Source of the DNA: Chloroflexota bacterium
Lineage (GTDB): Bacteria > Chloroflexota > Dehalococcoidia > UBA2247 > RBG-13-53-26
Length of the DNA stretch: 64,000 bases
Direction: 5' to 3'
Assembly: GCA_026389585.1 (NCBI GenBank)
Contig: JAPLHP010000036.1
Coordinates: forward strand, 41,366 to 105,365
How positions within the stretch are numbered: position 1 is the first letter of the stretch; the number at the start of each line of letters is the position of its first letter. Under the pieces are notes generated by a model, which saw nothing but the letters and a program-made list of their open reading frames with translations, was not told the origin of the DNA and did no database searches. The translations under genes were made by a program, and so were the position numbers. Of this stretch, positions 1-64,000 are shown piece after piece.

Positions 1-1726
1 CTTCTGGCTGCTTATCTGGACGTCGTTCCCCGGCGCAGTGCCGGTCGTAACCGCGAAGCGCAGGGCATCAGCACCATAAGCATCAATTGCCGTCACAGGG
101 TTGATGACATTCCCTTTCATCTTGCTCATCTTCTCCCCTTTCTCGTCCCTCACCAGGCCATGAAGGTAGACCCAGCGAAAGGGGATATCGCCCGTATTCT
201 CAATACCCATCATGATCATCCTGGCTACCCAGAAGAAAAGGATATCATAACCTGTTTCCATCACAGTGGTAGGATAAAAATATCGGAAGTCCTCCGTATC
301 CTCAGGCCAGCCCAGGGTGGAGTGAGGCCAGAGTCCGGAACTGAACCAGGTATCAAGAATATCCGACTCCTGATAGATATTGGTTGAGCCACAATGAGCG
401 CATTCCCCGGGCTGATCGACAGTAACCGTGGGTTGGCCGCAGGCTTCACAATACCATACCGGGATCCGGTGACCCCACCAAAGCTGGCGGCTGATGCACC
501 AATCACGGATACTCTCCATCCAGTGCAAATAGACCTTGGTGAATTGCTCAGGGATGATGGTTATCCGTCCTTCCCTCACAGCCTTAACAGCCGGTTCGGC
601 TAAGGGCTGAGTTTTGACGAACCACTGCCGACTGGCCCAGGGTTCAACGATGGTGCCGCACCGGGTACAGTGCCCTACGGACTGAAGATGTGGTTCAATC
701 TTCAGCAGGAGCCCGTCCTTCTCCAGCCGGGCCAGCAAGGCTTTGCGGCAATCGAAACGGTCGTATCCATCATAAGGCCCTGCTTCCTTATTCAGGGTAG
801 CATCGGCGTTTAATATGTTTACCGAAGGCAGTTTATGCCGCTGGGCCATCTCAAAATCCACGGGGTCATGAGAGGGAGTAACCTTCAGTGCGCCTGTACC
901 AAAGGCCGTGTCCACAGCTTCATCAGCGATAACCGGTATGGGGCGGGAGATCACGGGAATGGCCACACTCTTGCCTACCAGGCTGCTGAAACGCTTGTCG
1001 GCAGGATTGACCGCCACAGCAGTATCGCCGAACATGGTCTCGGGACGAGTGGTGGCTACAGTGACGTGGCCCGGCTCACCAACCACGGGGTAGTTGATGT
1101 AATAAAGATGCCCTTCTATCTCTCGATGTTCCGTTTCCAGGTCGGAGAGCGCCGTCCGGCAGCGGGGACACCAGTTGATAATCCGCTCCCCTCGATAGAT
1201 AAGTCCCTTCTCGTATAGACGAACAAAAGTGGTGGCCACCGCACGGCTGGGCTTCTCATCCATAGTGAACATCTCCCTGGTCCAATCGCAGGAGGCGCCC
1301 ATTCTTCTATGTTGCTCTCTGACAGTCTCCCGGCATTTGTTGGCCCATTGCCATGCCCTTTGCAAGAACTTCTCTCTCCCCAGGTCGAACCGGGTTGATC
1401 CCTCCGCAGCCAGTTGCCGCTCCAGTACCACGTGAACCGCAATGCTGGCATGGTCAACCCCCGGGAGCCAGAGAGCCTCCTCCCCTTTCATGCGATGCCA
1501 GCGGACCATGATGTCCTCGATGGTAGCTACCAAAGCATGCCCCAGATGCAATTCACCGGTAACATTGGGTGGGGGCATGATAATGGTGAAGGGTTTCCTG
1601 TTGCGGTCTATCCTGGGGGTGAAGTAGCCTTTCCTGGACCAGAATTCGTAGATCCTACCCTCAACCTGACCAGGTTCGTAGGCTTTAGGTAGCTGTTCTG
1701 CCTGGTCTATTCCCTTAACACTCATC
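1..1726 (-). CDS. valS: valyl-tRNA synthetase, N-terminal ~575 aa (3' end lies outside window)
   Basis: Minus-strand translation from ATG at 1726 gives MSVKGIDQAEQLPKAYEPGQVEGRIYEFWSRKGYF...; HIGH-type class I signature (PPPNVTGELHLGHA) and KMSKMKGN motif near position 1-120. Not in the ORF table because no stop falls inside the window. Confidence 0.9.
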
Positions 1727-1777
1727 CCTTTTTGTCCACGCCTTTCGCAGCATGCCTATCCACTTTCGAGGCCACTT

Positions 1778-1880
1778 CCCTTCAGTAGGGACAGACCTTC
1801 AGGTCTGTCCACTAATCTCCGGCTTCAGACCTCGGACAGCATTAGCAGACTCCGGACAGAGCTAAAGCTCTGTCCCTACA
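1778..1880. repeat. REP-like palindromic element, left flank of RAYT gene
   Basis: Contains the palindromes GGGACAGACCTTCAGGTCTGTCC and GGACAGAGCTAAAGCTCTGTCC. A near-identical copy lies at 2458-2571 in the same orientation. Confidence 0.7.
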
Positions 1881-1970
1881 AGACCATACCGCATTACAGG
1901 CCCCATACAGGCTATAGGCAGCATGGCCATCCAGGGTTGCACCTGCAAACCTGAATATCCCATATTGTAA

Positions 1971-2456
1971 CTAACCTAATCCTCCAGCATCAGGGACAAA
2001 CGATCCTAAAAGTGAATAGTCCTCGTAACTGTCTACCAATCCCTTCCGCACTGGATTATTGAAGATGTACAGGGCTACATCCTGTAGTGCTTCTTCCTTC
2101 CTCAGAATATGGTCATAGTAACTTCTCTGCCATAGAGAATCACCATAAGCTTTCTTGAAGGCTACCCCACTCCTCTGCTTAAAGAGCTTCATGAATTTAG
2201 GTAAGGAGGAATCTTCCTTGCCAACGATTAGAAGATGAAGGTGATCGGGCATAAAGCAGTAGGCATAAACACTGAACCCAGCTCGTCTGGATGTCTCTTC
2301 AAGAGCAGGGAGGAGGCTATTGACAATGTTCTTGTGTTTGAAGTAGGGCTTCCCCTGTTCTGTAGAGCAAGTTATAAAATAGGCATAAGAACCGGCGTAG
2401 TCAAAGCTTCTAAGCCTCGGTGAGGAATTTCGTCGTCTCAAGTGATCTTTGATCAT
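1971..2456 (-). CDS. REP-associated tyrosine transposase (RAYT, IS200/IS605-like Y1 transposase TnpA_REP)
   Basis: 161 aa. HxH-type motif (PDHLHLLI) and C-terminal Y-containing region typical of Y1 HUH transposases. Flanked on both sides by REP-like palindromic repeats. Confidence 0.75.
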   Translation of the reverse strand: MIKDHLRRRNSSPRLRSFDYAGSYAYFITCSTEQGKPYFKHKNIVNSLLPALEETSRRAGFSVYAYCFMPDHLHLLIVGKEDSSLPKFMKLFKQRSGVAFKKAYGDSLWQRSYYDHILRKEEALQDVALYIFNNPVRKGLVDSYEDYSLLGSFVPDAGGLG

Positions 2457-2457
2457 T

Positions 2458-2571
2458 TCCCTTCAGTAGGGACAGACCTGAAGGTCTGTCCACTAATCTC
2501 CGGCTTCAGGATTCGGACAGCATTAGCAGACTTCGGACAGAGCTTCGGACAGACCTAAAGGTCTGTCCCTA
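2458..2571. repeat. REP-like palindromic element, right flank of RAYT gene
   Basis: Direct copy of the 1778-1880 element (CTTCAGTAGGGACAGACCTGAAGGTCTGTCCACTAATCTCCGGCTTCAGG...) with one extra GGACAGACCTAAAGGTCTGTCC palindrome. Confidence 0.7.
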
Positions 2572-2594
2572 CAACTCCAGACCCCTACAGGCTG

Positions 2595-3797
2595 CTAGGC
2601 TGCCAATAAACTGACAACCTTGTCCAGAATCCTGTGAGCCACCTCCGATTTTGGCATCAGGGGCAGCTCATCCACATTACCTTGAGCATCGATCAGGGCC
2701 ACCTTATTGGTATCAGCTCCAAAGCCGCTGCCCGCCTCAGTGATATTGTTAGCCACGATAAGGTGGAGCCCCTTGTTCTTCAGCTTAACAGTCGCGTTTT
2801 GCACCGCGTTCTCGCTTTCAGCAGCAAACCCCACCTTGATGAGATTTCCCTTTACTTCGCTGATGATATCGGGATTCCTGATCAAATCCAACTGCATCAG
2901 GGGGAACTCCTCTTTTTTCAGCTTGCTCTTAGCGGCGGTCGCCGGGCGATAATCGGCCACAGCTGCCGCCATGATCAGGGCATCTGTCCCAGGAACAACC
3001 TTCAGGACCGCTTCCCGCATCTGGAGCGCTGTTTGAACCTGGACCATCTCCACCCCGTCAGGAGCAGGGAGTGTGGTAGGAGCACTGATCAAGGTTACCT
3101 TTGCCCCCCGTTCCCGGGCAGCCTCGGCCAGAGCGTAACCCATCTTGCCCGAGCTCCTGTTGCAGATAAGACGAACCGGATCAATAGGCTCCTGGGTACC
3201 GCCTGCAGTAACAACGACATGCTTCCCCGCCAGATCGCTCTTCCTATCGAGAATCCGGCGAATGGCCGCCAGAATATCTTCAACATCGGCCAGACGCCCC
3301 TTGCCCGTCTCCCCGCAAGCCAAAGCGCCATAGCCCGGTTCCACGATCTTGAATCCCCTGTTGCGGAGCTTGGTCAAGTTCTCCTGGGTAATCGCATTTT
3401 CCCACATATGCACGTTCATCGCCGGCGCCAGGACAACAGGCGCCTTTGTGGCCAGTACCGTACAGCAGAGCATATCGTCGGCGATACCTGCCGCCAGCTT
3501 GGCCATGATATTAGCCGTAGCCGGGGCGATGACCACCACCTCAGCCCGTTCAGCCAGGGCAATGTGTTCGATATCGTATTCGTCGGGGTTGGCAAACATG
3601 TCGGTAGCCACCGGCCGGTGAGTGATGCTGCGAAAGGTCAGCGGAGTGACGAACTCGGTGGCACATTTGGTCATGACCACGTCCACTTTGGCCCCGGCCT
3701 GCGTCAGCTTGCTGGCCAGTTCTGCCGCCTTATAGGCAGCAATACTGCCAGTCACACCCAGAACTACCGTCTTATCCTTTACCATACCGGACTCCAT
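2595..3797 (-). CDS. coaBC: bifunctional phosphopantothenoylcysteine decarboxylase / phosphopantothenate-cysteine ligase
   Basis: 400 aa. N-terminal flavoprotein domain (VVLGVTGSIAAYKA) and C-terminal DFP/CoaB ligase domain. Confidence 0.9.
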   Translation of the reverse strand: MESGMVKDKTVVLGVTGSIAAYKAAELASKLTQAGAKVDVVMTKCATEFVTPLTFRSITHRPVATDMFANPDEYDIEHIALAERAEVVVIAPATANIMAKLAAGIADDMLCCTVLATKAPVVLAPAMNVHMWENAITQENLTKLRNRGFKIVEPGYGALACGETGKGRLADVEDILAAIRRILDRKSDLAGKHVVVTAGGTQEPIDPVRLICNRSSGKMGYALAEAARERGAKVTLISAPTTLPAPDGVEMVQVQTALQMREAVLKVVPGTDALIMAAAVADYRPATAAKSKLKKEEFPLMQLDLIRNPDIISEVKGNLIKVGFAAESENAVQNATVKLKNKGLHLIVANNITEAGSGFGADTNKVALIDAQGNVDELPLMPKSEVAHRILDKVVSLLAA

Positions 3798-3859
3798 ATT
3801 AACCTAATGATTCTGAAAACGCCATACTTTTGGCCTCTGAATCCCCTGGTGCGACAGGG

Positions 3860-4627
3860 TCAGGATCGATTCAAGTCGTAAATCAACTGCAGCCCGAGCA
3901 GGGTCAGGTGGCGGTTTACCACCTCTATTACCTTCGTCTCCCTGGCAATGACCTCCGCATAGCCGCCAGTGGCAATCACTTTGGCCTTTCCCCCCAACTC
4001 CCGGCTGAGGCGACCCACCAGACCTTCAACCATCCCAACGTAGCCAAAAATGACCCCTGACTGCATGGCAGCAACGGTGCTCTTGCCAATGGCATTTGGG
4101 GGACGGATCAGTTCTATTCGAGGCAACCTGGCCGTGCGGGTAAATAGCGCTTCCGTAGCTGTCTCCATACCAGGCGCTATAGCTCCGCCAAGATAAGTAC
4201 CGTCCTCAGAAATGACGTCGAAGGTGGTGGCAGTGCCCATATCAATGACGATCGCCGGCCCACCGTAGAGTCGATACGCAGCGGCCGCGTTGACTATCCG
4301 ATCGCCACCAACCTCCCGGGGATTGTCCATATTGATGCGCACTCCAGTCTTTAGCCCCGGCTCCACTACCAGCAACTTTACCCCGAGATAACGCTGGCAG
4401 AGCTCCTCAAACACAGTAGCCAGGGGAGGCACCACACTGCACATAATGGCCTCTTTTATGTCATCCTTGGCCACACCGTGGTGCGGCAACAGATTGATCA
4501 ACAAAGAGGCGTATTCGTCCGACGAGCGGTGAATACCGGTGGCTATAGAGAGGTGGGTCTTCAGTTCCCCGCCATCGAAGATACCGTAGGCAACCTTGGA
4601 GTTTCCGACGTCAATAGCTAGTAGCAT
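3860..4627 (-). CDS. coaX: type III pantothenate kinase
   Basis: 255 aa. MLLAIDVGNSKVAYGIF N-terminus and ASKHA-fold motifs typical of CoaX. Confidence 0.85.
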   Translation of the reverse strand: MLLAIDVGNSKVAYGIFDGGELKTHLSIATGIHRSSDEYASLLINLLPHHGVAKDDIKEAIMCSVVPPLATVFEELCQRYLGVKLLVVEPGLKTGVRINMDNPREVGGDRIVNAAAAYRLYGGPAIVIDMGTATTFDVISEDGTYLGGAIAPGMETATEALFTRTARLPRIELIRPPNAIGKSTVAAMQSGVIFGYVGMVEGLVGRLSRELGGKAKVIATGGYAEVIARETKVIEVVNRHLTLLGLQLIYDLNRS

Positions 4628-4652
4628 CTGTTACCCTCCGATTAGCCCCACT

Positions 4653-6269
4653 TCATAGAGAATCATCCTTGAGCCTGCTGATAACTACTGGCAGAACAGG
4701 CAAAAGGTCGCTGGCCAGCATTCCCGCATCCCCCAGATCCTTTCTCACCAGCTCCCCGGCCTGGCTGTGAAGGAATACCCCTGCAACAGCAGCATCGAAG
4801 AGGCTGAGCCCCTGAGCTACCAATCCGGCGATCGCTCCGGCGAGCACATCTCCCGTCCCTGCTGAAGCCAGCCCCGGGTTCGCTGTGGGGTTGATCACCA
4901 TCCTGCCATCCGGAGCAGCCACTATAGTATAGGCTCCTTTGAGCACAATAGTTTTCTGCCATGAAACGGCTGCCTCCCTGGCCACGCTCAGCCGCCTGGA
5001 CTGGATTTCATCCACAGAGCGTCCAGTGAGCCTCGACATTTCCCCAGGATGCGGGGTGAGTACAGCATCGCAAGGCAGCTTTTGCCACCATTGGGATATC
5101 CCGGCCAATGTGTTGAGAGCATCCGCATCAAGAACCAGGGCAGGCAAGTCGGCCGAAGAAAAAAAGATTGTTTTCATAAACTCAACCACAGAAGGACTTT
5201 GGCCAGAGCCACACCCCAGGAGAAGGACATTATAGTTAGCCAGTGACGGCCGAATGGTCTCAAACGCATCAGCCGTCACAATTCCCGGCTCTGATTCCGG
5301 CAATGGAGCATAGATCACCTCTGTCAACTTCGAAGCCAGGATAGGCTGAAGGCTGCGAGCAGTGGCGAGCGTCACCAGTCCCGCCCCCACCCTGGCAGCG
5401 GCGGTGCAGGCAAGATAGACTGCGCCTATGTAATTGATTGAGCCGCCGACTACAAGAACCCTGCCAAAGGTACCCTTATTGGCATCCGGCAGGCGCTCTG
5501 GAAGCAACCCCCTTACCTTCTCGCGGGTAACCACCTCTGTGGGAATATCCTCTGCCAGCTTTGACGGTATGCCAATATCAGCCACAACAAGCCTGCCAAC
5601 CTTACCCGCACCGGGGAAAGCAAACAACCCATGCTTGGGATAACCAAGCGTCACAGTAAAATCAGCGGCAGGGCAAGCAGCATCAACAGCCCCTGTATCT
5701 GCATTAAGTCCTGAAGGAAGGTCAACAGCGACAAGCCGGAGATTTCTATTCTTCTCCTTCGCCTCCATCACCTTCAACAATGCCTGTTTGAAAACACCCT
5801 CTATGGGTCTCGTCTTGCCAGTACCGAAGAGGGCATCGACAACTACCTCTATTGATGGCAGCAGACTATCGAGGGCAGCCAGACTATCATGCTTGATAGC
5901 AGCTATGGTAGGAATGCTCCTCCTCTGAATAAGCTGATAATTGATATCGGGATCCGCACGCTTTCCCGGGAAGTAGACATAAACGTCGGCCCCCCAATCG
6001 TGCAGGTGCCGGGCAGCTACCAACCCATCACCACCGTTATTCCCCGGGCCTACCAGAACCAGGATACGGCGTCCGGCAACACCACCCAGCCACCCTCTCA
6101 CCTCCCGTGCCACAGCCAACCCGGCCTTTTCCATCAGCACTTCCGAGGGCAGACCTATTGCAGCAGCACGCTGCTCGATCTCTCGCATCTGCTCGCTGGT
6201 AACAACTTTCAAAATATTTCTCCTGAGCGACACAATTATATCAGATGGCTTTTCCCCGGGACAACGCAC
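4653..6269 (-). CDS. nnr: bifunctional NAD(P)H-hydrate epimerase / ADP-dependent dehydratase (YjeF N+C domains)
   Basis: 538 aa with YjeF_N (GPGNNGGDGLVAARHL) and carbohydrate-kinase-like YjeF_C (AGTGDVLAG) domains. True start may be slightly downstream of the first ATG. Confidence 0.8.
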   Translation of the reverse strand: MRCPGEKPSDIIVSLRRNILKVVTSEQMREIEQRAAAIGLPSEVLMEKAGLAVAREVRGWLGGVAGRRILVLVGPGNNGGDGLVAARHLHDWGADVYVYFPGKRADPDINYQLIQRRSIPTIAAIKHDSLAALDSLLPSIEVVVDALFGTGKTRPIEGVFKQALLKVMEAKEKNRNLRLVAVDLPSGLNADTGAVDAACPAADFTVTLGYPKHGLFAFPGAGKVGRLVVADIGIPSKLAEDIPTEVVTREKVRGLLPERLPDANKGTFGRVLVVGGSINYIGAVYLACTAAARVGAGLVTLATARSLQPILASKLTEVIYAPLPESEPGIVTADAFETIRPSLANYNVLLLGCGSGQSPSVVEFMKTIFFSSADLPALVLDADALNTLAGISQWWQKLPCDAVLTPHPGEMSRLTGRSVDEIQSRRLSVAREAAVSWQKTIVLKGAYTIVAAPDGRMVINPTANPGLASAGTGDVLAGAIAGLVAQGLSLFDAAVAGVFLHSQAGELVRKDLGDAGMLASDLLPVLPVVISRLKDDSL

Positions 6270-6378
6270 ATGTGCGCAGTGTCCAGGGCATACTATGCAG
6301 TTTTTGGGCTATTCGTGGCTGGTCGTAACAGCGAGGCGTGTGGGGATGAGCCCGGGGATTTATCCCTTGCTCTGGGTT

Positions 6379-6801
6379 TCAGGCTAACTTTATCTTCTTC
6401 CTGGCACGGCTATCCAGGTAATGCTGCAGACGTTCCTTCGTAGTTACCCACCTGCCACCGAGCCTCATCGCCCATAGCCTTCCCTTCTCTGCCTGTGCCC
6501 TCAAGGTAACTGATGCAAGGCCCGAGAGCCGCGATGCTGCCCTCAAATCAATGAGCTCATCGATGCTGCAGGCAGCCAATTGCCCCGCAGGAAAGCGCTT
6601 GCTAGCATCCATGATCTCTACCGAAGAAAGGCTGTCATCTTTGGTGTAGTTCAGGATCACCCCCGGCTCTGCCTCTCTGCTATAGTTCAATGCCATCTCG
6701 CGATCCCTAAGATAAACTGTAAGCATATCAACCTCAGGCTCATACTCAATATTCAGGGTGCTCTTCGCCCTTGCTTCAGCCTTTGCCTGTTTCATCATGT
6801 G
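6379..6801 (-). CDS. DUF2283-domain protein fused to C-terminal excisionase-type HTH (putative antitoxin)
   Basis: Sequence EYEPEVDMLTVYLRD matches the DUF2283 core. C-terminal GRLWAMRLGGRWVTTKERLQHYLDS resembles excisionase/MerR-type HTH. Start taken at the internal MMKQAK, which overlaps the upstream DUF4258 stop. Confidence 0.6.
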   Translation of the reverse strand, partial: HMMKQAKAEARAKSTLNIEYEPEVDMLTVYLRDREMALNYSREAEPGVILNYTKDDSLSSVEIMDASKRFPAGQLAACSIDELIDLRAASRLSGLASVTLRAQAEKGRLWAMRLGGRWVTTKERLQHYLDSRARKKIKLA

Positions 6802-6806
6802 CCCCC

Positions 6807-7007
6807 CTATCTCATCTTGATCACAGTCACCACGAAGGTATACGAGCCTATCATCAGCCAGATGACTTTCAACTTCCCGTGACGGGATTCCCACTTGTCG
6901 CCTTTGGGCAACCGTTCTCCTGCCTTAACAGCTTCCTCAACCTCATCTAGAGTCAGCTTGTACAGCCGCATCTTGTTCTTAGCATGGCGGCTGAATTGCA
7001 CCTCCAT
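6807..7007 (-). CDS. DUF4258-domain protein (putative toxin of a DUF4258/DUF2283 pair)
   Basis: 66 aa, MEVQFSRHAKNKMRLYKLTLDEVEEAV, typical DUF4258 N-terminus. Gene overlaps the start of the DUF2283 gene. Confidence 0.6.
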   Translation of the reverse strand: MEVQFSRHAKNKMRLYKLTLDEVEEAVKAGERLPKGDKWESRHGKLKVIWLMIGSYTFVVTVIKMR

Positions 7008-7224
7008 CAGGGTTATTATAAGCGCAATCGCTTATGACTGTCAACGCCTGCGCTCAGTAGCCAGGATAATATCGTGGTTTGTGCAATTTAATACTAGGAG
7101 TGTGTCCGAGTAATACCTATGCTGAGCGTGGGCGACCTTGATTTTTGACTTCTTCTAGGCACGGCCAACCTATTACTCAGACAGGCTCCTAGTGCCTGGT
7201 TGCACAAGTAAGCGTAGCAATCGA

Positions 7225-7460
7225 GATTCTTCGCTGCGCTCAGAATGACACAATGGCCAAGCAGAATGCCACCTAAGAGCCTGTCATCATGACAGTGGGC
7301 GACATGTTACCATGACGGTGGGCAATATGTCAGAATGACATGTGGTAGTTCTAAGATAATGACACCCATCAATGGTTCTGTGAAAATGTCACCCTGAGCC
7401 GAAGCCGAAGGGTCTCCCCTCACAAAGCGAATGACGCTTATTCTTGCAACTAAGCACTAG
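7225..7460. repeat. dispersed repeat family copy A (GATTCTTCGCTGCGCTCAGAATGACAC head, AATGACA-type tandem units, GTCACCCTGAGC...GCGAATGACGC tail)
   Basis: Shares head, internal tandem units and tail with 55764-55975. Head also present at 51577 and 60872. Confidence 0.7.
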
Positions 7461-7560
7461 GCCCACAGAGTGTCATGGTCATGCCCCAGCGCAGCACTCT
7501 CACGGAAACTGGTATAATATCAAGCACTACACAAAGAAATCTGACTGGCCGGAGGACACC

Positions 7561-8148
7561 ATGGATGACATCAAGAGCGCATTTGAGAGAGCAATGGAGA
7601 GAATAGCGAACCTCGAAGAGCCATCAAAAGATGAGGTTATGCAATGGAAGTATACGCCTGAGGGGCAAAAACTGGCGGTAAAGTATTTCAAAGAGGACAT
7701 CAACCTGATCGCCGAGCTAGGAAAATTCAAGGAAGAAGAGAAACGCTTTGTTGCCAAAGGAGCAGAGGAGGTTCTGCTGAGAAATATAACCCTCCCCGCT
7801 AATGAGCCTGCCAAGAAAACCACGAAGAAAGCCATGGAGGCCCTTAAGGCCATTAAAAGGGATAAGGGCGCCCTGGAGAACGTTTACAGCAAAATGAGGC
7901 GCGTTTTTGATCACTATGCGCAAGAGGGAGAGCAGCAGAGAAGGCAGGCTTATGAGATGCTAAAACAGGACTTTCAGATGAGGATGCAGCAAGCCTTACA
8001 GCAGCAGGGCCTGCCGCCCGGATCAAAGATCAACATAGAGAGCCAGCCGCAATTCCAGGAGGAGTGGCACAGAACCATGGCCCACCTGGACTCTCAATAT
8101 AGCCAACTACTCGATGAATACAAGCAGGAGGTAGAGGGTTTACGCTAA
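7561..8148 (+). CDS. hypothetical coiled-coil protein
   Basis: ORF 7444-8148, but the first 117 nt overlap the repeat element. Internal ATG at 7561 (MDDIKSAF) is preceded by GGAGG. Glu/Lys/Gln-rich, no recognisable domain. Confidence 0.5.
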   Translation: MDDIKSAFERAMERIANLEEPSKDEVMQWKYTPEGQKLAVKYFKEDINLIAELGKFKEEEKRFVAKGAEEVLLRNITLPANEPAKKTTKKAMEALKAIKRDKGALENVYSKMRRVFDHYAQEGEQQRRQAYEMLKQDFQMRMQQALQQQGLPPGSKINIESQPQFQEEWHRTMAHLDSQYSQLLDEYKQEVEGLR

Positions 8149-8314
8149 GGAACCGACCATCTCCCCGAAGCTCCCTGGCATCGCCAGCAAGATCCGAGAG
8201 GCCTATCTCTCGGGTTCTGTCTATGGACCAAAATGGTTCACCAGACTTAACCCATCCACACCAAAAAGTCGGGGCATTCCTTGAGGTTGCCATAACACAC
8301 ACTGCGGGCTGGAC

Positions 8315-9178
8315 ATGAGAATAAGGGATATTATTAAGCATAAGCAGAAGGGTATTTCGTTTGAGTTTTTCCCACCGAAGACGGAAGCGGGTGAGAAGCA
8401 GCTTTTTGATACTATTCGAAGGTTGCAGGCCTTCGAGCCCGGTTTCGTTTCCGTAACCTACGGAGCCGGGGGTAGTACTCGCAAGAATACCCGACATGTG
8501 ATTGAACGGATCGTGCAGGAAACCGCCCTCAGCCCGATGCCACACGTGACCTGTATCGGTGAAAGCGATGAGGGCTTGAGGGGTATGCTACGAGACTATC
8601 AGGAATTGGGCGTGGAGAATATTCTCGCGCTCAGAGGGGATCTCCCGGAGGGGGAGACGGGGTTGACCGCCGATGCCACCAGCCGCCACGGCATTGACGT
8701 GGTGAAGCTGGCAGCATCGTTCAAGGCATTCTCCATAGGGGTCGCTGTGTATCCTGAAGGGCACGCCGAGGCCTCCAGTCTTGAGAGTGACCTGCTCTAC
8801 ACCAAGCAGAAGATCGAAGCAGGAGCCGACTTTGCCATCACTCAGATGTTCTTCGACAACCGCTTCTTCTACGATCTTGTGGAAAAGGCAGGGGCAGTCG
8901 GGATTCGGATTCCGATTATCCCAGGCATTATGCCCATAACAGATGTGGCAAAGATAAAGCGGTTTACCCAGACCTGCGGGGCGACGCTGCCGACTACGCT
9001 CATCCACCGGATGGAGAACGCTGGTTCCCCGGATGAAGTGGAGAGAATGGGCATAGAATTCGCCACCAGGCAGTGTGAAGATCTATGGCAAAACGGAGTC
9101 CGCTTCTTCCATTTCTATACGCTTAACCGCGGTGAGGCAATCACCCGGATTCTTCACAACCTCTCTTTGAATACATGA
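8315..9178 (+). CDS. metF: 5,10-methylenetetrahydrofolate reductase
   Basis: 287 aa, FEFFPPKT...VTYGAGGSTR...HVTCIG motifs of MetF. Confidence 0.85.
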   Translation: MRIRDIIKHKQKGISFEFFPPKTEAGEKQLFDTIRRLQAFEPGFVSVTYGAGGSTRKNTRHVIERIVQETALSPMPHVTCIGESDEGLRGMLRDYQELGVENILALRGDLPEGETGLTADATSRHGIDVVKLAASFKAFSIGVAVYPEGHAEASSLESDLLYTKQKIEAGADFAITQMFFDNRFFYDLVEKAGAVGIRIPIIPGIMPITDVAKIKRFTQTCGATLPTTLIHRMENAGSPDEVERMGIEFATRQCEDLWQNGVRFFHFYTLNRGEAITRILHNLSLNT

Positions 9179-9207
9179 GGTGGGCACCGCAACTCGAACG
9201 ACATCGG

Positions 9208-10053
9208 TCATGATTCCGTCCAGCTCAGGATATACCCGGTATCCCCCACGTCCAGATCAGGTTTCGCCACCGCCCATCTCCCGGTGAGGCCCGTCTCCCT
9301 GGCCGCAAGCTCGAATTGACACATGGCAATCCCCATATCCACACGTTGAAGGTCTAAGCCCCTCAAGAGCTTATCGTAACCCCTCGTCCGTTTCAGATAG
9401 AAGTGAAGGGCAGCCCGGTCTTTCTGTTTGACAATTCGCCAAGGCTGGTTGTTTGATGCGGAAGGGCCCAGCCTCACGCAATCAAGCACCAGGGCATATT
9501 TGCCTGCTGAGTCTCTCGCCAGAGGGGTATTCATATCTCCATCAAAGAACAGTTGCTCCCAGGGCTTTCGCTGGTCGGATCCGGCAAAGCGCCTGAGTAC
9601 CCTTTCTCTGGCAGTCCTTTTCTCACGTGCATACCCAATCGGGCTAATCGCAGGGACAACTTCGTCATCTGAGACGTTTATCCTCGAAGCGAAATTGGCT
9701 CGCTTGAATGTGCCGCCCAGCCAGCAGGTTCCTAAACCTAGAGAGGTCGCCACCAGTATCACTCTCTCGAAGCAATACCCCAGATCCTCCATTGCTCCCA
9801 CATCTTCCTTGATGGCCCCCACGATGAATGATCTCGCCCCTCTGATAAACCCATAGGTTCCAAGCGTCTTGATCTCACTCCTCTCCATCTCCGAGAAATC
9901 AACGAGATCAAATCTCACTCCGTGACCGAACGGACCTTTGTGGCCTGAGTGGAGCAAATCGATTATCCTTCGCTTCTTTTCCGCTTCGATCGGCTGATCT
10001 GTGTATGTTCTTACAGAGACACGGTTGTTGATGGCTTCAATCATGGAGTCCAT
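9208..10053 (-). CDS. nitroreductase-family protein (two-domain)
   Basis: 281 aa with NADH-oxidase/nitroreductase fold motifs (SVRTYTDQPI, SNNQPWRIV). Confidence 0.7.
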   Translation of the reverse strand: MDSMIEAINNRVSVRTYTDQPIEAEKKRRIIDLLHSGHKGPFGHGVRFDLVDFSEMERSEIKTLGTYGFIRGARSFIVGAIKEDVGAMEDLGYCFERVILVATSLGLGTCWLGGTFKRANFASRINVSDDEVVPAISPIGYAREKRTARERVLRRFAGSDQRKPWEQLFFDGDMNTPLARDSAGKYALVLDCVRLGPSASNNQPWRIVKQKDRAALHFYLKRTRGYDKLLRGLDLQRVDMGIAMCQFELAARETGLTGRWAVAKPDLDVGDTGYILSWTES

Positions 10054-10144
10054 CTGATTCCTCCTTTTTCCGCTTCGGGGTAAATGCCCACACCCATACT
10101 AGATACTATCACGTCACTCCATGGTATGCCACCGAGTTCTACTG

Positions 10145-10318
10145 ACCCAAATCCGTGGATTCCTCCCAAAGTGGGTGTCATCCTTCTGCGGAAGGACGAC
10201 CTGACCACGTCATTCCTGCGTAGGCAGGAATCCAGAGAGTACCATACCCCTTGGCCTCCCCCTGGATTCCCACGTTCGTGGGAATGACATTAATGTGAAG
10301 TAGTCCACGGATTAGGGA
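10145..10318. repeat. nested palindromic element (MITE/REP-like)
   Basis: Outer inverted repeat AAATCCGTGGAT...TCCACGGATT. Inner hairpins GTCATTCCTGCGTAGGCAGGAATCC and GGATTCCCACGTTCGTGGGAATGAC are mutual reverse complements at their ends. Confidence 0.6.
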
Positions 10319-10398
10319 CTGACAAGAAGATAAGCAGTGCCAGGCCAGTTGTGAGATATGGCGTCGTGCTGAGAGGCCAACCTTCTCAGCCGAGATAC

Positions 10399-10965
10399 CT
10401 ACTTCCGCGCTATCAGCGAGAGGAATTCGGCCCTGGTGGCTGCTTTGCGCCTAAAGACTCCTCGATTGGCCGAGGTGACGATGTTGCTCCCAGGCTTCTT
10501 TATCCCGCGCATAATCATACAGAGGTGCTCCGCCTCGATGACCACTGCCACCCCATCAGGTTGGAGAGCCTCGACAATGGCCTCAGCGATTTGGGTAGTC
10601 ATGCGCTCCTGTATCTGAGGGCGGTGGGCTACTATCTCCACCACCCTGGCCAGCTTGCTGGCACCAACGACCCGACCATTGACATTGGGAATGTAACCAA
10701 CATGGGCCGAGCCATAGAAGGGCAGAAGGTGGTGCTCACAGAGGGAATAGAAGGGGATGTCTTTTACTATCACCATTTCCCGATGTCCCTCGCCAAAGCC
10801 GGTCGCCAGTTCCTGCTTGGGGTCTTTGTCGATGCCACTGAAGAGCTCGGCATACATTTCCGCAACGCGCTGCGGCGTACCCGCCAGACCCTCCCGCTTC
10901 GGGTTCTCGCCGATGGCCTCGATAATAGAGATAACTGCCCGCTCAATTTTGGCTTGGTCAAGCAT
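10399..10965 (-). CDS. folE: GTP cyclohydrolase I
   Basis: 188 aa, ...CEHHLLPF...HVGYIP... motifs. Confidence 0.9.
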
Positions 10966-10982
10966 ATCGCCCTCCCTGCACT

Positions 10983-11657
10983 TTAGATTATCCGCCCATC
11001 CCTCATCTTGAGAGACCGGCTGGCTACCTCAGCCACTGCCTCATTATGGGTGATCAGCATAATAGACATGCCGTATTCACTGTTCACACGCCTGAACAAA
11101 AGGCCAACCTCTTTCGTGGTCTTGGAGTCAAGATTCCCGGTTGGCTCGTCAGCGAGCAATATTGCCGGGTTATTGGCCAGAGCCCGGGCTATGCCAACCC
11201 GCTGATTCTCCCCGGCGCTCAGTTCCCGCGGCTTGTGGTGCAGCCTTTTGGGCAATCCAACCCACTCCAGCAACTCGATGGCGCGCTTGATCTGCTCCTT
11301 TTTGGGAACCCCGGCCATCTCCATGGGAAACATCACGTTCTCCAGCGCTGTCAGTATGGGCATAAGGTTGAATCCCTGAAAGACAAACCCGATCTTCCTC
11401 ATCCGCAGACGGTCCAAACTGGTCTCCTTCAACTCCGATACGTCCTGGCCTTCAAAGCGTATTGCCCCGCCCGTGGGATGATCTATGCAGCCAATGAGGT
11501 TGAGGAGGGTCGTCTTGCCGGAGCCAGAGGGGCCCATGACGCTGACAAAGTCCCCCTTGTCTATCACCAGGTCAATGTTGTCAACAGCCCTGATCTCCTC
11601 GCCACCCATCATATACACCTTTGACAGGTGGGTGACCTCTACTATCGCATCACTCAT
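10983..11657 (-). CDS. ABC transporter ATP-binding protein (MacB/LolD-like)
   Basis: Walker [10 protein letters not shown], signature LSAGENQRV, Walker B ILLADEPT. Confidence 0.9.
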
Positions 11658-12822
11658 ATCTGAGGGCCTCCACTATGTTTATCTTAGAGATCCTCCAGGC
11701 AGGATAAAGGCCAGCCAGGACTCCGATGAGCACGGCGATCAACAGCCCCGCACCAAAGATACCGGGGCTGACCACAGCCTGGAGGAAGGCCACACCGGCA
11801 AACCGATGTATGGCCCAGGTTATCACCTTGGACAGGCCAACGCCTCCCAGGCAGCCCAACCCCCCCGCTATGAGGCAGGTAATCAGCGATTCAGTAATAA
11901 TGAGCCGGAATATGGTCGCCCGGCGCACACCCATTGCCCTCATGGTGCCTATTTCCTTCGTCCGCTCGCTTACGGCCATCAGCATAGTAGAGAGGATAAA
12001 CAGAACGCCTATAAGTAAGGCGATAGAGGCCACACTGAGGTGGATGGCACGGGCCATGGACAGGAGATTCCTCACCACCCCCGCCAGTTCCTCGGTTGTC
12101 CGACCCACAATGTCCTCTGGATGAAGAGCAGTGATAGCGACGGCTGTCTCCTCAGTCTTGTTGCGGTCCTTTACAGTCACTGCGGCGCTGGTGATGCGGC
12201 CCAGCTCATTTAGTGCCAATTGCACATCTTGAAGGGGTGCATAGGCAATCATATCCTCAAAGCCGCCGGTGGACTTGAGAATGCCGACTATCTTGATTTC
12301 GCGGCCTTCCACCCCAAGAGGAAAAGTATCCCCCACTTCCAGACCCTGAGCCTTAGCCACCGCCGCTCCAACCACAATGGTACCTTCGTCCCCTTCTTTG
12401 AAGAGTTCTCCGTCCTCAAGTTCCAAGGAAGGCCTGAGGTCGGGCAGGAACTGCGGAGTTACCCCATTCAGCACAACAAAATTCCCCATCATAGAGTCGG
12501 GGGCATCTCCGAGGTAGATGGTGCGGGTATATATGGGGTAGACAGCCTTCACATTATCGATATTCAGAATATCGTTGACGTAGGCTTGAGAAAATGCAGC
12601 CCCAGTGGACTCAAGCAGAGGGCTGGTACTGCCTCCTGCCTGCCTGGGCAGGACATAGATATCCTCTTTCCGTTCCCTGGTTGTTTGATTAAAGCTGTTC
12701 ATAAAGCCTTCAGTGATGCTCAGCAGGCCGACGGTGAAGGTGATGGCAACAGCTACCCCCAGAATGGTAAGCAGGGTTCGGGTGCGCCGCCTAGTGAGGT
12801 TCCTCAGCGCCAGCTTAATCAT
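11650..12822 (-). CDS. ABC transporter permease, FtsX/MacB family
   Basis: 390 aa. N-terminal TM, periplasmic MacB_PCD-like region, C-terminal FtsX 4-TM domain. Overlaps the ATPase gene. Confidence 0.8.
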   Translation of the reverse strand: MIKLALRNLTRRRTRTLLTILGVAVAITFTVGLLSITEGFMNSFNQTTRERKEDIYVLPRQAGGSTSPLLESTGAAFSQAYVNDILNIDNVKAVYPIYTRTIYLGDAPDSMMGNFVVLNGVTPQFLPDLRPSLELEDGELFKEGDEGTIVVGAAVAKAQGLEVGDTFPLGVEGREIKIVGILKSTGGFEDMIAYAPLQDVQLALNELGRITSAAVTVKDRNKTEETAVAITALHPEDIVGRTTEELAGVVRNLLSMARAIHLSVASIALLIGVLFILSTMLMAVSERTKEIGTMRAMGVRRATIFRLIITESLITCLIAGGLGCLGGVGLSKVITWAIHRFAGVAFLQAVVSPGIFGAGLLIAVLIGVLAGLYPAWRISKINIVEALRYE

Positions 12823-12870
12823 GGCAGTTCCTCACGCAGAAATGACTGAAGAGAGAATAGTGGATACGCT

Positions 12871-13929
12871 TCAACCCCAGCCGAGAGCCTTCTCTATCTT
12901 GTCAAGTTCAGGGGGCAGTTCCATAAAAGAGGGAGCGCCTTTCATGGCAGTGTCCGGGTCTTTCAGGCCACTGCCGGTCACTACGCAGACCACCCTTTTC
13001 CCCGATAAATCCAGGCGGGGGGCCCACTTAATGAGACCGGCGACAGAAGCTGCCGACGCCGGTTCACCAAAGACACCTTCTCTGGTGGCCATGCGGCGAT
13101 ATGCTGCCAGAATCTCGTTATCGCTCACGCAGTCAATAATGCCCCCGGACTCATCCCGGGCTGCCACCGCACCCTTCCAACTGGCCGGATTGCCGATGCG
13201 TATCGCTGTGGCCACCGTCTCAGGGTGGGCAATCTTCTCGCCTCTGACTATGGGCGCCGCTCCTTCCGCTTCGAATCCCATCATCTTCGGAGTCTGTCTG
13301 GCTTTGCCCGCCCGGTGATATTCTACAAATCCCTTCCAATAGGCGGTGATATTGCCGGCATTGCCCACCGGGATAAACAGGTAATCAGGAGCCTCACCCA
13401 GGACATCGACGACTTCAAACGCAGCCGTCTTCTGTCCCTCAATACGATAAGGGTTAACTGAATTGACCAGAGTGACAGGGTGCTTCTCCACTAATGTGCG
13501 CACTATATCGAGGGCCTGGTCAAAGTTGCCGCCGATGGTCACTATTCTGGCACCATACACTATGGCCTGGGCCAGTTTACCCAAAGCGATATTCCCTTTG
13601 GGAACCACAATGATGGTGTTGAGCCCGCACCGCGCTCCGTAGGCTGCTGCCGAGGCGCTGGTGTTTCCGGTGGAAGCACAGATAATGGCCGAACTCTTCG
13701 CCTCCAGCGCTTTGGCCACTGCCACCACCATACCACGATCCTTGAAGGAGCCGGTGGGGTTGCACCCTTCCAGTTTGAAATATAGCTCCCCGCAGCCTAT
13801 CTCCTTCTCCAGGTTCTGGGACCTGACCAGGGGAGTATCCCCTTCACCCAGGCTAATACGAGGAGTAGCAGGAGTAACAGGGAGCAAATGACTGTACTTT
13901 ACTAATACACCAACGCCCATTGTCTCCAT
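12871..13929 (-). CDS. thrC: threonine synthase
   Basis: 352 aa, PLP-lysine motif [10 protein letters not shown]. Confidence 0.9.
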
Positions 13930-13932
13930 CCA

Positions 13933-14139
13933 TCAGAGAAACGTCTCTATCTCGCGCCCCTTCTCATCCTTTCTCTGCTTCAAATATCCCCTGGCCCAGG
14001 AACACTTTTCGCACAGACGTAATACCGGTTTCTCGTCCTCAGAGACATAGGCATACCTCTCAGGGTGTCTCATAACCCTGCCACATCCATCACACTCTAT
14101 CTCACCAGTGACAATGACTCCCGAAGTCCAAGCCGTCAT
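13933..14139 (-). CDS. small CxxC...CxxC zinc-ribbon protein, hypothetical
   Basis: 68 aa with CDGCGRV...CEKC; sits between hom and thrC in the same operon. Confidence 0.4.
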   Translation of the reverse strand: MTAWTSGVIVTGEIECDGCGRVMRHPERYAYVSEDEKPVLRLCEKCSWARGYLKQRKDEKGREIETFL

Positions 14140-14150
14140 TCGATAACCAC

Positions 14151-15443
14151 CTACCCTTCAACTCTGATAAGATTACATATTTCCTTAACAGCGGGAAGCT
14201 TCCCCATGTCGTTTAAGGATTGCTGCATGAACCGCTCTCGAGCCGGATGAGTCATGATCACTATCTCCGCCGTTTGAGTGGCAGCATTCGCCTCTTTCTG
14301 TATGACGGAAGCAATGCTGATAGAGCGATCACCGAGTATTTTGGCTATCTGGGCAAGAACGCCGGGGCGATCAGCAATGCTCATCCTGAGATAGTAGCGG
14401 GTCTCCAGTTCTGAAATGGGCTTGATGGCCTTCGGCCGGAGTGGCCTCGGCTGTACAGAGCCCTTCTTCGCTGAACTTACGGCCTGTCCAATAGCGATGA
14501 CATCTGAAATGACTGCACTGGCCGTGGGCTGGGCGCCAGCTCCCCTGCCGTAGAAAATCACCTTGCCTACCAAGTCCCCCTCTATCTGCACAGCATTATA
14601 GACTCCGCCCACCTTAGCCAGTAGAAATTCGGCCGGAATGAAGACGGGGTGTACTCTAACCTCAACCACCCCACCCCCCTGCTTTGCAATGGCCAGGAGC
14701 TTTATCTCGTAACCCAGTTCCTTGGCATAACGAAAGTCTGACTCGCGCAGGCAGGCAATACCCTGGCAGTAAACATCCTCAGGGCGAACATCAGTATGAA
14801 AGACAACGGTAGCCAGGATAGCCAGCTTATAGGCAGCATCTCTCCCCTCAATATCGTTAGAGGCATCTGCCTCGGCATAACCCAGCTCCTGAGCCTTCTT
14901 CAGTGCAGTGTTGAAGTCTACCCCTTCACTGGACATCCTGGTAATAATATAGTTGGTAGTTCCATTGATGATGGCATATATCGTGGTTATCTCATTGGCC
15001 AGCAGGCCGTGCTGGAGAGGAAGCAACAACGGAATGCCTCCACCCACGCTCGCCTCGTAGAGGAGGGATAATCCCTTCTCTTGGGCAATTCCCAGAAGCT
15101 CCATCCCATGCTTGGCAATTACTTCCTTGTTCGCAGTCACCACGTGCTTGCCATTCAGCAGTGCTTCCCTAATGTACTCCAACGCCGGGTGCTCGCCCCC
15201 GATAACCTCGATCACAATATCTATCTCCGGGTCAGCCAGGATCTCCCGCGGGTCAACGGTGAGAAGACGAGGGTCCACCTGCGCTGAACGTGACTTTACC
15301 AGATCGCGGACCAAGACTTTCCTCAGCACGAGCGGGCGGCCCACCTCCTCAGTTATAGTCCTGTCCTTTTCCAAGAGGGCCCTGACTACCCCTCCGCCTA
15401 CCACCCCAAGCCCCAGCAACCCGATGCCGATGCTTTTCTTCAC
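14151..15443 (-). CDS. hom: homoserine dehydrogenase
   Basis: 430 aa, NAD-binding GLGVVGGGV, catalytic domain, C-terminal ACT domain. Confidence 0.9.
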   Translation of the reverse strand: MKKSIGIGLLGLGVVGGGVVRALLEKDRTITEEVGRPLVLRKVLVRDLVKSRSAQVDPRLLTVDPREILADPEIDIVIEVIGGEHPALEYIREALLNGKHVVTANKEVIAKHGMELLGIAQEKGLSLLYEASVGGGIPLLLPLQHGLLANEITTIYAIINGTTNYIITRMSSEGVDFNTALKKAQELGYAEADASNDIEGRDAAYKLAILATVVFHTDVRPEDVYCQGIACLRESDFRYAKELGYEIKLLAIAKQGGGVVEVRVHPVFIPAEFLLAKVGGVYNAVQIEGDLVGKVIFYGRGAGAQPTASAVISDVIAIGQAVSSAKKGSVQPRPLRPKAIKPISELETRYYLRMSIADRPGVLAQIAKILGDRSISIASVIQKEANAATQTAEIVIMTHPARERFMQQSLNDMGKLPAVKEICNLIRVEG

Positions 15444-15461
15444 TCTTCGCTCAATCTCTCC

Positions 15462-16472
15462 CTATGTCTGGATATGGTCCAGAGCCCAGGAGATCTTCGG
15501 GTCATCCAGATAGCTCACCATGTTATTGGCTTCGGCACTCTTCGCATCCGTAAGCCACTTGCCAAACACGTCGCCGATCAACGTATCTCTGTCACCCGCA
15601 CTGAGCAGCCTCAACCCCTTTTCCAACACCTTTATAACCCAGTAGCTCTCCGAGCCTTCGCTCTCAAGAATCGGCTCACTCACTGTGCTGTTCTCAGACC
15701 CCTCGGCAAAGGCATAGTCATCAAAGGCAGTACTCTCAATGCCCCGGGGTATCCATTCTACCGTAGTGTTATCCGAGGAAGTATTCGGGTAATACTTGGA
15801 CGGCGAGTAGTCGGTGACCAGTGTATTGAAATCCTCGTCCGCTAGCCATCTATCTCTCACTGCAGTGGCATTATCTGCACCTACTACAAGCATGGCTTGA
15901 ACCCTGACGTGCTCAAACTCCCGATCCGCGGGGTAATCCCGGTCACCAATTCCCTGCCGCAGACCAGACTGCACCAGGGATGGCTTTATGTACATTTGTT
16001 TGAAATCCTCCACCGAAATCCCTGCCGTGGCGAGATTCGTCTTGAGCTTTTCAACAGTCATACTGGACGAACTCAATATCTCCTGTAACTTCTCTTCGAT
16101 AGCCCCGTCACTGATGACAACGCCAAAATCCTTCTTCAGCCCCTGCTTCATCAATTCATTATCCTGGATATACGTCGCTATTGATTCAACATCGCTAGCA
16201 GTTGAAGTGGAGCTCATCCCCTGCAGGCGAAGCATCTTCACCAAATAGCCCATATCAAACACAGTATCATTTACTCTCACTATGGGCTGGCGCCAGGGTT
16301 TGATCCGGGTGTCATAATAGCCATAACCAACTATCGCCGGAACGGCAATAATAGTCAGTACGATTATGGCCTCGATGGTGTACAGCCACCTCTTCTCCCT
16401 CCCCCACCTGGAACGCCCGCGCGCAGGCGCTCCCTTACGAGTCAAACCTTCAGTCTTTGGTTTCTTGTCCAA
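15462..16472 (-). CDS. membrane-anchored SurA-N-like / chaperone-like protein, hypothetical
   Basis: 336 aa, one N-terminal TM helix, periplasmic-type domain without clear PPIase motif. Confidence 0.4.
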   Translation of the reverse strand: MDKKPKTEGLTRKGAPARGRSRWGREKRWLYTIEAIIVLTIIAVPAIVGYGYYDTRIKPWRQPIVRVNDTVFDMGYLVKMLRLQGMSSTSTASDVESIATYIQDNELMKQGLKKDFGVVISDGAIEEKLQEILSSSSMTVEKLKTNLATAGISVEDFKQMYIKPSLVQSGLRQGIGDRDYPADREFEHVRVQAMLVVGADNATAVRDRWLADEDFNTLVTDYSPSKYYPNTSSDNTTVEWIPRGIESTAFDDYAFAEGSENSTVSEPILESEGSESYWVIKVLEKGLRLLSAGDRDTLIGDVFGKWLTDAKSAEANNMVSYLDDPKISWALDHIQT

Positions 16473-16545
16473 GTCTTACCTCTGCAAAAGACTAGAACTC
16501 TGATGAGCGAGAGAATGGATTGGGTACACGCAGGTAGGAAAGCAG

Positions 16546-16854
16546 CTACCCTCGTAGACTGGCAACCCCCATTTTACGCATATGCGCTGGCGTGAAGGGT
16601 AGCAGTGCTAGATGACGCGCCCTCTTAATTGCCAGGGCCAGAGCTCGCTGATGTTTAGCGCAATTGCCAGTCCTGCGTCGCGGCTCAATCTTGCATCGAT
16701 CCGAGACGTAACGACGTAGCAGAGCCGGGTCTTTATAGTTTATGTCATCTATCTTATCAGCACAGAAAATACATGCCCTCCGTTTGGGGAGATACTTCGG
16801 CCGAACTGGCCTTCTAGTTGTCCTCGCTCCTCTCATGTCTGCCATTTTTGCCAC
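16546..16854 (-). CDS. rpsR: 30S ribosomal protein S18
   Basis: [15 protein letters not shown]...[32 protein letters not shown], canonical S18. Confidence 0.9.
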
Positions 16855-16860
16855 CTTTCC

Positions 16861-17274
16861 CTAGAATGGGAGATCCTCTTCCACCACCGCCTCATCAACC
16901 TTATCAACCTTCGCTTCGCCTTCCGGGAGTGGGGCAGCAGCAGCCTGCCTGTCAAGGGAGAGTACCCTATCTGCCACTATCTCCACACGGCTCCGCTTCT
17001 GTCCATCCTGTCCTTGCCAACTGCTCGTTCGCAGCCTGCCCTCTACGTAAGCCAGCTTACCCTTAGTCAAGAACTGGTTACAGCTCTCAGCCAACTTATT
17101 CCAGGTAACTACGGTAAACCACTCCGTCTCTTGTTTCCGTTCACCTTCGGGACTATTGAATATTCTGTTGGTAGCAATACGAAAGCTGGTCACCGCGCTT
17201 CCATTGGGAGTAAATCGCATCTCTGGATCAGCCCCCACGTTGCCAATAATCATCACCTTGTTCAAATTAGCCAT
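16861..17274 (-). CDS. ssb: single-stranded DNA-binding protein
   Basis: 137 aa, OB fold (MANLNKVMIIGNVGADPEMRF) and acidic DLPF tail. Confidence 0.9.
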   Translation of the reverse strand: MANLNKVMIIGNVGADPEMRFTPNGSAVTSFRIATNRIFNSPEGERKQETEWFTVVTWNKLAESCNQFLTKGKLAYVEGRLRTSSWQGQDGQKRSRVEIVADRVLSLDRQAAAAPLPEGEAKVDKVDEAVVEEDLPF

Positions 17275-17287
17275 CGGCTCTTCCCTC

Positions 17288-17572
17288 TTACTCCAATCTC
17301 ACTAACAAGAACCGCAATATCTGCTCTGAAGTCCGCAAGTTCCTCTCCAGCTCCAATGCCATTTCGGGCTGAAGTTTGAACGGGGTCAGCACATAATTCC
17401 CCTCTCTGTATTTCTTTATCGGATACGCCAGTTTCCTTCTGCCCCATCGATTAACTTCACCAACAACACCACCTTTTTGAGTGATGAACTGCTTCACCTT
17501 CTCGATTTCGGCAGGCAGAGCCTCCTCAGTAATCTCAGGACTGAAAATCACTGTCACTTCGTAATCGTGCAA
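17288..17572 (-). CDS. rpsF: 30S ribosomal protein S6
   Basis: HDYEVTVIFSPE... matches the S6 N-terminus. Probable TTG start at 17572; the ORF-table ATG at 17632 adds an unlikely Cys-rich extension. Confidence 0.8.
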   Translation of the reverse strand: MHDYEVTVIFSPEITEEALPAEIEKVKQFITQKGGVVGEVNRWGRRKLAYPIKKYREGNYVLTPFKLQPEMALELERNLRTSEQILRFLLVRLE

Positions 17573-17650
17573 CTTCTCTACTCCCTCCACTGCCAATGAA
17601 ATGCAGGTTGTCGGACAAACTATAACACACAAATGGCTGAATCCACAAGC

Positions 17651-18886
17651 TCAGGGCAGCGGAAAGCGTCGGGTGATCCCATCCACTTCCTGAGAGGCCT
17701 CAAGTTTTATCTTCTCATTCCCGAGATTGGTCAACACTCTATGGATTAGCGAGGCTATTTGTCTCATCTCCTGCGGACCGAGTCCCCTTGTAGTCACCGC
17801 AGGAGTCCCAAGCCTCAATCCGCTAGTGGTTTGCGGTGGAAGAGGATCAAAGGGGATGCCATTCCGGTTGGTAGAGATGCCAACACTATCAAGGGCTTCC
17901 TCCGCTACCCTCCCCGTTATCCCTGCCCCACGAAGATCAATAAGGAGGAGGTGGTTATCTGTGCCTCCGCTAACGATCCGGAAACCCAACTTCTGTAATT
18001 CATCAGCCAAAGCCTTGGCATTCTCCACGATATTTTGCTGGTAAGTAACAAACTCGGGTTGCATTGCCTCATGGAAACAAACTGCTTTCGCTGCAATGAC
18101 GTGCATTAGAGGGCCACCCTGCGTGCCAGGGAAAACAGCAGAGTCCAGGATTTTGCCCAACCCCTGCTTAGCGAGAAGAAAGCCACCCCGGGGGCCACGC
18201 AGGGTCTTGTGTGTGGTCGCAGTGACTACCTGCGCCCAGGGTACCGGTGAAGGATGTACTCCAGCAGCCACCAGGCCAGCTATATGAGCCATATCGACCA
18301 TAAGCTGTGCCCCCACCTCTTCAGCAATATGATGAAACCTCTCAAAGTCAATAATTCTGGGATAGGAACTGGCTCCCGCCACAATCAGCTTTGGTCTATG
18401 TTCTTTGGCCAGGCGCTCCACCTCGTCATAGTCAAGCCGCTCCGTTTCCCGGTTTACTTCATAATGAATGAATCTATATAACTTTCCAGAGAAACTGACC
18501 GGACTTCCGTGGGTGAGGTGTCCCCCATGAGCCAGGCTCATGCTCATTACCTTATCCCCAGGGTTGAGCAAGGCAAGGTAAACCGCCGCATTGGCCTGAC
18601 TTCCACTGTGAGGCTGAACATTGGCGTACTCAGCATGAAAGAGCTCCTTCGCCCTGAGAACTGCTGTTCTCTCCACTTCATCTACTTCCTGGCAACCACT
18701 GTAGTAGCGGCGCCCCGGGTAGCCTTCGGCGTACTTGTTGGTAAGGACAGAGCCCTGTGCCTCCAGTACCGCCCGAGTGGTGTGGTTCTCAGCAGCGATG
18801 AACACCAGCTTGCGTTGCTGCCGTTCCTCTTCTCTCTTAATTAGTGAGGCAATCTCTGGATCTTTCTTCGGCAACTCTTTCATATT
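17651..18886 (-). CDS. glyA: serine hydroxymethyltransferase
   Basis: Start at [13 protein letters not shown]. The ATG overlaps the comF stop (ATGA). PLP-Lys region [11 protein letters not shown]. Confidence 0.9.
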
Positions 18887-19608
18887 CATACTTCCCTGGC
18901 TAAGGCCAAACCCCAAACAGAGCTGGCGCCAGATCCCTTCAAGGCGATGGCACAGGAATTCAACGTGGCCCCTGTGGTACACACATCATCAACGAGAAGG
19001 ACCCGTCTCCCTTTCAAGCTCTCATTTTGGCAGCCAAAGGCCCCCAGTACATTACCTCGACGCTCTTCGGCGTCGGGAGTCCTGGCTTGAGCCCGCGTGT
19101 CCCGAAGCCTGACCAGCGAATCCTCTACGACTGGAAGGCCAAGCAGTTTCCCGAGTTCCCGAGACAAGAGCCCGGATTGATTATACCCTCGCTCACGCAA
19201 CCGACGGGAATGAAGCGGGACCGGTACAAGAACATCCCCAGGCAGGGGCTTGGTTCCCAAATACTGAGCCAGCAACTGCGAGAGTGGAAGAGCCAGCGCC
19301 CTAAAGTTCCTGTACTTGAACTGATGAATGGCCCGACGCACCATGCCCTGAAAAACGAAGGGTGAACGGATACCATCGATCTCCAGTCTCAACCTCCGGC
19401 AAGAGGGACAATAATCTTCCTGAAGTAATGGCTTGCTGCACATGGGACAGAGCGGGGGCGTAAGGCGAGCGATAGTCCCGCAACAGGGCGAGCAGATGAA
19501 AGCACCATCCTTCCCGCAGCCAACACAACGAGGTGGAAAGACTAGATCGATAAACTTGCCCTTAAACTCGCCTACCCGGGCCCACCAGATCACATTCTGA
19601 AAGATCAA
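18886..19608 (-). CDS. comF: ComF-family phosphoribosyltransferase-domain protein
   Basis: 240 aa, N-terminal double CxxC zinc finger and C-terminal PRTase motif [13 protein letters not shown]. Confidence 0.8.
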
Positions 19609-19614
19609 TATAGT

Positions 19615-19869
19615 CTAACGTGCTCGGGGATTATGCATTGCCCCACTGATAACCGGCTCGTTTATATAAACGTCACCATTCCTTATCTTCAAGTTGAACC
19701 CACAATCGGGATTGGTACATACCCATGCCTTGTAATGGATCGGCGCGCCCTGGCTACCGAAATCAGATAGAGGCACCAGATCGCCACTACTGCACTTCTG
19801 ACATTTGGGCAGCACTAAATGCTCCACAAAACCACCTCCCAAACGAAAATCAAGATTAGTATATCCCAT
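19615..19869 (-). CDS. small zinc-ribbon protein, hypothetical
   Basis: 84 aa, CQKC...CTNPDC. Confidence 0.4.
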   Translation of the reverse strand: MGYTNLDFRLGGGFVEHLVLPKCQKCSSGDLVPLSDFGSQGAPIHYKAWVCTNPDCGFNLKIRNGDVYINEPVISGAMHNPRAR

Positions 19870-19908
19870 TACGTGTCAGTTTACAATTTGGGGATGTTCA
19901 GGCTACTC

Positions 19909-20613
19909 TTAATCTATACGTGCCGCGAGCTTTGCCAAGTCCCAACTATGTTCATACAGATGCATCCCACTGCTGATGCAGATCAACTCACCGTCAGGAA
20001 CCCCGATCTCGGTCGCCATATACTCCTTCATAAGTTGCAGCGCGGCAAGATTGGACGGGAAGCCTCCCCATAGGTCCCAGGATCTGAAGTAAACGACAAA
20101 GTGGAAACGACCATAACGGATTCTGGTGTGTATGCCTCTCAGGCATTGTGGATCCCCCAGATAGATAGATTCCCGGCTGCCCACCGCCATGTACGCCTGA
20201 TTAGTATTGTGGCCGCCCTCCTTATACATCCGGATTACTTCAGGAATCTGCGACTCAAGATCCTCTCCGTAAGTGTACTGCTCGCCTTTTTCTTTGCAGG
20301 AAGTCATGAGGTAGGGTAAGTAGGTCTCGACATACTCCATAGTCGTTGGCGGGGGAACACCCTGCGGTACATCAGGTACCAGCGGCCGTATACCCGGTTG
20401 TCGTATCTGAACTACAGCCAAGTCAAGTTCCCTTCTGCGCTGCCCCTCAAAACTCCCTCGATCTATACGGTACTCATAACCCTCCGCGAGAACGCTGCGC
20501 AAACAGAGAAACCAGGCTTCCGGCAGGTCCCTAGCTTCAATCAAGGTTACACGCATAGACTTCTCAGTCATAGTCATAAGCCTTTCAAGACCCGGCTTTC
20601 GGTTCGCCTCCAC
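19909..20613 (-). CDS. thyA: thymidylate synthase, short archaeal-type ThyA
   Basis: DPQCLRGIHTRI...FHFVVYFRSWDLWGGFPSNLAALQLMKEYMA parallels ThyA catalytic Cys and the Q-YQRS-D-GLPFNIAS region. Adjacent to dut. Confidence 0.65.
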   Translation of the reverse strand: MEANRKPGLERLMTMTEKSMRVTLIEARDLPEAWFLCLRSVLAEGYEYRIDRGSFEGQRRRELDLAVVQIRQPGIRPLVPDVPQGVPPPTTMEYVETYLPYLMTSCKEKGEQYTYGEDLESQIPEVIRMYKEGGHNTNQAYMAVGSRESIYLGDPQCLRGIHTRIRYGRFHFVVYFRSWDLWGGFPSNLAALQLMKEYMATEIGVPDGELICISSGMHLYEHSWDLAKLAARID

Positions 20614-20714
20614 TTTTCAGTAGCTTCTGACCCAGGGCTCCCAATCAGAAACGAGGGGAGCTAACAATCGGTCTTCACCAACAAGAATAAAACTTGGAAC
20701 GATATACCTAGAAC

Positions 20715-21170
20715 CTAGTGGCCAGTCGAACCAAACCCTGATGACCCTCGCGCCGTTTCTCTAATATCAGTCACTACACTTACTTCAACGTCCACAACCG
20801 GTAGTACCATTAATTGAGCGATACGGTCTCCCTGGTTGATGCGGTAGGGATTCGAACCGAAGTTCTTCAATTCCACCATAACCGTTCCGCGGTAGTCACT
20901 GTCGATCCACCCGGCTCCCACCTCTATATTCGCCCTAACTGACAGCCCAGACCGGGATGCTATCCTGCCAACCGTTCCATGAGGCAATTCTATAACAATT
21001 CCTGTCGATACAAGGGATCTGCCAACTTCAGCGCGCCCATCGGGCTCGCAATGAGTAGGCGGAACCTCCATACTTTCCGCTGCATAAAGGTCAAAGCCGG
21101 CACTCCCTGGAGTCATCTTCCCGGGTGGCTTCGCGGCCGGATGAACCAACTTGACTGCAAGCGTAGGCAT
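20715..21170 (-). CDS. dut: dUTP diphosphatase
   Basis: 151 aa, motifs GSAGFDL, RSGL, GWIDSDYRG. Confidence 0.85.
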   Translation of the reverse strand: MPTLAVKLVHPAAKPPGKMTPGSAGFDLYAAESMEVPPTHCEPDGRAEVGRSLVSTGIVIELPHGTVGRIASRSGLSVRANIEVGAGWIDSDYRGTVMVELKNFGSNPYRINQGDRIAQLMVLPVVDVEVSVVTDIRETARGSSGFGSTGH

Positions 21171-21281
21171 AGTGATTAACTAGAGTAGTCTAACTTAGAT
21201 GGAGTTCGATTCCCTAATACTCCCGGTTAAACCAGCCAGTAGATTATAGGGTTCAGGGCAGGCTTCATCAACTTGATCAGC

Positions 21282-21896
21282 CTACACAACCCCGGGGGAT
21301 ATATATAATCTATGGTCCAGGATATACTTTTCCACAGCTCCAGGTACCATCCGGCGAATGGAAGCCCCCTGTGCTACCCGGCGTCGAATATCAGAGGCGC
21401 TGACATTTACTTGCGGCACCTCTACGAAGGTAACATGCCTGGAAACACCCGTGATACATGATTCGAGCCACTCCAGTGGAGGAGGGGCAAAACCCGGTCT
21501 GGTGAATGCTACCAACTGGCAAATCTGTATGAGGCGGGACGGCTCCTTCCATCGCGGCAGGTCTGAAAGCACGTCACTCCCTAAAATGAAACTCAGTTTT
21601 GCTCCAGCGCCCAGCTGCCTTTGCAGTATATCAATGGTATCAACAGTAAAGGAGGGGCCAGGTCTATCGACCTCAGTAGTAGATACCTGGAAGTATCTCT
21701 TCCCAGCAATGGCAAGGCGTACCATCTCCACTCGGTGTCTCGCCGAGGAAATAGGAACATCTGCCTTGAGCCAAGGCTGCCCTGCCGGGACAAAAAAAAT
21801 CGTCTCTAAGCCAAGAACACTTTTCACCTTTTGCGCCGCAGCAATATGCCCACGGTGGACGGGGTCAAAGGTGCCTCCAAACACACCTATATTCAT
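21282..21896 (-). CDS. nadD: nicotinate-nucleotide adenylyltransferase
   Basis: 204 aa, GGTFDPVHRGH HxGH motif. Confidence 0.9.
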   Translation of the reverse strand: MNIGVFGGTFDPVHRGHIAAAQKVKSVLGLETIFFVPAGQPWLKADVPISSARHRVEMVRLAIAGKRYFQVSTTEVDRPGPSFTVDTIDILQRQLGAGAKLSFILGSDVLSDLPRWKEPSRLIQICQLVAFTRPGFAPPPLEWLESCITGVSRHVTFVEVPQVNVSASDIRRRVAQGASIRRMVPGAVEKYILDHRLYISPGVV

Positions 21897-22093
21897 GTCA
21901 GTCCTACTGCTTTACAGGCCATCTGCACAATTTCCGCATAATACCGACCTTCCTACCAACTCTCAAAGTAGTAGCCTGTAGCACATGAACTACACGTGAC
22001 TGCACTTATTGGATGCAGGGAATCTTATTGTGTATTAGTAGTCTAGTAGAGTAGATGATGTTTGGATAATAGATAGTAATAATAGTAGTAGGC
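21897..22093. promoter_or_regulatory. AT-rich region downstream of dnaA, candidate DNA-unwinding element / DnaA-box region of oriC
   Basis: TAGTAGT-rich stretch with near-consensus DnaA box TTTGGATAA. Lies at the strand-switch next to dnaA. Confidence 0.4.
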
Positions 22094-23410
22094 CTATGTG
22101 GGAAGATTAGCCACAATCTGGTGGATGTTTCTCTGCATTGCGGGATCAGTAGAAACTACGCCGGCTATTCTATGATAGCCCCTGAGAATGGTGGAGTGGT
22201 CTCTGCCGCCAAGCAACTTGCCGATATCCTGCAGGGGGCAATTTGTCTTCTCTCGTACAAGGTAGATGGCAATCTGGCGCGCCATGGCTAATCGATTGTC
22301 TCTCTTACGGCCTTTCAGGGATTCTAAACTTATCTGGAAGTGGTCGGCCACTGCCTTCAATATCGATGCTGGGGTGGTAGCATATGAGCCTAAATTATCC
22401 GAAGGCATATCGCGCAGAGCCTGCTGCGCCAACTCCAGTGTAGGATGCTGCTGTGCCATCTTTGCATCGGCGATAAGCGCAGTCAGGGCTCCCTCTAGTT
22501 CCCTGATATTTCGCTGGCAGCGCTGGGCGATGAAATCAAATACAGCTTCGTCGATGACAACCTGCTGTTTCTCGGCTCTTGCGTGAAGGATGGCCAAACG
22601 TGTTTCCAGGTCTGGTGCTTCAACCTGGGCAATAAGCCCGCATTCGAGGCGGGAACACAAGCTGCTCTCCAAGGTAGTCATCGCCTTTGGAGGGCGATCG
22701 CTGGTGATAACCAACTGGCGGTCAGTGTCCTGCAGTTCATTGAAGGTGTGAAACAGTGTTTCCTGTGTCTGCGGTTTGCCAACCAAGAACTGGATGTCCT
22801 CTATGACGAGAATGTCAGCGTTCCTGAATTTGCTGCGAAACTCCTCTGTCTTTCTCTCCCTGATTGAACTTATGAACTCATTGGTAAATTGCTCACTGCC
22901 AGTATAAACGACCTTGAATCCGTTTTCGGAAGCTTCATTCCCTATCGCGTGTGAAAGATGGGTCTTTCCCAGACCAGATCCACCGTGGATGAAAAGCGGA
23001 TTGTACTGCCGCCCTGGCTCCTCAGATATTCCCAAGGCAGCAGCGTAGGCAAGACGGTTTGAACTCCCAACGACGAAGTTTTCGAAGGTATACCTCGGGT
23101 TGCCCACTGGTGGTGGCAGCTTCGATTGTGAGTGGTTCTGGCCCTGCCAGACAGAGTCCTGGTCCGGGCAGACCTGGAACAGAACCTCAACCTCATGCCC
23201 TACAAGGCTGATGAGCACCTTTATTACCAAAGAATGAAGACGCTTTTCCAGCCATTCCTTGGCGAAAGCGCTGGGAGTTCCAATTACAAATTGATTTCCT
23301 TGGTGACTGATCCCTACAGTGTCCTTTAGCCAGGTTTCGAAGTTGGCTTTGCTAACCTGAACCTGAAGGGCACCTTTGGCAGTCTCCCAAGTCTCTTTAG
23401 CTGTTTTCAT
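22094..23410 (-). CDS. dnaA: chromosomal replication initiator protein DnaA
   Basis: 438 aa, AAA+ Walker A GGSGLGKTHL, sensor motifs, C-terminal DnaA-box binding domain (LQDIGKLLGGRDHSTI). Confidence 0.95.
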   Translation of the reverse strand: MKTAKETWETAKGALQVQVSKANFETWLKDTVGISHQGNQFVIGTPSAFAKEWLEKRLHSLVIKVLISLVGHEVEVLFQVCPDQDSVWQGQNHSQSKLPPPVGNPRYTFENFVVGSSNRLAYAAALGISEEPGRQYNPLFIHGGSGLGKTHLSHAIGNEASENGFKVVYTGSEQFTNEFISSIRERKTEEFRSKFRNADILVIEDIQFLVGKPQTQETLFHTFNELQDTDRQLVITSDRPPKAMTTLESSLCSRLECGLIAQVEAPDLETRLAILHARAEKQQVVIDEAVFDFIAQRCQRNIRELEGALTALIADAKMAQQHPTLELAQQALRDMPSDNLGSYATTPASILKAVADHFQISLESLKGRKRDNRLAMARQIAIYLVREKTNCPLQDIGKLLGGRDHSTILRGYHRIAGVVSTDPAMQRNIHQIVANLPT

Positions 23411-24035
23411 ACCCCCCTTTATGGGCTAAAAAGTCTTGTTCTGCGACGTGAGGATTCGGAATTATTTAAGAAGCGAGAAATTACTGAACAAAGCCTTCTC
23501 CCCGAGGATGTGGCTGGATAAGTATAGAACTGCCCTCCTTGGGCTGGTCAAGGGCTTAACTTTATGTTGCGTTGCTCTTGAGGATTGGCCCCACTTATAT
23601 TTAGAAGGGTTGCCCCCGAAAAGCCTTTTATGAGTTTACAACCGTCCCTGTTTCCCAGGTCAAGGGGTTTACTTTATGTCTTGTTGGCTGATGTGAGATT
23701 CTCCCTGTAGTGACACACTCGATCTGTAAAATACCAACCAATGCCGTTTCATGTGTCAGCAAGTTGTTAGCAGCCTTGCTGCTAACAACGTTCCTGAGAC
23801 CTCTGCCTCGTCTATGCGTATCTTTGTGTGCTTGCACAGATATTTCACAAGGTTATTTGCGGTACCGGCATCAGCCTAGACTCCGCAATCCCGAGGTAAC
23901 GTGCCGACAACTTCCGGGTACCACTTGACAACCCCGTTTTCCCATGGTATTATGCAGTGCATAGTAGTATCAGCATAACAATACCCCTTCCCGGAGTCGC
24001 TGAGAGGAACGAGAAAGCAGACGAAATCGAGGTCA
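23411..24035. promoter_or_regulatory. dnaA upstream / divergent intergenic region: candidate oriC and promoters
   Basis: 625-bp gene-free region between divergent dnaA and PadR genes. Perfect palindrome TTGTTAGCAGCcttGCTGCTAACAA (~23761-23785). TTGACA-17-TATTAT promoter (~23925-23955) upstream of the PadR operon. Confidence 0.5.
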
Positions 24036-24440
24036 GTGAGCATGTGGGGAAACAAGAAGAACGTTGATGAGACAGAATCGGCTGACAAGAAGTTTCAGAA
24101 GGAGCTCGTTTCGGGTGTGGCTGCGCTGGTTCTCCTGAGCATCCTCAACGAGGCGAAGGAGCCCATGTACGGCTATCAGATTGCCAAGGTCATCGACGGA
24201 CAGGCAGAAGACGCGGCCGTGCTGAAGCAGGGAGCTCTCTATCCGGTCCTTCGATCACTGGAGAGCAGCGGGCTACTGGAAAGCCGCGTCGAACCGTCCG
24301 TCTCCGGGCCCCCGCGGCGGTACTACCAGATCACGGAGTTGGGTCGGGGCACACTGGCGCGCTGGCGGGAGATGTGGAACCAAATGAGAACCTTCGTGGA
24401 CACCGTGATGAAAGGAGAGGGCAATGATAAAGAGCGTTGA
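24036..24440 (+). CDS. PadR-family transcriptional regulator
   Basis: Winged helix MYGYQIAKVI...GALYPVLRSLESSGLLES typical of PadR. Confidence 0.85.
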   Translation: MSMWGNKKNVDETESADKKFQKELVSGVAALVLLSILNEAKEPMYGYQIAKVIDGQAEDAAVLKQGALYPVLRSLESSGLLESRVEPSVSGPPRRYYQITELGRGTLARWREMWNQMRTFVDTVMKGEGNDKER

Positions 24441-25332
24441 TGAGTATTTGAGTCTGCTCAGGAAGGAATTAGCTGGAAGCGACGCTGCTGTGGTCCAAGA
24501 TGCCCTCGCCGATGCTGAAGAGCATCTCCGAACGGCACTGGCCCAGGCCATCAATGGCAATCCCAACGCCTCAGAGGCAGAAGCCCTCCCGGCGATCGCC
24601 GAGAAGTATGGATCACCGCAAGAGATTGCGGCAGCCTACAGGCAAATGGAGGCCCGCCTTCCTGCCGGCCTGGGCAGGTACACATACGCGGGGCATCGAT
24701 CAGTCTTCTCCCGCTTCTTTGGTGTGTTGGCTGATCCCAGGGCCTGGGGTGCACTCCTCTATCTCCTTCTCTCCCTGGCCATCGGCATTGTGTTTTTCAC
24801 GTGGGCAGTCGTCGGTGTGTCTCTATCGCTCGGGCTGTCGGTTCTCATCGTCGGGCTGCCGTTTGCCGTTCTCTTTCTCCTGTCCATCCGCGGCATCGCC
24901 TTCATCGAAGGCCGCATGGTTGAGGCCTTACTCGGAGTCCGTATGCCCCGCAGGCGGATGTTCTCCGATGACAGAACCGGATTCTGGAAGAGAATCAAGG
25001 ACTTGTTCACACAAAGGATCACCTGGACAGCACTGGCATACTGCATATTGCGGCTAGGTCTCGGCATTGTCTACTTCGCCGTCTTCGCCGTTCTGGTTGG
25101 CCTCTCAATCTACCTCATCGCGATGCCAATTACCGTGGGTATTCTGGACATGCCGGCCTACATCATTCTGGGAAACACTGAGTATCTGGCCACTACTTGG
25201 TCCATACCCTTCTTCTTCCTGTTGGGCATGCTCCTGCTCACGGCCACCATGCACTTGACAAAGTTGGTGGGTAGGGTGCACGGGGCGCTGGCCAAGTTCA
25301 TGCTGGTGTCGAAGAAGGACTGGGAGGATTAA
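24424..25332 (+). CDS. DUF1700/HAAS-type membrane sensor-like protein (PadR-associated)
   Basis: N-terminal MIKSVDEYLSLLRKEL...EAEEHLR (DUF1700 family), then a multi-TM C-terminus. Overlaps the PadR stop. Confidence 0.6.
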   Translation: MIKSVDEYLSLLRKELAGSDAAVVQDALADAEEHLRTALAQAINGNPNASEAEALPAIAEKYGSPQEIAAAYRQMEARLPAGLGRYTYAGHRSVFSRFFGVLADPRAWGALLYLLLSLAIGIVFFTWAVVGVSLSLGLSVLIVGLPFAVLFLLSIRGIAFIEGRMVEALLGVRMPRRRMFSDDRTGFWKRIKDLFTQRITWTALAYCILRLGLGIVYFAVFAVLVGLSIYLIAMPITVGILDMPAYIILGNTEYLATTWSIPFFFLLGMLLLTATMHLTKLVGRVHGALAKFMLVSKKDWED

Positions 25333-25391
25333 AGGTTGTCGCGCGTCGTGAGCAAAGACAGAGGAGCATCGGATCAAAGAGGAGGAGACAG

Positions 25392-26312
25392 ATGAGGAAG
25401 TCACTGACTGGCCATCTTGCAGGAAGGCAACAGAAGCCCTGGGTGCATCGCATAGGGCAGCCATTGAGCCCCATCCCCATCATGCTCATCGTTACCCTCG
25501 CCTCCCTGGTCGGCTTGATGGTGCTGGCTTCCTCCGCATGTACGACGCAGTCAGCCGTAAGCACCAAGACCAATAACTTCAACGTCGGTGACTCTCTCAC
25601 CCTCAATGTAACCACGCTGGGCGGGCGGATCGAGGTCAGTGCCGGCTCAGACAACGTTGTCACGGTGAGGGCCGAACTAAGAGACATCCGCCGGATCAAG
25701 TACCTAGCCATTCAGAGTGGCAATGAGGTCACCATTACGGCTGAAAAGACAGGGAAGTGGTGGTTCCCTGCCGGCAATACCAGGGCAGACATCTATGTGA
25801 CTGTGCCCCCTCACACGGCCCTGAAGCTGAGTACCAGCAACAGCAAGATCGAGGTCCAGGGAACAACCGCCGGTGGTATCCTCGAGACATCGAACGAATC
25901 CATAGTCCTCGACAATGTCAAAGGTGACTATGTTGCCACAACCAGCAATGGCGACGTTGCGATCTATACCATAGAAGGCAGTGCCTACGTCAAGACATCC
26001 AACGGCGAGGTAGGATTGAACGAAGCCAAAGGGGAATTCAACGCCACAACCAGCGGCGGAAACGTGTCCTTCAGCGGCCAGATGACGCCCGGAGGAAGCA
26101 ACCGTCTGGTCACCAGCAACGGGTTCATTGAGGTAGCGTTGGCCGGAACGCCCAGTGTCCAGCTTGACGCCTCCACCACCAACGCAAAGGTCGAGTGTGC
26201 GTTGCCGATACTGGCCACGAAGACCGATACACACCACCTCGTAGGAACAATCGGTGCCGGAGAAGCGAATCTTTACATCGAGACTTACAACGGGAACGTG
26301 ACCATCAAGTAG
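25392..26312 (+). CDS. DUF4097-family beta-repeat protein (putative adhesin-like, LiaG-like)
   Basis: 306 aa, signal/TM then repeated TSNG.I.V/NGNV beta-strand units. Confidence 0.6.
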   Translation: MRKSLTGHLAGRQQKPWVHRIGQPLSPIPIMLIVTLASLVGLMVLASSACTTQSAVSTKTNNFNVGDSLTLNVTTLGGRIEVSAGSDNVVTVRAELRDIRRIKYLAIQSGNEVTITAEKTGKWWFPAGNTRADIYVTVPPHTALKLSTSNSKIEVQGTTAGGILETSNESIVLDNVKGDYVATTSNGDVAIYTIEGSAYVKTSNGEVGLNEAKGEFNATTSGGNVSFSGQMTPGGSNRLVTSNGFIEVALAGTPSVQLDASTTNAKVECALPILATKTDTHHLVGTIGAGEANLYIETYNGNVTIK

Positions 26313-27048
26313 CCACCCAGCAGATATCCCAAGAGGCAAGACAGCCTCGACAGCAGGGTCCACGACCAAACCCTCAGAGTCGAAGAACAGGAGCAGCAGA
26401 CGACATGCACAGACCACGCGCCTGAGCATCAATAGACCACAGCCCTATGAGGACCATGGTGCATCTAGCTAGAGTTCTTCATGGCGTTGCCTAATGCATG
26501 AGGCTTCACTCTGAGGCTTAAAGACAGCACACCCTGTTGTGGCGTCCATCAATCCTGCAGGGGGTGTTTCTGGCGTCAACGTAGCCTGGTCAAGGCAACC
26601 CCCTCGCAAGCAAGGCGTCTCGGGCGCTTTTTTGTAGGACATAGTGGTAGGCACCCTTCGACGGCCTTGACCAGGCGGGGCGTTGGAACAAGCGTCGAAC
26701 CAAGAGGGCTTCGCCCTCTTGCCTGGAACCGCGCACCCCCATCGTCCCTCGTATCCCTCTCTCGATCTTGGGCCTGGTAGAGCAGTGCACCTTAGTGGTG
26801 TCATGAGTATCACTACACCTTGTCTTTTCATTCCGTAGATCAAGAAAAAACTATTTAGTGGTAATAGTACGGCAGATGCTATTGTGCAACAGCGATGGCT
26901 GATAGGGGTGGCCCAAAGCTACGGGAAGGTGTGCAAAAGAGGTGCATAGAATCGGCGGGCTGTGCATGGTGGTTAGCAAATTGTTAGCAAAAGTGTCAGA
27001 ATATGCTGAGGGTTGACATGGATCAGGGGGCATTTTGTGAGGGGAAAG

Positions 27049-27125
27049 TGGCGCGCCTAGAGGGATTCGAACCCTCGACCCTCGGTTCCGAAGACCGATG
27101 CTCTGATCCGCTGAGCTATAGGCGC
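27049..27125 (-). tRNA. tRNA-Arg (anticodon TCG)
   Basis: Minus-strand GCGCCTATAGCTCAGCGGATCAGAGCATCGGTCTTCGGAACCGAGGGTCGAGGGTTCGAATCCCTCTAGGCGCGCCA folds as a cloverleaf. Anticodon loop CTTCGGA, CCA encoded. Confidence 0.85.
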
Positions 27126-27202
27126 TGGGGTGGACGGAGGGATTCGAACCCTCGATCTCCAGGGCCACAACCTGGCGCCTTAAACCACTGGGCTACGCCC
27201 AC
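27126..27202 (-). tRNA. tRNA-His (anticodon GTG) with G-1
   Basis: Minus-strand GGTGGGCGTAGCCCAGTGGTTTAAGGCGCCAGGTTGTGGCCCTGGAGATCGAGGGTTCGAATCCCTCCGTCCACCCCA. Anticodon loop TTGTGGC, extra 5' G pairs with C73. Directly abuts tRNA-Arg. Confidence 0.85.
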
Positions 27203-27221
27203 CACGAGGCCATTTTAGCAT

Positions 27222-27950
27222 TTGCAGGAGGCGATTATCAAGCTGAGAAAGCTACCCCGGGAGAAGGTGGGGGCTGTTGTTGCTGCCGCTGGCAATAGCC
27301 GGCGGATGGGTGGAGTGGACAAGATTTTTGCGGACCTCGCTGGCAAACCGGTCCTGGCTCATGTGCTTGAAGTGTTTGAGAAATGTGGTGCAGTGGATCA
27401 GGTGGTGGTCGTGCTGAATGAGGTGAGCCTGGAGCGAGGGCGAGAGGTGGTAAAGGAAGGAAGGTTTCACAAGGTGGCGCAGGTATGCGGCGGTGGAGAA
27501 CGGCGCCAGGATTCGGTAGCCGAGGGGCTGAAAGGGCTGGGAGGGTGCCACTGGGTGGTGATTCATGATGGGGCGCGTCCTTGCATCACTCCTGATCTGA
27601 TAGAGCAGGGGTTAGAGGAGGCCTCTCAGACTGGGGCGGCTATTGCCGCGGTACCTGTGAAGGAAACCGTAAAAATAGTTGAAGCCGAGGGGACAATTCG
27701 GAATACCCCTCAGCGAGAAAACCTCTGGATGGCACAGACCCCGCAGGTGTTTCGCTTCGATATAATAATGGAGGCATACAGGCAGGCTAAAGGGGAAGTG
27801 ACGGATGATGCTGCTCTGGTGGAGGCACTTGGGTATAAGGTCAGAGTCTACATGGGCTCCTATGATAATATTAAGATTACCACGCTAGAGGACTTAGCCC
27901 TGGCAGAGATCATTTTGAGGAGGAGACATGAGGGTTGGCATCGGCTATGA
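27222..27950 (+). CDS. ispD: 2-C-methyl-D-erythritol 4-phosphate cytidylyltransferase
   Basis: VVAAAGNSRRMGG...DGARP motifs. True start likely a GTG near 27264 after GGAGAAGG. Confidence 0.85.
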   Translation: MQEAIIKLRKLPREKVGAVVAAAGNSRRMGGVDKIFADLAGKPVLAHVLEVFEKCGAVDQVVVVLNEVSLERGREVVKEGRFHKVAQVCGGGERRQDSVAEGLKGLGGCHWVVIHDGARPCITPDLIEQGLEEASQTGAAIAAVPVKETVKIVEAEGTIRNTPQRENLWMAQTPQVFRFDIIMEAYRQAKGEVTDDAALVEALGYKVRVYMGSYDNIKITTLEDLALAEIILRRRHEGWHRL

Positions 27951-28419
27951 TGTTCATCCTTTAGTGCAGGGAAGAAGGCTTCGGTTAGGGGGTATAGAGA
28001 TACCCTTTGACAAGGGGCTTGATGGCCATAGCGATGCCGATGTTCTGGTGCATGCCATTATCGATGCTTTGTTAGGCGCGGCTGGTTTAGGGGATATAGG
28101 TATTCACTTTCCCTCCTCTGATCCGAGGTATAAGGACATCTACAGTATCACGCTTCTTCGCCAGGTAGCCACGCTGCTCCAAACGGAAGGATGGCAGGTG
28201 TGTAATATTGATGCTACCATAGTGGCGGAAAAGCCTCACCTGTCCCCCTTTGTCCCTCAGATGCGGAAATTGATCGGCCAGACCCTGGGTATCGGCATAG
28301 AGCAAGTGGGGGTAAAAAGCACTACTTCTAAAGGGCTCGGCTTTTTGGGGGAAGAGAAGGCGATAGCTGTATATGCTGTGGCCTTAGTGGACAAGGTCGC
28401 ACATGAGGTCAAAACCTGA
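27928..28419 (+). CDS. ispF: 2-C-methyl-D-erythritol 2,4-cyclodiphosphate synthase
   Basis: MRVGIGYDVHPL...GHSDADVLVHA canonical IspF; overlaps the ispD end. Confidence 0.9.
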   Translation: MRVGIGYDVHPLVQGRRLRLGGIEIPFDKGLDGHSDADVLVHAIIDALLGAAGLGDIGIHFPSSDPRYKDIYSITLLRQVATLLQTEGWQVCNIDATIVAEKPHLSPFVPQMRKLIGQTLGIGIEQVGVKSTTSKGLGFLGEEKAIAVYAVALVDKVAHEVKT

Positions 28420-28477
28420 GAACACTGAGAGTCTATTCGGGCTATTGATATTAAACAGTCCAGGTTAGGGAGCGATC

Positions 28478-29857
28478 GTGAAGATATATAACACTCTTTC
28501 AGGGCGGGAAGAAGAGTTCGTGCCTCAGGGTGAGGTGGTGAGGATGTATGTCTGTGGTGTTACTCCTTACGCTGAGTGCCATCTTGGCCATGCCATGAGC
28601 TATGTAGTCTTCGACGTGGTGCGACGCTACCTGGAGTTTAAGGGATACAAGGTGAAGCATGTGCAAAACTTTACCGATATTGACGACAAGATTATCGATC
28701 GAGCGCACAAATCGGGCACTTCTCCTGCCGAGTTGGCTGAAAAGTTTATTTCCCAATACTTTGTTGATATGGATAAGCTGAATATTAAGAGGGCTCACGT
28801 GTATCCTAGAGCTACTGAAGAGATACCCAAAATCATTGAAGTAGTTCAGGGCCTGGTTGACAGGGGGCATGCCTACCAGGCAGGTGGCGATGTCTACTTC
28901 AGGGTGAGCAGTGCTCCGGATTATGGAAAGCTCAGCCACCAGGGCCTTGAAGCCCTGCAAGCGGGGGCGCGTGTAGAAGTAGGAGCCGGCAAGGAATATC
29001 CTCTTGATTTTGCCTTGTGGAAGGCGGCGAAGCCCGGTGAGCCGTGGTGGGAAAGCCCTTGGGGCAGGGGGAGACCTGGCTGGCACATTGAATGCAGCGC
29101 CATGTCCCTGAGACACCTGGGTGAGACCTTAGACATACATGGCGGAGGACAGGACCTGATCTTTCCGCATCATGAGAATGAGATAGCCCAATCGGAAAGC
29201 TTTACTGAGGTCACCCCCTTCGTCAAGTACTGGATGCATAATGGTTTCGTGCAACTGGGTGGAGAGAAGATGAGCAAGTCCCTGGGGATTCTTGTTACCA
29301 TCAAGGAGGTCTTGGAACGCTTTACTCCTGATGCAATACGGTTCTTCATCCTGAGCTCCCACTATCGTAGCCCGATCAGCTTCAGCGAGGAGAACCTGGC
29401 GGCTGCGGAAAAGGGTGTGGAAAGACTGCGGCAGTCAGCCCTTGACAATGGTCAGTGTGAGGTGAAAGGATCGACAGGGGCAATTGACGCCGAATTGTTT
29501 CGGCAGAGGTTCATCGATGCCATGGATGATGACTTCAATACAGCTCAGGCCGTGGCGGCCTTGTTCGACCTGGCCAGGGAGATTAACCGGGCTACAAGTC
29601 AAGGTGCTGATGTGCGGCAGGCTCGAGAGAATTTGATTGAACTGGGAAACGTTCTGGGGTTTACCTTTCAAGAGAAGGAAATCAAGTTGGCTGCCGAGCC
29701 CTTCATTGACTTGCTGATTTCGATTCGTGCTGAGCTGAGGAACGAGAAGCAATGGCGGATGGCTGACAGAGTCCGCTCGTGCTTGAAGGATCTGGGGATA
29801 GTTCTCGAGGACACGCCTCAAGGAACTATTTGGAAGTATGAGAAACCGATGGGGTGA
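28478..29857 (+). CDS. cysS: cysteinyl-tRNA synthetase
   Basis: 459 aa, HIGH (CHLGHAMS) and KMSKS (KMSKSLGI) motifs. Confidence 0.9.
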   Translation: MKIYNTLSGREEEFVPQGEVVRMYVCGVTPYAECHLGHAMSYVVFDVVRRYLEFKGYKVKHVQNFTDIDDKIIDRAHKSGTSPAELAEKFISQYFVDMDKLNIKRAHVYPRATEEIPKIIEVVQGLVDRGHAYQAGGDVYFRVSSAPDYGKLSHQGLEALQAGARVEVGAGKEYPLDFALWKAAKPGEPWWESPWGRGRPGWHIECSAMSLRHLGETLDIHGGGQDLIFPHHENEIAQSESFTEVTPFVKYWMHNGFVQLGGEKMSKSLGILVTIKEVLERFTPDAIRFFILSSHYRSPISFSEENLAAAEKGVERLRQSALDNGQCEVKGSTGAIDAELFRQRFIDAMDDDFNTAQAVAALFDLAREINRATSQGADVRQARENLIELGNVLGFTFQEKEIKLAAEPFIDLLISIRAELRNEKQWRMADRVRSCLKDLGIVLEDTPQGTIWKYEKPMG

Positions 29858-30013
29858 GGGGTGGTTGCGGATTCAGGCTTCATTCTCGCCGTGACCCTGA
29901 TTTCTCTATAATGTCTGTAGCCATTGCAGACATGCTGTTGCAGATGTGCTTGACGAACACTCAAGTATGTGCTAGTCTCAGCACAAATCTAGCTGAAAAG
30001 GAGGGTTTAGACT

Positions 30014-30157
30014 ATGTCACAGGCTTACTGCGTGAAGTGCAAGAAAAAGGTGGAGATCCTGACCCCAAAGCAGATCATCATGAAGAACAAGCGTCCTGCG
30101 ATCCAAGGTTTGTGCCCGAAATGCAAGACCAAGGTATTCCGCATAGGTAAGGGCTAA
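30014..30157 (+). CDS. 47-aa double-CxxC zinc-ribbon protein, hypothetical
   Basis: MSQAYCVKCKKKVEILTPKQIIMKNKRPAIQGLCPKCKTKVFRIGKG. AAGGAGGG RBS 6 nt upstream, TTGACG-17-TAGTCT promoter upstream, stem-loop downstream. Below the ORF-table size cutoff. Confidence 0.55.
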   Translation: MSQAYCVKCKKKVEILTPKQIIMKNKRPAIQGLCPKCKTKVFRIGKG

Positions 30158-30167
30158 TCTCAGTACT

Positions 30168-30194
30168 ACGGGGGTCACTTGAGGTGGCCCCCGT
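30168..30194 (+). terminator. stem-loop after small zinc-ribbon gene (possible terminator, no U-tract)
   Basis: ACGGGGGTCAC-ttgag-GTGGCCCCCGT inverted repeat 11 nt after the stop codon. Confidence 0.35.
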
Positions 30195-30359
30195 ACTTCA
30201 CCTGCCACCATAGCCTGCTTGGCGGCCTCTATAGGCGTTGCGGAAAGCCTCATGGCTGTCCCTGGCTGTAGAACGAGGGCTCTCGCATAGAGCACACCCC
30301 TCGTTTTTCTGGTCTGTGCGCTGTAGAATGCAGACACTCTACTGGACGGGAGGTTATTC

Positions 30360-30542
30360 GTGAAGAATGTTCAGCTTTCCGTAGACGGCAACACCCTCAC
30401 TATCACGGTGGACTTGACCAAGGAGTTTGGGCCATCGTCCTCTGGTAAAACCATCATCATTGCCTCAACCGAAGGGAATTTCCCGCTGCTCGGGCGCACT
30501 GAAGTAATTGGCCTGAACGTCTATCGCAAGAAGCAGCGGTAA
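30360..30542 (+). CDS. 60-aa hypothetical protein (GTG start)
   Basis: Extended -10 TGTAGAAT at ~30332 and GGGAGG RBS 7 nt before GTG. Sequence MKNVQLSVDGNTLTITVDLTKEF... with no recognisable domain. Confidence 0.45.
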   Translation: MKNVQLSVDGNTLTITVDLTKEFGPSSSGKTIIIASTEGNFPLLGRTEVIGLNVYRKKQR

Positions 30543-30794
30543 TCCACGGATTGGGGTCTATTGCCCTCCAACACGGTTGGCCGCCCGTCACCGCTTCCTG
30601 GGATGTAGTTTGTCAGCACACCAATCTTCTATGATACTTATGCCGCATATACGTCATCTAAAACACAGGTCTACACCCTGCTAACCCTATTTCCGGTGCG
30701 CAGTATTGAAGATGGGTCCATACCAGTAACATGTGGGTTGAGGACAGATCAGAGTTCTACAAGACGCTGGTGGGGTGAGAGGACAAACAAGAAA

Positions 30795-30829
30795 GCCCAC
30801 CTGATGCAGGTGGGCCTCTGTTGCCTTAG
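30795..30829 (-). terminator. rho-independent terminator of sensor kinase/response regulator operon (hairpin is symmetric)
   Basis: GCCCACCTG-atg-CAGGTGGGC hairpin. On the minus strand it is followed by TTTCTTGTTTGT, just downstream of the kinase stop. Confidence 0.6.
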
Positions 30830-30909
30830 AAAGGGGGGTAACCTCTCATGAGCACCTTCAGTATAGCGGGCGAAGCTTAGGCCTGGATGGGAAAATGCTT
30901 ATAAGATGA

Positions 30910-32292
30910 TTAGAGTTTCAGCCAGATGGTGAATATGCTGCCTTCGCCTGGCTCACTGGTCACAGTAACCCTTCCCCCGTGCTGCTCAACAATTCCCTTG
31001 ACAATAGCCAGCCCCAGACCTGTCCCCCCGCTGGCTCTGGAGCGGGCCTTGTCGGCCCGATAGAAACGGTCGAAGATATGCGGCAGGTGCTCAGGAGATA
31101 TTCCTATTCCGGTATCAGCCACCTTCAAGAGCGCCCAATCACCGTTCTGAAACAGTGCCAGGGTGATGGTGCCTCCCTCCGGGGTATACCTGATGGCATT
31201 GTCTACCAGATTCCTCAAGACCTGCCCCAGTCTGTCTACATCTCCCTTTACCCACAGGTCCTCCTGACGTTCTATCACAATCCGCCGGTCTCCGGCCAGG
31301 TGCGTTGCCCGTTCCCCGGCATCAAGAAGCATTTCCTTCAGTGAGACCATTTCTTGCCGTTCTGACTGACCTGACTCAAGTTCGGCCAGAACGAGAAGGT
31401 TGCTCATTATCTTGGTCATTCTCGTTGTCTCTGCCTCAAGAGCCCTCACCGATTCCCGGCGGTCTTCCTCACTGAGGTTACGTTTCAGCAAATCCAGATT
31501 GCCCTGAATGACAGTCAGTGGACCTCTCAGCTCATGGGAAGCATCGGCCACGAAGTCCTTCTGAGATTGAAAGGCTCTATCCAGGCGCTCGATCATGTGG
31601 TCGAAGGTAGTGGCGAGTTGTCCAATCTCATCTGCCGGGCCGCGGTAGCCAACCCGGCGGCTGAGATCAGAGCTTGAGGAGATACCCTGAGCCGTGGTGG
31701 TGATACGTCTTACGGGAGAAAGCGCCCGGCGAACCAGAATCGCCCCCGATATCAATGCCAGTGTCAGAATCACCACCATACTAACCAAAACAGCCAGTCC
31801 GATACGTCCAATAGCGGCATCTGTGGAGGCCAGGGACTGCGCTACCTCCAGAACAAGAATCTGGTCCTTCAGATACAAAGGCGAAACCATAGTACGGATC
31901 CTGGTATTGCCAGAAGAAACCGTTTGAATAGCCTCCTGTCCACTCAATCCCGTTGCTATCAACGACGAGGCAGCTGGCAGCTCCTGATCCTGAAGGTTGT
32001 CCGATTTCACCACCACATTGCCATTGCTGTCTATAATCTGGACAAAAATCCCTGGAGAAACGATCTCATTTATGGGAGGCAAACTAGAGTGGATAACGTC
32101 GTAATCGAGAGGCCCGGTGGTTTCATCGGAGTGCAATGTACTGTGCACTTGTGTTGCATAGACCCTCAGGTTGCCATCTACCTGTGTAATAAGCCAGTTC
32201 TGCAGCGCGGCGTAGAAAAAAGCCCCGAAGAGCAGAATGATAACGCCCAGTATGAGGGTAAACCACAGAGTCAATCGCCAGCGAATTGACAT
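30910..32292 (-). CDS. sensor histidine kinase (TM-periplasmic-HAMP-HisKA-HATPase_c)
   Basis: 460 aa, H-box ASHELRGPLT, N/G boxes (DTGIGI, GGTGLGLAIV). Confidence 0.85.
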   Translation of the reverse strand: MSIRWRLTLWFTLILGVIILLFGAFFYAALQNWLITQVDGNLRVYATQVHSTLHSDETTGPLDYDVIHSSLPPINEIVSPGIFVQIIDSNGNVVVKSDNLQDQELPAASSLIATGLSGQEAIQTVSSGNTRIRTMVSPLYLKDQILVLEVAQSLASTDAAIGRIGLAVLVSMVVILTLALISGAILVRRALSPVRRITTTAQGISSSSDLSRRVGYRGPADEIGQLATTFDHMIERLDRAFQSQKDFVADASHELRGPLTVIQGNLDLLKRNLSEEDRRESVRALEAETTRMTKIMSNLLVLAELESGQSERQEMVSLKEMLLDAGERATHLAGDRRIVIERQEDLWVKGDVDRLGQVLRNLVDNAIRYTPEGGTITLALFQNGDWALLKVADTGIGISPEHLPHIFDRFYRADKARSRASGGTGLGLAIVKGIVEQHGGRVTVTSEPGEGSIFTIWLKL

Positions 32293-32296
32293 GCCC

Positions 32297-32962
32297 CTAT
32301 TCCTTTAGAACGTAGCCAACGCCGCGAACCGTATAAATCAACCTGGGCTGGCCTCCGGCCTCCAGTTTTGAACGCAGGTAGCGCATATAGACCTCTATGA
32401 CATTGGATTCGCCGCCAAAGTCATATCCCCACACCTTCTCATAGATCATGTCCCTCTTAAGCACCTGCCGCGGATGGCGCAGGAAAAGATCGAGCAGCTC
32501 GAACTCCTGGGCAGTAAGGTGTATCAAGTCATTTCCGCGCCTTACCTCTCTGGTGGCGGTGTTCAATGAAAGATCCATGAACCGAAGGACTTCTCCTTCT
32601 GTGGGCCGGCCGCGCCTGAGCAAAGCCCTTAACCTTGCCAGCAGTTCATCAAAGGCAAAAGGCTTGACCAGGTAGTCATCCGCGCCGCTGTCGAGCCCGG
32701 CCACCCTGTCAGTGACGGTGCTCTTCGCGGTAAGCATCAGGATGGGTATCTCACCTGCCTGACGGAGTCGCTTGCTCACTTCTATGCCATCAATCCCGGG
32801 CATCATGACATCCAGGATGACAAGGTCAGGTTCTCTCTCAAGGACTTTGGCTAACGCCTCGGTACCGTCACCGGCTGTGTCGACGGTATAGCCCTCGTAC
32901 GTCAGGCCCCGTCTGAGGAAGCTCACGATTTCAGGATCGTCGTCGACAACTAGAATACGCAT
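32297..32962 (-). CDS. OmpR-family response regulator
   Basis: Start at [13 protein letters not shown]. Receiver domain plus winged-helix trans_reg_C ([10 protein letters not shown]). Confidence 0.85.
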
Positions 32963-33501
32963 GTTATCCCCCACGCTGACTGCGCATGTATTCTGTGCTC
33001 CGCCCCGTTGGGGGCAATGATAGACCACGGCAATATCCAGGTCAAACAACCTGCAATGGGCCACGCCCGGCATGCACGGTGCTGATGCAGAGGCTGGACA
33101 CAAAATGGCCTCGCAGGGACCACTCGAGGGGCATGAGCTTCCATCACATCCTCCATTTCCACAAGTCCCCGCCGGGATGATTGCTTTATAGACAAGAAGA
33201 AAGCCCAGCTTTTCGGATGGGCTTTTCTTATCTTAGAGTGGGGGGGGTGTCCTCTCTAAGACATCCTCAGTATAGGGAACGAAACTCCACCTTGCATTGG
33301 AAACAGATTAGAGAATGCTTAGAAAATGATTAGAAATTTTAGCTCACGAGGTCCGTCATGTTCAGGGATAGGGTGAAGGCGGGTATCCCTGCTTGTCTAT
33401 GAGGGGTTACCTGACAGAATGGCATCACCTATTTGCCAACTTGACAGACAGGACGATGTTATTCATACTATGGTATGAAACTGGTATGAAGAGGTGATGT
33501 C

Positions 33502-33759
33502 ATGTCCAAGACAACCAAGATTGCCATCAGCCTTCCGGAGGAATTGCTCGATGCTGTGGAGAGAGAGAGAGAGGAAAGCGGTGAGAGCCGCAGCCAGTTC
33601 TTCCGCCGTGCCGTAGAGATAATACTCCGTCATCGGCGGGAGCAGGAAATGAGCGAGCAGTACATCCGCGCCTACCAACAGGCACCTGAAACCAGAGAAG
33701 AGGTTACAGCCGCACGTCGATCCGCCAGTAGCATTCTGGGTGAGGAGCCCTGGCAGTGA
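33502..33759 (+). CDS. mazE: ribbon-helix-helix antitoxin (MazE/CopG-like)
   Basis: 85 aa, IAISLPEELLDAVEREREESGESRSQFFRRAVE RHH fold. Stop overlaps the mazF start. Confidence 0.7.
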   Translation: MSKTTKIAISLPEELLDAVEREREESGESRSQFFRRAVEIILRHRREQEMSEQYIRAYQQAPETREEVTAARRSASSILGEEPWQ

Positions 33760-34070
33760 GAAGAGGTGAGATATGGTGGGCAGAACTGGAACCGCCGGCC
33801 GGGCGGCGGCCCGTGGTGCTCCTGTCCCGTGATGAAGCATATGTCGTTCGCTCTCTGGTTATTGTGGCGCCAATCACTACCCGCATCCGCTACATACCTT
33901 CCGAAGTGCTTTTGGGAGTTGGTGATGGGATGCCCCAGGAATGTGCAGCCAATCTGGATACCATTACCACTATCCCCAAAGACTGCCTCCGTAGCCGGCT
34001 GGCCACCATAAGTGTGAAGAGGCTGAAGGAGATTGAGGCGGCTATTCACTTCGCTCTTGGTCTGGAATAG
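33756..34070 (+). CDS. mazF: MazF/PemK-family endoribonuclease toxin
   Basis: MRRGEIWWAELEPPAGRRPVVLLSRDEAY...ANLDTITTIPKDCL typical of PemK/MazF. Confidence 0.8.
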   Translation: MRRGEIWWAELEPPAGRRPVVLLSRDEAYVVRSLVIVAPITTRIRYIPSEVLLGVGDGMPQECAANLDTITTIPKDCLRSRLATISVKRLKEIEAAIHFALGLE

Positions 34071-34075
34071 GTGAA

Positions 34076-34131
34076 GGGGGGCAGACACAGCTTCCGCTGG
34101 GGAAGGCCATCCTTCAGCCAACCGACGCAGC
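34076..34131 (+). repeat. 52-bp direct repeat R1 (left boundary of HEPN-like/NTase cassette)
   Basis: GGGGGCAGACACAGCTTCCGCTGGGGAAGGCCATCCTTCAGCCAACCGACGCAG is ~90% identical to 35463-35518. Confidence 0.7.
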
Positions 34132-34169
34132 GTGCTGCTGCCGTCGATGATATCATGAGTGGGCACTGG

Positions 34170-34493
34170 TCACTCCTTCAGAAGCTCCGGGTGATTCTGA
34201 CGCAGCCATCTTTCCACAGACTGACGGAGGGTCTTGGCCAGACCTAGCATCTCCCCTACTTCTTGTTCAGAAACCATACCGATCATCTCATAATCACTGA
34301 TATTGCGTTTCTTGCGAAGCTTATCCAGTTTCTCAATTGTTGCACCATCGAGATGCATGGTGAAGGCCAGGGACTGGATAGTCCAGTAATGGTGACCTTC
34401 TTGTGGTGCCCTGTAGCCGCTGGCAGCCAGAGCCGCCGTAGCAGACTGGAGGGCAGCGTTATACGCGGTAGCAAACCTCCTGTCTGCGCTCAA
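34170..34493 (-). CDS. HEPN-like / NTase-partner small protein (putative toxin of MNT-HEPN-type pair; motif degenerate)
   Basis: 107 aa all-helical. RKKRNISDY resembles but does not exactly match the HEPN Rx4-6H motif. Sits downstream of the nucleotidyltransferase gene in the classic MNT-HEPN order. Confidence 0.4.
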   Translation of the reverse strand: MSADRRFATAYNAALQSATAALAASGYRAPQEGHHYWTIQSLAFTMHLDGATIEKLDKLRKKRNISDYEMIGMVSEQEVGEMLGLAKTLRQSVERWLRQNHPELLKE

Positions 34494-34565
34494 GTCGTGT
34501 ATCTGGGCATCCGCCAGATCGCGATCAGCTACCGCCAGAGTCGGACGATCTCGCGACTACCTGTT

Positions 34566-35198
34566 TTATGTGTTCTTAACCGCCCGTTTTTCAACCAGTC
34601 TTGCAAGCTCACCTTCATCACCTATGAGAAAAATCTTATCACCCTCGAGTACTATCTTCAGGAAGTGATGGTTCTCCCGCATTTTCTGCTTGAATTCGGA
34701 GGTAGGGTAGACAACCGGATTTACCTCTCTTCCCAGCGTCTTTTGAGACGGACTGATGAGTGAGACGATTTCCGAAAAGGTTGTCTTGCCTATTACCATC
34801 ATATCTATATCACTTGTTCTTTGTTCCGCTCCGCTGGCGATGGAACCGAAGATAAAGGCAACCTGTATCTTTCGCGCCGCCGGTCCTAAACTTTGCCGTA
34901 GCACGTCCGCCACTCCGAACGTCTTGGTTACAATACTCTTAAGCTCTGCGTAAATGGGACAACTCTTGTTTGCCCGGTAATAAACTTGCCTTCCCTGCAC
35001 CTCGCGGCTGATGATGCCGGTGTCCGTCAGGTTTTTCAGCTCCCGCTGTACCGTTCCGCGACCAGTTTTAACGGCATCCAGTATTTGTTTCGTATAGAAG
35101 GAGCTATCTGTTTGGCCGTAAAGAAATGCCAGGACTGCCTGCCGGGTTTTGCCGAAAAGGCCGCTGCATAATGAACTATCAGTCATATTCTTACCCAT
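34566..35198 (-). CDS. winged-HTH + minimal nucleotidyltransferase (MNT) fusion protein
   Basis: N-terminal ArsR-like wHTH (GKTRQAVLAFLY...GTVQRELKNLTDTGII), then NTase motif FGSIASG...SDIDMMV. Confidence 0.7.
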   Translation of the reverse strand: MGKNMTDSSLCSGLFGKTRQAVLAFLYGQTDSSFYTKQILDAVKTGRGTVQRELKNLTDTGIISREVQGRQVYYRANKSCPIYAELKSIVTKTFGVADVLRQSLGPAARKIQVAFIFGSIASGAEQRTSDIDMMVIGKTTFSEIVSLISPSQKTLGREVNPVVYPTSEFKQKMRENHHFLKIVLEGDKIFLIGDEGELARLVEKRAVKNT

Positions 35199-35245
35199 TC
35201 AGGGTATTATCTTACCCATTTTGGGTAACAAGGTCAAGTATTAGA
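35199..35245 (-). promoter_or_regulatory. promoter/operator of MNT operon
   Basis: Minus-strand TTGACC-17-TAAGAT with palindrome TTACCCAAAATGGGTAA between the -35 and -10. GGGTAAG repeated at the start codon. Confidence 0.5.
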
Positions 35246-35462
35246 CACCCCCTGCTTTTTTCAGCCGCGCCGATGTAGGACTTCCCCAGGCCTACCACAT
35301 CAGCAATGAAGGCTCCGCCAGGCTGGTATCGGGGCCATCCTGGCCATGGATGATAGGAGCCTGAAAGCCCGGTTGAGGCAGGCAAACGCCCTGGGACTGC
35401 CTCAGGCTATCATTTTGGCAAAGAAGAGGTAAGATCAGGCAGCGATACTGAGAGGCATGGGG

Positions 35463-35518
35463 AGGGGGCAGACATAGCTTCCGCTGGAAAAGGACATCCT
35501 TCAGCTAACCGACGCAGG
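35463..35518 (+). repeat. 52-bp direct repeat R2 (right boundary of HEPN-like/NTase cassette)
   Basis: GGGGGCAGACATAGCTTCCGCTGGAAAAGGACATCCTTCAGCTAACCGACGCAG. Confidence 0.7.
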
Positions 35519-35879
35519 ATGATGAGCAAACTCGGATTTCGCACCATGTGAATAGGCTAAAACTGAGTCCGGTCCGCGATAGTGAGCCACGCGGTTCAAT
35601 ATATAGAACTCCAGAACTGACCTTCAAGGCCGCTTTCGCTTTCCCCCTGAAGGCTCGGGCATTGTCCCAACGATATGCCTCCAGATAACAGAGCAAGCCC
35701 AGAGGCTTTGCCGCTTTCCTGGTGGAGACGGGGAAGAGTCGAAATCACATCTTCAATATTTGCAGCGGGGCTCTATCCCGTATGTGTCTAGTCGGACCTC
35801 ATCCAGATGGATCATACATTTCAAGCTTCTGTGTGATGCAACAATCTGGACTTTTGTTACCGCCTCTATTAAGTTCCAC

Positions 35880-36077
35880 ATCTCAGCCACCAACTGCCTT
35901 CTGAATGGTGGTGACGTGCTCTCTTTGCAGCAGATACTCGGGCACTCAAGCCTGGAGATGGTGCGGAGGTATGTGACGTTAGCGTCAGCCCGGGTCATGG
36001 TGCAACACAGGAAGTTCTCGCCGATGGACAGAATGAATCTTGGCAGAATGTGGCTGACTCGAGTGCCTCGCAACTAG
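35880..36077 (+). pseudogene. tyrosine recombinase/integrase C-terminal remnant
   Basis: LLNGGDVLSLQQILGHSSLEMVRRYVTLA matches the integrase C-terminal LGHsss.tT..Y.H region with catalytic Tyr. Upstream catalytic R/H boxes are degraded; only ~65 codons remain. Confidence 0.65.
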
Positions 36078-36952
36078 GGCAGGGACGCACGCAGAGCGGC
36101 AATGATTCGTTCTCCCTTGTTGGGGTCTTCACCAGCCGCACGCTTCTTGGCGACATATTCTTCGAGAATGCCCAGCGCTGCAACGTTTGAAACGTAGCGG
36201 AACAGGCCCGTTGCCCAAGCTGTCGAGCCTGGATTATGTGGATTCGTGTGATATTTCCAGAAATCGATCTCGTATCCTAGCATATCGTCCAGTGCACTGC
36301 TCTTGTCTCCAAAGATCTTGGTTTCTCTGCCAGGGTCTTCAACAAGCTTGGTGATTGCGAAAGCGCCCACCACAAAGCGGTCTCTGCGGTCTGGAGGCTC
36401 GGTGGTGAGAAGGGCTATCTTGCCTACTCTCGCGCCCCTGATCTTTCTGGGGCGGATCATCGTGCCATGTTCATCGGAGTCCCATCCCGCTGCGAAGTAG
36501 AAATCAATCAACGCTGTCGACTCATAGCATGGACTCCGTAGAGCTAGGTCCTGACCAACAAAATCTCTGCATCTGCTGAGTAGGCAGTACGGTCCTCCGA
36601 ATCTTAAATTGTGGACGTATGCTTTGTCACTGCATATGCCCTTGTATCCCTTATCATTCCAGTTGCACTTGAAGGCAATATTGCCATCCTCTTTCTTGCC
36701 AACTTCGCGGCGCTGCAATCCATCCTCGATTTCTCGCGCCAGAGTCTCGATCCTACAGCGCCGGTTCTCAACTATTGTCCGATGTATCTCATTACTGGGA
36801 TTGGCTGCTTCCTGGAGGCGTTGGAACGTCTCCTCCGCCGTTGAAAGGTGTTCTGCTGCCTGTTGGTAGACGAGACCATGGATCAGAGCCCCAATGTTGT
36901 TTAGTTGCTGATCCAGGGACTCGCGGATAGTGCGTAGATCGTCATTGCCCAT
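36074..36952 (-). CDS. hypothetical cysteine-rich protein, last gene of defense operon
   Basis: Start at MGNDDLRTIRESL overlaps the GmrSD stop. Cys cluster CNWNDKGYKGICSDKAYVHNLRFGGPYCLLSRC. No domain recognisable by eye. Confidence 0.45.
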   Translation of the reverse strand: MGNDDLRTIRESLDQQLNNIGALIHGLVYQQAAEHLSTAEETFQRLQEAANPSNEIHRTIVENRRCRIETLAREIEDGLQRREVGKKEDGNIAFKCNWNDKGYKGICSDKAYVHNLRFGGPYCLLSRCRDFVGQDLALRSPCYESTALIDFYFAAGWDSDEHGTMIRPRKIRGARVGKIALLTTEPPDRRDRFVVGAFAITKLVEDPGRETKIFGDKSSALDDMLGYEIDFWKYHTNPHNPGSTAWATGLFRYVSNVAALGILEEYVAKKRAAGEDPNKGERIIAALRASLP

Positions 36953-38858
36953 TAGTTCGTTCCGGATATGCCCACAACCTAACCGCCAAGTCGGCCAGTC
37001 TCTCGCTACGCGTCCTGATCGTAGTCTCGTTCCACACATCGTCATCGGAAAACTGCTGAAAATAGGAGTTGAGGATCAGCAGGCTCTGTTTTGTGATTTC
37101 CGCGCGCTTTGCCCTGAAGGGGCCGTTGCTGACTTCAGAATTGAGCGGTTGGGTCAGCAGTGTCAGGTTGCCGAGGCTGTGAATGGAAGACCAACGCCTC
37201 GATTCCATCTCCTTTTTTTCAGCCGCCTGATGTTCTGGGTAGGGCCATTCTTCTGGCTTGAACTTCTGGGGCATTATGTGCTCAATCGTCAGATTGTTGT
37301 TGATCGGCACAGGTGAAAGCTGCGATTCCTGACTTGGGGTCCGGTTGGCCAATTCGAGGGCAGTGAGAACCATGCGCATCCTCTTGGGGCCGAGGGAATC
37401 GTACAACGGTTCGTACATAAGGCTCTTTAGGAACGCCTCGTTGCCTGGCCAAACAGAGCTATCCCCCTCCAATGAAAGCAATTCGCGACGCACAGACACA
37501 TGACTCGGCATTCCTTCTCTGCTCAGCTTGGTAAGAAGACCAAGAAAAATGCGGTTGTAATTCTTGGGCGTCAGCCTGCATATGGCCCTTCGAACAATGT
37601 AGGACTCAATGTCAGCCAGTATGCGGGCAAACTCCTCTGCTGCTATCTGGTCTCGGTCTTCACACAGCCAGAGCATGAACGGGTAGACGGTTGTCGTGTC
37701 CAGTGCCCGAAGTCTCTGGGCCAGTATTCCTAGCCGACTGGTGTCATCTGCCTCCAGAAGTGAGCGGAATACTGAGCTCGACCGCTTGGCTGTTTCCAGC
37801 TCCAGTTCTAGGGAGCGCTCGGTCAACTCACCGTCCCACCACTCTTTGAATTCCTGGTAAAGATGTCCCATCTTGATCTCGTGACCTGCACGATACGTGA
37901 GATAGTGAAAGAAGAACAAGTCCAGCCGACTGCGGAACAACCTCCCTTGCCTTTCCTTTTCCTTCCAGAACTTGCCTGTCGACCCACCCGCTTCGTCATA
38001 ATCCTTCCACCATTGGTTGTATAGGGCATTCACATCCTTGTTCTGCCTACTGGCATACAGGAAGATGAAGTTCCTGATCAAGTCGGAGGGTTCGAGTGGG
38101 ACACCTCTATAGTTGAGGGTCTCGAATATCACCTGTGGATCGTCCTCCACGTCAAGTTGTATCTCGACGATTTGCACATAACGCATTACCGCTTCAAAGA
38201 GTAAGTTAGCGAGTTCTCTCATCGACTCTTGGCTAGACGTTTGGCTCGGTAGCGCCTCCTCCTCATCAATGCCACTTAGGAATCTCTTGATGACATCGTG
38301 GAAGTAGAAATAGGCTTCGACCAAGGCCGGGCGCGGGGGAACTAGCTTCTTCCGATGGAGCTTCTGCGGATATTTGGCTGCAAGTGCTTCGGCGGATCCT
38401 GCCTTCATCACATTCTTGACATCTTCTTGATAGGCATTCGTGGGCCACACCTTGAATTGCTCATCGGCGTTGTAGAATGGGCCGGGATTACCAGTTAGGC
38501 GGCCGAGCTGCATCTTGAGGTAGTCATCGCCCGACTCGACCACTGCATCTCTAAAGGCAGCCAGGAAGACTTGTAGGGTGAGCAATCGCTGTTGCCCATC
38601 TATGATTTCAGAAGCAGGCATTTGCCTGATCACGGTGGGCACCTGGCTCAGAACAATGGCACCAAGGAAATGCTTGCGAATTGTGTTCCTTGAAGCTCCC
38701 TTATGAACCTGCACCAACCTGGCCTGTTCCGCTATGTCACCCCAAAGCGGTTGCCATTGCTGGTCTTGTGTCCAAACATACCCACGCTGAAAAATCGGCA
38801 CCAGGTAGCGCCGCTGCCTTTCAAATAGATCGAATACGGTGATCTTATCTGTCTTCAT
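36942..38858 (-). CDS. GmrSD-family type IV (modification-dependent) restriction endonuclease, DUF262 + DUF1524
   Basis: 638 aa. N-terminal ParB-like DUF262 with IIDGQQRL motif. C-terminal HNH-like DUF1524 (NNNLTIEHIMPQK...NLTLLTQPLN). Confidence 0.8.
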   Translation of the reverse strand: MKTDKITVFDLFERQRRYLVPIFQRGYVWTQDQQWQPLWGDIAEQARLVQVHKGASRNTIRKHFLGAIVLSQVPTVIRQMPASEIIDGQQRLLTLQVFLAAFRDAVVESGDDYLKMQLGRLTGNPGPFYNADEQFKVWPTNAYQEDVKNVMKAGSAEALAAKYPQKLHRKKLVPPRPALVEAYFYFHDVIKRFLSGIDEEEALPSQTSSQESMRELANLLFEAVMRYVQIVEIQLDVEDDPQVIFETLNYRGVPLEPSDLIRNFIFLYASRQNKDVNALYNQWWKDYDEAGGSTGKFWKEKERQGRLFRSRLDLFFFHYLTYRAGHEIKMGHLYQEFKEWWDGELTERSLELELETAKRSSSVFRSLLEADDTSRLGILAQRLRALDTTTVYPFMLWLCEDRDQIAAEEFARILADIESYIVRRAICRLTPKNYNRIFLGLLTKLSREGMPSHVSVRRELLSLEGDSSVWPGNEAFLKSLMYEPLYDSLGPKRMRMVLTALELANRTPSQESQLSPVPINNNLTIEHIMPQKFKPEEWPYPEHQAAEKKEMESRRWSSIHSLGNLTLLTQPLNSEVSNGPFRAKRAEITKQSLLILNSYFQQFSDDDVWNETTIRTRSERLADLAVRLWAYPERTNGQ

Positions 38859-38910
38859 GAGTCATACACCAAGAAAATACTATGCAGAGAACAGCGTCGG
38901 CTGAGCCCGT

Positions 38911-39084
38911 CTACTTGCGCTTCGGAATCGTGTACGTTCCCTTTGCACCTTGATAGACGTTGAACTTCGACTTGCAGCTTTCGCACTCATAGCGCTTAAC
39001 ATCAGAGCTCCCGTACTTCCACGACCGAATGGGCTTGGTCGAGACAGGTCGACTACATATGGGGCAGTTTGTTGCAGTTACCAT
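38911..39084 (-). CDS. 57-aa zinc-ribbon protein inside the defense operon
   Basis: MVTATNCPICSRPVSTKPIRSWKYGSSDVKRYECESCKSKFNVYQGAKGTYTIPKRK. AAGGAGG RBS 7 nt upstream of the ATG. Below the ORF-table cutoff. Confidence 0.55.
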   Translation of the reverse strand: MVTATNCPICSRPVSTKPIRSWKYGSSDVKRYECESCKSKFNVYQGAKGTYTIPKRK

Positions 39085-39210
39085 ACAGACACCTCCTTGC
39101 CTGGTCCCTTATGGGTTGTCTACGTGACATATGGATGTATATTACTCTTCCTAAGAACAATTCTGCCAGTACCGCTCTGTAGGCCCGGATCGCGTTCTTG
39201 AATTCACTCG

Positions 39211-41976
39211 CTACCATGGCCGCATCAATGCTTCCCTCTTCGCAGCTCCGCTCAAGACCTGGGCACAGGACTCCCAGTCTGTGCGCTCGATTTTCTGATA
39301 ACGGATCTCGAACGGGTGCTTCTCAGGAACGGCATCAATGATGCGCTTGGCTTGCTCCTCCTCACCGATAGCAACGTCAATCCAGACATCTTCAAGTACG
39401 TCAGGAATCTGCCCAAACAGGCTAAATATACTCTGAAGCCTAATGGACAATAATTGGTGAACGCGATCCTCGACAGATCCCAAGTAGCGCATGTTGTAGA
39501 CGTATACAATATCGTTGAGCTGCCCGATACGCTGTATCCTACCTTTGCGTTGTTCGAGACGCGTGGGATTCCATGGAAGGTCCAGGTTGATGAGCGTGCC
39601 GAGTCTCTGAAGGTTCAGCCCCTCAGATGCGGCGTCAGTCCCGAGCAGGAGGCGGATCTGCCCATTACGCACGCCAGCCTTAATCTCCTCCCGGTCGACC
39701 GGCGTGAATGAGCCGTCCTTCCACATGCCGGATTTACCGCTGCCTGCGTAAATAGCGATTGGCTCGTCGGGGAAGTCAAGGACGAGTTCTTTGGCCAGCC
39801 ACTGCACTGAATCATAGTACTGGCTGAAGACGATGCACCCCTTATCGAGCCAGCTTCGCCCCCGGAGGCAATCAAGGACTACGGAGTACTTGGGGTCTCG
39901 CTCCTGATTGGCTTCAAGCGCCTTGACGAATCTTTCGAGCAATACCCGCTCCTCATCGGTCAGAGTCTTTAACGTGCTCAGGGATGCGGCAGGATTCTCA
40001 TCCTCGCTCTCCGCGTCCGAATCCAAGGTGAACGAGCCGAGGTCTCGCCACGACGCCAGCATGGTCTCGGCTGTGGCTTTGCCTGCCGCGATACTGCTGC
40101 CCACCCGGCGCAGGAGGAGCGTGCGAAGAAAACCTGAGCCCTTCATGCGGGCACCAAGCTGCCGACAGAACTCCTCAGCCAGTTGGTATGCATCTCTGAG
40201 GAAGAGGGGTAAGCGGATGGCATCCTCGTCGCGATCCCCTAGAAGTTCGACACGGATCGGTTTTAGGTACGGCTCGCCGGTTTCAGGGTCGATTGTCTCC
40301 TCAAGATACTTGCGGCTCCGCCGTACGATATGGCGGATGAACGGATTATGCTGGTCAACAAAACGAGGGAACATGGCGTGCACACGGGCCTTGTCGGGAG
40401 GATTAAGACGGTCCCAATCGCTGCCGCCGGCAGACACTTCCATGTCGGTCATTCCCAGCGACCGACGCAGGATCTCGAAATCTCGATGCTCGGAGGATGG
40501 GGGTAATGGTGTGCGGACCCATTGCCACATGTCCAGTTCATCCTCCAGCTGTCTCGCCGTGCCCAGTACCAGCGGCAGGGCTCTTTCGGCATGGTGCCAC
40601 TCACTCCATGCGCCACCAAGGACAGCCTCGCTACCACGGCTCAGGATGTCAAGGAGATCCCAAGCCTCCACAGGGCGGATCTGAACGGGTGTCGCAGTCG
40701 CCAGGAGCATGCTCTTGGTGTGCTTTGACAGTTCATAGAGGAATTGAAGCAAGTTGTTCGGATCAGGTTTCTCCCCGTCACGACCTTCGCCCAAGTTTCG
40801 ACGGCGGGCGTTGTGTGCCTCGTCAACGATGATGCATTCATAGTCAAGGTGTTTGAGGTGCTCAGAATCCTCGCACTGAAAGACGGCCCTTGAAGTAGGA
40901 ACAATGCCAACGCGCCGCGGACAATTGCGTATTGCCTGGGGACCAACAGAAGGGTACTCGACACCGCGCTCATCCACCCATTGCTTCCCTGTCCATACGG
41001 CGGAGGGCATGTCAAGCAGGTCGTTGAGCTCATCCCGCCACTGCCAGACAAGCGCTTTCGGTGCGAGCACCAGGATTGGTTTGGTGCTGCATAGGGCCAT
41101 CAGCTCAGCCGCCATGGCGAGCTGAATGGTCTTGCCAAGGCCGACCTGGTCGGCGAGAACAAATCGCGCTCCTCCGGGGCTATTGAGATGTGCATCGAAC
41201 GCCAGCTTCACGAAGAACTTCTGGTGCTCCCAGAGACCCGCCTGCTGACGATAGACCGATGCCTCGATAAAGACCGATGCAGGTGTTGGAGCCACTGGCA
41301 ACGTGCCTGAGGGCCTCGCCCAGTCCTCCACCGAACTTATGACAGAGCGTTTGCTGAGGCGAGCGACATCTTCGATGACAAATTCCGCAAGCGGCACCGC
41401 GGCATGGTGAGTCCATAGGGCATCAAACTCTTCTTGGACCCAGGCCACAGCCTCCGGCGATGAGTCTTCCCACAGAAGTTCGTAATTCAGTGTCCATGCT
41501 GACCGTGATTCATTGACGCTGCCCAAGAAGGCAGTGCGACTCCCATCAGCAAGCATGATTACCCCGGCCTTGCCGTGAACGAGCCCGAAGTACTCATCCG
41601 GGAGCACTCTCACTTGTAGCTTCCCGCTGCGCAGGAACTCGTGAAGACGCGAAAAGCGGTTACGAGTTGCCTCTCCCCCAGATTCGACCAGCGTCTCGGG
41701 ACGCGAGCTACACCACTCCTGTCGAACGGCTGCAGCGGCGGCTCGAGCTGTGGCAACGTCTTGAGGTCGCAGCCCCGAGTTGCACACGATGCGTACAAGT
41801 CCGGTCACGCTCTCAATGGCTTCGCCAGCCACCTCAAGGATAGATCCGGAGAAGTATCCGGCGATGCGGTCATAAGCTTGCGCACCATGCAGGCGGTCTG
41901 TGAAGAATGACCGGTCCAGTCGTTGCCGCCTGGAGGAAAAACGCCGAATTTGGCTGTGGGCAACAGGGTCGTTCAT
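39211..41976 (-). CDS. PLD-family nuclease domain fused to SNF2/DEAD-like helicase
   Basis: N-terminal HKD motif (HGKAGVIM...GSVNES). Helicase motifs: Walker A GLGKT, DEAH box IIVDEAHNARR, C-terminal helicase motif LLLGTDAASEGLNLQ, motif VI QRKGRIQRIGQ. Start taken at MNDPVAHSQ. Confidence 0.8.
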   Translation of the reverse strand: MNDPVAHSQIRRFSSRRQRLDRSFFTDRLHGAQAYDRIAGYFSGSILEVAGEAIESVTGLVRIVCNSGLRPQDVATARAAAAAVRQEWCSSRPETLVESGGEATRNRFSRLHEFLRSGKLQVRVLPDEYFGLVHGKAGVIMLADGSRTAFLGSVNESRSAWTLNYELLWEDSSPEAVAWVQEEFDALWTHHAAVPLAEFVIEDVARLSKRSVISSVEDWARPSGTLPVAPTPASVFIEASVYRQQAGLWEHQKFFVKLAFDAHLNSPGGARFVLADQVGLGKTIQLAMAAELMALCSTKPILVLAPKALVWQWRDELNDLLDMPSAVWTGKQWVDERGVEYPSVGPQAIRNCPRRVGIVPTSRAVFQCEDSEHLKHLDYECIIVDEAHNARRRNLGEGRDGEKPDPNNLLQFLYELSKHTKSMLLATATPVQIRPVEAWDLLDILSRGSEAVLGGAWSEWHHAERALPLVLGTARQLEDELDMWQWVRTPLPPSSEHRDFEILRRSLGMTDMEVSAGGSDWDRLNPPDKARVHAMFPRFVDQHNPFIRHIVRRSRKYLEETIDPETGEPYLKPIRVELLGDRDEDAIRLPLFLRDAYQLAEEFCRQLGARMKGSGFLRTLLLRRVGSSIAAGKATAETMLASWRDLGSFTLDSDAESEDENPAASLSTLKTLTDEERVLLERFVKALEANQERDPKYSVVLDCLRGRSWLDKGCIVFSQYYDSVQWLAKELVLDFPDEPIAIYAGSGKSGMWKDGSFTPVDREEIKAGVRNGQIRLLLGTDAASEGLNLQRLGTLINLDLPWNPTRLEQRKGRIQRIGQLNDIVYVYNMRYLGSVEDRVHQLLSIRLQSIFSLFGQIPDVLEDVWIDVAIGEEEQAKRIIDAVPEKHPFEIRYQKIERTDWESCAQVLSGAAKREALMRPW

Positions 41977-41983
41977 GGTCTCC

Positions 41984-44974
41984 TCATACGTTGTCCTGCC
42001 GGTTCCGTAACGCACCAGCTAGCAACGCCGCCGCCTCGGCATCCTTGTGCCAGTGAACCAACGAAGTGTGATGGCGCAGCGCTGCGAGAAACTCCAGTAT
42101 GTCGATCAGGCGGGCTCGGTTGCTGGCGTAGTCTTTGATCTCCGTGGTGAACCATGTGATGGCTTCGCGTGTGCTGTCCATTTCTGTGGTCATGAAGACT
42201 CCGAACAATGCGTGGCGCACTAATGTGTCGCCGAAGCCATCTCCACCAAGATCCTTACGGCCGAATTCGCTGGCGGTTTTGAGGCGAGTCTGGTTGGCCT
42301 TCGTGCTGGCCAGAAGCGGTTTGTACTCCCTGACGCCGAAGCCGCGGGCGAGTTCTTGATATACCCCATTTCGATACTCACCGTGGCTCTCCATCTCCAA
42401 ACCCTTGAGGTAAAGCCGCTCAACAGCGGCCAAAGATTTCCACAAATGCCTATCAATGCCACGTGGCACCAAGTGGTCGCAGGCGATGGCCACAGCCTTG
42501 CGGATGACATCTTCTACTGGCGATACTTCTCCGCGGGCGCGAGTGCGGGTAAGCTCGTAGTTGACATCTATCTCTTCGATATTCTTGGAGGTGAGCACGC
42601 GTAGGGCAGCAGCATAGGCGGCAAGCTGGTAGTCTGTGTCGGCAAAGCTGGGGTCTCTCTCGTCGTCCATGGCGAGCATCGAGTCGAGCTGGTGTCGGAC
42701 CTCTGTTTCGACCTCAGGGTACACTTCGTCAAGGAAAGATGCCCCCTGCGGGCTCTGCTTGCGGAGGATCAGCAGCACAGTGCCTTGCACATAGTTGCCT
42801 TCCTTAAGAGGTGAGGATGTCTCGGTGGCGATGCACCAAGCTGCGGTTACGCGCAGTCCTGCGGCCCACAGGATGAGAGCCAGATCAGCCCACACGCCAG
42901 CGTCCTGATGGGTGAACATAACAACCTGCAGGCCGTTGTCAGGCATGTGCTGAGCCATGTTGCGGTAGCAGTCGACCATCGCCTTGCGAAAGCTGTCGTC
43001 ACTGCCCTTCACCGCCAGAGCTCGTTTAGAATCTGCATACCATTCTGGAAAGAGTTTGACAAGGTGAGTCTCGTACCAAGCAAGGAAGTATTCGGAGAGT
43101 TCATCATATTGAATGGCATCACCGTACGGGGGATCGGTGATCCACAGATCAGATACGTAGCCGCACTGACGAGCGTCAAGTGCCAGCACTTTGCCGCTGC
43201 CCACCACTTGCGCCCGGTTGATTAGGGCCATCCAAGTTGTTTGGAGGGCTGGCAAAGGCCTGACCCCAAAGTTGGATAGAGTGTTCAAAGCTTGGTTGCT
43301 GAAAGTCTGTTCAGTCTTCTCATTTGCTGCATTGGAGTGCCAACGGCAAAGCCGTGAGTTCCAGTCACTGCACCGGCCTATTGCCAAGACAAGAGCTGCT
43401 TCTTCCGCCGGAGAAGCTCCGGCATCGGCCGCAGCAGCGGCAAGCAAGCCGTTGACGAGAAGTTGCCTCGGTGTGAAGAGGTGGTGCCAGTGTGTCCAGC
43501 CACGCGTCCGAATGGGCTCGTCTGTCTTCACGCCCGGCTCGATCCGGCGACTTGGGATGAAGCCCTTCTGCTGCCAGTCCGTAAAATGCTCCATCAGGAG
43601 ATCCAATACACGCTGCTCACGCGCAAGGTCCTTAGCTGTCGGTGAGCGATAGTACCGCGCGCTGTGCTCCTTCCCTCCCACGTCGGTCCAGGTGTCAACC
43701 CAGCGGATGCAGTATAGGCGCTCGCCGAAAACATCACCATCGCGTGGAACGATATCGCCATTCTCCCAGCCTCTGAGCAAGCTTCTACTCTCGCTGAAGG
43801 TTCCGCGTCCATCTCCCCGTATCGCGCGAATCGGGGTGGGGTGAGCTTTGCACTGCGGGCAAATCAGTTCTGATTCCTTGGCTGTACCTGCTCGGTGTGC
43901 GGCTTCCAGCGCCTCATCCAAGACGCCTTGGACTATCTCGAAATCATAGCAGCAACGCTTGTCATTTGGCACAAGGCGTGCAATCGTTCTGCTGCCCCTT
44001 CCAATAACCCAGGAGGATGCAAGCGGTATGCGCCAGTTGCACTCGGGACACGTGACCTCGACACAATACAAGTAGGCATCGGCCCGCCAGCGTCGGCCCG
44101 TTTTGGGATCAGGCTCGCTGTGTTCAATGCCCCATGCGGTCACTTGGCGATCAACTTGTTCGAAAACAGTTCGCTGGATTCTCTGGACTCCTTCTGCTAC
44201 CTTTGGCACACCCCCCACGATCTTCAACGCGGCCCACGTAAGCAGTGCCGCCACCGGGTTCAAGTCGCTGCCATAGGCCTCACAGCCAATGCGGGCCGCC
44301 TCAAAGGGAACCGACCCGCCACCACAAAAGCAGTCGCCCACCCGAGGGACATGGCCAAAGCGGTTCTGGCCAAGCTCGGCAACTAAGTCAGCAAGCGAGG
44401 CGGCATGGGTACCAAGATGGGCATTGATAATCCGCCACGATTCGGCAGATGGTCCATCAACTTGCTCCGGGCGGACGCAGTATTCCTGCTGTTCGTCGTA
44501 CGATAGGCCGAGGAAAACTCGATGCTGCAGCTCATCCTTCTCGTGGCTTGTAATGCCTTTCTTGAGTTTGGGTTCCGTATCCGTAGAGCCAAGGTCGAAG
44601 TAGCGGCTTTGATCTGTGGGCCCAAGACATCGAAACAACTTGGCCGCCGGTATGTTCTTTGACTTGCGGCCGAGCATTCCGTCTTCATCCATAGTCATCA
44701 GTCGTAGGAAGACTTCTCGGTCTCGGGCTGCGTCAGTAGTTGCGGGCAAGAGCAGACCCAGGATTGTGGCTCGGCAGAGCACAAGGGGTTTACGCCCCCA
44801 CCACTTCCCCAGGCCGGTCAAAGTCTGGCTCTGTTTTGCGGTCCGCTCAGCATAACTCTCCTTCGAGAGCTTCGAGACGGGAAACTGAGTCTCAATTAGG
44901 CATAGCTCGGAACGCTGGAGCGATGCCGTGTGTTGTGCCGTTTCTGTGACTGTGGTCGGCATGTCTCTATTCAT
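41984..44974 (-). CDS. DUF1156 (COG1743) Zn-ribbon-containing DNA amino-methyltransferase
   Basis: 996 aa. N-terminal ETQFPVSKLSKESYAERTAKQ...GKWWGRKP is DUF1156-like. SAM-MTase motif IV WITDPPYGD. Cys clusters CPEC...CPQC. Confidence 0.75.
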   Translation of the reverse strand: MNRDMPTTVTETAQHTASLQRSELCLIETQFPVSKLSKESYAERTAKQSQTLTGLGKWWGRKPLVLCRATILGLLLPATTDAARDREVFLRLMTMDEDGMLGRKSKNIPAAKLFRCLGPTDQSRYFDLGSTDTEPKLKKGITSHEKDELQHRVFLGLSYDEQQEYCVRPEQVDGPSAESWRIINAHLGTHAASLADLVAELGQNRFGHVPRVGDCFCGGGSVPFEAARIGCEAYGSDLNPVAALLTWAALKIVGGVPKVAEGVQRIQRTVFEQVDRQVTAWGIEHSEPDPKTGRRWRADAYLYCVEVTCPECNWRIPLASSWVIGRGSRTIARLVPNDKRCCYDFEIVQGVLDEALEAAHRAGTAKESELICPQCKAHPTPIRAIRGDGRGTFSESRSLLRGWENGDIVPRDGDVFGERLYCIRWVDTWTDVGGKEHSARYYRSPTAKDLAREQRVLDLLMEHFTDWQQKGFIPSRRIEPGVKTDEPIRTRGWTHWHHLFTPRQLLVNGLLAAAAADAGASPAEEAALVLAIGRCSDWNSRLCRWHSNAANEKTEQTFSNQALNTLSNFGVRPLPALQTTWMALINRAQVVGSGKVLALDARQCGYVSDLWITDPPYGDAIQYDELSEYFLAWYETHLVKLFPEWYADSKRALAVKGSDDSFRKAMVDCYRNMAQHMPDNGLQVVMFTHQDAGVWADLALILWAAGLRVTAAWCIATETSSPLKEGNYVQGTVLLILRKQSPQGASFLDEVYPEVETEVRHQLDSMLAMDDERDPSFADTDYQLAAYAAALRVLTSKNIEEIDVNYELTRTRARGEVSPVEDVIRKAVAIACDHLVPRGIDRHLWKSLAAVERLYLKGLEMESHGEYRNGVYQELARGFGVREYKPLLASTKANQTRLKTASEFGRKDLGGDGFGDTLVRHALFGVFMTTEMDSTREAITWFTTEIKDYASNRARLIDILEFLAALRHHTSLVHWHKDAEAAALLAGALRNRQDNV

Positions 44975-44988
44975 GGTTCATCCCGAGT

Positions 44989-45732
44989 CTATTGAGAGCG
45001 GCTCGAATCTGACCCAAAGCCCAGCTGATTCGCCGCTTTTGCTCGCCGCGTTTTCCGTGACTTCCTGGCACTCCCTGTTGAGCTATGGGCTGTGCCCTCT
45101 TGAGCTGTAAGCTGGTCGGATTCGCTCATTGACTGGCTCACTAAGCGGAAGAACTCTGGCACAATCGGCTGATCGGGAGGACGGTCAGAGACCGGGTTCT
45201 CAGTCAGGGCAAATCGCACTGCCTTGCGCCAACCTCGCCCTCGGCCATCGGCGTAGCTGCCGGTAGCCGCCGCCGTCATGGTGTATAGCCACCAGCGCTC
45301 CTCGGGTGTCAGTCCCCGCCAGTTGGCGACCGCCGTAGGTATGAGGGCAGGGTCAGCATCTTCAAGAGCCCAGGTGAGGAGGGTCAGTTCTTTACCCAGC
45401 ATGCGGCTAACCGTATTGTAACCAGCTTTCCAGCGCCCCGGACGTTTGCCCTCTCTCTTGAGGCGCAAGTTGAACTCCGCGCGCACCAAGTCGGCGACTG
45501 CGTTCCATTTCGGCCGATCAAGTTGGCTTTTCACCTGGCCATCAAGACGCTCACCGTAGTGAACCGAATCGGCGATGCGATCGGGATCCCACGACAGATG
45601 TTCACTGATTGTGATGGGTTGCGTCGTGCCAGCAGGAATGTGAACCAGGAAATGGGAAACTGACTGGTTGGGGTCAAAGCCGAAAGTGTCGACAAGCACG
45701 TCCGGACTAGGTTTCTGGTTACGTTCAGCCAC
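44989..45732 (-). CDS. DUF3780-like protein (inferred from position between DUF499 and DUF1156 genes)
   Basis: 247 aa. Position and size match the DUF499-DUF3780-DUF1156-helicase arrangement predicted in defense islands. Family call relies on synteny, not verified motifs. Confidence 0.45.
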   Translation of the reverse strand: MAERNQKPSPDVLVDTFGFDPNQSVSHFLVHIPAGTTQPITISEHLSWDPDRIADSVHYGERLDGQVKSQLDRPKWNAVADLVRAEFNLRLKREGKRPGRWKAGYNTVSRMLGKELTLLTWALEDADPALIPTAVANWRGLTPEERWWLYTMTAAATGSYADGRGRGWRKAVRFALTENPVSDRPPDQPIVPEFFRLVSQSMSESDQLTAQEGTAHSSTGSARKSRKTRRAKAANQLGFGSDSSRSQ

Positions 45733-48700
45733 TATTGCCTCACCTCTGAAGCCTGATAGTCGGTCTTGTTCTCATTGATCCAGTCGAGGAACCCCTGCCC
45801 GCGCTCAAAGTGGAGGGCCGATACCTCGATACCGAGTTGACCTTCGTTGGTGAGCTTGCGGACGGCATCGGCGGCCTCCCGCAGGGCATCCGCACCAAGT
45901 TGGATCTTCTCATGCAGAGTGAGCTCAGCCCAACGGTTGCCCGTCACGCTGACCTTGATTCCACTCATGGACATGGGATGAGCCTTCAGTCTCTCCAGGA
46001 AACCATACGACTCGAGCGTGGTGTTAAACTCATGACGCCTGGTCCACGTCAGGGGTCTATCGGGGTCAATTTGCTTGTCCGTGTCGGGTCTGTCCCAAAG
46101 TATCTCGGCAGTCAACACTTCCGAGACGACGTCGCCGTGCATCGCTACCGCCAGGACGAACCGCGTGCCACGATGGACCTCGAAAGGCTCCTCGTAAGTA
46201 CCACCGGAAACCTTGGGGTCTGAGCCATCCGTGGTGTACTTGATCTCGGTGCGCCCGTCCTTGTTGGGGGCAGCTCGGAGCTCAACAATCTTGTTCCCTC
46301 TCTTGCCCGCGTAGGTCTTGTATTTCAAAGTCAGGCGGTTGCGCCACTTGTGATCCGGGCCAGAAGCATGCGTTCGCGTAGAATCCACGGCCAGAAACGA
46401 GACCTCCATTTCGCTCGTTCGATAAAGACCCTGCTCGACCTTCTGGGAGGCTTCCGTCGCATCAGCGCCGACTTCGGCGTACACAGTGTCGCCGTGCACA
46501 GGCGTAACCTTCAACTCCACCTCTCCAGTATCTTCATGGCGTGAGCGCTCCTGTATCTGCACCGAAGTGGTCTTGGGTGGTGGTGGGTTCCGGTCAACGT
46601 AGCCCGCCGGATCCTCGCGCCAGACCTCACGGTATACAAGATCATCCTTGATAGCATCGAGCGCCTCGCGACGGTGCCACTGCCACTGAGGGTTCATGGC
46701 AGCACGTCGCTTGACTTCGCTCCACAACATAACGGGTGTCGTAAACAGACGCGCTTCAATCTTCTTGCGGAATGTATCGCTCGTAACGTCTTCGGTGTAC
46801 TTCTGCTTGTCCTTCAAGACCTGGATGACCTGGTCCTCGCCGTTGTACTTGTTCCCCTCGTACTTCATCAGGAAGTCAGCAGAAAGGAAGACATCCGTAT
46901 CATTTTGACGGAAGGGGTAGTACAGAGTCGAGAATGTCTCTTTGACCGCTGAGAGGAACTGGCCCAGAATGCGATCCCGGAGTTCATCTGCCTGCTTGAA
47001 CTGAGGGTCCGTCTGAGGAGTCTTGTCCGCCTCCATTTCGTCGAGAATATGTTGGATAGCCTTGAGCCGCTTGGCGCTGTCGATTAGTGTGTCGAAGGTA
47101 TTGCGCGAACCCGTCAAGACGGCGATACGATTCTTGAAGGGAGTCTGCCCGTAGAATTGGACGAGTTGGGGGTTCAGACCCTGGCCAACGTAGGGCTCGG
47201 AGATGACGAGAGAGATGCGATCCTGGAACACTTGAATCTCGTCGATGGACGGCAGCACCAGTACTTCCTGATAGCACCAGCCCATCGGCGGTTTGAAAAG
47301 GGTCTTGAGGCGCTCTCTGAGTTCTTTCAATGCCTGTTCTCGGACATATGCAGTGGACAGCGACTCCAGCTTCGCGACGAGGTTCTGGACGTTCTTGAAG
47401 AACAGCCTGCCGTCACGATTGGAGTGGAGGTACCAGGCTGCAGTGGCAAGCTTCTCGAGAATATCGCTCTTGAGACGGGCCAGATTCCTACCGGGCGCGC
47501 AGAGGTAGCCCACCACTTCCGGGATGGTTAGGCCGACAACAGCATTCGGGACATTGGCCAGCGAAGACATGAAGATGAGCCGACATGCGTCCTGCGTGTC
47601 ATTCGTGCCCAGGTTCTGATCCATGACTTCGGCGACTGCTTTCCCCTGAGATGCAATATCGTGGGCCACGGCGTTGTCCAGTGTGGGGTTGATCTGGCGG
47701 ATTTCCGACAGGGTCTCGGGGTCGTTCAAGTCTATGTTGTGCACGCCAATGAGATACACCTTCTCCGCTTCCCCCGATTGCCACAGTCGCGAGGTGATGA
47801 TGCGCATCAGGCGGATCAGTGCACGGGTCTGCTGGAATCCGGGATTTTCACGAAAGCGTGCATACAGGTCTTTGATCGAAGGGTGGAACGGGTAACTGTC
47901 TTGGATGAACTGCGCAAACTTCTCTGGCGACTGGGCCGTAATGTCCATCTGTCGCGCCTCGCGGATGGCCTTGGCATATGCTTGGGCGACCTCTGTCACC
48001 TCCTCGTTTGGTGGCAGGTCCTTGAACAGGCGCTTCCGCAGGATGTGATAGAACTCATCTGTGTTGATTTGAACCGGCGTCAGGTTCATCGAGTGCCTTT
48101 GGGCCTCGCTCTGAAGCTGCTTCAGCAGGTCGGCGATCTGGGCACTAGCTTCGGCATAAGTGCCGACAAGGTCAGTCAGCACGATGCACACGTTGGCTAG
48201 CTCTTTCTCTGCGACTGCTTCGAAAAGGTTGGTCAGTGCTGTGGCCGTGACGTGCGAAAGATCTGAGTTGCCGACGGCGATTGACTTGGCGTTATCGAGG
48301 TAAGGTGGCAGTTCGTCGAGGAGTATCAGGGTAGGCTTGCCTTTGAGCAGGTTTATCCAGGCTGAGCGGCCCGGAGCCTTCAGCGGCGAATAGTAGTCCT
48401 TGAAGTCGGCATGTCTACCTATCTGACGCGCTATCTCTCCCCAGATACCGTGTGGAACGTCGGTTTCGCGGCCTGAGAAGGCAATGACTCGCACGGGTGG
48501 CAGCGCCTTCGCGCTTGGCAGTCCGGGCAGAACAGCTGCACGGAGTTCCGGATGCTTCGCCAACAGGCCAAGAGTGATGAGGTTATGTGTCTTGCCCCCA
48601 CCCATCGCCTGGGTGAGTTTGAATACTGCCTGCTCCGAACGACCCTCAAGTCGCCGGAGGGCCTCCATAAGCAGAGTTCGCATCCCGTCCGTGACATAGT

Positions 48701-48833
48701 TCTCTTCGAGGAAGGCCCTAGTGTCGATCTTGTCTTCGGCCAGATGCATCAGGTTGAGAACGGTGTCGCGACGAGCCGCGTCGAAGACGCTCTCGCGTGG
48801 TGTGCATAGGGTCTTGATCGATTTCATTTGCAC
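45732..48833 (-). CDS. DUF499 / BrxC-PglY-like P-loop ATPase
   Basis: 1033 aa, Walker A AMGGGKTHNL near the N-terminus, Walker B ILLDELPP. Size and architecture match DUF499. Confidence 0.7.
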   Translation of the reverse strand: MQMKSIKTLCTPRESVFDAARRDTVLNLMHLAEDKIDTRAFLEENYVTDGMRTLLMEALRRLEGRSEQAVFKLTQAMGGGKTHNLITLGLLAKHPELRAAVLPGLPSAKALPPVRVIAFSGRETDVPHGIWGEIARQIGRHADFKDYYSPLKAPGRSAWINLLKGKPTLILLDELPPYLDNAKSIAVGNSDLSHVTATALTNLFEAVAEKELANVCIVLTDLVGTYAEASAQIADLLKQLQSEAQRHSMNLTPVQINTDEFYHILRKRLFKDLPPNEEVTEVAQAYAKAIREARQMDITAQSPEKFAQFIQDSYPFHPSIKDLYARFRENPGFQQTRALIRLMRIITSRLWQSGEAEKVYLIGVHNIDLNDPETLSEIRQINPTLDNAVAHDIASQGKAVAEVMDQNLGTNDTQDACRLIFMSSLANVPNAVVGLTIPEVVGYLCAPGRNLARLKSDILEKLATAAWYLHSNRDGRLFFKNVQNLVAKLESLSTAYVREQALKELRERLKTLFKPPMGWCYQEVLVLPSIDEIQVFQDRISLVISEPYVGQGLNPQLVQFYGQTPFKNRIAVLTGSRNTFDTLIDSAKRLKAIQHILDEMEADKTPQTDPQFKQADELRDRILGQFLSAVKETFSTLYYPFRQNDTDVFLSADFLMKYEGNKYNGEDQVIQVLKDKQKYTEDVTSDTFRKKIEARLFTTPVMLWSEVKRRAAMNPQWQWHRREALDAIKDDLVYREVWREDPAGYVDRNPPPPKTTSVQIQERSRHEDTGEVELKVTPVHGDTVYAEVGADATEASQKVEQGLYRTSEMEVSFLAVDSTRTHASGPDHKWRNRLTLKYKTYAGKRGNKIVELRAAPNKDGRTEIKYTTDGSDPKVSGGTYEEPFEVHRGTRFVLAVAMHGDVVSEVLTAEILWDRPDTDKQIDPDRPLTWTRRHEFNTTLESYGFLERLKAHPMSMSGIKVSVTGNRWAELTLHEKIQLGADALREAADAVRKLTNEGQLGIEVSALHFERGQGFLDWINENKTDYQASEVRQ

Positions 48834-49247
48834 ATCCCTCCTGCCCCGGTCCCATCAGATTGCTCTGGCTGGGCGACCGCGGGCCGATTGTCAATTGTAT
48901 GCCTGATCACGAAATCCTGGCGAAAGCGGCAACATAGCGAAAACAAGGCCTTCTGACAATGCGAATTCTACGACTACCCTTGCTATTGTGCAAGGGATAC
49001 CCTTTTTGGAGCGTGCTCTCCAGGACGCAGATGAAGGGAGTTTGCAGGTAACGAAACAGCGAATTGTTGGATCACAATCTGGACTATTGTTCAACGTTCC
49101 AGCGCTCCGAAACGGCAGCTCTTCTCTTGAACTTGGCAATGATGTAGTATGCATGTAGAATTGGCCAGCACTAAGACGATTGCATTGAAGAGAAGATCGT
49201 AAACAGCGCCGTAATCTTCAGGGAAGATCGGAGGCAGCTAGTAGAAT

Positions 49248-50600
49248 ATGGAAGTGAGAGATCCTCTGTACGGTTTGGTGGAGTATGGGACAGATGAAGA
49301 GAAGATAATAAACAGCATCGTACTTCAGAGGTTGCGAAACATAAAGCAGCTTGCATTGGCTAGCGCTGTCTATCCTGGTGCACATCACTCGAGGTTTGAA
49401 CATAGTATTGGCACCATGCATTTGGCTGGGATGGTAGCGAAGAGGCTGGGGCTAGAAGCGGAAAGGCCTGTTCTGCGACTCGCTGGACTGCTGCATGATG
49501 TTGGGCATGGGCCGTTCTCTCATGTCTCTGAACAAGTTATGGAGGGATATGCAAGTGACATCATGGCCAAATATCATGCAGATGGCGTACACGAATTGAT
49601 CAGTATGATGCTTATTGAGAGGCTTGGCAGCTTGGCAGGAGTGACACTCGAAAGCGGTGTTACATCCGGGATATGCGAGCTTCTCAAGAAACAACCTAGA
49701 AGGTCTTTGCAGCAAGGCATCATCTCGGGTCCGTTGGATGTCGACAAACTTGACTATCTTCGGAGGGATAGCTACTTCGCCGGGGTTCAGTACGGAGCCT
49801 TTGATCTCGATAAGGTGATTCATAGCCTCACCAGGATAAGGATCAGTAGTGAAGAAGAACAACTAGGTTTTCATGAGGAGGGTGTCCATGCAGTTGAACA
49901 GCTCCTACTTGCAAAGTACCACATGAATGTGCAGGTCTATCAGCATAGGATTAGGCGCATAACTGATGCAATGCTGGTTAGTGGCATTAGGTTTGCCTTA
50001 GAGGAAGGAGTTGGTGAAGTCCAAAGGCTTTTCACTGTGGAGGATTCTGATGCTTACCTGCAGTACTATATCTCGAACAATGATAATACTCTCATGGACA
50101 CAGTCCTACAGAAAGGCAAGGAAGGGTCGAGAGAGCTGTTTCAGCGCATAAAGGAGCGCAAACTTCTGAAACAAGTGTTTTCACTCGAGATAAGCAGAGA
50201 CAACTTTCCAGACGCAGTTCAGATGGACAACATATTGCGCTTGTCTGATGCACAATTGCACCAGATAGCACAACGGGCAGTGGAACTCTATTCTGCAACA
50301 GATAGCAGGCTGGATCCAAACCTGGTCATAGTGGACAAACAGACCATCTCTAATCCAACCTTCAAATCACCTCAGACCAGCATTGATCAAGGCACGATAA
50401 TGGTAAAGACGAAGTCTGGACAGAGAAAGGCTTTCCCAGACATATCCACTATCTTTCGGAACCCTAGCATAGATCCCAAAGTCGAGGTTCTCTACGTCTA
50501 CTTGCCTCTGGATTGGCTCGGAAGCAAGGGGGACAGGGATGCGTTCATCAACCAAAGATATGATACAATGGCTGAACAAGTGATGGAGGTGGTCAAATGA
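49248..50600 (+). CDS. HD-domain phosphohydrolase of the dGTPase/SAMHD1-like family
   Basis: HSRFEHSIGT...LLHDVGHGPFSH...DKLDYLRRDSYFAGV motifs of dNTP triphosphohydrolase-type HD proteins. Confidence 0.75.
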   Translation: MEVRDPLYGLVEYGTDEEKIINSIVLQRLRNIKQLALASAVYPGAHHSRFEHSIGTMHLAGMVAKRLGLEAERPVLRLAGLLHDVGHGPFSHVSEQVMEGYASDIMAKYHADGVHELISMMLIERLGSLAGVTLESGVTSGICELLKKQPRRSLQQGIISGPLDVDKLDYLRRDSYFAGVQYGAFDLDKVIHSLTRIRISSEEEQLGFHEEGVHAVEQLLLAKYHMNVQVYQHRIRRITDAMLVSGIRFALEEGVGEVQRLFTVEDSDAYLQYYISNNDNTLMDTVLQKGKEGSRELFQRIKERKLLKQVFSLEISRDNFPDAVQMDNILRLSDAQLHQIAQRAVELYSATDSRLDPNLVIVDKQTISNPTFKSPQTSIDQGTIMVKTKSGQRKAFPDISTIFRNPSIDPKVEVLYVYLPLDWLGSKGDRDAFINQRYDTMAEQVMEVVK

Positions 50601-51196
50601 GATTGGACGATCTCGTCATACTGACGCTGCATTTCAGCGACAACAAGATGATTGCTGGTCGGACCCTCCTACAAAAGACCCTCTACTTCCTTAACGCAAA
50701 GCTTAATCTGGGCGTGGAATTTGCGTCTCACTACTATGGTCCCTATTCCTCCGACGTTGCTGAGTCAATTGCCCGTCTGAATTCTGCTGGTATTCTGGAG
50801 GAAAGCATTGAGTACCTCCAACCGCTGAGTTTTGGAGTGACTTTCGAGCCCAGAAGGTTTACATACAGGCTTACAGACACTGGAAAGAGCATAGCAGAGA
50901 TTGCCGAAAGACGGAATGAGACCGAAGCCGAAGCGATCAAGGGAATCCTTGATCGCATGAAGAATCTAGGCGTTGTGGATGACTACAAGAGCCTGTCTAT
51001 TGCAGCAAAGATGCACCGTATATTGAAGATCGAGAAGAAACCTATGACAGCCTCGCAGGTTCTGGAAGAGGCCAAAGCCTTAGATTGGAGAATAGAAAAG
51101 GGAGATGCTGATGGAGCAGTGGTTTTTCTCAAGGGGATGGACTTAGTCATGGAATTCGAGCATCCTGCTGCAGCGAATACAGCAACCACGGCTTGA
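50597..51196 (+). CDS. Panacea (DUF4065/SocA-like) domain protein, putative antitoxin
   Basis: LLQKTLYFLNAKLNLGVEFASHYYGPYSSDV matches the DUF4065 core (L.KLLYf...g..l....f.aw.yGPv...vy). ATGA overlap with the HD gene. Confidence 0.55.
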   Translation: MRLDDLVILTLHFSDNKMIAGRTLLQKTLYFLNAKLNLGVEFASHYYGPYSSDVAESIARLNSAGILEESIEYLQPLSFGVTFEPRRFTYRLTDTGKSIAEIAERRNETEAEAIKGILDRMKNLGVVDDYKSLSIAAKMHRILKIEKKPMTASQVLEEAKALDWRIEKGDADGAVVFLKGMDLVMEFEHPAAANTATTA

Positions 51197-51576
51197 GTTG
51201 CAAGTAAGCCTCCAGTTGAAATTGTGTTGATCTTGAACTAGTGATGACCTGTGTTAGGGGTCGGTTGCGCCTACACGCAGGACATTGAAGTCCATCCTCG
51301 GGCTTCTATGAGTTGACAAGACCACCCCACCAAGTGCATCCATTAGGAAGTCCTTGTATATTGGCATGCCATATTCCACATCGTCACGCGCTGTCTCTCA
51401 AGAGATGCTCCTTTCGGAGCAGCGACAGGGTCATTGGGTAATGCCAGTCTTTGGATGAAACAGGCTTCCGCAGGCTGGGTGTTGACCAGAAGGAGACAGA
51501 TTTGATCCTAGAAGAGATTACTGGGTAAGCCGAAATACGTGGATTCAGAAGCATAACGTTCTACATCCCCCACTGA

Positions 51577-51690
51577 GATTGCTTCGCTGCGCTCGCAATG
51601 ACACCGGCGGCTAACCCGCAATGACACCAGCGGCCAACCGGAATGACACGGCACACAAACCCCTGAGCCATAAGCGAGAAGAAATACGAT
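51577..51690. repeat. dispersed repeat family copy C (head plus three ~22-bp GCAATGACACCGGCGGCTAACC units)
   Basis: GATTGCTTCGCTGCGCTCGCAATGACAC head, then tandem units as in 55764-55975. Confidence 0.65.
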
Positions 51691-51727
51691 ATGTTCGGAG
51701 ATGTTTCCTAGCCATGGGTCAGCCCCA

Positions 51728-52228
51728 TTAGTCATGGGCCAGGCGGCGTATCGTTGCGTTTATGGAGTTGCTCTCACCTTGGGTGATCAAGCCGTCACGG
51801 ACCGCCAGCTTCAACAGGTCTCCTGTACCAAAGACAGCAATAGATAAACTCACAGCCTTACATGCTTCGCGTGCAAGGCCATCATCTGTCGCTATATCGT
51901 AGCCCCTGTTGCAGGCGATGGCTATTGACGCGGATTCGCCCAGCCCCAGCCTCCTTCCAAGGAGCAGGTTAGCATATATCGAGATTTCTTCCCCGGAGGA
52001 TTCATCAAGAGTAACCACGCAGATGGTACCGTCAACCTGCATCTGTGTTAGAAGAGCTATGAGATATTGCCCTCTACCGGGCCAGCGTGAGGCTTCCTGA
52101 AGGACCTGGCCGGTGATGCAGAAAGTGCCCTTTGGCCAGATTCCCAGCACTCGAGCTAGAGCTCCGGCAGAATACAGTCTTGAGACAACGTCGTTATCGA
52201 GGACAACAGGTCTGTTGAAAGGCGACAT
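51728..52228 (-). CDS. PIN-like domain protein (DUF4411-like), putative toxin partner of ImmA/IrrE
   Basis: 166 aa. N-terminal VVLDNDVV plus downstream acidic residues fit a PIN fold. ATG directly follows the ImmA stop. Confidence 0.5.
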   Translation of the reverse strand: MSPFNRPVVLDNDVVSRLYSAGALARVLGIWPKGTFCITGQVLQEASRWPGRGQYLIALLTQMQVDGTICVVTLDESSGEEISIYANLLLGRRLGLGESASIAIACNRGYDIATDDGLAREACKAVSLSIAVFGTGDLLKLAVRDGLITQGESNSINATIRRLAHD

Positions 52229-53377
52229 TCAGGCATCGCCTTCCTTACTTTCTCCACTAAGCTCGTCTCTGAGTTCGTAGTAGTTCCTCCTCAGGAGTTC
52301 GGCCAGCTTCTCAAATGAGACAAGTTTCGCCTTGTAAGCCTCGTATGCCAGATATTTGTAATGACGAGGAAGCATGTCAGGGGGATCCTCTCTGTCACAA
52401 TATCCCAGCAGGATGGCGATAGGTGATGTGGTGACTCGTTGAGTCATAATGCCTTGCCATCTGGAAAGCGAGAGCTTCCTGAGAGATACCAACCTCCAGC
52501 CGGTTGCTTCAAAGCTGGTGCCGAAATAAGTCGCTAGATGAAAGACGACCTCAGCCGTTGGGGCAGTTGTCTGTTTGGATACAAACTGGCTCAACATCTC
52601 ATTCATGGCGCGTCTGGGCATCAGGAAAGCAGCGGCAAATGCATTGGCGAAACGTTCGTGAGGACGCCGTGTCACAAATCCAGTGTCGGTGTCAATGTGA
52701 GCATGGGCTAACTGATTCCGATGGGCAATGCAGTGCCCATACTCGTGTGCCACAGTAAATGTGCGCCTCCGCTGAGGATGAAGTGAGTTGATTAGCAAGC
52801 AGGCGCCAAGGTCCTTGTCACACGCAAAAGCGCCGGAGAACCCTTGTGATTCCTCCGGCAGGTGAAATATCTTCACCCCCCTCTTCTTTTCCAGTAAGTC
52901 GCAAATATCCTTTATGGGCTGACTATCAAGGCCCATTGAGCTTCGCTCAGCCACTGCCAGGTCTTCGGCCTGTTCCAGTGTTGTTGGAGAAGCACTTGAG
53001 TAGTCAGGCGGCCCCGGCATCTCTGGCGCTCCCACGAGCTGCATCAGGTCTCGGTAGTCTTTGCATAAGTCTTGAAATCCGATGATTGTCTCCCGGGGAA
53101 CAGCTGCTGCTGAAGCAGCTCGGAGTAGAACGGAGAAGCAGGCACTGGACTCGTCCTGGTCAAAGAAGAAGGTCAGGGGACGATGATATAACTTGGCGAA
53201 CTTGTATAACTCTACGGCCGAGACACGTCGCTTCTGACTCTCAATGTCTGAGACGGTGGATGTTGCGAGGCCCATACTCTCGCCGACCTGGCTGAGAGTG
53301 AGTCCCAAGGCTGTTCTGGCTTGCCTCAGCATACGGCCGACTGCGACAGGCAAATCCGTCGTTGCACTAACAACCAT
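52229..53377 (-). CDS. XRE-HTH + ImmA/IrrE-family (COG2856) zinc metallopeptidase
   Basis: N-terminal HTH (LGLTLSQVGESMGLATSTVSDIESQKR). HExxH motif HEYGHCIAH. Confidence 0.75.
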   Translation of the reverse strand: MVVSATTDLPVAVGRMLRQARTALGLTLSQVGESMGLATSTVSDIESQKRRVSAVELYKFAKLYHRPLTFFFDQDESSACFSVLLRAASAAAVPRETIIGFQDLCKDYRDLMQLVGAPEMPGPPDYSSASPTTLEQAEDLAVAERSSMGLDSQPIKDICDLLEKKRGVKIFHLPEESQGFSGAFACDKDLGACLLINSLHPQRRRTFTVAHEYGHCIAHRNQLAHAHIDTDTGFVTRRPHERFANAFAAAFLMPRRAMNEMLSQFVSKQTTAPTAEVVFHLATYFGTSFEATGWRLVSLRKLSLSRWQGIMTQRVTTSPIAILLGYCDREDPPDMLPRHYKYLAYEAYKAKLVSFEKLAELLRRNYYELRDELSGESKEGDA

Positions 53378-53489
53378 GTTTGCCCTCCTTCAGCCGACTT
53401 CGGAAAAGTACAACATTATTGGATTCGAGAGCATTTTATCACACGAATTTTCGGAGGTCAACATTTGTTGCATTGCGCCAGAGGCACAT

Positions 53490-53629
53490 AGCAGCCGTTC
53501 CTGTCACTTCAGGGCGGCGACGACTTTATTGGTTTGTCTTTCTAAGGCTTCCAAGGAAGACTCGTTGGTGATAGTGAAGTCTGCCATGGCGATGGGCCCA
53601 CCTTTGTTGAGCTCCTGTATCTCCATCGC
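53490..53629 (-). pseudogene. diverged remnant of the 3' end of the UPF0200 kinase gene (att-like scar)
   Basis: Encodes MEIQELNKGGPIAMADFTITNESSLEALERQTNKVVAALK, ~88% nt identical to the 3' end of 58694-59236 including 14 bp past the stop. Starts right at the AbiEii stop. Confidence 0.7.
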
Positions 53630-54523
53630 TCAATTTCCTTCTGAATCGGTTTCGGCTCTTGCGGGAAAGAGTTCCTTCAGGGCTGACATAAATTCATCAA
53701 GCTGCAAACCGGGGCGATAATAAGGGCTTTCCCTCAATCGGATCATGCCCGGATGGTCGAGGGCGGAGAAGTGTTTCAAGACCAGACGTCCTGCCTCCAT
53801 AATGTATGGATCGTCTCCGTACTGATGGCGCAATTCAAGGGCATGTTTCCACTCCGTCTCCATGGTCGTCGCCAGGATGGTGTACATATCCAGGGCATGG
53901 TAGCGACCGAATTCCTTGTTGGCATCGTTGAGCCGGTCCTTGAAGGCGAATAGTTTCATCATCAGGAACGTGTAGGGTTGCGGAAGAAAGACCTCAGCTT
54001 GCCAGGGCTCGCCTGAACTGAGTTTCCCATTCAGCGTTTCCGGCAACAGCCCTTCTTCCAACGTCGGAACTTCGTCGACGGGATGGGCGTGAATGCCAAC
54101 GGAAGGATCGGGCCGGGCACGGCGGGTGTCCGTTTTCACCCGTGTGCCCTCAAAACGGCTTTGCGGACCGGTAAGGATGTCTATCTTGACGCTGCCTGCC
54201 TGAGCGCCTCCAGGACCGAGCTTCATAAACTGGTATTTCTCTGCGCCGCGAACAACCTTATAGCCCAGCCTGGCAATGGCCTCTGCCAGTGGTTTCAATT
54301 TTGCTGACTGGATGAGCAGTTCCGGACGTAGAAACAAATCAAGGTCGTTGGTGGAACGTGCTTCAGGCCATTCACGGAAGAGTGTTGGCGCACCGAGGCG
54401 GCGCACGTAATCGGCCTTGAGGTAGATGCCAAAACCGCCGCCAATGATGAGTCTGATATCCGCGCCTTGCACTTCGTAGAGCAGATCGAGCAACGCCGTT
54501 TGAAGGTCGGGGATCGTGATCAT
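53630..54523 (-). CDS. AbiEii/DUF1814-like nucleotidyltransferase (type IV TA toxin family)
   Basis: 297 aa, NTase motif IIGGGFGIYL...NDLDLFL. Overlaps the upstream gene by 4 nt. Confidence 0.55.
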   Translation of the reverse strand: MITIPDLQTALLDLLYEVQGADIRLIIGGGFGIYLKADYVRRLGAPTLFREWPEARSTNDLDLFLRPELLIQSAKLKPLAEAIARLGYKVVRGAEKYQFMKLGPGGAQAGSVKIDILTGPQSRFEGTRVKTDTRRARPDPSVGIHAHPVDEVPTLEEGLLPETLNGKLSSGEPWQAEVFLPQPYTFLMMKLFAFKDRLNDANKEFGRYHALDMYTILATTMETEWKHALELRHQYGDDPYIMEAGRLVLKHFSALDHPGMIRLRESPYYRPGLQLDEFMSALKELFPARAETDSEGN

Positions 54524-55671
54524 TGCTGCTCTCGGTGAAGATTCACCAAGAGGAACGACTTCACCTGTTCGGCAGTCTCCCGGTCACGCTTGTCGCCGGC
54601 CATCAACTCCAAATACACCTGCACAGGGGAGGCCCACCAGAAGTTTCCCTCCTGCCGGGCATCGAAGTAGACCGTTTCATCCTCTGTCTCGACGACTTCA
54701 AGGTTCGGGAAGCGATCCGACTGACTCCCAGACAGCCGCTCCAGCAGCATCTCCAAACGCGGGCAGTAGACAGAGAACAGATCCCCTCGCTGCATCACGG
54801 CATATTGCGCCACCGATGATGTCCCTGCAGCCACAAGGGGCAGGCCCAATTCCAGCGACTGCTTTTGCAGCGATTCCCGGATCGTTCCGTTCCCTTCCGA
54901 GACTTTGAGGCGGACTCGCTCCCTGATTTTCGGAGGGACATAGTTGTCACTCAGTTTTTCCAGAAGTTTGTCGGGTTGCAGCAGGCAAATGGTACTCTTG
55001 CGCTCGACGACCAAATCCTCCCCCAACGTCTTCAACACTTTCGACACCGTCGACAGGCTCATGGGCCTCGTAGCCCAACGGTTCACCAGCATGTTTCGCC
55101 GGTTGATCTCGGCGCAAATCTCTTGAACGGTGTCGTAGCTGGAACGGGCGAGGAAGACCCTGCCAACCATGGAACTGTTCTTCCGATAGATGTTCTTGAT
55201 CGGTGCTGAGGAGGAAAAACAGTTCTTCTCGCCGCTGCGGAACAGGGCAAACATGCCCGGCACAACCACCACGCCGTTACCGCACAGGTCTATGCCGCTG
55301 ATGCCTTCCCGCTCCAGCTCCTGCAGTTGCCGTTCACTGAGGAAAGGCATGATAAGCATAGGCCGGTAGCTCTTCGGGAGCGACAATAGTTTCAGCAGGT
55401 TGAGCCCATCCTGAAACGCCTTGGGCGTCGATAGGGATTTGCATTCGACGGCGAACTTTGCCGTGCTCTCACGCCATGATACCTCAATCAATGCATCGAG
55501 GCGACGGTTTCCGCCTGCTTCAGGCTGACTCTCCAGGAAGCGAAAAGACAGCGGAGGCAGTGAGACTTTACCTCTCCGAAGCTGTTCAATCATCTCCCTC
55601 TCTGTTGTCATTTTCCTGATGCTTTTCATTTTCCTAAACAAGAAAATAGCAGTTTTTAGGAAAACATGCAA
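54520..55671 (-). CDS. putative AbiEi-like antitoxin/regulator (hypothetical)
   Basis: 383 aa, upstream of and overlapping the NTase gene as in AbiEi/AbiEii pairs. No motif verified by eye. Confidence 0.35.
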   Translation of the reverse strand: MHVFLKTAIFLFRKMKSIRKMTTEREMIEQLRRGKVSLPPLSFRFLESQPEAGGNRRLDALIEVSWRESTAKFAVECKSLSTPKAFQDGLNLLKLLSLPKSYRPMLIMPFLSERQLQELEREGISGIDLCGNGVVVVPGMFALFRSGEKNCFSSSAPIKNIYRKNSSMVGRVFLARSSYDTVQEICAEINRRNMLVNRWATRPMSLSTVSKVLKTLGEDLVVERKSTICLLQPDKLLEKLSDNYVPPKIRERVRLKVSEGNGTIRESLQKQSLELGLPLVAAGTSSVAQYAVMQRGDLFSVYCPRLEMLLERLSGSQSDRFPNLEVVETEDETVYFDARQEGNFWWASPVQVYLELMAGDKRDRETAEQVKSFLLVNLHREQQ

Positions 55672-55679
55672 GTCTTATC

Positions 55680-55763
55680 TTACGGGTTACGGCTCAGGGC
55701 TGCGATGACTTTATTGGTTTGCCTTTCCAGGGCTTCTAGAGAGGATTCGTTGGTGATAGTCGA
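55680..55763 (-). pseudogene. second remnant of UPF0200 kinase gene 3' end
   Basis: Encodes ...TITNESSLEALERQTNKVIAALSRNP. Closer to the 53490 remnant than to the intact gene. Confidence 0.65.
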
Positions 55764-55975
55764 GATTGCTTCGCTGCGCTCACAATGACACCAGCGGCTA
55801 ACTGCAATGACACTGCGGCTAACCAGCAATGACACCGGCGGCCAACCAGCATGACACGGTGACCAACCGGAATGACACAGTGGGCAATATGCCACCATGA
55901 CACTCATGCAGTTTGTCACCCTGAGCGAAGGCGAAGGGTCTCCCCTCACAAAGCGAATGACGCCTATTCCTGCAT
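55764..55975. repeat. dispersed repeat family copy D (longest tandem array)
   Basis: GATTGCTTCGCTGCGCTCACAATGACAC head, ~6 tandem 21-23-bp CAATGACACNGCGGCTAACC units, GTCACCCTGAGCGAAGGCGAAGGGTCTCCCCTCACAAAGCGAATGACGCCTATTCCTGCA tail shared with copy A. Confidence 0.7.
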
Positions 55976-55991
55976 CCAGGCACCAGGCGTC

Positions 55992-56696
55992 CTACTGTTT
56001 CGCTGCCTGCGCGGGTATTCTGTAGGGACAGGTTGCCCTGAGGTTGCAGTGAGCACACACGTCGGCCTGTGTCCAGGTCGACATCCGTGGGCCTATGCCA
56101 ATGACCATGGAGAGGGACTTCAGCGGAATCATCATCCCTGTGGAGGTCAGACTGACTCCGATTTCGTTAGCAGGCACCAGCCCGAACAATTGCTGCTGTT
56201 CCGAAAGGGGAAACCCAGGCATGCCCGGGTTGAGAGGACTGCTGGCCTGGCAATTGCGGAATGATGCCTCACGAGTCACGATACGGCACACCTCCAGGTT
56301 CAAAGCATCCACAGCAGCACTTCCGATGCCATCAAGCAGCAGCCCCCGCAAGGGTTCACTCTTGCTGAAGCACATCTTTGACTCCTGCTCCAACCTCGGA
56401 CCAATAGTGCAGACCGCGACAGCAAGCTCCCGAGCCTCCGGAAAAAATGAAGGAACCAGCGGCCCATGAACGACTGTGCTCCCCTGCAGTGTCAACTGGT
56501 CATGGGTTTTCTCAGTTATGGGGTGGATTTCATAGGCGACGGCTGGCTCTAACAGATGCTCACAGTCTACTTTGGCCAGCAGCTCATTGACTAACTTGCC
56601 AATCTCAGGCCTCAGCCGAGAGTATTCGCTCACTCCTTCCCGACGAAACACTGCCTGGGTTGTCAGGCTCAGGGTGATATCACGTACTACAGTCAT
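55992..56696 (-). CDS. methionine-synthase B12 activation-domain-like protein (putative corrinoid activation/accessory protein)
   Basis: 234 aa, in an operon with a corrinoid protein and an MtaA-like methyltransferase. C-terminal Cys motif CAHCNLRATCP. Family assignment tentative. Confidence 0.35.
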   Translation of the reverse strand: MTVVRDITLSLTTQAVFRREGVSEYSRLRPEIGKLVNELLAKVDCEHLLEPAVAYEIHPITEKTHDQLTLQGSTVVHGPLVPSFFPEARELAVAVCTIGPRLEQESKMCFSKSEPLRGLLLDGIGSAAVDALNLEVCRIVTREASFRNCQASSPLNPGMPGFPLSEQQQLFGLVPANEIGVSLTSTGMMIPLKSLSMVIGIGPRMSTWTQADVCAHCNLRATCPYRIPAQAAKQ

Positions 56697-56881
56697 CCCT
56701 TTACCCTTCCATTGGCTGAGGGGCAGTCCACGAGAAGCATTCCTGCGAGGATACCTCTCGTGGCAGACACGAACCGGAATCAGGCACGAAAGCCATCCTG
56801 ACAGTACGGCCTTTCCAACACAATCGAACCGGTGGCGCTCTCTGGCATCGAAGACCTTTCACTGCTCACGCAGTGAGGAAG

Positions 56882-58030
56882 CTATCTTCCAGACAATTCG
56901 TAGCTCTTAGCAGTCTCAATCATAGCCCTGAAGTTTTCCGGCTTGCAGTTGGGTGGTGTAGCGCAACCGGTCCCGAGGATGAACCCTCCCCCTTTGCCAA
57001 CTTCATCAATGAGCTTCCGGCAATAGGCTGCCACCTCCTCCGGCTTGCCCAGGGACAGCAGCGACGCCGGAACGTCACCGTAAATGCAGAGGTGGTCCCG
57101 CAGGATTTCCTTGGCCAAGAAGATGTTGGTGGTACTGTCGAGCCCCACCACCGCGGACCCCTTCGGAAGCTTCCGCAAGTAGGGAAGGTTCTTGTTCCAG
57201 CATGTATCCAAGTGAAAGATGGTAGTGATCCCCTCGGACCAGAAAGCGCCAATGATCTCCTGCGTGTAAGGCCACCAGAACCGCTCGAAGACGGACAAAG
57301 GGTAGTTTAAGCCGGAGGCTCGCTCATCAACGAACAGCCATGACTTCATGCCAAACGCTTTACAGACACCGATCTGCTTCGGAATCAGTTCGGCCGTCAT
57401 CTTCTTCATGGCTCTTTCCACCGGCGCGGGATTGTAATAGATGTCTTTGGTAAACGGGATCATAGAGCGCATAAGCGACAGCCTGAAGAATGGGTGAAAC
57501 TCATGGGCAGCAAGGAACGGTTCGATCCGCCTCTTCTTCAGTTCCTCGGTGTATGTACCCCAGTTTGTCAGCGTTTCCCACAGGTGAGTCTGCAGCTCGT
57601 CGGGCCGGAAGCTGGCGATCCGCCACAGATAGTCCTTGTAGTAGAACGCGTCAGCCCCCATTTCACAAAGCTTCTCGTAGTCCTCAGGTTTCATAACTTC
57701 TTCTTCCAGGAGCTGGAACATATAGTCGTCGGGCAGGTCCTTTCCTGGAATCCGCATCTTCATCGGATATATGTTGGCTGCCTGCGATTGAACCGGTGTG
57801 ATCGGTCCGCCATAAGCACAGTCCCAACCTCCACAATCATCGAACACTTTGAAGAACGCCGCCTGTGCCATCTTGGCGTCATTGCTGACCTGAGCCATGG
57901 TCATGCCTGCAAGATGCGCTGCGGGCTCCGGGCTGAGGAATGGGACTATGGGGACGCGGTCCGTTTTCTCCAGTCTGGTGGCCGCCCACGTTCTCTCGGT
58001 GGAGGTCATGGTTTCCCTGGCCATCTTCAC
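56882..58030 (-). CDS. uroporphyrinogen-decarboxylase-family (MtaA/CmuA-like) corrinoid methyltransferase
   Basis: 382 aa URO-D fold protein adjacent to a B12-binding protein. Confidence 0.6.
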   Translation of the reverse strand: MKMARETMTSTERTWAATRLEKTDRVPIVPFLSPEPAAHLAGMTMAQVSNDAKMAQAAFFKVFDDCGGWDCAYGGPITPVQSQAANIYPMKMRIPGKDLPDDYMFQLLEEEVMKPEDYEKLCEMGADAFYYKDYLWRIASFRPDELQTHLWETLTNWGTYTEELKKRRIEPFLAAHEFHPFFRLSLMRSMIPFTKDIYYNPAPVERAMKKMTAELIPKQIGVCKAFGMKSWLFVDERASGLNYPLSVFERFWWPYTQEIIGAFWSEGITTIFHLDTCWNKNLPYLRKLPKGSAVVGLDSTTNIFLAKEILRDHLCIYGDVPASLLSLGKPEEVAAYCRKLIDEVGKGGGFILGTGCATPPNCKPENFRAMIETAKSYELSGR

Positions 58031-58659
58031 TTCCCTCCTATCACATTCAGGCAGTAGGCTACGCCTTCCATGGCGTCCAGAGTCTGGAAGTCAGCTCCGA
58101 CGTAGTCCCTCGTCATGGGGGTGGTCACTCCCCCTCCGATCATCAGTTTCGTATTTTTCCTCAGCCCGGCTTCTTGAAGCATCCGGGCAGCCTCCTTCAT
58201 GCTGGGGAAAGCCGTGGTGATGAGCGCTGAGAACCCGACAAACCGAGGCTTGACCTTCTTCACCTCCACCAGCACGCGGGACGGCGGCACGTCCACGCCC
58301 AGATCGTGCACTTCAAAGCCGTGAGCCTGCAGCAGGGTAGCCACGATATCCTTGCCCAGGTTGTGGATGTCGCCCTGCAGCGTAGCCAGCACGACCCTGG
58401 CCAGGGGCTTTTCAGGACGCAACCTGGCCAGGTGCGGTTGCAGTATATTCATCGCTTCTTTGAAGATTTCGGCGGAAAGCATCAGTTCGGCCAGAAAGTA
58501 ATCGCCTTTCTGAAAGCGCTCGCCAACAGTGCTCATGCCATGACGGCATTCTTCCAGGATCCGGAGGGGTTCCTCGCCTTTCTCCAGCCTGGATCTGACA
58601 GCCTGCACCGCCTCATCACGCTTCAACTCGACAATAGCCATGCTAAGTTCTTCAGACAT
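58027..58659 (-). CDS. corrinoid (cobalamin-binding) protein, MtaC-like
   Basis: 210 aa. B12-binding motif GDIHNLGKDIV (DxHxxG). N-terminal helical cap domain. Confidence 0.8.
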   Translation of the reverse strand: MSEELSMAIVELKRDEAVQAVRSRLEKGEEPLRILEECRHGMSTVGERFQKGDYFLAELMLSAEIFKEAMNILQPHLARLRPEKPLARVVLATLQGDIHNLGKDIVATLLQAHGFEVHDLGVDVPPSRVLVEVKKVKPRFVGFSALITTAFPSMKEAARMLQEAGLRKNTKLMIGGGVTTPMTRDYVGADFQTLDAMEGVAYCLNVIGGK

Positions 58660-58693
58660 TTGGCCTCCTTGTTTCCTCAGGCAGCCGTTCCTG

Positions 58694-59236
58694 TCACTTC
58701 AGGGCTGCAACGACTTCTCTGGTCTGTCTTTCCAGGGCTTCTAAAGAAGATTCGTTGGTGATGGTGAAGTCTGCCATGGCGATGGGCCCACCTTTGCTGA
58801 GCTCTTCGATCTCCGCCATGTCCCGGCCGGCAGCTTCATCAAGCGTCAGGGGGCGGATGGGCCTTTTCGTCAACCTCTGATATCGTGTCTGGGGAGAGGC
58901 CCAAACTGCCACCACGGTAAAACGGCCGCCGTAGCGGTCCTTCAACAGAGTGTATTCTTCCCATGAGTAGAGGCCGTCCACAACGACATCAGCCGATTTG
59001 AGGAGGCGATCAATCCTGGGCAGGCTGAGCCTGGCATAAGCTGACATTCCATGCTCTTTTCTGAGTTGTCCCCTGACATACCGTTCGTTTTTCTCGTTCA
59101 GCTCGAGCCCTCTTTCCCTGACCTCTTCATCGGTAATATCGCCGAACCTGACTCTCACAAAGCCGCTATTTTCAAATACTCTGGCTACCTCTGATTTGCC
59201 CGAGCCTGCCATACCAACAATCGATACCACTTTCAT
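58694..59236 (-). CDS. UPF0200-family P-loop nucleotide kinase-like protein (archaeal dephospho-CoA-kinase-like)
   Basis: 180 aa, P-loop VGMAGSGKSEV. Its 3' end has diverged copies at 53490-53629 and 55680-55763. Confidence 0.6.
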   Translation of the reverse strand: MKVVSIVGMAGSGKSEVARVFENSGFVRVRFGDITDEEVRERGLELNEKNERYVRGQLRKEHGMSAYARLSLPRIDRLLKSADVVVDGLYSWEEYTLLKDRYGGRFTVVAVWASPQTRYQRLTKRPIRPLTLDEAAGRDMAEIEELSKGGPIAMADFTITNESSLEALERQTREVVAALK

Positions 59237-59239
59237 GGT

Positions 59240-59806
59240 TTACTTCTTCTCTTTAGTTTTGGGCTGAAGACTCCTTTTTATCTCCTCTTCCTCCTGAGCA
59301 AGCAGCTCCTTCAACTCTGCGACATCATAGCTCTTTACCCCGACACCCCGCTCTCTCATGTGCACCCTGGTGATCCCGGCGTTAATGATCAGTTTCTTGC
59401 AGATCAGACAGGGCCCGTAGATTCGATCATTTTCTCCCCGGCTGGCATCATAGGCATCCTTATTTCTTTCACTGGAAATATACATTTCCCCACCGACTAT
59501 GCTGATGCCCGTCCTGGCGGCATTGATTATGGCGTTTTGTTCTGCATGGACACTGCGGCACAATTCGTACCGTTGACCGGGCGGAATATTGAGTTCCCTC
59601 CTGAGACATATTCCGGTGTCAATACAATGGGCTGTCGTTCTGGGAGACCCCACATAGCCTGAGCTAAGCTCTACACCATCCTGGCCGACAATAATCGCCC
59701 CTATCTTTCTTCTGAGACAGGTACTCATTTCCGATACAACCTCTGCCCGGTTCAAGAAGTGCTCAAACTTGTCAGGTCTTTTCACCTTAGGCCAGCGAGT
59801 AGTCAC
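59240..59806 (-). CDS. dCMP deaminase-family zinc deaminase (ComEB-like)
   Basis: 188 aa, VHAEQNAI and PCLICKK zinc-binding motifs. Confidence 0.8.
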   Translation of the reverse strand: MTTRWPKVKRPDKFEHFLNRAEVVSEMSTCLRRKIGAIIVGQDGVELSSGYVGSPRTTAHCIDTGICLRRELNIPPGQRYELCRSVHAEQNAIINAARTGISIVGGEMYISSERNKDAYDASRGENDRIYGPCLICKKLIINAGITRVHMRERGVGVKSYDVAELKELLAQEEEEIKRSLQPKTKEKK

Positions 59807-59990
59807 GAATCACCCCCTTAATTTCAGGAACTGCTTACAGCAGTCGCGGACATGGCTGGGATAGCTGTGCGAATCGTACATGGGAGGTGGGGAGGGTGTC
59901 AAGAAGGTGGGGGACACCCCCAAGCCCCCGACAAAGGGGCTTCTGCCCCTCTGCACTCCCCAAGGATACGTCAAGGGCTGAACCTGAGAG

Positions 59991-60215
59991 TTACCTTTCC
60001 GGGTGGTACTTGAAGGAGAGCTTCAGCTTGGTGCGGTAGGCACGGACCTTCCCGTTGTCGATCTGCATATCCATCTCGACGACCTCAGCAATGCGGAGGT
60101 CCTCCAATGTCTTAGCAGCCGTCTCCACTGCTACTGCAGCAGCCTTCTCCCATGATTGGGTACTGGTGCCAATGACCTCGATTACGTCGTATACGCTGCC
60201 TGCTCCATCCGTCAT
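59991..60215 (-). CDS. dodecin-family flavin-binding protein
   Basis: 74 aa, VYDVIEVIGTSTQSWEKAAAVAVETAAKTLEDLRIAEVVEMDMQI matches the dodecin fold consensus. Confidence 0.7.
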   Translation of the reverse strand: MTDGAGSVYDVIEVIGTSTQSWEKAAAVAVETAAKTLEDLRIAEVVEMDMQIDNGKVRAYRTKLKLSFKYHPER

Positions 60216-60315
60216 GTCCCCTCCCTTTCTCCTCGTGGACTCTGGTACGCTCCCCGAAGATCAATCGTGCTCTGCATCTTACAGGATATGTTCTGAATAT
60301 GTCAAGGAAGCCGCT

Positions 60316-60801
60316 TCACCTGGCGCCAGCCTTCCTGATCAGGTCCGACAGCACCTCCGCTGCCTGTCTCCGCTTTTCTCTGTTGGCAGTGGTAACGTCG
60401 ATGTACTGGAGGGCTTTTGTTTCACAGAACTTCGCGCACGCCGGTTCACCATCACAGAGGTCACATTTGATGATTTTTCTGGCAGCAGGATCGAAACCCA
60501 TAGCGCCGAAGGGGCAGACTGCCACGCAGAACCTGCAGCCGATGCAGAGATCATAATTTACCGCCACCCTGCCAACGTCTTCGTCCCTGGCGAGAGCCTT
60601 CACCGGACACACCGCCATGCAGGGGGCCGACTCACACTGCTGGCAGAGCATGGGGATGGCGATGCAGTCCTGGTCCCACTTGACGACGGCGACCATGGCC
60701 CTGCCTGGATTCACCGTCCCATTCTTGTTGACAGAGCAGACCACCTCACAGAGCCTGCAGCCGGTACATTTCGAATGGTCTACGATCAGCATTTTCTTCA
60801 T
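60316..60801 (-). CDS. 4Fe-4S dicluster ferredoxin-domain protein (electron-transfer subunit for AOR)
   Basis: Start at MKKMLIVDHSKCTGC. Four CxxCxxCxxxCP motifs. Confidence 0.8.
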   Translation of the reverse strand: MKKMLIVDHSKCTGCRLCEVVCSVNKNGTVNPGRAMVAVVKWDQDCIAIPMLCQQCESAPCMAVCPVKALARDEDVGRVAVNYDLCIGCRFCVAVCPFGAMGFDPAARKIIKCDLCDGEPACAKFCETKALQYIDVTTANREKRRQAAEVLSDLIRKAGAR

Positions 60802-60871
60802 CGTTCGCGCCCTCCCTGCTGAAGTATTGACATGACCGGTGCAACCAGGCACCAGTCAGCGTAACAACCGA

Positions 60872-60921
60872 GATTCTTCGCTGCGCTCAGAATGACACCC
60901 ATTTCTGCCACCAAGCACTAG
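60872..60921. repeat. dispersed repeat family copy E (50-bp miniature: head + tail only)
   Basis: GATTCTTCGCTGCGCTCAGAATGACAC joined to ...CCAAGCACTAG, matching the head and tail of copy A (7225-7460). Confidence 0.6.
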
Positions 60922-62801
60922 ATAATATGCGAAGGTTCCTGGTCCAGGCCTAACCTTACCAGGGTCTCTGATTTGGGTACTCCATTCCTGTCCCAGCCAT
61001 ACACCTCATAGTATTCATCGAGCAACCCTTCAAACTTTTCTCTGTCTATCGTCCTGTCCTTGAACCCGGGCGGGCCGAGAGGAGTCGGTTCCACAAAGTA
61101 GCGCTCGGGCAGAGTATCATCTTTCCTCTTTGCTCCCTCACGATTGTTGAACATCCTCTCCAGGGTACAGATTCGTTCGGCTATTTCCATCATCCCCGAT
61201 GGTGACAGATCAAGGCCCGCGATGTAGTGAACCAGCTTGCAGTAATCCTCGTAGCCAATGCTGGAGGGGCTCATGAAGAGGGGGTAGAATTTGCATGTCC
61301 CCAGAGCATCGGGAATAGCATATAGAAGCTCATGCCACCGGATTAACCTGCCGCTCCCCTCATAGGCATTCATCTCCGGTACCGGGAAACCGAACAGCTT
61401 GTCTCTGATCTCCGGGGGCAGCAGGTGGGCATCCAGGCCAGGGCGGTTTCTCAGGTGGTCAGCACCCCTCGTGGCCACAGCTATGCCTAATGAATGGCTG
61501 GGTGTGGCCCTTTCGTCCGTGTGGAGGCAGCTCATGCCCTTGATGTGAACATTGTAGTAGCGGGACTTTTCTCCCAGCTTCTCTATGGCTCTGAGGGGGC
61601 CCTCAGCCAGAATGTCTCCCAGTCCCTGCCTTTTGGCAATCCGGTGCACCATTTCGTACAGCACCTGCTCGTTGCCCCACTCCAGCTTCAGACCATCAGT
61701 AACCCTGTCATCAATGATGCCTTTCTCATACAGCTCTATCGCCCAGGAGACCATGCTGCCAAGCTCCAGGGAGTCAACGCCGTACTTGTTGACCAGGTAA
61801 TTGCCAACAAGAGCAACTTCCATTCTTTTACAGTCGACCTCTGCAGTGAGGGCCGCCAGCGTACTCCATTCCGGCCCTTCCATGTATTTCCCTTTATCAG
61901 GGCCTTCCGGGACCATATATCTGTGGCGACAGTGAACCGGGCAGCCGAAACAGGCAGCCATCCCTATCGAGAATTTGAGCATGTTCTCGGCATACAGACT
62001 CCCCCCATCCGGAACCTGATTGCGTTGGAAGTTCCTGTTCCTGACGCGGCCGATCATGTCCGAGGTATCGTGCCACGCAGGAGTGCCCAGTCTGGAGAAC
62101 TCTTTCATCGCCGGGCTGTTCCTTAACAGCCCCATAATATGCTCCAGATACCCCATAGCCTCCTTGGTATAGGAAATGCCCAGATCCTGAGTACCCCTCA
62201 CCGCGATGGCCTTCAGCTTCTTCGAGCCCATGACGCAGCCCATTCCCGTCCGGCCGGCGGCGTTCTTCAACCCTCCCAGAACGCAGGCATACCGGACCAG
62301 GTTTTCCCCGGCCAGACCAATGCAGGCCACCTTTATCTCGTCATCCTGATGGCCCTTTCTGATAATGGCCGGCGTCTCGAATGTGTCTTTGCCCCACAGA
62401 TGGGCGGCATCCCGGATCTCAATGTCTCCGTCATGGACCCAGAGGTAGACCGGCTTCTCCGCTTTTCCCTTGATCACCAGATGGTCAAATCCGGCGAACC
62501 TGAGCTCGGGAGCAAAGAAGCCCCCCATGTTGGAGCTTCCTATGAAGCCTGTCAGCGGAGACTTCGCCCCTATGTGACATCTGCCGCTGGATGGAGCCAG
62601 AGTTCCTCCCAGCAGGCCGGCGCTGAAGGTCAGGACGTTTTCCGGGCCCATGGGGTCGCTGCCGGGAGGGATGTGGTTGTACATCAGATACACATCGATA
62701 CCCCTGCCGCCGAGATACATCCGGCGCATTTTCTCCGGAATGGGCTGTTTCTGGATATGGCCGCTCGATAGATCGATATACGCTATCTTCTGTTCCTGCA
62801 T
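60918..62801 (-). CDS. aor: aldehyde:ferredoxin oxidoreductase (tungsten/molybdopterin AOR family)
   Basis: Start at MQEQKIAYIDLSSG. AOR_N and AFOR_C domain organisation, ~627 aa. Confidence 0.85.
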   Translation of the reverse strand: MQEQKIAYIDLSSGHIQKQPIPEKMRRMYLGGRGIDVYLMYNHIPPGSDPMGPENVLTFSAGLLGGTLAPSSGRCHIGAKSPLTGFIGSSNMGGFFAPELRFAGFDHLVIKGKAEKPVYLWVHDGDIEIRDAAHLWGKDTFETPAIIRKGHQDDEIKVACIGLAGENLVRYACVLGGLKNAAGRTGMGCVMGSKKLKAIAVRGTQDLGISYTKEAMGYLEHIMGLLRNSPAMKEFSRLGTPAWHDTSDMIGRVRNRNFQRNQVPDGGSLYAENMLKFSIGMAACFGCPVHCRHRYMVPEGPDKGKYMEGPEWSTLAALTAEVDCKRMEVALVGNYLVNKYGVDSLELGSMVSWAIELYEKGIIDDRVTDGLKLEWGNEQVLYEMVHRIAKRQGLGDILAEGPLRAIEKLGEKSRYYNVHIKGMSCLHTDERATPSHSLGIAVATRGADHLRNRPGLDAHLLPPEIRDKLFGFPVPEMNAYEGSGRLIRWHELLYAIPDALGTCKFYPLFMSPSSIGYEDYCKLVHYIAGLDLSPSGMMEIAERICTLERMFNNREGAKRKDDTLPERYFVEPTPLGPPGFKDRTIDREKFEGLLDEYYEVYGWDRNGVPKSETLVRLGLDQEPSHII

Positions 62802-62894
62802 TTCAGCCTCCTCGTGCCCCAGACCGAATCGAGAGCACAATCATTTCCGGCAGTGAAACTGCTGCCCCATATCGTTTCTGCAGCCGATCAACGG

Positions 62895-64000
62895 TTACGC
62901 TTTAAGGCCATAGGCTTCCTCCAGCATCTGAACAGGGTGTGTGGCCTTGATCCCGGTGCCCGCCTCTATCTGCAACTGGCAGGCGGCGCAACTGGTGATG
63001 ACCCTGTCCGCCCTGGCCATCCTGATCTCGGTGAAGAGCTTGCCACCGATCTCCATAGCCAGGTCCGAATATTCCTTCTTGTAGCCGTGATAGCCGGCCA
63101 TGCCGCAGCAGTTGGCGTTCACACGGCTGATAGATAACCCCGGGATGAGGTGCATCAGCTCGAGTGAGTCCCCGGCGCTGTCTTGAACCTTGAGGTGACA
63201 GGGAAGGTGATAGAAGGCCGACTGTGCTATCTCGGCCATATCGCTGTTGAGGTGGCCTTCACGCTTTAAGTGCATGAGGTATTCGTCCACATAGTAAGTA
63301 TGACTGGAGACCAGCCTGGCCATATCGCTGTCACAGAGACCCGGATACTCCCGTTTGATCATGAGGGCGCAACTGGGACAGGTGGCCACGATATCGCAAC
63401 CGTCGGCGATCATGGCAGCCAGGGAGTGGATATTATACTCCGCATTTCTGTGAAAGGCACGCCTGTTCTTGTTGGCCATCATGGGCATGCCGCAGCACTT
63501 CTGGCGGGGAATCAGTACCTCAACGCCGTTTCTTTCCAGGACCCTGACCATGGCCTGGGCCACCTCCGGGCGGTAATAGTTGGCAAAACAGCCGACGTAG
63601 CAGGCCACTTTTCTATGGGCTGCTGTCTTCGGGCTGCGTCCACTTTGCCTGGCAAACCAGTGCTGGAACGTCTCACGGCCAAACCGGGGCAACTGCCTCC
63701 TCGCATCGAGGCTGAGGCCCGCCTTGATTATGGTTCTCCCCGGGTCAACGTTGATCACAGCATTGGAAACGGGTGCAGCGACGGACCCCACCCTGGCAAG
63801 AGCCTCCGGGTTCCCCAGGATGCGGTCACGCAGGCTCCGCCCGTGTTTGGCAGCCCAATCTGCCTGAGCTTGCCACATCAATGACGGAAGGTCAATCGAT
63901 AGAGGACATTCCACACGGCACGTTTCGCAGTGAAGGCACGTGTCCATTAATGGATTCTGGCCCAGGAGGAACGTGAAGAGGTGATCCCGGGGACTCCAGA
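62895..64000 (-). CDS. Fe-S cluster-binding protein with two CCG domains (GlcF / heterodisulfide-reductase-like), probably 5'-truncated by window edge
   Basis: CxxCxxCxxxCP at the ORF start is the second half of a 2x[4Fe-4S] region. Two cysteine-rich CCG motifs (CCGMPMM, CCGMAGYHG). Confidence 0.7.
   Translation of the reverse strand, partial: WSPRDHLFTFLLGQNPLMDTCLHCETCRVECPLSIDLPSLMWQAQADWAAKHGRSLRDRILGNPEALARVGSVAAPVSNAVINVDPGRTIIKAGLSLDARRQLPRFGRETFQHWFARQSGRSPKTAAHRKVACYVGCFANYYRPEVAQAMVRVLERNGVEVLIPRQKCCGMPMMANKNRRAFHRNAEYNIHSLAAMIADGCDIVATCPSCALMIKREYPGLCDSDMARLVSSHTYYVDEYLMHLKREGHLNSDMAEIAQSAFYHLPCHLKVQDSAGDSLELMHLIPGLSISRVNANCCGMAGYHGYKKEYSDLAMEIGGKLFTEIRMARADRVITSCAACQLQIEAGTGIKATHPVQMLEEAYGLKA

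Follow-up and report, generated by a model that had tools for sequence, protein, structure and literature searches.

The 64-kb stretch of DNA which we have analysed (64,000 nt, called the window below) contains a site which is probably the unwinding module of a chromosomal replication origin, oriC. It is formed by the 197-bp spacer between dnaA and a nadD-like gene found at its 3' side (21897–22093), together with the last dnaA codons, approximately positions 21998–22128, and it would work like the basal unwinding system (BUS) of Bacillus subtilis. Origins with DnaA-trios adjacent to dnaA are the expected arrangement, so that there is nothing unusual in the finding as such; the module lacks strong DnaA boxes. 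Our reading is based on the anatomy of the spacer, which is unique in the window and conserved in relatives, on its synteny with box-bearing origins of the same class and on a change of the corrected skew nearby. It provides a concrete origin prediction for an uncultured lineage of Dehalococcoidia, with coordinates, strand, a trio array and candidate boxes. An initial annotation had also placed the origin beside dnaA, which is still the best reading, but the reasons that it gave are not those which support it. It had proposed two candidate segments, one on each flank of the gene. The downstream one is a real candidate, whereas the upstream gap has no features of an origin; the flank of dnaA that matters is the downstream one.

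In B. subtilis oriC the incC basal unwinding system is formed by DnaA-boxes #6/#7, DnaA-trios and an AT-rich element (Richardson 2016, PMC6669920, PMC8287927, PMC10721633). When such systems are searched for, the rules ask for a minimum of three NAN triplets in succession, ideally 3'-GAT-5'; a correctly oriented DnaA box with up to two mismatches, placed 0–16 bp from the trios; and a second co-oriented box in tandem with up to four mismatches (PMC8287927). In the spacer we find six TAG/TAA triplets in phase (Table 1), which are the only run of four or more TA[AG] triplets on either strand of the whole window. This array in the BUS geometry went unrecognised in the initial annotation, which had rightly pointed to an AT-rich tract with many TAG triplets downstream of dnaA. 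TAG density in this tract is 10 per 70 nt, compared with a window mean of 0.66. The tract includes the least stable 60-mer of the window, which starts at 22024 (–64.7 kcal/mol vs a mean of –87.0, sd 4.7), and the lowest GC content over 60 nt, 0.25. The region 22020–22100 is the minimum of duplex stability in the 64 kb with windows of 40, 60 and 80 nt. A candidate for the AT-rich duplex-unwinding element required in an oriC is present at this position, and the module abuts the stop codon of dnaA, an origin-linked gene. The TAG doublets to the left of the box TTTGGATAA were also considered as a second BUS; they were rejected because they are out of phase and never give the three in-phase NAN triplets which the trio rule demands.

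Table 1 Position of the features found around dnaA in the window
Feature	Position	Strand	Description
Promoter-like site of the nadD-like gene	21938–21966	–	TTGAGA-17-TATTAT; consensus match only
Two TGCA-core sites, GACTGCACT and GGATGCAGG	21998–22019	.	The second is a degenerate counterpart of the TGTGCAT motif of relatives
AT-rich duplex-unwinding candidate	22020–22073	.	Holds TAGTAG doublets (22036–22054) and boxes TGTGTATTA (22029–22037) and TTTGGATAA (22061–22069)
DnaA-trio array TAGTAATAATAGTAGTAG	22074–22091	+	TAG TAA TAA TAG TAG TAG (3'-GAT/AAT-5'), six in phase, strand antisense to dnaA
GC-rich spacer GCCTA	22092–22096	+	Between trios and proximal box; holds the complement of the dnaA stop codon (22094–22096)
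Proximal weak DnaA-box-like site TGTGGGAAG	22097–22105	+	3 mismatches to TGTGGATAA, BUS orientation, within the last three dnaA codons
DnaA box TTAGCCACA	22107–22115	+	1 mismatch; orientation opposite to that of a BUS box; within the dnaA 3' end
dnaA	22094–23410	–	438 aa, intact initiator gene; Pfam DnaA_N, Bac_DnaA (AAA+), Bac_DnaA_C (C-terminal HTH)
Two tandem conserved blocks	23518–23686	–	57-nt direct repeat (D1), 112 bp apart
Perfect palindrome GTTGTTAGCAGC-ctt-GCTGCTAACAAC	23763–23774 / 23778–23789	.	12-nt arms, 3-nt loop
Sigma-70-like promoter of the PadR operon	23925–23953	+	Strong; TTGACA-17-TATTAT with TG, 11/12 matches

In B. subtilis as in the window the module lies directly downstream of dnaA, six in-phase TAG/TAA trios are found on the strand antisense to this gene and AT-rich DNA follows on the far side of the trios. 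The B. subtilis sequence TAGTAGAAGTAATAGTAG-GGCC-TGTGGATTT and the window sequence TAGTAATAATAGTAGTAG-GCCTA-TGTGGGAAG have the same order and orientation: 5'-trios, GC spacer and a TGTGG-type box-3'. The short GC-rich spacer, GGCC in B. subtilis, has equivalents in two relatives, GGCC in L001 and GGGC in L002. As to the protein, the solved structure closest to the window DnaA is 8BTG, the BUS complex with B. subtilis DnaA (E = 3e–113). Residues N187, I190, I193, R202 and K222, involved in trio capture, are identical in the two proteins, E223 is replaced by P and E228 by T. Four of the five base-capture residues defined in 8BTG are kept, N187, I190, I193 and R202 being among the likenesses; the window DnaA thus carries trio base-capturing residues, as expected in a BUS. 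There are also differences. The guanine-contacting residue E228 is Thr in the window, the proximal box has three mismatches and lies inside the last dnaA codons, there is neither a clear co-oriented second box nor an upstream cluster of boxes #1–5, and dnaN is absent downstream, the next gene being nadD-like. Helicobacter pylori oriC2 is also found downstream of dnaA with DnaA-trios (PMC8235120, PMC8287927), and the layout of this downstream unwinding module (TAGTAACAGTAGTAG-GGG-box) is very similar to that of the window.

Given this layout, DnaA would dock on weak boxes at or near the end of its own gene and would then oligomerise 3' to 5' along the six trios of the plus strand (22074–22091). 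The adjoining AT-rich DNA (22020–22073) would open and helicase loading would follow. DnaA binding, unwinding and the start of replication are events which we predict for this spacer.

No perfect TTATCCACA is found anywhere in the 64-kb window, in agreement with the initial annotation, which saw no canonical boxes by eye, and boxes with one mismatch appear at the chance rate (13 vs 11.1 expected). With this strict consensus and at most one mismatch only two boxes are found near the trios, at 22061 and 22107. The former, TTTGGATAA, is the near-consensus box that had been reported downstream of dnaA; it has indeed a single mismatch, and with respect to the six trios it is not on the side where a BUS has its box. 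The latter, TTAGCCACA, is common only to the window and L003. With the relaxed consensus TTATNCACA and at most one mismatch there are three boxes (22029, 22061 and 22107) in a cluster of 87 bp, 22029–22115; no other triple of the window is as tight (P = 0.023, a value which ignores the AT-richness of the tract). The absence of box clusters in either flank had been given as a refutation of the origin: with the strict consensus this is nearly the case, whereas the relaxed one gives this cluster. Another group of five sites with up to two mismatches, found at 8.8–9.1 kb, has mixed orientation and lies inside metF; it was rejected as due to chance.

At the place where a BUS should have its box, 0–16 bp from the trios in the correct orientation, nothing is found with up to two mismatches. 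The best site is TGTGGGAAG, separated by 5 nt from the trios and with three mismatches. This site is protein-coding and differs among relatives (TATGCATGA in L001, TATGCACGA in L002), where it is not kept as a box. A search for a tandem partner in the window gives the adjacent TTAGCCACA, which is inverted, and GGTGGATGT, with three mismatches, 28 nt away. In L001, GACTGCACT and TCATGCATA form a tandem pair ahead of GGCC and the trios. A further motif, TGTGCAT, is kept about 77–90 nt past the dnaA stop in relatives, as seen in L082 and L083; TGCAT is invariant in alignment A1, and the copy in the window is weak, with four mismatches. The sequence of this motif fits the kind of box which a DnaA with the Arg form of domain IV is predicted to prefer. 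This predicted box, TGTGCAnAA, has no match in either flank of dnaA, and the degenerate core pattern GTG[CG]ANAA is equally absent from both flanks, not only in the window but also in L001–L003. A search of the literature on a TTATGCACA/TGTGCATAA box found nothing relevant. A clean covariation of one DnaA domain IV residue with one box position is a by-product of this work which is possibly more useful than the origin itself.

Conservation of the trios was studied in relatives of the same clade, whose DnaA is 64–95% identical. A run of at least three trios starting no more than 12 nt from the dnaA stop is found in all five clade relatives with sequence in this region (L001, L002/L084, L003, L082 and L083), whereas about 139 further loci of Dehalococcoidia have none. 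Within the clade the trios start 2–11 nt past the stop codon, and the arrays of the window and L003 differ by a 3-nt indel. The strict run is unique or nearly unique within the locus of each relative. Trio-type 8-mers are the only motifs common to all six downstream spacers, with 34 shared 8-mers vs 0–8 in shuffled sequences. Synonymous-site conservation at the 3' end of dnaA is slightly increased (0.55–0.67 vs 0.49), an effect too weak to be decisive.

Other Dehalococcoidia have a different arrangement in the spacer between dnaA and obg-nadD. The origin of D. mccartyi 195 is listed in DoriC as ORI10010023 (PMC8287927 supplement). The typical dnaA-obg/nadD spacer is syntenic with that of the window: it occupies the same flank of dnaA, has its trios in the same strand and is the least stable DNA of the locus. 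The least stable 60-mer is found within 450 nt after dnaA in 67 of 84 loci, vs 4.3 expected. The difference is that these origins have three strong tandem boxes 20–100 nt past the stop codon, co-oriented and 20–21 bp apart, and trios 80–320 nt past it. At least two boxes are present in 75 of 145 loci; farther on there are tandem boxes and then (YTA)n trios, for example TTATCCACTAATCCACACtc-TTATTATTA in L060. A box with up to three mismatches ahead of the trios is found in 55% of Dehalococcoidia loci, compared with 23% of controls. This class-wide origin layout is another by-product of possibly greater usefulness.

The upstream gap (23411–24035) was the first candidate in the initial annotation. 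Its length of 625 bp was correctly given, and the perfect palindrome described in it does exist, with arms of 12 nt rather than 11. A PadR-family gene starts at 24036 (plus strand), across the gap from dnaA. That this gap is the origin or the unwinding site itself is very improbable. It is the larger of the gene-free regions and the folding of its palindrome is far beyond chance (dG –15.5 kcal/mol, z = –5.6), but its GC content is 0.43–0.54 with no stability minimum, it contains no DnaA-trios, and the palindrome is degenerate in L003, a 95%-identical relative, and absent from 160 of 160 related loci, so that it was rejected as a conserved element. The palindrome is strain-specific and not part of the origin core; it has no T-run and is therefore not an intrinsic terminator. 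The gap could also act as a DnaA-binding subregion which loops to the downstream unwinding module, giving a bipartite origin as in B. subtilis and H. pylori, an idea which we find rather improbable. There are non-coding regions on both sides of dnaA, and the gap has conserved repeated blocks whose ACATAAAG motif is seen next to the box cluster of other Dehalococcoidia as well. Nevertheless, neither box type forms a cluster upstream of dnaA: the gap has a single two-mismatch box, GCTGGATAA at 23513, while H. pylori has a demonstrated second cluster, oriC1, on this side. Furthermore the blocks have a –35/–10-like layout facing dnaA: each of them reads ACATAAAG-N-CCCTTGACC-N19-TA(T/A)ACT in the dnaA-sense strand. 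Both are kept in the window, L003, L001, L081 and L002, only the proximal one in L082, and the ACATAA...TTGAC block is found upstream of dnaA in this clade only. For this reason they were rejected as a class-wide dnaA promoter motif. Their probable role is that of promoters or regulatory elements of dnaA; with 19–20 nt their spacer exceeds that of a typical sigma-70 promoter, and it is uncertain that they are textbook sigma-70 promoters. As a whole the upstream gap looks like DNA which mainly serves the promoters and the regulation of dnaA and of the divergent PadR operon, rather than like an origin core.

It is also unlikely, though less so, that the chromosome has its origin at another place, such as the surroundings of dnaN or a relocated box cluster. 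The TAG tract would then be a relic of an ancestral origin or would have another role, such as an AT-rich upstream element of the next gene or a site for a nucleoid protein; L001 and L002 have a –10-like TATAAT at about 70 nt from the trios, on their far side, which points in this direction. The absence of matches to either box type in the dnaA flanks agrees with it, as does the lack in this clade of the three-box cluster which other Dehalococcoidia have in the spacer. The gene layout might also be taken in its favour. The strand switch at dnaA noted in the initial annotation is real in that a plus-strand block occupies 24036–30542, but the pattern was selective: the block has only about 6.5 kb and between 30910 and 63947 the minus strand again carries nearly all genes. 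The switch is local and, taken alone, weak evidence. In the 40 kb or so to the right of dnaA, much of it a defence/accessory island, most genes would run head-on to replication. The raw cumulative GC skew, which had been suggested as a check, does not have its minimum at dnaA: it is –2.52 at the window end, below the value of –2.37 at dnaA, when computed over the 64-kb window. The raw skew tracks the coding strand. After correction for gene orientation, the third-codon-position GC skew changes sign at about 21–28 kb, with the best split at 26–27 kb and the next at 22 kb (side effect +0.050, 95% CI 0.015–0.085), a change of polarity seen nowhere else in the window. Core minus-strand genes have a mean coding GC3 skew of 0.143 on the left vs 0.019 on the right (p = 0.025). 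This change argues against a distant origin, as do three other observations: the trio run stays in phase and in position where the surrounding spacer of the relatives no longer aligns, the duplex of lowest stability is found at this same place in the window and, at the dnaA stop, in four of five relatives (L001, L003, L082 and L083), and the 64 kb hold no other trio run or box cluster. A module in the downstream spacer is the reading that we prefer.

Within this reading it is possible, although doubtful, that the clade uses a stripped-down origin: the box cluster would have been lost, and what remains would be the trio array at the dnaA stop, the AT-rich element and weak docking sites in the last dnaA codons. 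If this were true, initiation would proceed mostly through the recognition of trios and single strands, or through a diverged box to which the Arg form of domain IV responds, and there would be a physical overlap between the initiator gene and its origin. A clade without a box cluster but with trios is a third by-product, possibly more useful than the origin prediction, as it concerns the portion of an origin that is truly required.

An Rfam scan of the region 21.5–24.5 kb gave no credible match. Among the genes close to dnaA there is a rpsF-ssb-rpsR operon at a distance of 4.5 kb, which is co-oriented with the leftward fork.

The segment 22020–22100 is the least stable duplex of the whole window on scales of 40, 60 and 80 nt; its 60-nt value is −64.7 kcal/mol, whereas the mean is −87.0 (sd 4.7). 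The TAG-rich tract downstream of dnaA, which the initial annotation had proposed as one of two candidate origin flanks, is clearly apparent in the sequence. Its run TAG TAA TAA TAG TAG TAG, in positions 22074–22091, is the only one in the window with at least four TA(A/G) triplets on either strand. Read 3' to 5', these triplets are GAT or AAT, the DnaA-trio motif. The layout of the window is 5'-TAGTAATAATAGTAGTAG-GCCTA-TGTGGGAAG-3'. It is identical in order, strand relationship and type of spacer to the published B. subtilis scaffold, 5'-TAGTAGAAGTAATAGTAG-GGCC-TGTGGATTT-GTGGATAAGT-3', and both have AT-rich DNA distal to the trios; the published H. pylori scaffold is TAGTAACAGTAGTAG-GGG-box. 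The likeliest reading, which we consider reasonably probable, is that the dnaA–nadD spacer and the extreme 3' end of dnaA form the unwinding module of oriC, similar to the basal unwinding system (BUS) of B. subtilis: DnaA would bind there, the strands of the spacer would unwind in the manner of the BUS, and the origin would fire at this place. An origin beside dnaA is an ordinary finding. A modest twist is that the clade of the window keeps the trios without a box cluster.

The docking site for DnaA is the weakest link of the reading as an origin. The proximal box-like site differs from the consensus at three positions. It is within the final three codons of dnaA, and the spacer between trios and box includes the stop. 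The near-consensus box TTTGGATAA of the initial annotation is found at 22061–22069 with one mismatch, on the wrong side of the trios for the BUS geometry; TTAGCCACA (22107–22115, also one mismatch) is inverted. No canonical box had been located by eye, and there is indeed no perfect TTATCCACA in the window. The relaxed classical consensus TTATNCACA gives three boxes with one mismatch in 87 bp (22029, 22061 and 22107). They are the tightest triple in the window, with P = 0.023 by simulation, a liberal value because the tract is AT-rich. According to the published rule, a BUS has a correctly oriented box with at most two mismatches within 16 bp of the trios (PMC8287927); the module of the window has no such box, so we call the module BUS-like and not a confirmed member.

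Most other Dehalococcoidia loci fetched for comparison (L004–L160) have three co-oriented DnaA boxes, 20–21 bp apart, within about 100 nt past the dnaA stop, for example at 6966–7025 in L005 and 7388–7440 in L020. At least two such boxes are found in 75 of 145 loci. This spacer is syntenic with that of the window, since the gene which follows it in L020 is an obg-nadD fusion. Farther downstream, 54 of the 145 loci have (YTA)n runs, equivalent to trios on the dnaA-antisense strand, and only 19 have sense-strand runs. In many cases tandem boxes stand before the (YTA)n runs in the canonical BUS layout, as in L060 (TTATCCACTAATCCACACtc-TTATTATTA) and L138 (TAATCACACTTTCAACACca-TTACTATTATTA), and such boxes with their trios lie 80–320 nt farther on. 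A box with at most three mismatches within 16 nt of trios is found in 55% of the loci versus 23% of control positions. In 67 of 84 loci the 450 nt that follow dnaA include the least stable 60-mer of the entire locus (4.3 expected). Boxes, trios and stability minimum across the loci argue that the post-dnaA spacer is the origin region of the class; boxes followed by trios look like its general layout. The three-box clusters are often flanked by ACATAAA ... TTTATGT. The fusion in L020 (7676–9382) is a 568-aa Obg GTPase–NadD protein, and such a fusion follows the origin in several Dehalococcoidia; in the clade of the window nadD is unfused and is the first or second gene after dnaA.

The window is part of the genome of an uncultured member of the Dehalococcoidia (Chloroflexota). 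Its nearest DnaA relatives are MAG contigs with 95% (L003), 73% (L001) and 68% (L002) identity; many others have about 50%. Its clade comprises L001/L081, L002/L084, L003, L082 and L083, with DnaA 64–95% identical to that of the window; the three-box cluster is absent from it. Wherever the sequence of a member extends beyond the dnaA stop, it has a trio run which starts no more than 12 nt from that stop; no such run occurs in any of about 139 other loci. Outside the trios the spacers can no longer be aligned. Trio-type 8-mers are the sole motifs common to all six. Between L003 and the window the array has an indel of 3 nt, so the phase is preserved. In L001, L003, L082 and L083 the dnaA stop is likewise where the locus has its least stable 60-mer.

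Among solved structures, the best relative of the window's DnaA is 8BTG, the cryo-EM complex of B. subtilis DnaA with the BUS. The residues N187, I190, I193 and R202, reported to capture trio bases (PMC10721633), are identical in both proteins, as is K222; E228 is replaced by Thr and E223 by Pro in the window. In domain IV an Arg, within GGRDHSTILRGY, is aligned with the His of 'TTVIH' in B. subtilis. Among the fetched loci His is accompanied by the box core GTGGA in 34 cases and never by GTGCA, Arg by GTGCA in 23 and never by GTGGA; the rarer cores GTCGA, GTTGA and GGGGA are paired with other domain IV sequences. This residue may be what sets the specificity at box position 5; a literature search on the pairing gave nothing relevant. 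Since it has the Arg form, the DnaA of the window is predicted to prefer TGTGCAnAA. Neither dnaA flank has such a site. The closest one is a TGTGCAT motif, kept in relatives about 77–90 nt after the dnaA stop, and its counterpart in the window is degenerate (GGATGCAGG at 22011–22019).

Features of the dnaA region and of the right flank, in window positions
Feature	Position or size	Strand	Remarks
nadD-like cytidylyltransferase gene	21282–21896	minus	downstream of dnaA; followed by dut and more minus-strand genes
Spacer dnaA to nadD-like gene	197 bp		downstream of dnaA
dnaA	22094–23410	minus	all three Pfam DnaA domains
Gap upstream of dnaA	625 bp		
Promoter-like direct repeats	23518–23574 and 23630–23686	dnaA-sense	upstream of dnaA
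Strong promoter-like site	23925–23953		PadR operon
PadR-sensor-DUF4097 operon	start 24036	plus	across upstream gap from dnaA
tRNA-Arg, tRNA-His		minus	beyond PadR operon; then ispD-ispF-cysS
Accessory/defence island	33600–55700	mostly minus	partly higher GC
Island: nucleotidyltransferase	34566–35198		
Island: GmrSD	36942–38858		
Island: DUF499/DUF1156/DUF3780/SNF2-PLD helicase system	39211–48833		
Island: HD-domain protein	49248–50600		
Island: ImmA/IrrE-HTH type regulator	52229–53377		

Gene coordinates and gap sizes of the initial annotation agree with a new reading of the sequence. The gap upstream of dnaA was its other candidate flank. In this gap there is no DnaA-box cluster under either the classical or the Arg-type (GTGCA core) consensus, there are no trios and there is no minimum of duplex stability. 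Alignment with relatives gives two blocks conserved in the clade. They correspond to a 57-nt sequence repeated directly at a distance of 112 bp, and among the fetched loci only this clade has them. On the dnaA-sense strand each one reads ACATAAAG-N-CCCTTGACC-N19-20-TA(T/A)ACT, and its spacer contains a short inverted repeat. Such an arrangement, directed towards dnaA, would suit tandem promoters or regulatory sites of that gene. In a typical sigma-70 promoter the spacer is shorter than the 19–20 nt between TTGACC and TAtACT, so the assignment as promoters stays provisional. A bipartite origin which includes these repeats appears improbable. The palindrome reported in the gap is perfect, with arms of 12 nt instead of 11 (23763–23774 and 23778–23789), a 3-nt loop and dG −15.5 (z = −5.6 versus shuffled controls). 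It has no T-run, is degenerate in L003, the 95%-identical relative, and is found in none of the 160 loci. It could be an operator; that it is the origin is very improbable. Given the lack of box cluster, trios and stability minimum, and an unconserved palindrome, we conclude that the upstream gap is not the origin core.

The main alternative, which we consider rather unlikely, is a relocated origin, with the TAG-rich tract as a relic or in some other role. The strand switch at dnaA, from which oriC had been proposed, is present, but its description was selective: the plus-strand block stops at about 30.5 kb, and nearly all genes between 30.9 kb and the end of the window are again on the minus strand. 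Much of this flank is an accessory/defence island, whose gene directions are therefore a poor guide to replication. Raw GC skew tracks the coding strand in the window, and cumulative skew is lower at the end (−2.52) than at dnaA (−2.37). We have regressed the third-codon-position GC skew of each gene on its orientation and on whether it lies left or right of a chosen position. Dividing the window at dnaA (23 kb) gives a side effect of +0.050 (bootstrap 95% CI 0.015–0.085); when splits are scanned from 2 to 63 kb the top fit is at 26–27 kb and the second at 22 kb. Minus-strand core genes alone, without the island, have a mean coding-sense GC3 skew of 0.143 on the left (n = 19) and 0.019 on the right (n = 9; one-sided Mann-Whitney p = 0.025). 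Within the 64-kb window the two tests give modest, local support to a change of polarity near dnaA of the kind expected at an origin.

Other features of the window are the following. An IS200-like Y1 transposase (1971–2456, minus strand) adjoins a plus-strand ORF of 415 aa (2634–3881) which has no Pfam match and a GC skew resembling minus-strand coding DNA: it may not be a real gene. Beside dut, a 234-aa protein (19909–20613, minus strand) resembles thymidylate synthase weakly and only in its C-terminal part (E = 2.8e-6) and is 85–97% identical in the clade relatives. The genes for tRNA-Arg(TCG) and tRNA-His(GTG), at 27049–27202 on the minus strand between the DUF4097 gene and ispD, have zero spacer between them, and L001 and L082 seem to have a tRNA-like sequence at the corresponding place upstream of dnaA.

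Follow-up and report, generated by a model that had tools for sequence, protein, structure and literature searches.

Decayed copies of the hisS 3′ end bracket a nucleotidyltransferase/HEPN-like gene pair at the edge of a strain-variable island in a Chloroflexota bacterium

In a stretch of Chloroflexota DNA of 64,000 nucleotides (the window), a two-gene nucleotidyltransferase/HEPN-like pair is bracketed by two direct repeats, R1 and R2, and the locus raises the question of what these repeats are and how they came to stand there. A preliminary description of the window had proposed that they were attL and attR, left by site-specific insertion of a small toxin–antitoxin (TA) cassette, or else the border of a larger integrative element, now decayed. 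The repeats, described there as about 90% identical, were confirmed. A repeat search of the window aligned positions 34077–34137 with 35464–35524, with 53 of 61 positions matching (87%), and BLAST gave 90.7% identity over a 54-nt core. A degenerate form of this 54-mer, allowing up to three mismatches, was found at two sites only in the 64 kb and at none in 100 shuffles, and no third repeat copy was detected in the window by a sensitive search.

The gene layout given in that description, with an RHH antitoxin and MazF on the plus strand and a wHTH-nucleotidyltransferase with its partner on the minus strand, was borne out. The plus-strand genes form a compact mazEF module (33425–34070), with a promoter-like site at 33441–33469 recognized by promoter scan. 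The RHH antitoxin gene (33502–33759, plus strand; Pfam RHH_1, 31.9 bits) and the MazF/PemK toxin gene (33756–34070, plus strand; Pfam PemK_toxin, 63.2 bits) overlap by 4 nt, and the pair qualifies as a MazEF type II TA system. As a rule, TA pairs serve addiction or defence.

The wHTH-nucleotidyltransferase gene (34566–35198, minus strand) is intact and encodes an ArsR-like wHTH joined to a minimal nucleotidyltransferase (MNT-type antitoxin). The protein scored above the cut-offs for PF18765 (Polbeta, 35.3 bits) and PF01909 (NTP_transf_2, 23.7 bits), and below the cut-off of 60 bits for the NCBIfam MntA model (26.8 bits). More than 1600 homologues were found, mostly 70–78% identical, with plasmid occurrences at 41–45% identity; no exact-protein record was found for this 210-aa protein or for MazF. 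The region upstream of the gene (35199–35238, minus strand), with a promoter-like site at 35237–35209, contains two direct TCTTACCCATT repeats, which are kept in the relatives L050 and L051 and are probably an operator.

The HEPN-like partner gene (34170–34556, minus strand) is N-terminally disrupted, with in-frame stops at 34557–34559 and 34566–34568, where the N-terminus should be, and a TTG at 34493 as the first usable start. Its product is weakly HEPN-like (PF05168, 17.8 bits, E = 0.0037, below the cut-off of 22) and reads RNISDY where Rx4-6H is expected. An intact version of the partner, of 147–151 aa, is found in L051 and gave no Pfam or PDB match; the copy in L050 is without its C-terminal part. 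A single-sequence AF2 model of the HEPN-like protein had a pLDDT of 43.7, too poor for use. Next to this gene lies an ORF stub (34140–34166, minus strand) comprising the first 9 codons (MPTHDIIDG) of an ORF that in L051, to the left of the partner gene, runs for 108 aa. In the window this ORF is ended by R1, and its remaining part was not found anywhere in the 64 kb.

The repeats were said to flank the gene pair exactly. They do bracket it in direct orientation, but the spacing is loose, with 32 nt from the end of R1 to the HEPN-like stop and 265 nt from the MNT start to the start of R2. The integrase C-terminal remnant reported beyond R2 was also supported. About 350 nt after R2, the last ~65 aa of a tyrosine recombinase are encoded at 35877–36077 (plus strand). 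Residues 40–76 of this stub match Pfam Phage_integrase (PF00589; 23.3 bits, E = 5.9e-5, below the cut-off), and its identity was confirmed by homologues carrying PF00589 at 67–84% identity. Short C-terminal fragments made up the whole set of stub homologues (37/37), and no further integrase pieces were present in 35527–35876.

R1 and R2 each derive from the end of hisS, the gene for histidyl-tRNA synthetase: they are degenerate copies of its final ~60 bases, stop codon included. When the repeat core was compared with 185,579 species genomes (one per species), the single match corresponded to the last codons of a real hisS gene in a related Chloroflexia MAG. Both repeats align to the last 61–69 nt of hisS with 80–90% identity. 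R1 (34071–34137, plus strand) is a separate hisS-end copy of 67 nt that includes the stop-codon region and matches the end of the real hisS at 87–90% identity in L039 and L040 and at 80% in L048. It adjoins the mazF stop, as had been noticed, but without the short gap originally assigned, since the homology to hisS begins already at 34071, the first base past that stop. R2 is real as a repeat but not free-standing: it is the last 61 nt (35464–35524) of a longer hisS 3′ pseudogene fragment (about 35299–35526, plus strand; 217–228 nt) that matches hisS codons 347–417. This fragment is 84–85% identical to real hisS ends over 217–223 nt (35310–35526) and 62% identical to HisS by tblastn (E = 3e-15), and it is damaged by a premature TAG and by deletions of 1, 2 and 3 nt. 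The hisS gene itself is absent from the 64-kb window, in which cysS precedes the Zn-ribbon gene at the place where relatives have hisS, with a cysS/Zn-ribbon junction at 29946–29950 that may be genuine or an assembly chimera.

With the sequence being plainly hisS coding sequence, it is very improbable that the repeats are functional non-coding elements such as an integron attC, a REP or MITE, a structured RNA or a terminator of the TA loci. Between mazF and the HEPN-like gene, which are convergent, a GC-rich hairpin of 9 bp (CGACGCAGC...GCTGCCGTCG) can be formed by R1 with the sequence downstream of it; however, R2 has no equivalent hairpin, and neither repeat folds better than shuffles (z-scores of −0.9 and −1.8 for R1 and of +0.5 and +1.7 for R2, both strands folded). 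An integron attC was rejected, as no significant or common hairpin exists in R1 and R2. A REP or other generic interspersed repeat, named in the preliminary description as the finding that would speak against its proposal, was likewise rejected, given two copies only in 64 kb, none outside hisS in the genome collection, and a species-genome match that is real hisS. In addition, tRNA and Rfam scans at the repeats gave no match, nor did scans of viral contigs with the repeat core, the hisS-fragment core and the nucleotidyltransferase protein, and no DNA match was found in the phage collection.

The 5′ part of the window fragment is orthologous to hisS fragments in L039 (93%), L040 (84%) and L051 (96–98%), the comparison with L039 and L040 covering window positions 35310–35398. 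The fragments of the window, L051, L039 and L040 have common bases that differ from every real hisS sequence, and all of them thus go back to a single origin. R1 and R2 are each other's closest relatives and have three derived bases in common against all real hisS sequences; R1 keeps a hisS-like GGTGAAGG start that R2 has lost.

The position of these fragments was compared among relatives. In four of them (L001/L039, L040, L004 and L048), which match the window at 91–97.5% identity over the block of Zn-ribbon, histidine-kinase and response-regulator genes, hisS stands just upstream of the Zn-ribbon gene. The gene order there is hisS, Zn-ribbon, histidine kinase, response regulator and hisS fragment, hisS lying ~4 kb from the fragment where this is visible; the fragment after the response regulator was seen in the two relatives whose contigs extend past that gene, L039 and L040. 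In both, the response-regulator gene is followed directly by the 5′ part of the hisS fragment, then by variable DNA (in L039 4 kb that include an RT, in L040 1.2 kb that include an HNH gene) and then by the AAA_18 kinase block. Strain-specific DNA starts at or within the fragment. Each of the two has one hisS fragment, from which the R part is deleted, and neither TA pair; their junctions differ.

Two further relatives, L050 and L051 (samples ERZ27247850 and ERZ27313109), carry the genes of interest in other arrangements. L050, which is 96% identical and has the mazEF module (absent from L039, L040, L002 and L003), shows mazF joined to a C-terminally deleted HEPN-like gene, with the MNT gene present. 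It has lost 34078–34362, R1 included, between two copies of GGTGAAGG, R1 itself beginning with one of them (8 nt), and it diverges right after 35238, where an MTase-HNH pair takes the place of the hisS fragment and R2. Between 34776 and about 35400, L051 matches the window at 95–98% identity; this stretch comprises the wHTH half of the nucleotidyltransferase gene, the promoter, and the hisS fragment, whose 5′ junction is the same in both. Over 34144–34775 the identity falls to only 57–76%, which points to an allelic replacement of the nucleotidyltransferase domain and the partner gene.

These arrangements bear on the proposal that the 1.3-kb nucleotidyltransferase/HEPN-like pair is a small mobile cassette acquired by site-specific insertion, with R1 and R2 as its attL and attR, which may still be mobilisable in trans like a CIME. 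The direct orientation of the bracketing repeats agrees with it, as does the L051-homologous block (34144–35460), which is nearly exactly the inter-repeat stretch, and the wHTH-nucleotidyltransferase family is very widespread, also on plasmids. We nevertheless regard the proposal as unlikely. The match to L051 continues past the block into the hisS fragment, where the L051 contig ends. The R2-bearing fragment is older than the cassette, because L039 and L040 have its 5′ part beside the response-regulator flank without mazEF and without the nucleotidyltransferase/HEPN-like pair. Relatives with the cassette and without the flanking repeats had been foreseen as evidence to the contrary, and this was found in part, L050 carrying the cassette without R2 and L051 having an ORF in place of R1. 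The empty site that the preliminary description had suggested looking for, with one repeat copy and no cassette, was found in precise form in none of the relatives examined, and mazF, a single repeat and then the integrase stub occur together in no relative. In addition, the foreign ORF within the bracketed stretch is truncated, the HEPN-like gene is disrupted, and the repeats are 13% diverged, so that any event that produced them must be old.

R1 and R2 cease to resemble hisS at one and the same place, to within about 3 nt, just after the stop codons (GCAGCATGATGAG), and neither is followed by DNA similar to the hisS downstream flank. At the real hisS of L040, an adjoining 1.1-kb replacement bearing a methyltransferase gene begins at the same hisS position. 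Variable DNA was found to join hisS at one fixed point, near GCAGCATGATGAG, in R1, in R2 and in this replacement. The 5′ limits differ, with 67 nt of hisS in R1 against about 220 nt in the R2-bearing fragment. In the fragment of L039, the R portion has been lost by an internal deletion, after which about 30 nt resemble the hisS downstream flank, with a score that was reached by 1 of 2000 shuffles; a flank of this kind is as expected of an attR.

The main alternative, possible if rather doubtful, is that the repeats arose by a local duplication independent of any recombinase. R1 would then be a piece of the hisS fragment or of hisS itself, a filler or a leftover of unequal or microhomology recombination from the time when the mazEF and nucleotidyltransferase/HEPN-like blocks were joined, and would never have had an att function. 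Rearrangement by microhomology is active at this locus, as seen in the L050 deletion between the GGTGAAGG copies and in the TGAAGGC present on both sides of the 1.9-kb segment that the window has in excess of L039 and L040. The mutual closeness of R1 and R2, the interruption of an ORF by R1 and the absence of an intact recombinase also speak for such a duplication. It leaves unexplained, however, that R1 and R2 end at the same hisS position with unrelated DNA beyond, and that R1 has the hisS-like start lost from R2. Nor does it account for a like multiplication of the 3′ end of a second gene at the other edge of the island.

This island is the strain-variable region 33382–58680, which lies between the conserved response-regulator flank and a conserved AAA_18 kinase gene. 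It measures ~25 kb in the window, against 4 kb between the same flanks in L039 and 1.2 kb in L040. Its left edge is a 43-nt segment (33382–33424) common to L002 and L003 and absent from L039 and L040: homology to L039 and L040 stops at about 33381, and L002 and L003 follow the window sequence to 33424 and then diverge. An interpretation of this segment as a diverged hisS piece was not adopted, its sole signal being an 11-mer common with the L048 hisS that was reached by 10 of 500 shuffles. The region contains both TA pairs, the integrase stub, GmrSD, an HD protein, an HTH-IrrE protein and a corrinoid methyltransferase set, and it also carries a PLD-helicase/DUF1156-MTase/DUF3780/DUF499 defence system.

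At the far side, the conserved AAA_18 kinase/dCMP deaminase/dodecin block resumes at 58681. The 3′ end of the kinase gene, with about 18 nt past its stop, is present three times: as the native end (58681–58814), as a scar at 53491–53624 (plus strand) that is 88% identical to the native end, and as a shorter copy at 55694–55769. The three copies bracket gene groups of 2–3 kb that have no integrase, and together they form, at the opposite island edge, a second series of gene-end scars that mirrors the first. Three ORFs of ~382 aa beside these scars were considered as integrases and rejected, one being an HTH-IrrE protein, one UroD-like and one without a family match. Neither a third hisS scar nor the native hisS-downstream flank was found at the far island end.

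Taken together, the two series could be given a wider meaning, in which the interval between the ancestrally convergent hisS and AAA_18 kinase genes is a two-sided landing pad and the TA pairs, the defence genes and the corrinoid methyltransferase set are each bounded by copies of core-gene 3′ ends. These short groups without an integrase would still be gained and lost through recombinases acting in trans, an integron- or CIME-like cassette economy that uses gene ends, not attC, in uncultured Chloroflexota. We consider this joint reading improbable as a whole.

The explanation that we favour as the most economical, with slightly more confidence than doubt, is that islands targeting the 3′ end of hisS accumulated in tandem and that R1 and R2 are copies of their attachment site surviving as relics. 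It is seen directly that the repeats derive from the end of hisS, that they stand where a strain-variable island begins and that an integrase stub lies next to R2; we infer an integrase origin of the repeats and an order of events. The second suggestion of the preliminary description, in which the repeats mark the border of a larger integrative element in decay, agrees with hisS-end copies at the start of a 25-kb variable island and a tyrosine-recombinase stub adjoining them.

Several observations argue for relic attachment sites. The recombinase remnant 350 nt past R2 reads away from the hisS fragment, which is the usual layout of target gene followed by int. The other island edge has the same signature, in the form of three kinase 3′-end copies. 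In four relatives, hisS stands upstream of the same Zn-ribbon/histidine-kinase/response-regulator block, and in the two with longer contigs a hisS fragment follows the response regulator, with strain-specific DNA starting at or within it. The stop-codon junction is fixed in R1, R2 and the L040 replacement, the L039 fragment has an attR-like flank, and the sole species-genome match to the repeat core is a real hisS 3′ end. The bases specific to the fragments, three of them in both R1 and R2, would fit an arm borne by the integrating element rather than copies of the resident gene. The ssrA islands of Dehalococcoides are a precedent in the same phylum (PMC3146451).

Our confidence in relic attachment sites is no higher because intact hisS forms no boundary in the window, where cysS stands in its place, because R1 and the R2-bearing copy have unequal 5′ limits, and because the right junction of R1 is secondary, truncating an ORF that in L051 is longer. 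A further reason is that no intact integrase linked to hisS was found: among the loci examined there was no precise empty site and no full-length integrase next to hisS, and five loci with homologues of the stub contained decayed integrases that were not beside hisS. In addition, homologous integration of the Campbell type or local template switching could give a similar picture.

If the repeats are relic attachment sites, the following course may be proposed. In the ancestor, hisS and the AAA_18 kinase gene would have been convergent, and the space between them would have become a landing site. Islands with tyrosine recombinases, carrying a hisS-like arm and targeting the stop-codon region of hisS, would have integrated successively at its last bases; because each integration would have left one more partial hisS 3′ end, the islands would have piled up in tandem. 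The elements would then have decayed, the integrase being reduced to a stub, the HEPN-like gene losing its start and the neighbouring ORF being cut to 9 codons, while microhomology deletions and allelic exchange would have shuffled the remaining pieces. The wHTH-nucleotidyltransferase/HEPN-like pair would thus be the decayed cargo of one element, caught between two scars and no longer mobile.

The repeats are most likely scars of a gene end in a hotspot of island insertion, a feature of an ordinary kind, here with a target gene for which our literature search returned no report as an integration target or att site. If the proposed origin is true, hisS is to be added to the housekeeping genes at whose 3′ ends islands insert; in other respects, the locus is an ordinary relic, with no new mechanism. 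Gene-end scars of this type are useful markers for delimiting islands in MAGs.

Among known systems, the gene pair resembles HepT/MntA (HEPN/MNT, type VII) in that a Pol-beta-type minimal nucleotidyltransferase gene is followed by that of a small all-helical partner, the two genes overlapping in the intact L051 version. It differs in the N-terminal ArsR-like wHTH of the nucleotidyltransferase and in the partner, which falls below the Pfam HEPN cut-off, has the RNISDY motif and, in the window copy, is without a proper start. With integron cassettes the locus has in common small TA cassettes, similar bounding repeats and a tyrosine recombinase nearby; unlike them, its repeats are hisS coding fragments without a conserved attC hairpin, and no attI, Pc or IntI signature was seen, the stub being too short to include the region where the extra IntI domain would show.

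A further comparison is with islands that use the 3′ ends of protein-coding housekeeping genes. One example, SGI1, lies in the 3′ end of trmE (PMC8409611) and forms tandem arrays (PMC2297512), and such islands would share with the present locus the use of a conserved-gene 3′ end as attB, a direct repeat at the far boundary, an integrase next to the target and TA or defence cargo, the integrase here being a stub. CIMEs, as in the ICESt1 family, arise by integration, decay and then further integration into a remaining att site, and accretion with subsequent decay into CIMEs that have no integrase has been reviewed (PMC5704250). In comparison with CIMEs and ICE–IME accretion, the att copies considered here would be relics, and the R1 boundary is secondary, truncating an ORF.

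In Dehalococcoides, also of the Chloroflexota, directly repeated copies of the ssrA 3′ end mark the limits of tandem islands, many of which have no integration genes (PMC3146451); those without an integrase were interpreted as CIMEs or fixed remnants (PMC3146451). In both cases a strain-variable region follows a single-copy essential gene, and multiple direct repeats of its 3′ end bound successive islands (PMC3146451). The target here is the protein-coding hisS instead of the tmRNA gene, the repeats are 60–220 nt long against 20 bp, and the recombinase remnant is of the tyrosine type, whereas the Dehalococcoides islands have a serine recombinase (DsiB). Unlike the ssrA islands, the present locus has only two scars, both diverged, and hisS is no longer adjacent to them. 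If relic attachment sites are the right explanation, this would be a second case in the Chloroflexota, besides the ssrA islands of Dehalococcoides, in which tandem accretion and decay have built a hotspot of defence and TA genes.

Comparison of window 34144–35400 with L051, a related contig which carries the NTase/HEPN-like cassette, showed an abrupt change of identity at about position 34776, within the wHTH-nucleotidyltransferase (NTase) gene. On one side of this point, comprising the wHTH part, the promoter and the hisS fragment, the two sequences were 95–98% identical, and on the other, comprising the NTase domain and the HEPN-like partner gene, the identity was 57–76%. This step indicates that close strains have exchanged alleles of the half of the TA locus that lies towards the toxin. 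Two direct repeats of TCTTACCCATT (35190–35225) overlap the start of the NTase gene and a promoter-like site, and are probably the operator for the wHTH domain.

The 8-mer GGTGAAGG was found at three junction-related sites inside 1 kb: at the left boundary of the variable DNA (33375–33382), at the start of the hisS 3′-end copy R1 (34071–34078), and at the deletion endpoint within the HEPN-like gene of L050, the second cassette carrier (34360–34367). About two copies of this 8-mer are expected by chance over the whole window.

The integrase stub (35877–36077) had 37 homologues in the database, with 67–84% identity, and every one of them was likewise a short C-terminal fragment (56–121 aa). Those in longer contigs (L043–L046) were located in frameshifted or uncalled stretches; most known copies of this integrase lineage seem to be pseudogenes or to lie at the ends of contigs.

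The AAA_18 kinase gene has its 3′ end present in three copies, all in the same direction, at 53491–53624, 55694–55769 and 58681–58814, with 82–88% identity and reaching about 18 nt beyond the stop codon. They enclose gene groups of 2–3 kb, namely unknown ORFs of 297 and 383 aa and a B12-binding/UroD-like methyltransferase set, and no integrase was found near these copies. One of these kinase-end scars is directly adjoined by one copy of an interspersed element, present at 51575–51651, 55762–55859 and 60869–60909 and in L050 at 249–382, which begins with GAGATTGCTTCGCTGCGCTCGCAATGACACC followed by two or three tandem units of about 22 nt (GCAATGACACCGGCGGCTAACC).

At 29946–29950 synteny is broken: cysS lies upstream of the Zn-ribbon (DUF5679) gene in the window, and hisS in four relatives, including the 97.5%-identical contig L048. 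This breakpoint is either a true rearrangement or a MAG contig chimera. The corresponding spacer of the relatives contains REP-like elements. Two other intergenic short repeats of the window, 59904–59962 (matching L001, L004 and L040) and 10155–10272 (matching L048 and L049), were 85–97% identical to the variable hisS-to-Zn-ribbon spacer of these relatives and resemble lineage-specific elements of the REP or MITE-like type. A further breakpoint within this neighbourhood was observed with L002, a 96%-identical metagenome contig, in which (2700–4950, compared with window position 30740) a methylmalonyl-CoA mutase gene, not the Zn-ribbon gene, follows the histidine kinase.

The variable region also contains a defence cluster (36942–48833). 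Behind it, at 49248–51193, lie a dGTPase-like HD protein and an ORF with weak similarity to DarG. The cluster starts with a GmrSD type IV restriction enzyme, and then PLD_Helicase, DUF1156_MTase, DUF3780 and DUF499 are found, all being full-length PADLOC matches with E values of about 1e-44 down to 1e-291.

Follow-up and report, generated by a model that had tools for sequence, protein, structure and literature searches.

Genes of the Locus

The window analyzed here is the whole 64,000-nucleotide stretch of DNA, taken from a Chloroflexota MAG. Seven ORFs are found on its minus strand at positions 36074 to 48833, as a preliminary description had proposed, and the domains predicted there are confirmed for every gene but the last, which encodes a 292-aa protein. 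The domains recovered by Pfam search are DUF499, DUF3780, DUF1156, PLDc_2/SNF2/Helicase_C and GmrSD_N/GmrSD_C.

The mtsA gene (45732 to 48827) encodes a 1031-aa DUF499 AAA+ ATPase of the ORC/Cdc6 clade with C-terminal FnIII-like domains. The protein matches Pfam DUF499 (E = 8.7e-31), with Fn3_assoc/CHB_HEX_C_1 at residues 850-910, the full length of the PADLOC DUF499 model PDLC02192 (1e-208), and, end to end, NCBIfam NF042962 DUF499_antiphage (4.6e-257; 855.8 bits, against a cut-off of 1200). It carries Walker A K79 and Walker B E172. The ORF reaches upstream to a GTG at 48833, and the true start is likely the ATG at 48827, which is preceded by the ribosome binding site (RBS) GGAGGG. The mtsB gene (44989 to 45732) has a GTG start and encodes a standalone DUF3780 protein of 247 aa, in which the domain covers residues 17-183 and is followed by a basic, low-complexity tail of approximately 65 aa. 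It matches Pfam DUF3780 (3e-48), PADLOC PDLC02191 (9e-44) and NCBIfam NF042961 (1.2e-46; 158.9 bits, against a cut-off of 200).

The mtsC gene (41984 to 44974) encodes a predicted N6-adenine DNA methyltransferase of the DUF1156 type that would also serve as the specificity subunit (996 aa). It matches Pfam DUF1156 (3.8e-21), PADLOC PDLC02189 (DUF1156_MTase; 3e-291) and NCBIfam NF042963 (1351.8 bits, over the cut-off of 1000), and includes DPPY at 614-617 and FCGGGS near 216. The mtsD gene (39211 to 41976) encodes a 921-aa protein in which an N-terminal HKD/PLD nuclease is fused to an SF2 (Snf2-like) helicase. Its matches are Pfam PLDc_2, SNF2-rel_dom and Helicase_C, PADLOC PDLC02193 PLD_Helicase (1e-239) and NCBIfam NF042964 (1255.5 bits, over the cut-off of 1100), and its motif residues include H134 (HGK), K282 in GLGKT, and DEAH at 385. 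This ORF reaches upstream to a GTG at 42015; the ATG at 41976, with the RBS GAGGAG, is likely the true start.

The five large genes had been described as overlapping or abutting. This is correct for mtsA and mtsB, which overlap by 1 nt (TAGTG), and for the GmrSD gene and the 292-aa gene, which overlap by 11 nt (ATGGGCAATGA), but not for mtsD and the GmrSD gene, which lie 352 nt apart (gaps of 126 nt before and 52 nt after a zinc-ribbon ORF of 174 nt). The gap between mtsB and mtsC is 14 nt, and mtsC and mtsD are separated by 7 nt with the ATG 41976 start of mtsD but would overlap by 32 nt with the GTG 42015 start. Because the seven genes are co-oriented and no terminator-like sites were detected in the intergenic gaps, including that between mtsD and the downstream genes, read-through may co-express all of them and hence permit some functional integration. 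No minus-strand promoter-like sites were found in the gaps between the seven genes, and a single transcription unit is plausible.

Promoter-like sites occur in the divergent intergenic region upstream of mtsA (48828 to 49247), where minus-strand sigma-70-like sequences lie at 48992-48965, 48959-48931 and 48923-48894. This region also includes an 87-aa ORF (48891 to 49154) with no Pfam match.

Identity of the Four-Gene Core

The preliminary description regarded the locus as a defense operon with a BREX-related core of DUF499, DUF3780, DUF1156 and helicase genes, a module that Makarova and colleagues are said to have predicted in 2011 from defense-island statistics. Both points agree with the profile matches. 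Judged by its sequence, the core (39211 to 48827) is a complete, motif-intact, four-gene MANTIS, also termed Gao_RL, GAO_29 or the Type-2 BREX-related (BR) system. This assignment follows from the full-length PADLOC matches (1e-208 to 3e-291), from the NCBIfam anti-phage equivalogs NF042961 to NF042964, of which those for MtsC and MtsD score over their curated cut-offs, and from the published Type-2 BR architecture, which comprises a DUF499 protein with FnIII-like domains, a standalone DUF3780 protein, a DUF1156 methyltransferase and an HKD-Snf2 protein. The window genes share with described MANTIS loci this composition, the DPPY motif, the identical gene order and tight linkage (Shaw et al. 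bioRxiv 10.64898/2026.09.23.753747; Rakesh & Krishnan NAR 2026, PMC12839542). By their scores, MtsA and MtsB are divergent members that fall under the strict NCBI equivalog cut-offs. The window locus also differs from those described in the divergence of its Chloroflexota sequences and in the basic tail of MtsB. An MtsR repressor is present in only some MANTIS operons (10.64898/2026.09.23.753747), and no recognizable MtsR (Arc/CopG) gene was found in the region upstream of mtsA.

Every residue that was mutated in the P. aeruginosa reference system has a conserved counterpart. Its K80/E174, D621/Y624 and H122/K260, mutation of which abolishes methylation or restriction (10.64898/2026.09.23.753747), correspond collinearly to K79/E172, D614/Y617 and H134/K282 in the window proteins.

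The arrangement of the core is also conserved. The order A-B-C-D occurs in every one of the 24 metagenome loci that contain all four mts genes, and all four are present in 18/18 loci with enough upstream sequence. Examples annotated by PGAP are found on Thermomicrobium and Desulfosarcina plasmids, a 2026 catalogue lists the Type-2 BR system in 1120 taxa, and NCBI equivalog models already cover all four core proteins. The core is an ordinary copy of a phage-defense system that is already described and automatically annotated. The N-terminal PLD domain, which had been listed as an extra part, is instead the defining synapomorphy of Type-2 BR systems and of MtsD. Nor is the mechanism essentially uncharacterized, as had been stated, where the core is concerned: the September 2026 preprint works it out in P. 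aeruginosa (Shaw et al. bioRxiv 10.64898/2026.09.23.753747), and Gao et al., as they appear in reference 6 of that preprint, are credited with restriction assays of Gao_RL.

On the model of the P. aeruginosa system, to which these proteins are homologous, the AAA+ ATPase MtsA would place the methyltransferase MtsC on a short asymmetric site. N6-adenine hemimethylation would be stimulated by MtsB, with ATP hydrolysis by MtsA leading to turnover. MtsABC would also recognize unmethylated sites on incoming DNA, best as inverted pairs, and would license MtsD, a presumed dimeric PLD-nuclease and SF2 translocase, to cut.

An equivalence to Hma (helicase-methylase-ATPase), a Type-1 BR system (PMC12839542), had been considered possible. 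Hma likewise comprises a DUF499 ATPase, a DUF1156-type methyltransferase and an SF2 helicase-nuclease; it belongs with MANTIS to the DUF499-centered BREX-related group, hosts embedded or adjacent accessory defense genes, and its PADLOC models match the three large core proteins (HmaC 7e-55, HmaB 1.5e-28, HmaA 7.5e-35). However, these partial matches fall far short of the end-to-end matches of the Type-2 models for DUF499, DUF1156_MTase and PLD_Helicase (1e-208, 3e-291 and 1e-239). A true Hma locus (L020) shows the reverse pattern: its E-values are 0 for the Hma models but only 1e-42, 3e-24 and 7e-34 for those of Type 2. Moreover, DUF3780 is missing from Hma, whose helicase has a TUDOR domain at its N terminus and a PD-(D/E)XK REase at its C terminus, whereas the helicase of the core has the N-terminal HKD/PLD domain. 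On this profile comparison, the Hma reading appears already refuted, and its probability is close to nil.

The Downstream Genes

The zinc-ribbon ORF (38911 to 39084) encodes 57 aa with a CxxC...CxxC pattern and has, as previously noted, its own strong RBS; this sequence, AAGGAGGTG, lies 7 nt ahead of the ATG. It is probably a real small gene and possibly encodes a small regulator. Only one homologue was found among 5.8 billion proteins, a 63-aa protein (P0121; 50% identity) that retains the four cysteines and the FNVY.G...YTIPK motif, and whose gene adjoins an N6_N4 DNA methylase in divergent orientation. The PHROG match is weak (3.8e-4).

The GmrSD gene (36942 to 38858) encodes a 638-aa protein of the type IV (modification-dependent) restriction enzyme family. 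Pfam (GmrSD_N 1.6e-35, GmrSD_C 1.6e-23) and PADLOC (mREase_IV 2.6e-92, HEC-06 1.4e-60) agree with the earlier type IV assignment, and the motifs DGQQR at 87, EHIMP at 526 and NLTLL at 564 indicate that the enzyme is intact. Enzymes of this family are expected to cut DNA with hypermodified bases, such as that of phages that evade methylation-based restriction.

The 292-aa protein (36074 to 36952) has no match in Pfam, PADLOC, NCBIfam or PHROG, and sequence profiles did not connect it with EVE, YTH or ASCH. It has 172 homologues of approximately 293 aa. It had been described as a cysteine-rich unknown. The first part is apt, in that it has six cysteines, five of which show full or near-full conservation in the family (C96, C107, C123, C128 and C142). 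The second is superseded: AF2 models (pLDDT 79.6 and 78.4) predict an N-terminal three-helix bundle and a C-terminal PUA-like (EVE/YTH/ASCH) domain, with low confidence (pLDDT below 50) in the cysteine-cluster segment, so the protein can be assigned a predicted PUA-like EVE/YTH reader fold. Such a non-catalytic reader would bind modified DNA bases and perhaps widen or gate the specificity of the neighboring nuclease, or act alone.

Alternatively, the 292-aa protein may play no part in defense. It would then be a stand-alone nucleic-acid binder, for instance a regulator or a reader of RNA modifications, and would lie next to the GmrSD gene by chance. Its homologues in 11 genome loci, and in one further locus (L025), have mostly housekeeping neighbors (Fer4, CNNM, SelA, GlnE, Dus), PADLOC has no model for it, and PUA-like domains also read RNA modifications, with YTH hits arising in the fold assignment. 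However, several homologues directly follow type I or type III-like R-M genes, adjoin a HEPN-RES or an AIPR gene or lie within Hma. Relatives of the module are fused to HNH_2 nucleases or HhH-GPD DNA glycosylases, which points to DNA, and the gene overlaps the GmrSD stop. A chance neighbor is therefore a minority reading, although one with appreciable weight, and a predicted reader of modified DNA bases is preferred.

Relation of the Core to the Downstream Genes and Comparison with Known Systems

Together, the zinc-ribbon, GmrSD and 292-aa genes form a tail (36074 to 39084), for which the preferred interpretation is a type IV module that was acquired separately and lies juxtaposed to the core, like BrxU beside BREX. 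This reading rests on the 126-nt gap after mtsD, on lower GC content (0.51-0.53 at 36-39 kb versus 0.56-0.59 at 40-49 kb, a step of approximately 5 points), on the report that MANTIS is standalone, and on conservation. Whereas the A-B-C-D order is constant, no zinc-ribbon, GmrSD or reader homologue is present at any of the 23 MANTIS relatives whose sequence continues downstream for 3 kb or more. Other genes, including Mrr, YhcG/DUF1016, NucS-like and Uma2, are found there instead.

The preliminary description counted the tail genes as parts of one operon that would combine self-methylation with modification-dependent restriction. On this view, the tail proteins would be functional subunits of an enlarged, integrated MANTIS. 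Consistent with this proposal are the shared strand with no terminator-like site from mtsD to the tail, the strong RBS of the zinc-ribbon gene, and the 11-nt overlap of the GmrSD and reader genes. Also, on one short contig (L053), mtsD is followed after approximately 60 nt by a divergent DUF262 gene, an independent adjacency by which the MANTIS-GmrSD pairing recurs and may be selected. The bona fide Hma locus L020 harbors a distant homologue of the reader, and according to the literature EVE and GmrSD recur at BR/BREX loci, GmrSD being listed among their auxiliary effectors. Against the proposal stand the absence of the tail genes from all 23 relatives, the GC step, the gap, the many different nucleases downstream of or embedded in related MANTIS loci, and the lack of a fixed genomic partner for the reader family in at least 15 other loci. 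Moreover, the Mts operon alone is reported to restrict, and all four Mts proteins are needed for this (10.64898/2026.09.23.753747). An integrated system is therefore improbable. The locus very probably consists of two juxtaposed modules within a defense island, a canonical MANTIS and a separately acquired type IV unit, and the only new element of the tail would be the unannotated protein predicted to read modified bases.

BREX with embedded BrxU (pEFER island; Picton et al. 2021, PMC8565348) is the precedent for complementary coverage. There too, a methylation-based BrxC/DUF499-type system adjoins a GmrSD-family type IV enzyme, and GmrSD and MANTIS might similarly protect against both unmodified and hypermodified phage DNA. 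In contrast to BREX, the partner in the window is MANTIS, which lacks PglZ and has a PLD-helicase as its effector. The GmrSD gene, moreover, is not embedded like BrxU but lies downstream of the core, after the zinc-ribbon ORF and before the overlapping reader gene.

Bell et al. 2020 (PMC7641849) report standalone EVE proteins as neighbors of COG1743-DUF499-Snf2-nuclease operons and of type I R-M systems, and the 292-aa gene likewise ends such an operon. The HNH fusions of its relatives recall type IV enzymes with PUA-like domains (VcaM4I, TagI and, in its N-terminal domains, archaeal McrB; PMC7641849). Unlike these proteins, the 292-aa protein matches no EVE, ASCH or YTH Pfam profile, adds the conserved cysteine cluster and predicted three-helix bundle, and, in contrast to the type IV enzymes, carries no catalytic domain.

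Layout of the seven genes

Seven ORFs run in the same direction on the minus strand at 36074-48833, as the preliminary description stated, and its domain calls were borne out by profile search. The core at 39211-48827 consists of mtsA (1033-aa ORF, DUF499 and Fn3-associated domains), mtsB (247 aa, DUF3780), mtsC (996 aa, DUF1156) and mtsD (934-aa ORF, PLDc_2, SNF2 and Helicase_C). The tail at 36074-39084 comprises a 57-aa zinc-ribbon ORF, a GmrSD gene (638 aa, GmrSD_N and GmrSD_C) and a last ORF of 323 aa as listed, or 292 aa when counted from the ATG at 36952. Profile search gave no family match for the 57-aa ORF or the last ORF.

The genes had also been described as overlapping or abutting. 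This is correct within mtsA-D, where mtsA and mtsB overlap by 1 nt, mtsB and mtsC are 14 nt apart, and mtsC and mtsD are separated by 7 nt, given an mtsD start at ATG 41976 with a GAGGAG ribosome-binding site (RBS). It is also correct for the GmrSD and 292-aa genes, which overlap by 11 nt and appear to be translationally coupled in the window. However, the interval from the core to the GmrSD gene consists of a 126-nt gap, the 57-aa ORF (RBS AAGGAGGTG) and a 52-nt gap, and close junctions are confined to the two blocks. Neither gap contains terminator-like or minus-strand promoter-like sites, and one transcript for all seven genes is possible, judging from the sequence. The GC content is 0.56-0.59 at 40-49 kb, compared with 0.51-0.53 at 36-39 kb. 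No gene for an MtsR repressor is recognisable upstream of mtsA, where the sole ORF encodes 87 aa and has no Pfam match.

Assignment of the core to MANTIS

Type-2 BREX-related (BR) systems have been found in 1120 taxa (PMC12839542). They are defined by a standalone DUF3780 gene and by a helicase that has lost its TUDOR domain and carries an N-terminal HKD nuclease instead, and their DUF499 proteins often have two FnIII-like domains (PMC12839542). The system known as Gao_RL or Gao_29 has been renamed MANTIS by Shaw et al. (bioRxiv 10.64898/2026.09.23.753747). In a P. aeruginosa MANTIS operon, hemimethylation of an asymmetric 6-bp site by MtsC requires MtsB together with ATP binding and hydrolysis by MtsA (10.64898/2026.09.23.753747). 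Restriction requires all four proteins and both ATPases, and is best at inverted unmodified sites (10.64898/2026.09.23.753747).

PADLOC models dedicated to this quartet match the core end to end. The DUF499 model (PDLC02192) matches MtsA over its full length at 1e-208, and the DUF3780, DUF1156_MTase and PLD_Helicase models match MtsB, MtsC and MtsD at 9e-44, 3e-291 and 1e-239. NCBIfam has four "anti-phage-associated" equivalogs for the quartet (NF042961-NF042964). MtsC and MtsD exceed the cut-offs (NF042963, 1351.8 bits versus 1000; NF042964, 1255.5 versus 1100), and the alignments of MtsA and MtsB also run end to end, with scores below the cut-offs (855.8 versus 1200 and 158.9 versus 200). 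MtsB is a standalone DUF3780 protein (Pfam 3e-48) encoded between mtsA and mtsC, a Type-2-specific trait. In MtsD, PLDc_2 at residues 114-201 precedes SNF2 and Helicase_C, so that an N-terminal HKD/PLD domain replaces TUDOR. The fusion of PLD to the helicase, previously listed as an extra part, is a defining trait of Type-2 BR.

Residues mutated in the P. aeruginosa proteins have collinear counterparts in the window. The intact Walker A and B motifs of MtsA (K79, E172) correspond to K80/E174, D614/Y617 of MtsC, whose DPPY motif lies at 614, to D621/Y624, and H134/K282 of MtsD to H122/K260. In the PDB, no MtsA structure was found by sequence, and the matches to MtsD are generic Snf2 proteins only. 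Past its DUF3780 domain, MtsB has a basic, low-complexity C-terminal tail of about 65 aa (residues ~184-247; 44989-45180, minus strand), unlike the ASCH or RAMA fusions that certain Type-2 BR systems are reported to have.

With MtsD as the query, a scan of metagenomes retrieved 65 loci at 51-80% identity. The order A-B-C-D is kept in all 24 loci that contain the four genes, and wherever a locus extends 7.3 kb or more upstream (18 loci), all four are present. PGAP-annotated plasmids of Thermomicrobium roseum and Desulfosarcina carry the same quartet. Together, the profiles, the published definition, the conserved residues and the synteny show that the core is a complete and unremarkable copy of MANTIS (Type-2 BR, Gao_RL), a system that is known, already annotated and recently characterised.

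Two other assignments do not fit. Hma, which is Type-1 BR (PMC12839542), had been tentatively equated with this locus, and is rejected on profile scores and architecture. PADLOC Hma models match the core in part (HmaC 7e-55, HmaB 1.5e-28, HmaA 7.5e-35), whereas the Type-2 models match end to end, and a true Hma locus (L020) reaches E = 0 with HmaA, HmaB and HmaC. The architecture also differs: Hma has an HmaA-type helicase with a TUDOR N-terminus and a C-terminal REase and lacks DUF3780, whereas the core includes a DUF3780 gene and its helicase has PLD at the N-terminus. BREX of types 1-6 combines the phosphatase PglZ with BrxC and PglX. PADLOC and Pfam detected no PglZ among the seven proteins and 10 flanking ORFs, and PglX models match MtsC weakly (1.8e-12). 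The label for the core is corrected here from Hma to MANTIS.

In 17 of 38 MANTIS loci, mtsC and mtsD are separated by an insert longer than 600 nt, a pattern that resembles the known embedded-gene hotspot of Hma. Extra ORFs covering 0.6-2.2 kb are located there in L028, L029, L036, L037, L039, L040, L044, L050 and L059, and further ones in L061, L067, L071, L072 and L074-L076. An "ATP-binding protein" gene is inserted between mtsC and mtsD on the Desulfosarcina plasmid (L093, 14020-15477). Downstream or embedded ORFs of the relatives vary, and include YhcG/DUF1016, Mrr, NA-iREase, NucS-like, Uma2, AAA_13 and Fic proteins, and TIR in Desulfosarcina.

The 292-aa protein and its defence-island setting

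No sequence-level annotation was obtained for the 292-aa protein (36074-36952, minus strand) from Pfam, PADLOC, NCBIfam or PHROGs, nor from PDB sequences by profile search. Its family comprises 172 homologues of about 293 aa, mostly metagenomic and without Pfam annotation. The family conserves the motifs KCNWND, GAGWD, LTT and GLFRY as well as five Cys residues. W98, W232, W246, F153 and Y253 are invariant and W157 is nearly so; these aromatics are compatible with a modified-base aromatic pocket, for which they are not diagnostic. AF2 models (pLDDT 79.6 and 78.4) have three parts: an N-terminal three-helix bundle, a Cys-rich segment of low confidence, and a beta-rich C-terminal domain that is predicted to adopt a PUA-like beta-barrel fold. 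The EVE, ASCH and YTH Pfam families match none of 42 family members at E <=1, and comparison with PDB sequences likewise revealed no EVE, ASCH or YTH match. A viral origin of the family was rejected on the lack of relatives in IMG/VR, and PHROGs also holds none.

A profile search of 1.84 billion representatives yielded 607 clusters, and most of these share only the Cys-cluster and PUA-like module, which is thus present in about 600 clusters at 50% identity. In long members, it is fused to an HNH_2 endonuclease (P0224 and P0240, 668-777 aa) or to an HhH-GPD/EndoIII-type glycosylase (P0130 and P0139, 496-525 aa). One of the glycosylase fusions also carries a double zinc ribbon. These fusions argue that the module targets DNA, and the four proteins are candidates for new modification-dependent nucleases and glycosylases. 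From the fold and the fusions, we infer that the 292-aa protein is a non-catalytic reader of modified bases.

Genomic contexts of the family vary. Homologues follow a type III-like R-M system (L003) or type I R-M systems (L005/L006), lie beside HEPN-RES (L024) or AIPR and a resolvase (L026), or occur amid housekeeping genes (L025 and further genome loci). Among 23 loci with reader homologues, there is no constant pairing with GmrSD or MANTIS; the exception is a homologue in L020 that is 27% identical, lacks the helical bundle and is embedded in the bona fide Hma locus. This locus, at 4200-17575 of a Ca. Solibacter MAG, has three genes between HmaA and HmaB. One encodes 199 aa, the distant homologue of the Cys-cluster/PUA-like module; the others encode 549 aa with weak matches to pAgo-associated SIR2/PNTD, and a 409-aa unknown protein. 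Bell et al. (2020) reported standalone EVE proteins beside type I R-M systems and beside operons of the COG1743-DUF499-Snf2-nuclease kind (PMC7641849).

The family might represent an undescribed class of stand-alone DNA-modification readers, built from a three-helix bundle, a Cys cluster that possibly binds zinc and a divergent PUA-like domain. Such a protein would act in trans and confer specificity on, or license, the restriction nucleases next to it, which are GmrSD in the window and type I, type III-like and Hma systems at other loci, and HNH nucleases and HhH-GPD glycosylases would have captured the module to yield new type IV-like enzymes. We put this proposal forward tentatively and consider it rather unlikely to hold. 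What is new at this locus is the assignment, by predicted fold and fusions, of an unannotated PUA-like reader family. The family, with its HNH and glycosylase fusions, is missed by current defence-finder profile sets, and its characterisation could uncover new modification-dependent restriction specificities.

The locus lies in a defence island. Downstream of the 292-aa gene, an MNT-type protein with a wHTH and a minimal nucleotidyltransferase (34566-35198, minus strand) matches the PADLOC candidate PDC-M05A end to end at 2e-75. The adjacent downstream ORF (164 aa, 33672-34166, minus strand) has no family match; it is a candidate partner of the MNT-type protein and may be HEPN-like. Between the MNT-type gene and the 292-aa gene lies the 3' (C-terminal) remnant of a tyrosine recombinase (35760-36077, plus strand; …LGHSSLEMVRRY…), of which only the last ~40 residues match Pfam Phage_integrase (5.9e-5). 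The remnant runs convergently towards the 3' end of the 292-aa gene, and the frames upstream of the remnant look degraded. A pair of adjacent tRNA genes, tRNA-Arg(TCG) and tRNA-His(GTG), is located at 27049-27202 (minus strand), about 6 kb from the proposed island start, with a two-component system (30910-33103) in between.

Upstream of mtsA and divergent from it, a 450-aa HD and HD_assoc_2 protein (49248-50600, plus strand) has a weak PADLOC dGTPase match (2e-10). An overlapping 199-aa plus-strand ORF, which extends to 51196, has a weak DarG-like match (1e-6). The two may form a further defence gene pair; their GC content (49248-51196) is low, at 0.47-0.48. A 382-aa RmrA-like protein of the XRE-HTH/ImmA-type peptidase kind (52229-53377, minus strand; PADLOC RmrA 6e-29, capP 2e-24) would stretch the island to about 53.4 kb. 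It is adjoined by a 166-aa ORF with weak PDC-S70 matches (within 51728-53377, minus strand).

The GmrSD module and comparison with known systems

The GmrSD protein has an N-terminal DUF262 domain (GmrSD_N, 1.6e-35 in Pfam) and a C-terminal DUF1524 HNH-like nuclease domain (GmrSD_C, 1.6e-23). Its motifs are intact, with DGQQR at 87, the HNH-like EHIMP at 526 and NLTLL at 564. As a type IV enzyme of the GmrSD family, it would be expected to perform NTP-dependent cleavage of DNA with modifications of the hmC or glucosyl-hmC type. The only homologue found for the zinc-ribbon ORF is 50% identical and lies beside a DNA methylase on an otherwise uninformative 1.5-kb contig. Because this homologue retains all four Cys residues and the ORF has a strong RBS, the ORF is probably a real gene.

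Conserved synteny, proposed earlier as a check, holds for the core but not for the tail: tblastn detected no homologue of the zinc ribbon, GmrSD or the 292-aa protein in any of the 23 relatives whose sequence continues for 3 kb or more past mtsD. Nor do the 65 MtsD-related loci show a conserved pairing of the reader with GmrSD or MANTIS; the exception there is a divergent DUF262 gene after mtsD in L053. The MANTIS authors regard it as a standalone system for which the Mts proteins alone are required (10.64898/2026.09.23.753747). Given this view, the GC step and the changing downstream genes of the relatives, we regard the tail as a type IV module that was acquired separately. The earlier defence reading stands in outline, but its extras are either a defining feature of the system or a non-conserved neighbouring module. 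The mechanism is also not essentially uncharacterised where the core is concerned, as that of MANTIS was recently described (10.64898/2026.09.23.753747). The core itself matters little, being one more Chloroflexota example of a mechanistically dissected system catalogued in more than 1000 taxa.

The DUF262 gene of L053 (~5850-7085, plus strand) is very divergent and GmrSD_N-like, and lies on the same strand about 60 nt past mtsD. It has IPTFQRE… and DGQQR motifs, and the short contig stops within it. This is an independent MANTIS-DUF262 adjacency, consistent with the variable auxiliary nucleases, including GmrSD, published around BREX and BR loci. Six supplementary files of PMC12839542 do not contain the term "GmrSD" and so yield no per-subtype count of it beside Type-2 BR. 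The adjacency also agrees with the experimentally studied pair of BREX and BrxU (PMC8565348). The window adds a further case in which a BREX-related system based on methylation and a type IV enzyme of the GmrSD family naturally occur side by side. It supports the idea that such islands protect against unmodified as well as hypermodified phage DNA by combining defences.

Follow-up and report, generated by a model that had tools for sequence, protein, structure and literature searches.

The question raised by the open reading frame at positions 39211..41976 (minus strand) of the analysed DNA, a stretch of 64,000 nucleotides from a Chloroflexi genome hereafter called the window, is whether its product joins the parts of two different defence systems or belongs to a family that is already known. 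The gene, hereafter called mtsD-like, codes for a predicted protein with an N-terminal nuclease of the phospholipase D (PLD)/HKD type and a Swi2/Snf2-type SF2 helicase. A preliminary description of the locus had regarded this fusion as an unusual combination of two system types, with reference to DISARM, in which DrmC (PLD) and DrmD (SNF2 helicase) are separate genes. The profile comparisons indicate that the protein is very probably orthologous to MtsD, which is the helicase-nuclease effector in a system of four genes called MANTIS, Gao_RL (Gao_29) or Type-2 BREX-related (BR).

The open reading frame extends from 42015 to 39211 on the minus strand and corresponds to 934 amino acids when counted from the first GTG. 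The ATG at 41976, which was the start used in the preliminary description, gives a product of 921 amino acids plus the stop codon. This ATG lies 7 nt past the TGA of the upstream gene (41984..41986), directly after the sequence GAGGAG, and its product has 100 % identity over 921 amino acids with a Chloroflexi MAG protein at NCBI (P0001). All features described below are, like this gene, on the minus strand.

The PLD-fold nuclease domain (41407..41949, residues ~10-190) was recognised by Pfam PLDc_2 (45.6 bits, E 7.8e-12, gathering score 27; E 1.2e-12 when the N-terminus was scanned by itself), so that the N-terminal region is PLD-like by profile, as had been proposed for checking. It contains the HKD-type catalytic motif HGKAGVIMLADGSRTAFLGSVNES (41506..41577, residues 134-157), with H134, K136, G152, S153, N155 and E156. 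Helicase lobe 1 (40630..41226) was identified with the Pfam families SNF2-rel_dom (46.2 bits) and ResIII (31.5 bits) and includes the Walker A motif GLGKT (41128..41142, residues 279-283) and the DEAH box (40813..40824, residues 385-388). Lobe 2 (39523..39846) was identified with Helicase_C (60.3 bits), and motif VI, QRKGRIQRIGQ, is found at 39520..39552 (residues 809-819). The scores of these Pfam matches would place them far beyond chance. The reading of the protein as an HKD motif of PLD type ahead of a Walker A/DEAH/motif VI core was thus borne out by PLDc_2, SNF2-rel_dom and Helicase_C, and by the PLD folds found with Foldseek. Between the two lobes is a mostly helical insert (39847..40629, residues 450-710) that belongs to no Pfam family; a scan of residues ~443-692 gave zero Pfam matches at E <= 1, and the insert is helical in the full-length AlphaFold2 (AF2) model. 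Unique inserts inside the MtsD helicase domain have been reported (bioRxiv 10.64898/2026.09.23.753747). No domain was detected with Pfam on the C-terminal side of Helicase_C.

When the PLD domain was compared by itself with the PDB at the sequence level, the one match was NucT, at E 0.14. This was too weak, and the fold was therefore assigned from a predicted structure with Foldseek. The AF2 monomer model of residues 1-250 (pLDDT 80.8) adopts a PLD-type fold and contains one HKD motif per chain. Foldseek matched this model exclusively to PLD-superfamily folds in the PDB (E about 1e-5), including Nuc (1byr), NucT (6ehi), Zucchini (4gel), vaccinia F13 and TrmBL2. The full-length monomer model was of moderate quality (pLDDT 74.8, pTM 0.58) and was matched, with low TM-scores, to RapA and to Snf2/chromatin remodelers. 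RapA was the closest solved motor to the PLD-helicase both by sequence and by fold.

The catalytic site is strongly conserved. In a MAFFT alignment of 114 orthologs, the H, K, G, S and N of the HKD motif were invariant and E156 was present in 113. H134 and K136 were found in all 28 genome loci, and the remaining catalytic residues in 27 of the 28. Among cluster representatives, the catalytic H was kept in 131 of 135 and the K in 127 of 133, i.e. approximately 95 % retention down to approximately 37 % identity, in a 50 %-identity representative library that consists mostly of gene fragments (31 of the 150 listed proteins have at least 850 amino acids). The textbook pattern HxK(x)4D is not complete: its Asp position is occupied by M141 in the window protein and by T in 108 of the 114 orthologs, and the conserved motif is therefore HxK...GSxNE...E. 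The HKD assignment of the preliminary description accordingly stands for the H, K, GSxN and E, not for the Asp, and the conservation of the HKD residues among orthologs, which it had put forward as a check, was found. H134 is probably the counterpart of H122 in MtsD of Pseudomonas aeruginosa, judging from its position in the motif. The mutation of the HKD histidine, also suggested as a check, has already been published for the Pseudomonas system, in which both H122A and Walker A mutants of MtsD abolished phage restriction (bioRxiv 10.64898/2026.09.23.753747).

The PLD-helicase is encoded by the last gene of a cassette in the order DUF499 ATPase, DUF3780 protein, DUF1156 methyltransferase and PLD-helicase, which occupies 39211..48833 (minus strand) and in which neighbouring genes overlap or are at most 14 nt apart. 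The first gene (45732..48833) codes for an MtsA-like DUF499 AAA+ ATPase of 1033 amino acids, with Walker A GGGKT at 48588..48602 and Walker B LLDE at 48312..48323. It was matched over its full length by PADLOC DUF499 (693.7 bits), by Pfam DUF499 (107 bits) together with Fn3_assoc and CHB_HEX_C_1, which correspond to C-terminal Fn3-like domains, and, again over its full length, by NCBIfam NF042962 (855.8 bits, under the equivalog cutoff of 1200). The MtsB-like DUF3780 protein (44989..45732, 247 amino acids), encoded between the ATPase and the methyltransferase, was recognised by Pfam DUF3780 (164.4 bits, gathering score 27) and PADLOC DUF3780 (147 bits); with NCBIfam NF042961 it scored 158.9 bits, under the cutoff of 200, though the alignment was full length. 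The MtsC-like protein (41984..44974, 996 amino acids) is a predicted DUF1156 N6-adenine DNA methyltransferase with the SAM motif FCGGG at 44315..44329 and DPPY at 43124..43135, and was matched by NF042963 (1351.8 bits, cutoff 1000) and PADLOC DUF1156_MTase (966.9 bits). All catalytic motifs of the cassette are intact (Walker A/B, FxGxG/DPPY, HKD, Walker A/DEAH and motif VI). Inspection of the open reading frames on the upstream side of the DUF499 gene gave just unconvincing small ones, and no MtsR-like repressor was evident.

A gene for a GmrSD-family type IV restriction enzyme (36942..38858, minus strand) lies 352 nt downstream of the PLD-helicase gene, as identified with Pfam (GmrSD_N 123.5 bits, GmrSD_C 83.5 bits) and PADLOC (mREase_IV 308 bits). 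No minus-strand terminator-like site was predicted in the gap between the two genes. GmrSD was missing at all 30 related genome loci. It is not core to the cassette and may be a candidate auxiliary effector.

The identity of the cassette follows from models made for this family. The PLD-helicase was matched end to end by the NCBIfam equivalog NF042964 ("phospholipase D-like domain-containing anti-phage protein") with 1255.4 bits (cutoff 1100), and over its full length by PADLOC PDLC02193 PLD_Helicase with 796 bits, and five consecutive PADLOC models (PDLC02189-02193) span the four cassette proteins end to end. Of 30 related genome loci, 19 have this four-gene order, and they range across many phyla from Planctomycetota to an archaeon of the Methanosarcinaceae; most of the loci without the full order are interrupted by contig ends. 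On a plasmid of Thermomicrobium roseum, RefSeq annotates the same type of cassette with 'anti-phage' product names, and the naming there follows the pattern of the window, in which the DUF499 and DUF3780 proteins fall under the equivalog cutoffs. Plasmid homologues of the PLD-helicase bear the same product name, and the nearest Proteobacterial ones are only approximately 38 % identical. The features that characterise MANTIS/Type-2 BR were all found in the window, namely the MtsD-type fusion, the DUF499 AAA+ ATPase of the ORC/Cdc6 clade, the stand-alone DUF3780 protein, which is specific to Type-2, the DUF1156 methyltransferase, the A-B-C-D gene order and the PLD His and Lys.

A nuclease, either PD(D/E)XK or PLDc, in fusion with a SWI2/SNF2 helicase and encoded beside COG1743 and DUF499 genes was described earlier (Bell et al. 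2020). In a 2026 survey of "Type-2 BREX-related" systems, the HKD-helicase fusion was present in 921 of 1120 taxa (about 83 %), DUF3780 in 98 % of the taxa, and Fn3-like domains near the C-terminus of the DUF499 protein in 53 % (PMC12839542). The system was renamed MANTIS, with the genes MtsA-D, in a 2026 preprint (bioRxiv 10.64898/2026.09.23.753747). The covalent PLD-SNF2/SF2 fusion within a DUF499/DUF1156 operon, a candidate nuclease effector joined to a translocase, was therefore correctly recognised in the preliminary description, as Pfam, PADLOC and NCBIfam agree, whereas its claim that two system types had been joined in an unusual way was not sustained, the fusion being the defining majority state of a named family (NF042964, PLD_Helicase).

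The origin suggested by the likeness to DISARM, i.e. a DISARM x BREX/Hma chimera in which a DrmC-type PLD and an SNF2 helicase of DrmD type became one protein that was taken up by a DUF499/DUF1156 module, is exceedingly improbable. DISARM class 2 carries its PLD protein as a separate gene, and the DrmD models were the next-best matches of the helicase core (127 bits PADLOC, 151 bits NCBIfam), but the helicase remained far under the DrmD equivalog cutoffs (NF038317, 151 vs 610; NF038318, 119 vs 950), the isolated PLD domain had no DrmC match at E <= 1 with PADLOC, its nearest foreign relatives being PbeA models, and the dedicated family models cover the whole PLD-helicase. Neither DrmA nor DrmB/DUF1998 was matched among the cassette and flanking proteins scanned with Pfam and PADLOC. 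The chimera was therefore rejected, because the PLD domain is unlike DrmC and the helicase falls under the DrmD cutoffs. Membership in Hma, or Type-1 BR (HmaA helicase, HmaB methylase, HmaC ATPase), in which the nuclease would have been exchanged, is related to the label 'BREX/Hma-like' originally given to the module, and this label was close but imprecise. The Hma and window-type systems are evolutionarily related, and the PADLOC models of HmaA, HmaB and HmaC did match the three large proteins, with 118, 97 and 185 bits, although the dedicated models scored 796, 967 and 694 bits, i.e. 4-10 times more. The nuclease of HmaA is C-terminal and of the PD-(D/E)XK type, a TUDOR domain occupies its N-terminus, and DUF3780 is missing from Hma, whereas the window protein has its PLD domain at the N-terminus, with nothing detected after Helicase_C, and DUF3780 is encoded beside it. 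With DUF3780 in the locus, the system falls in Type-2 BR/MANTIS rather than Hma, and membership in the latter, rejected on these grounds, is very unlikely. Canonical BREX (types 1-6) was also rejected; the ATPase is of the DUF499 type and not BrxC (DUF6079), PglX matched the methyltransferase weakly (44 bits), and PglZ had no match among the cassette and flanking proteins scanned with Pfam and PADLOC.

Two further alternatives accept the fusion and differ from the MtsD reading in what the protein would do. An autonomous type IV (modification-dependent) enzyme like SauUSI, with the methyltransferase as just a neighbour, would have the same layout of N-terminal PLD and SF2 motor, and MtsD has been described as structurally similar to SauUSI 7CLG, which nevertheless has extra linker and target-recognition (TRD) domains absent from MtsD (bioRxiv 10.64898/2026.09.23.753747). 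In the window protein no C-terminal target-recognition domain was detectable after Helicase_C, the PLD-helicase is in strict synteny with DUF499, DUF3780 and DUF1156, and MtsD requires MtsABC in the model system (bioRxiv 10.64898/2026.09.23.753747). SauUSI 7CLG was not recovered by the PDB sequence search with the PLD-helicase and was not among the Foldseek top 50 with the full-length model of moderate quality (pLDDT 74.8). A SauUSI-like enzyme hardly deserves credence and was rejected, there being no C-terminal domain for recognition of modified cytosine and the gene being inside a conserved four-gene operon. The PLD domain could alternatively be a degenerate, non-catalytic scaffold or dimerisation module, with the true effector elsewhere, e.g. 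in the adjacent GmrSD. The missing canonical Asp (M141), a GmrSD gene that follows in the same orientation and is not separated by a predicted terminator, and the lack of DNA cleavage by MtsD in assays in vitro that contained the four proteins together with ATP, AdoMet and metal (bioRxiv 10.64898/2026.09.23.753747), would agree with this. The invariance of the remaining catalytic residues among the 114 orthologs, kept to approximately 37 % identity, the loss of restriction in H122A of the Pseudomonas system and the absence of GmrSD from all the related loci speak against it, and a degenerate PLD, rejected on the conserved residues and the H122A phenotype, is thus highly improbable.

For an MtsD ortholog, a mechanism can be proposed by orthology from P. 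aeruginosa. MtsA would load MtsC on short asymmetric sites, and MtsB would stimulate hemimethylation, by which self DNA would be marked. On incoming DNA, MtsABC would recognise unmodified sites, especially in inverted orientation, and license MtsD. Hemimethylation of asymmetric 6-bp sites and restriction by the four proteins have been shown for the Pseudomonas system only, in which MtsD depends on MtsABC for restriction and is, in a cryo-EM structure at 2.2 A, a dimer sharing one PLD site (bioRxiv 10.64898/2026.09.23.753747). The window protein would likewise work as a homodimer: since a chain carries just one HKD half-site, two PLD domains would have to pair to give a single active site, as they do in Nuc and BfiI. 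The pair of SF2 motors may spend ATP in moving or communicating along the DNA ahead of cleavage. A different role of the conserved PLD site, which might require a special DNA structure or a collision intermediate rather than plain double-stranded DNA or might carry out another phosphodiester transaction, is unlikely, and would be compatible with the lack of in vitro cleavage by MtsD-type proteins. An ortholog from a thermophile-lineage Chloroflexi could be a more tractable protein for settling the target of the PLD site. As a smaller possibility, the co-oriented GmrSD and the cassette might form a composite unit against both unmodified and hypermodified phage DNA.

The fusion is already known, being recorded in NCBIfam, in PADLOC and in the product names of RefSeq and surveyed across more than 1000 taxa, and the window gene is an ordinary further copy of the MANTIS effector, in a Chloroflexi genome. 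As a discovery the fusion thus matters little; the use of the result is that a complete and apparently intact MANTIS/Gao_RL cassette within a Chloroflexi defence island is now correctly annotated.

Compared with known systems, the likeness to DISARM is an analogy, not homology: both combine a PLD nuclease and an SNF2 helicase in methylation-based defence, in DISARM as the separate genes drmC and drmD and in the window as one fused chain. Nuc (1byr), NucT (6ehi), Zucchini (4gel) and BfiI share the PLD fold, with one HKD half-site per chain and an active site formed by dimerisation, but they are stand-alone or, in BfiI, fused to a DNA-binding domain, and have no ATPase motor. PbeA of the PbeABCD/CxC-ABC ATPase systems (PMC6459918, PMC10853773) also joins an HKD endoDNase, at the N-terminus, to an SF2 helicase, and PbeA models were the best non-self matches of the PLD domain (83 bits), reaching into helicase lobe 1; unlike the window protein of 921 amino acids, the models cover approximately 630-720 residues, and PbeA is accompanied by a CxC ABC ATPase and DndE instead of DUF499/DUF1156. 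SauUSI (PDB 7CLG), the closest solved structure to MtsD according to the MANTIS preprint rather than our own searches (bioRxiv 10.64898/2026.09.23.753747), shares the PLD nuclease, the SF2 motor and a dimer with a shared PLD site, but works alone, contains a target-recognition domain and cleaves modified DNA. Hma (PMC8565338, PMC11232893) shares the DUF499 ATPase, the DUF1156 methyltransferase, a Swi2/Snf2 helicase-nuclease effector and a restriction-modification-like logic; it differs in the nuclease of HmaA, which is a nickase, and in having no DUF3780 gene. The window cassette differs from MANTIS as described in that it comes from a Chloroflexi MAG and not from Pseudomonas, is known here from sequence alone, has no evident MtsR, has MtsA-like and MtsB-like proteins that score under the NCBIfam equivalog cutoffs, and has M at position 141, where the orthologs have T. 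It is like MANTIS in the identity, order and shared strand of its four genes, in the single HKD motif per chain, in the Fn3-like domains near the C-terminus of the DUF499 protein, and in its intact catalytic and ATPase motifs.

The open reading frame of the PLD-helicase (39211..42015, minus strand) corresponds to 934 amino acids when counted from the first GTG. From the ATG at 41976, the start used in the preliminary description, it encodes 921 amino acids; this codon lies 7 nt past the TGA stop of the upstream gene (41984..41986), with GAGGAG immediately before it, and the 921-amino-acid product has 100 % identity over 921 amino acids with the NCBI protein P0001 from a Chloroflexi MAG. The PLD and helicase motifs quoted earlier were all found: the catalytic motif HGKAGVIMLADGSRTAFLGSVNES (residues 134-157, 41506..41577, minus strand), GLGKT (279-283), DEAH (385-388) and QRKGRIQRIGQ (809-819). 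PLDc_2 (45.6 bits, E 7.8e-12), SNF2-rel_dom (46.2 bits), ResIII (31.5 bits) and Helicase_C (60.3 bits) each exceeded the Pfam gathering score, and the AlphaFold2 model of residues 1-250 (pLDDT 80.8) matched exclusively PLD-superfamily folds in the PDB, including the single-HKD nucleases Nuc, NucT and Zucchini. The full-length model was of moderate quality (pLDDT 74.8). Each MtsD-like chain carries one HKD half-site.

The whole PLD-helicase is spanned by the NCBIfam equivalog NF042964 ("phospholipase D-like domain-containing anti-phage protein"; 1255 bits, cutoff 1100) and by PADLOC PDLC02193, "PLD_Helicase" (796 bits). Three further co-oriented cassette genes, spaced by 14 nt or less, are located 5' of it on the minus strand, encoding a DUF1156 methyltransferase (41984..44974; NF042963, 1352 bits, cutoff 1000) with FCGGG and DPPY motifs, a DUF3780 protein (44989..45732; Pfam, 164 bits) and a DUF499 AAA+ ATPase (45732..48833; PADLOC, 694 bits) with GGGKT and LLDE motifs and with Fn3-like domains close to its C-terminus. 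The MtsA-like (DUF499) and MtsB-like (DUF3780) proteins were below the NCBIfam equivalog cutoffs, yet aligned over their full length. The cassette is complete, and its catalytic and ATPase motifs are all intact. Its four proteins have consecutive accession numbers in both NCBIfam and PADLOC, suggesting that the curators modelled one system. MANTIS, the Type-2 BREX-related (BR) system, is already known, has been named and has been studied experimentally, and the cassette is an ordinary copy of it. The fusion in a DUF499/DUF1156 operon, initially considered novel, has dedicated NCBIfam and PADLOC families and a published architecture; the accompanying guess at its function, in which a nuclease effector is coupled to a translocase, was correct.

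Bell et al. 2020 (PMC7641849) had already described a fusion of a SWI2/SNF2 helicase with a PD(D/E)XK or PLDc nuclease, encoded in one operon with DUF499 and a COG1743 methyltransferase. Rakesh and Krishnan 2026 (PMC12839542) defined the DUF499-centred BREX-related systems, of which Type-2 comprises 1120 taxa. The synapomorphies of Type-2 are DUF3780 as a stand-alone protein, present in 98 % of these taxa, and a Swi2/Snf2 helicase that bears an HKD endoDNase at its N-terminus, present in 921 (83 %); 53 % of the Type-2 ATPases have FnIII-like domains in tandem. The MANTIS preprint (bioRxiv 10.64898/2026.09.23.753747) treats Type-2 and Gao_RL/Gao_29 as the same system, whose proteins it calls MtsA-D. 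There, MtsA loads MtsC, MtsB stimulates hemimethylation of asymmetric 6-bp sites, and restriction needs all four proteins. MtsD is dimeric with one composite PLD site, SauUSI-like, and in vitro reconstitution of its DNA cleavage is still outstanding. By orthology, MtsABC of the present cassette would methylate self DNA, after which unmodified sites, preferably inverted ones, would be recognised; such recognition would license the dimeric MtsD, which would cut invading DNA with its SF2 motors and a single shared PLD site.

Relatives of the PLD-helicase numbered 4115 at E <= 1e-10 in a word-indexed search, and precomputed PLDc_2 plus helicase domains were present in 119 of the 120 best. When 185,579 species genomes were scanned, 30 loci with a relative at 51-76 % identity emerged, 19 of them with the complete order DUF499-DUF3780-DUF1156-PLD-helicase, including loci from Planctomycetota, Acidobacteriota, Nitrospirales, many Clostridia, Paenibacillus and one Methanosarcinaceae archaeon. 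Most of the others are interrupted by contig ends, and a few are degraded or contain inserted toxin-antitoxin-like genes. The RefSeq annotation of the Thermomicrobium roseum megaplasmid contains the same cassette and calls its final two genes "anti-phage-associated DUF1156..." and "phospholipase D-like domain-containing anti-phage protein", the latter name also being given to plasmid homologues in Acinetobacter, Bacillus, Deinococcus and others. Extra genes occur at the methyltransferase/PLD-helicase junction in several related loci (L003, 1409..4243; L014, 8935..9932; L017, 8556..10001; L005, 1080..2731), so the junction tolerates insertions. The insert is a row of small ORFs arranged like toxin-antitoxin genes in L003, a gene of ~311 amino acids in L014 and L015, and one of ~296 amino acids in L017.

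The cassette lies within a defence island (~33.4-56 kb) in a chromosomal region which also contains dnaA (22094..23410, minus strand; Bac_DnaA, 214 bits) and housekeeping genes. The cumulative GC skew minimum near 22 kb coincides with dnaA (about 22000..24000), so that the origin of chromosome replication probably falls within the window; the island begins ~10 kb from this putative origin. A GmrSD-family type IV restriction enzyme (36942..38858, minus strand; GmrSD_N and GmrSD_C, PADLOC mREase_IV 308 bits) is encoded 352 nt downstream of the PLD-helicase and co-oriented with it, and no terminator-like or promoter-like sites were found on the minus strand of the gap. GmrSD-family enzymes are known to accompany BREX-type loci as auxiliaries; this one is absent from all 30 related loci and is thus a local neighbour, not a core part. 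The 323-amino-acid ORF directly downstream (36074..37045, minus strand) had no match in Pfam, PADLOC or NCBIfam, and since its longest form overlaps the GmrSD 3' end by ~100 nt, its true start is probably further in. A 210-amino-acid protein (34566..35198, minus strand) has a Polbeta-type nucleotidyltransferase domain; it strongly matches PDC-M05A, a candidate defence family of PADLOC (251 bits), and shows weak Csa3-like similarity at its N-terminus. Divergent from the cassette are two overlapping genes (49248..51196, plus strand), one coding for an HD and HD_assoc_2 protein with a weak dGTPase-model match (38 bits) and the other for 199 amino acids weakly matching the DarG C-terminal region (26 bits), which may be another defence gene pair. 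Beyond them, an HTH_3 and Peptidase_M78 (ImmA/IrrE-like) protein matching RmrA and CapP models is followed by a 166-amino-acid protein with PDC-S70-like matches (51728..53377, minus strand), an arrangement suggesting a protease-controlled regulator/effector pair. Two adjoining ORFs at the island edge (53630..55671, minus strand), of 297 and 383 amino acids with a 4-nt overlap, matched neither Pfam nor PADLOC.

The preliminary description had made its PLD reading depend on conservation of the HKD residues, and this reading stands, because the catalytic residues are conserved across orthologs, loci and cluster representatives. H134, K136, G152, S153, N155 and E166 were unchanged in all 114 orthologs (62-100 % identity) and E156 was kept in 113. 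H134, K136 and G152 were present in 28/28 genome loci (51-74 % identity) and the remaining catalytic residues in 27/28, the single exception being the frameshifted copy in the Nitrospirales locus L023 (10001..12140). Its reading frame is lost right after the HGK motif, which points either to a frameshifted pseudogene or to an error in the assembly. Among cluster representatives to ~37 % identity, H was found in 131/135, K in 127/133 and N in 121/127. The textbook Asp four residues past the Lys is absent from the site, and position 141 (41554..41556) is Met here and Thr in 108/114 orthologs and 27/28 genome loci; the missing Asp is a family trait and M141 a local substitution on top of it. A degenerate PLD domain is contradicted by this invariance and by the studied MANTIS system, in which restriction was lost in MtsD mutants of the PLD-site His of Pseudomonas aeruginosa MtsD (H122A) and of Walker A (bioRxiv 10.64898/2026.09.23.753747).

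The DISARM-type origin first proposed, with the PLD-helicase as a DISARM-derived chimera, was rejected, since the scores against the DrmD equivalogs, 151 bits (cutoff 610) and 119 bits (cutoff 950), fell far short, and the isolated PLD domain matched no DrmC model at E <= 1, its closest foreign relatives being PbeA HKD-helicase proteins (83 bits). An autonomous SauUSI-like type IV enzyme was likewise rejected: no recognition domain was found in the PLD-helicase, its synteny with the cassette partners is strict, and the SauUSI structure 7CLG was unmatched both in the sequence search of the PDB and among the 50 best matches of the fold search with the full-length model of moderate quality. The Hma or Type-1 BR system is related but distinct, its nuclease being a C-terminal PD-(D/E)XK domain and DUF3780 being absent, whereas the cassette described here has an N-terminal PLD domain and includes DUF3780.
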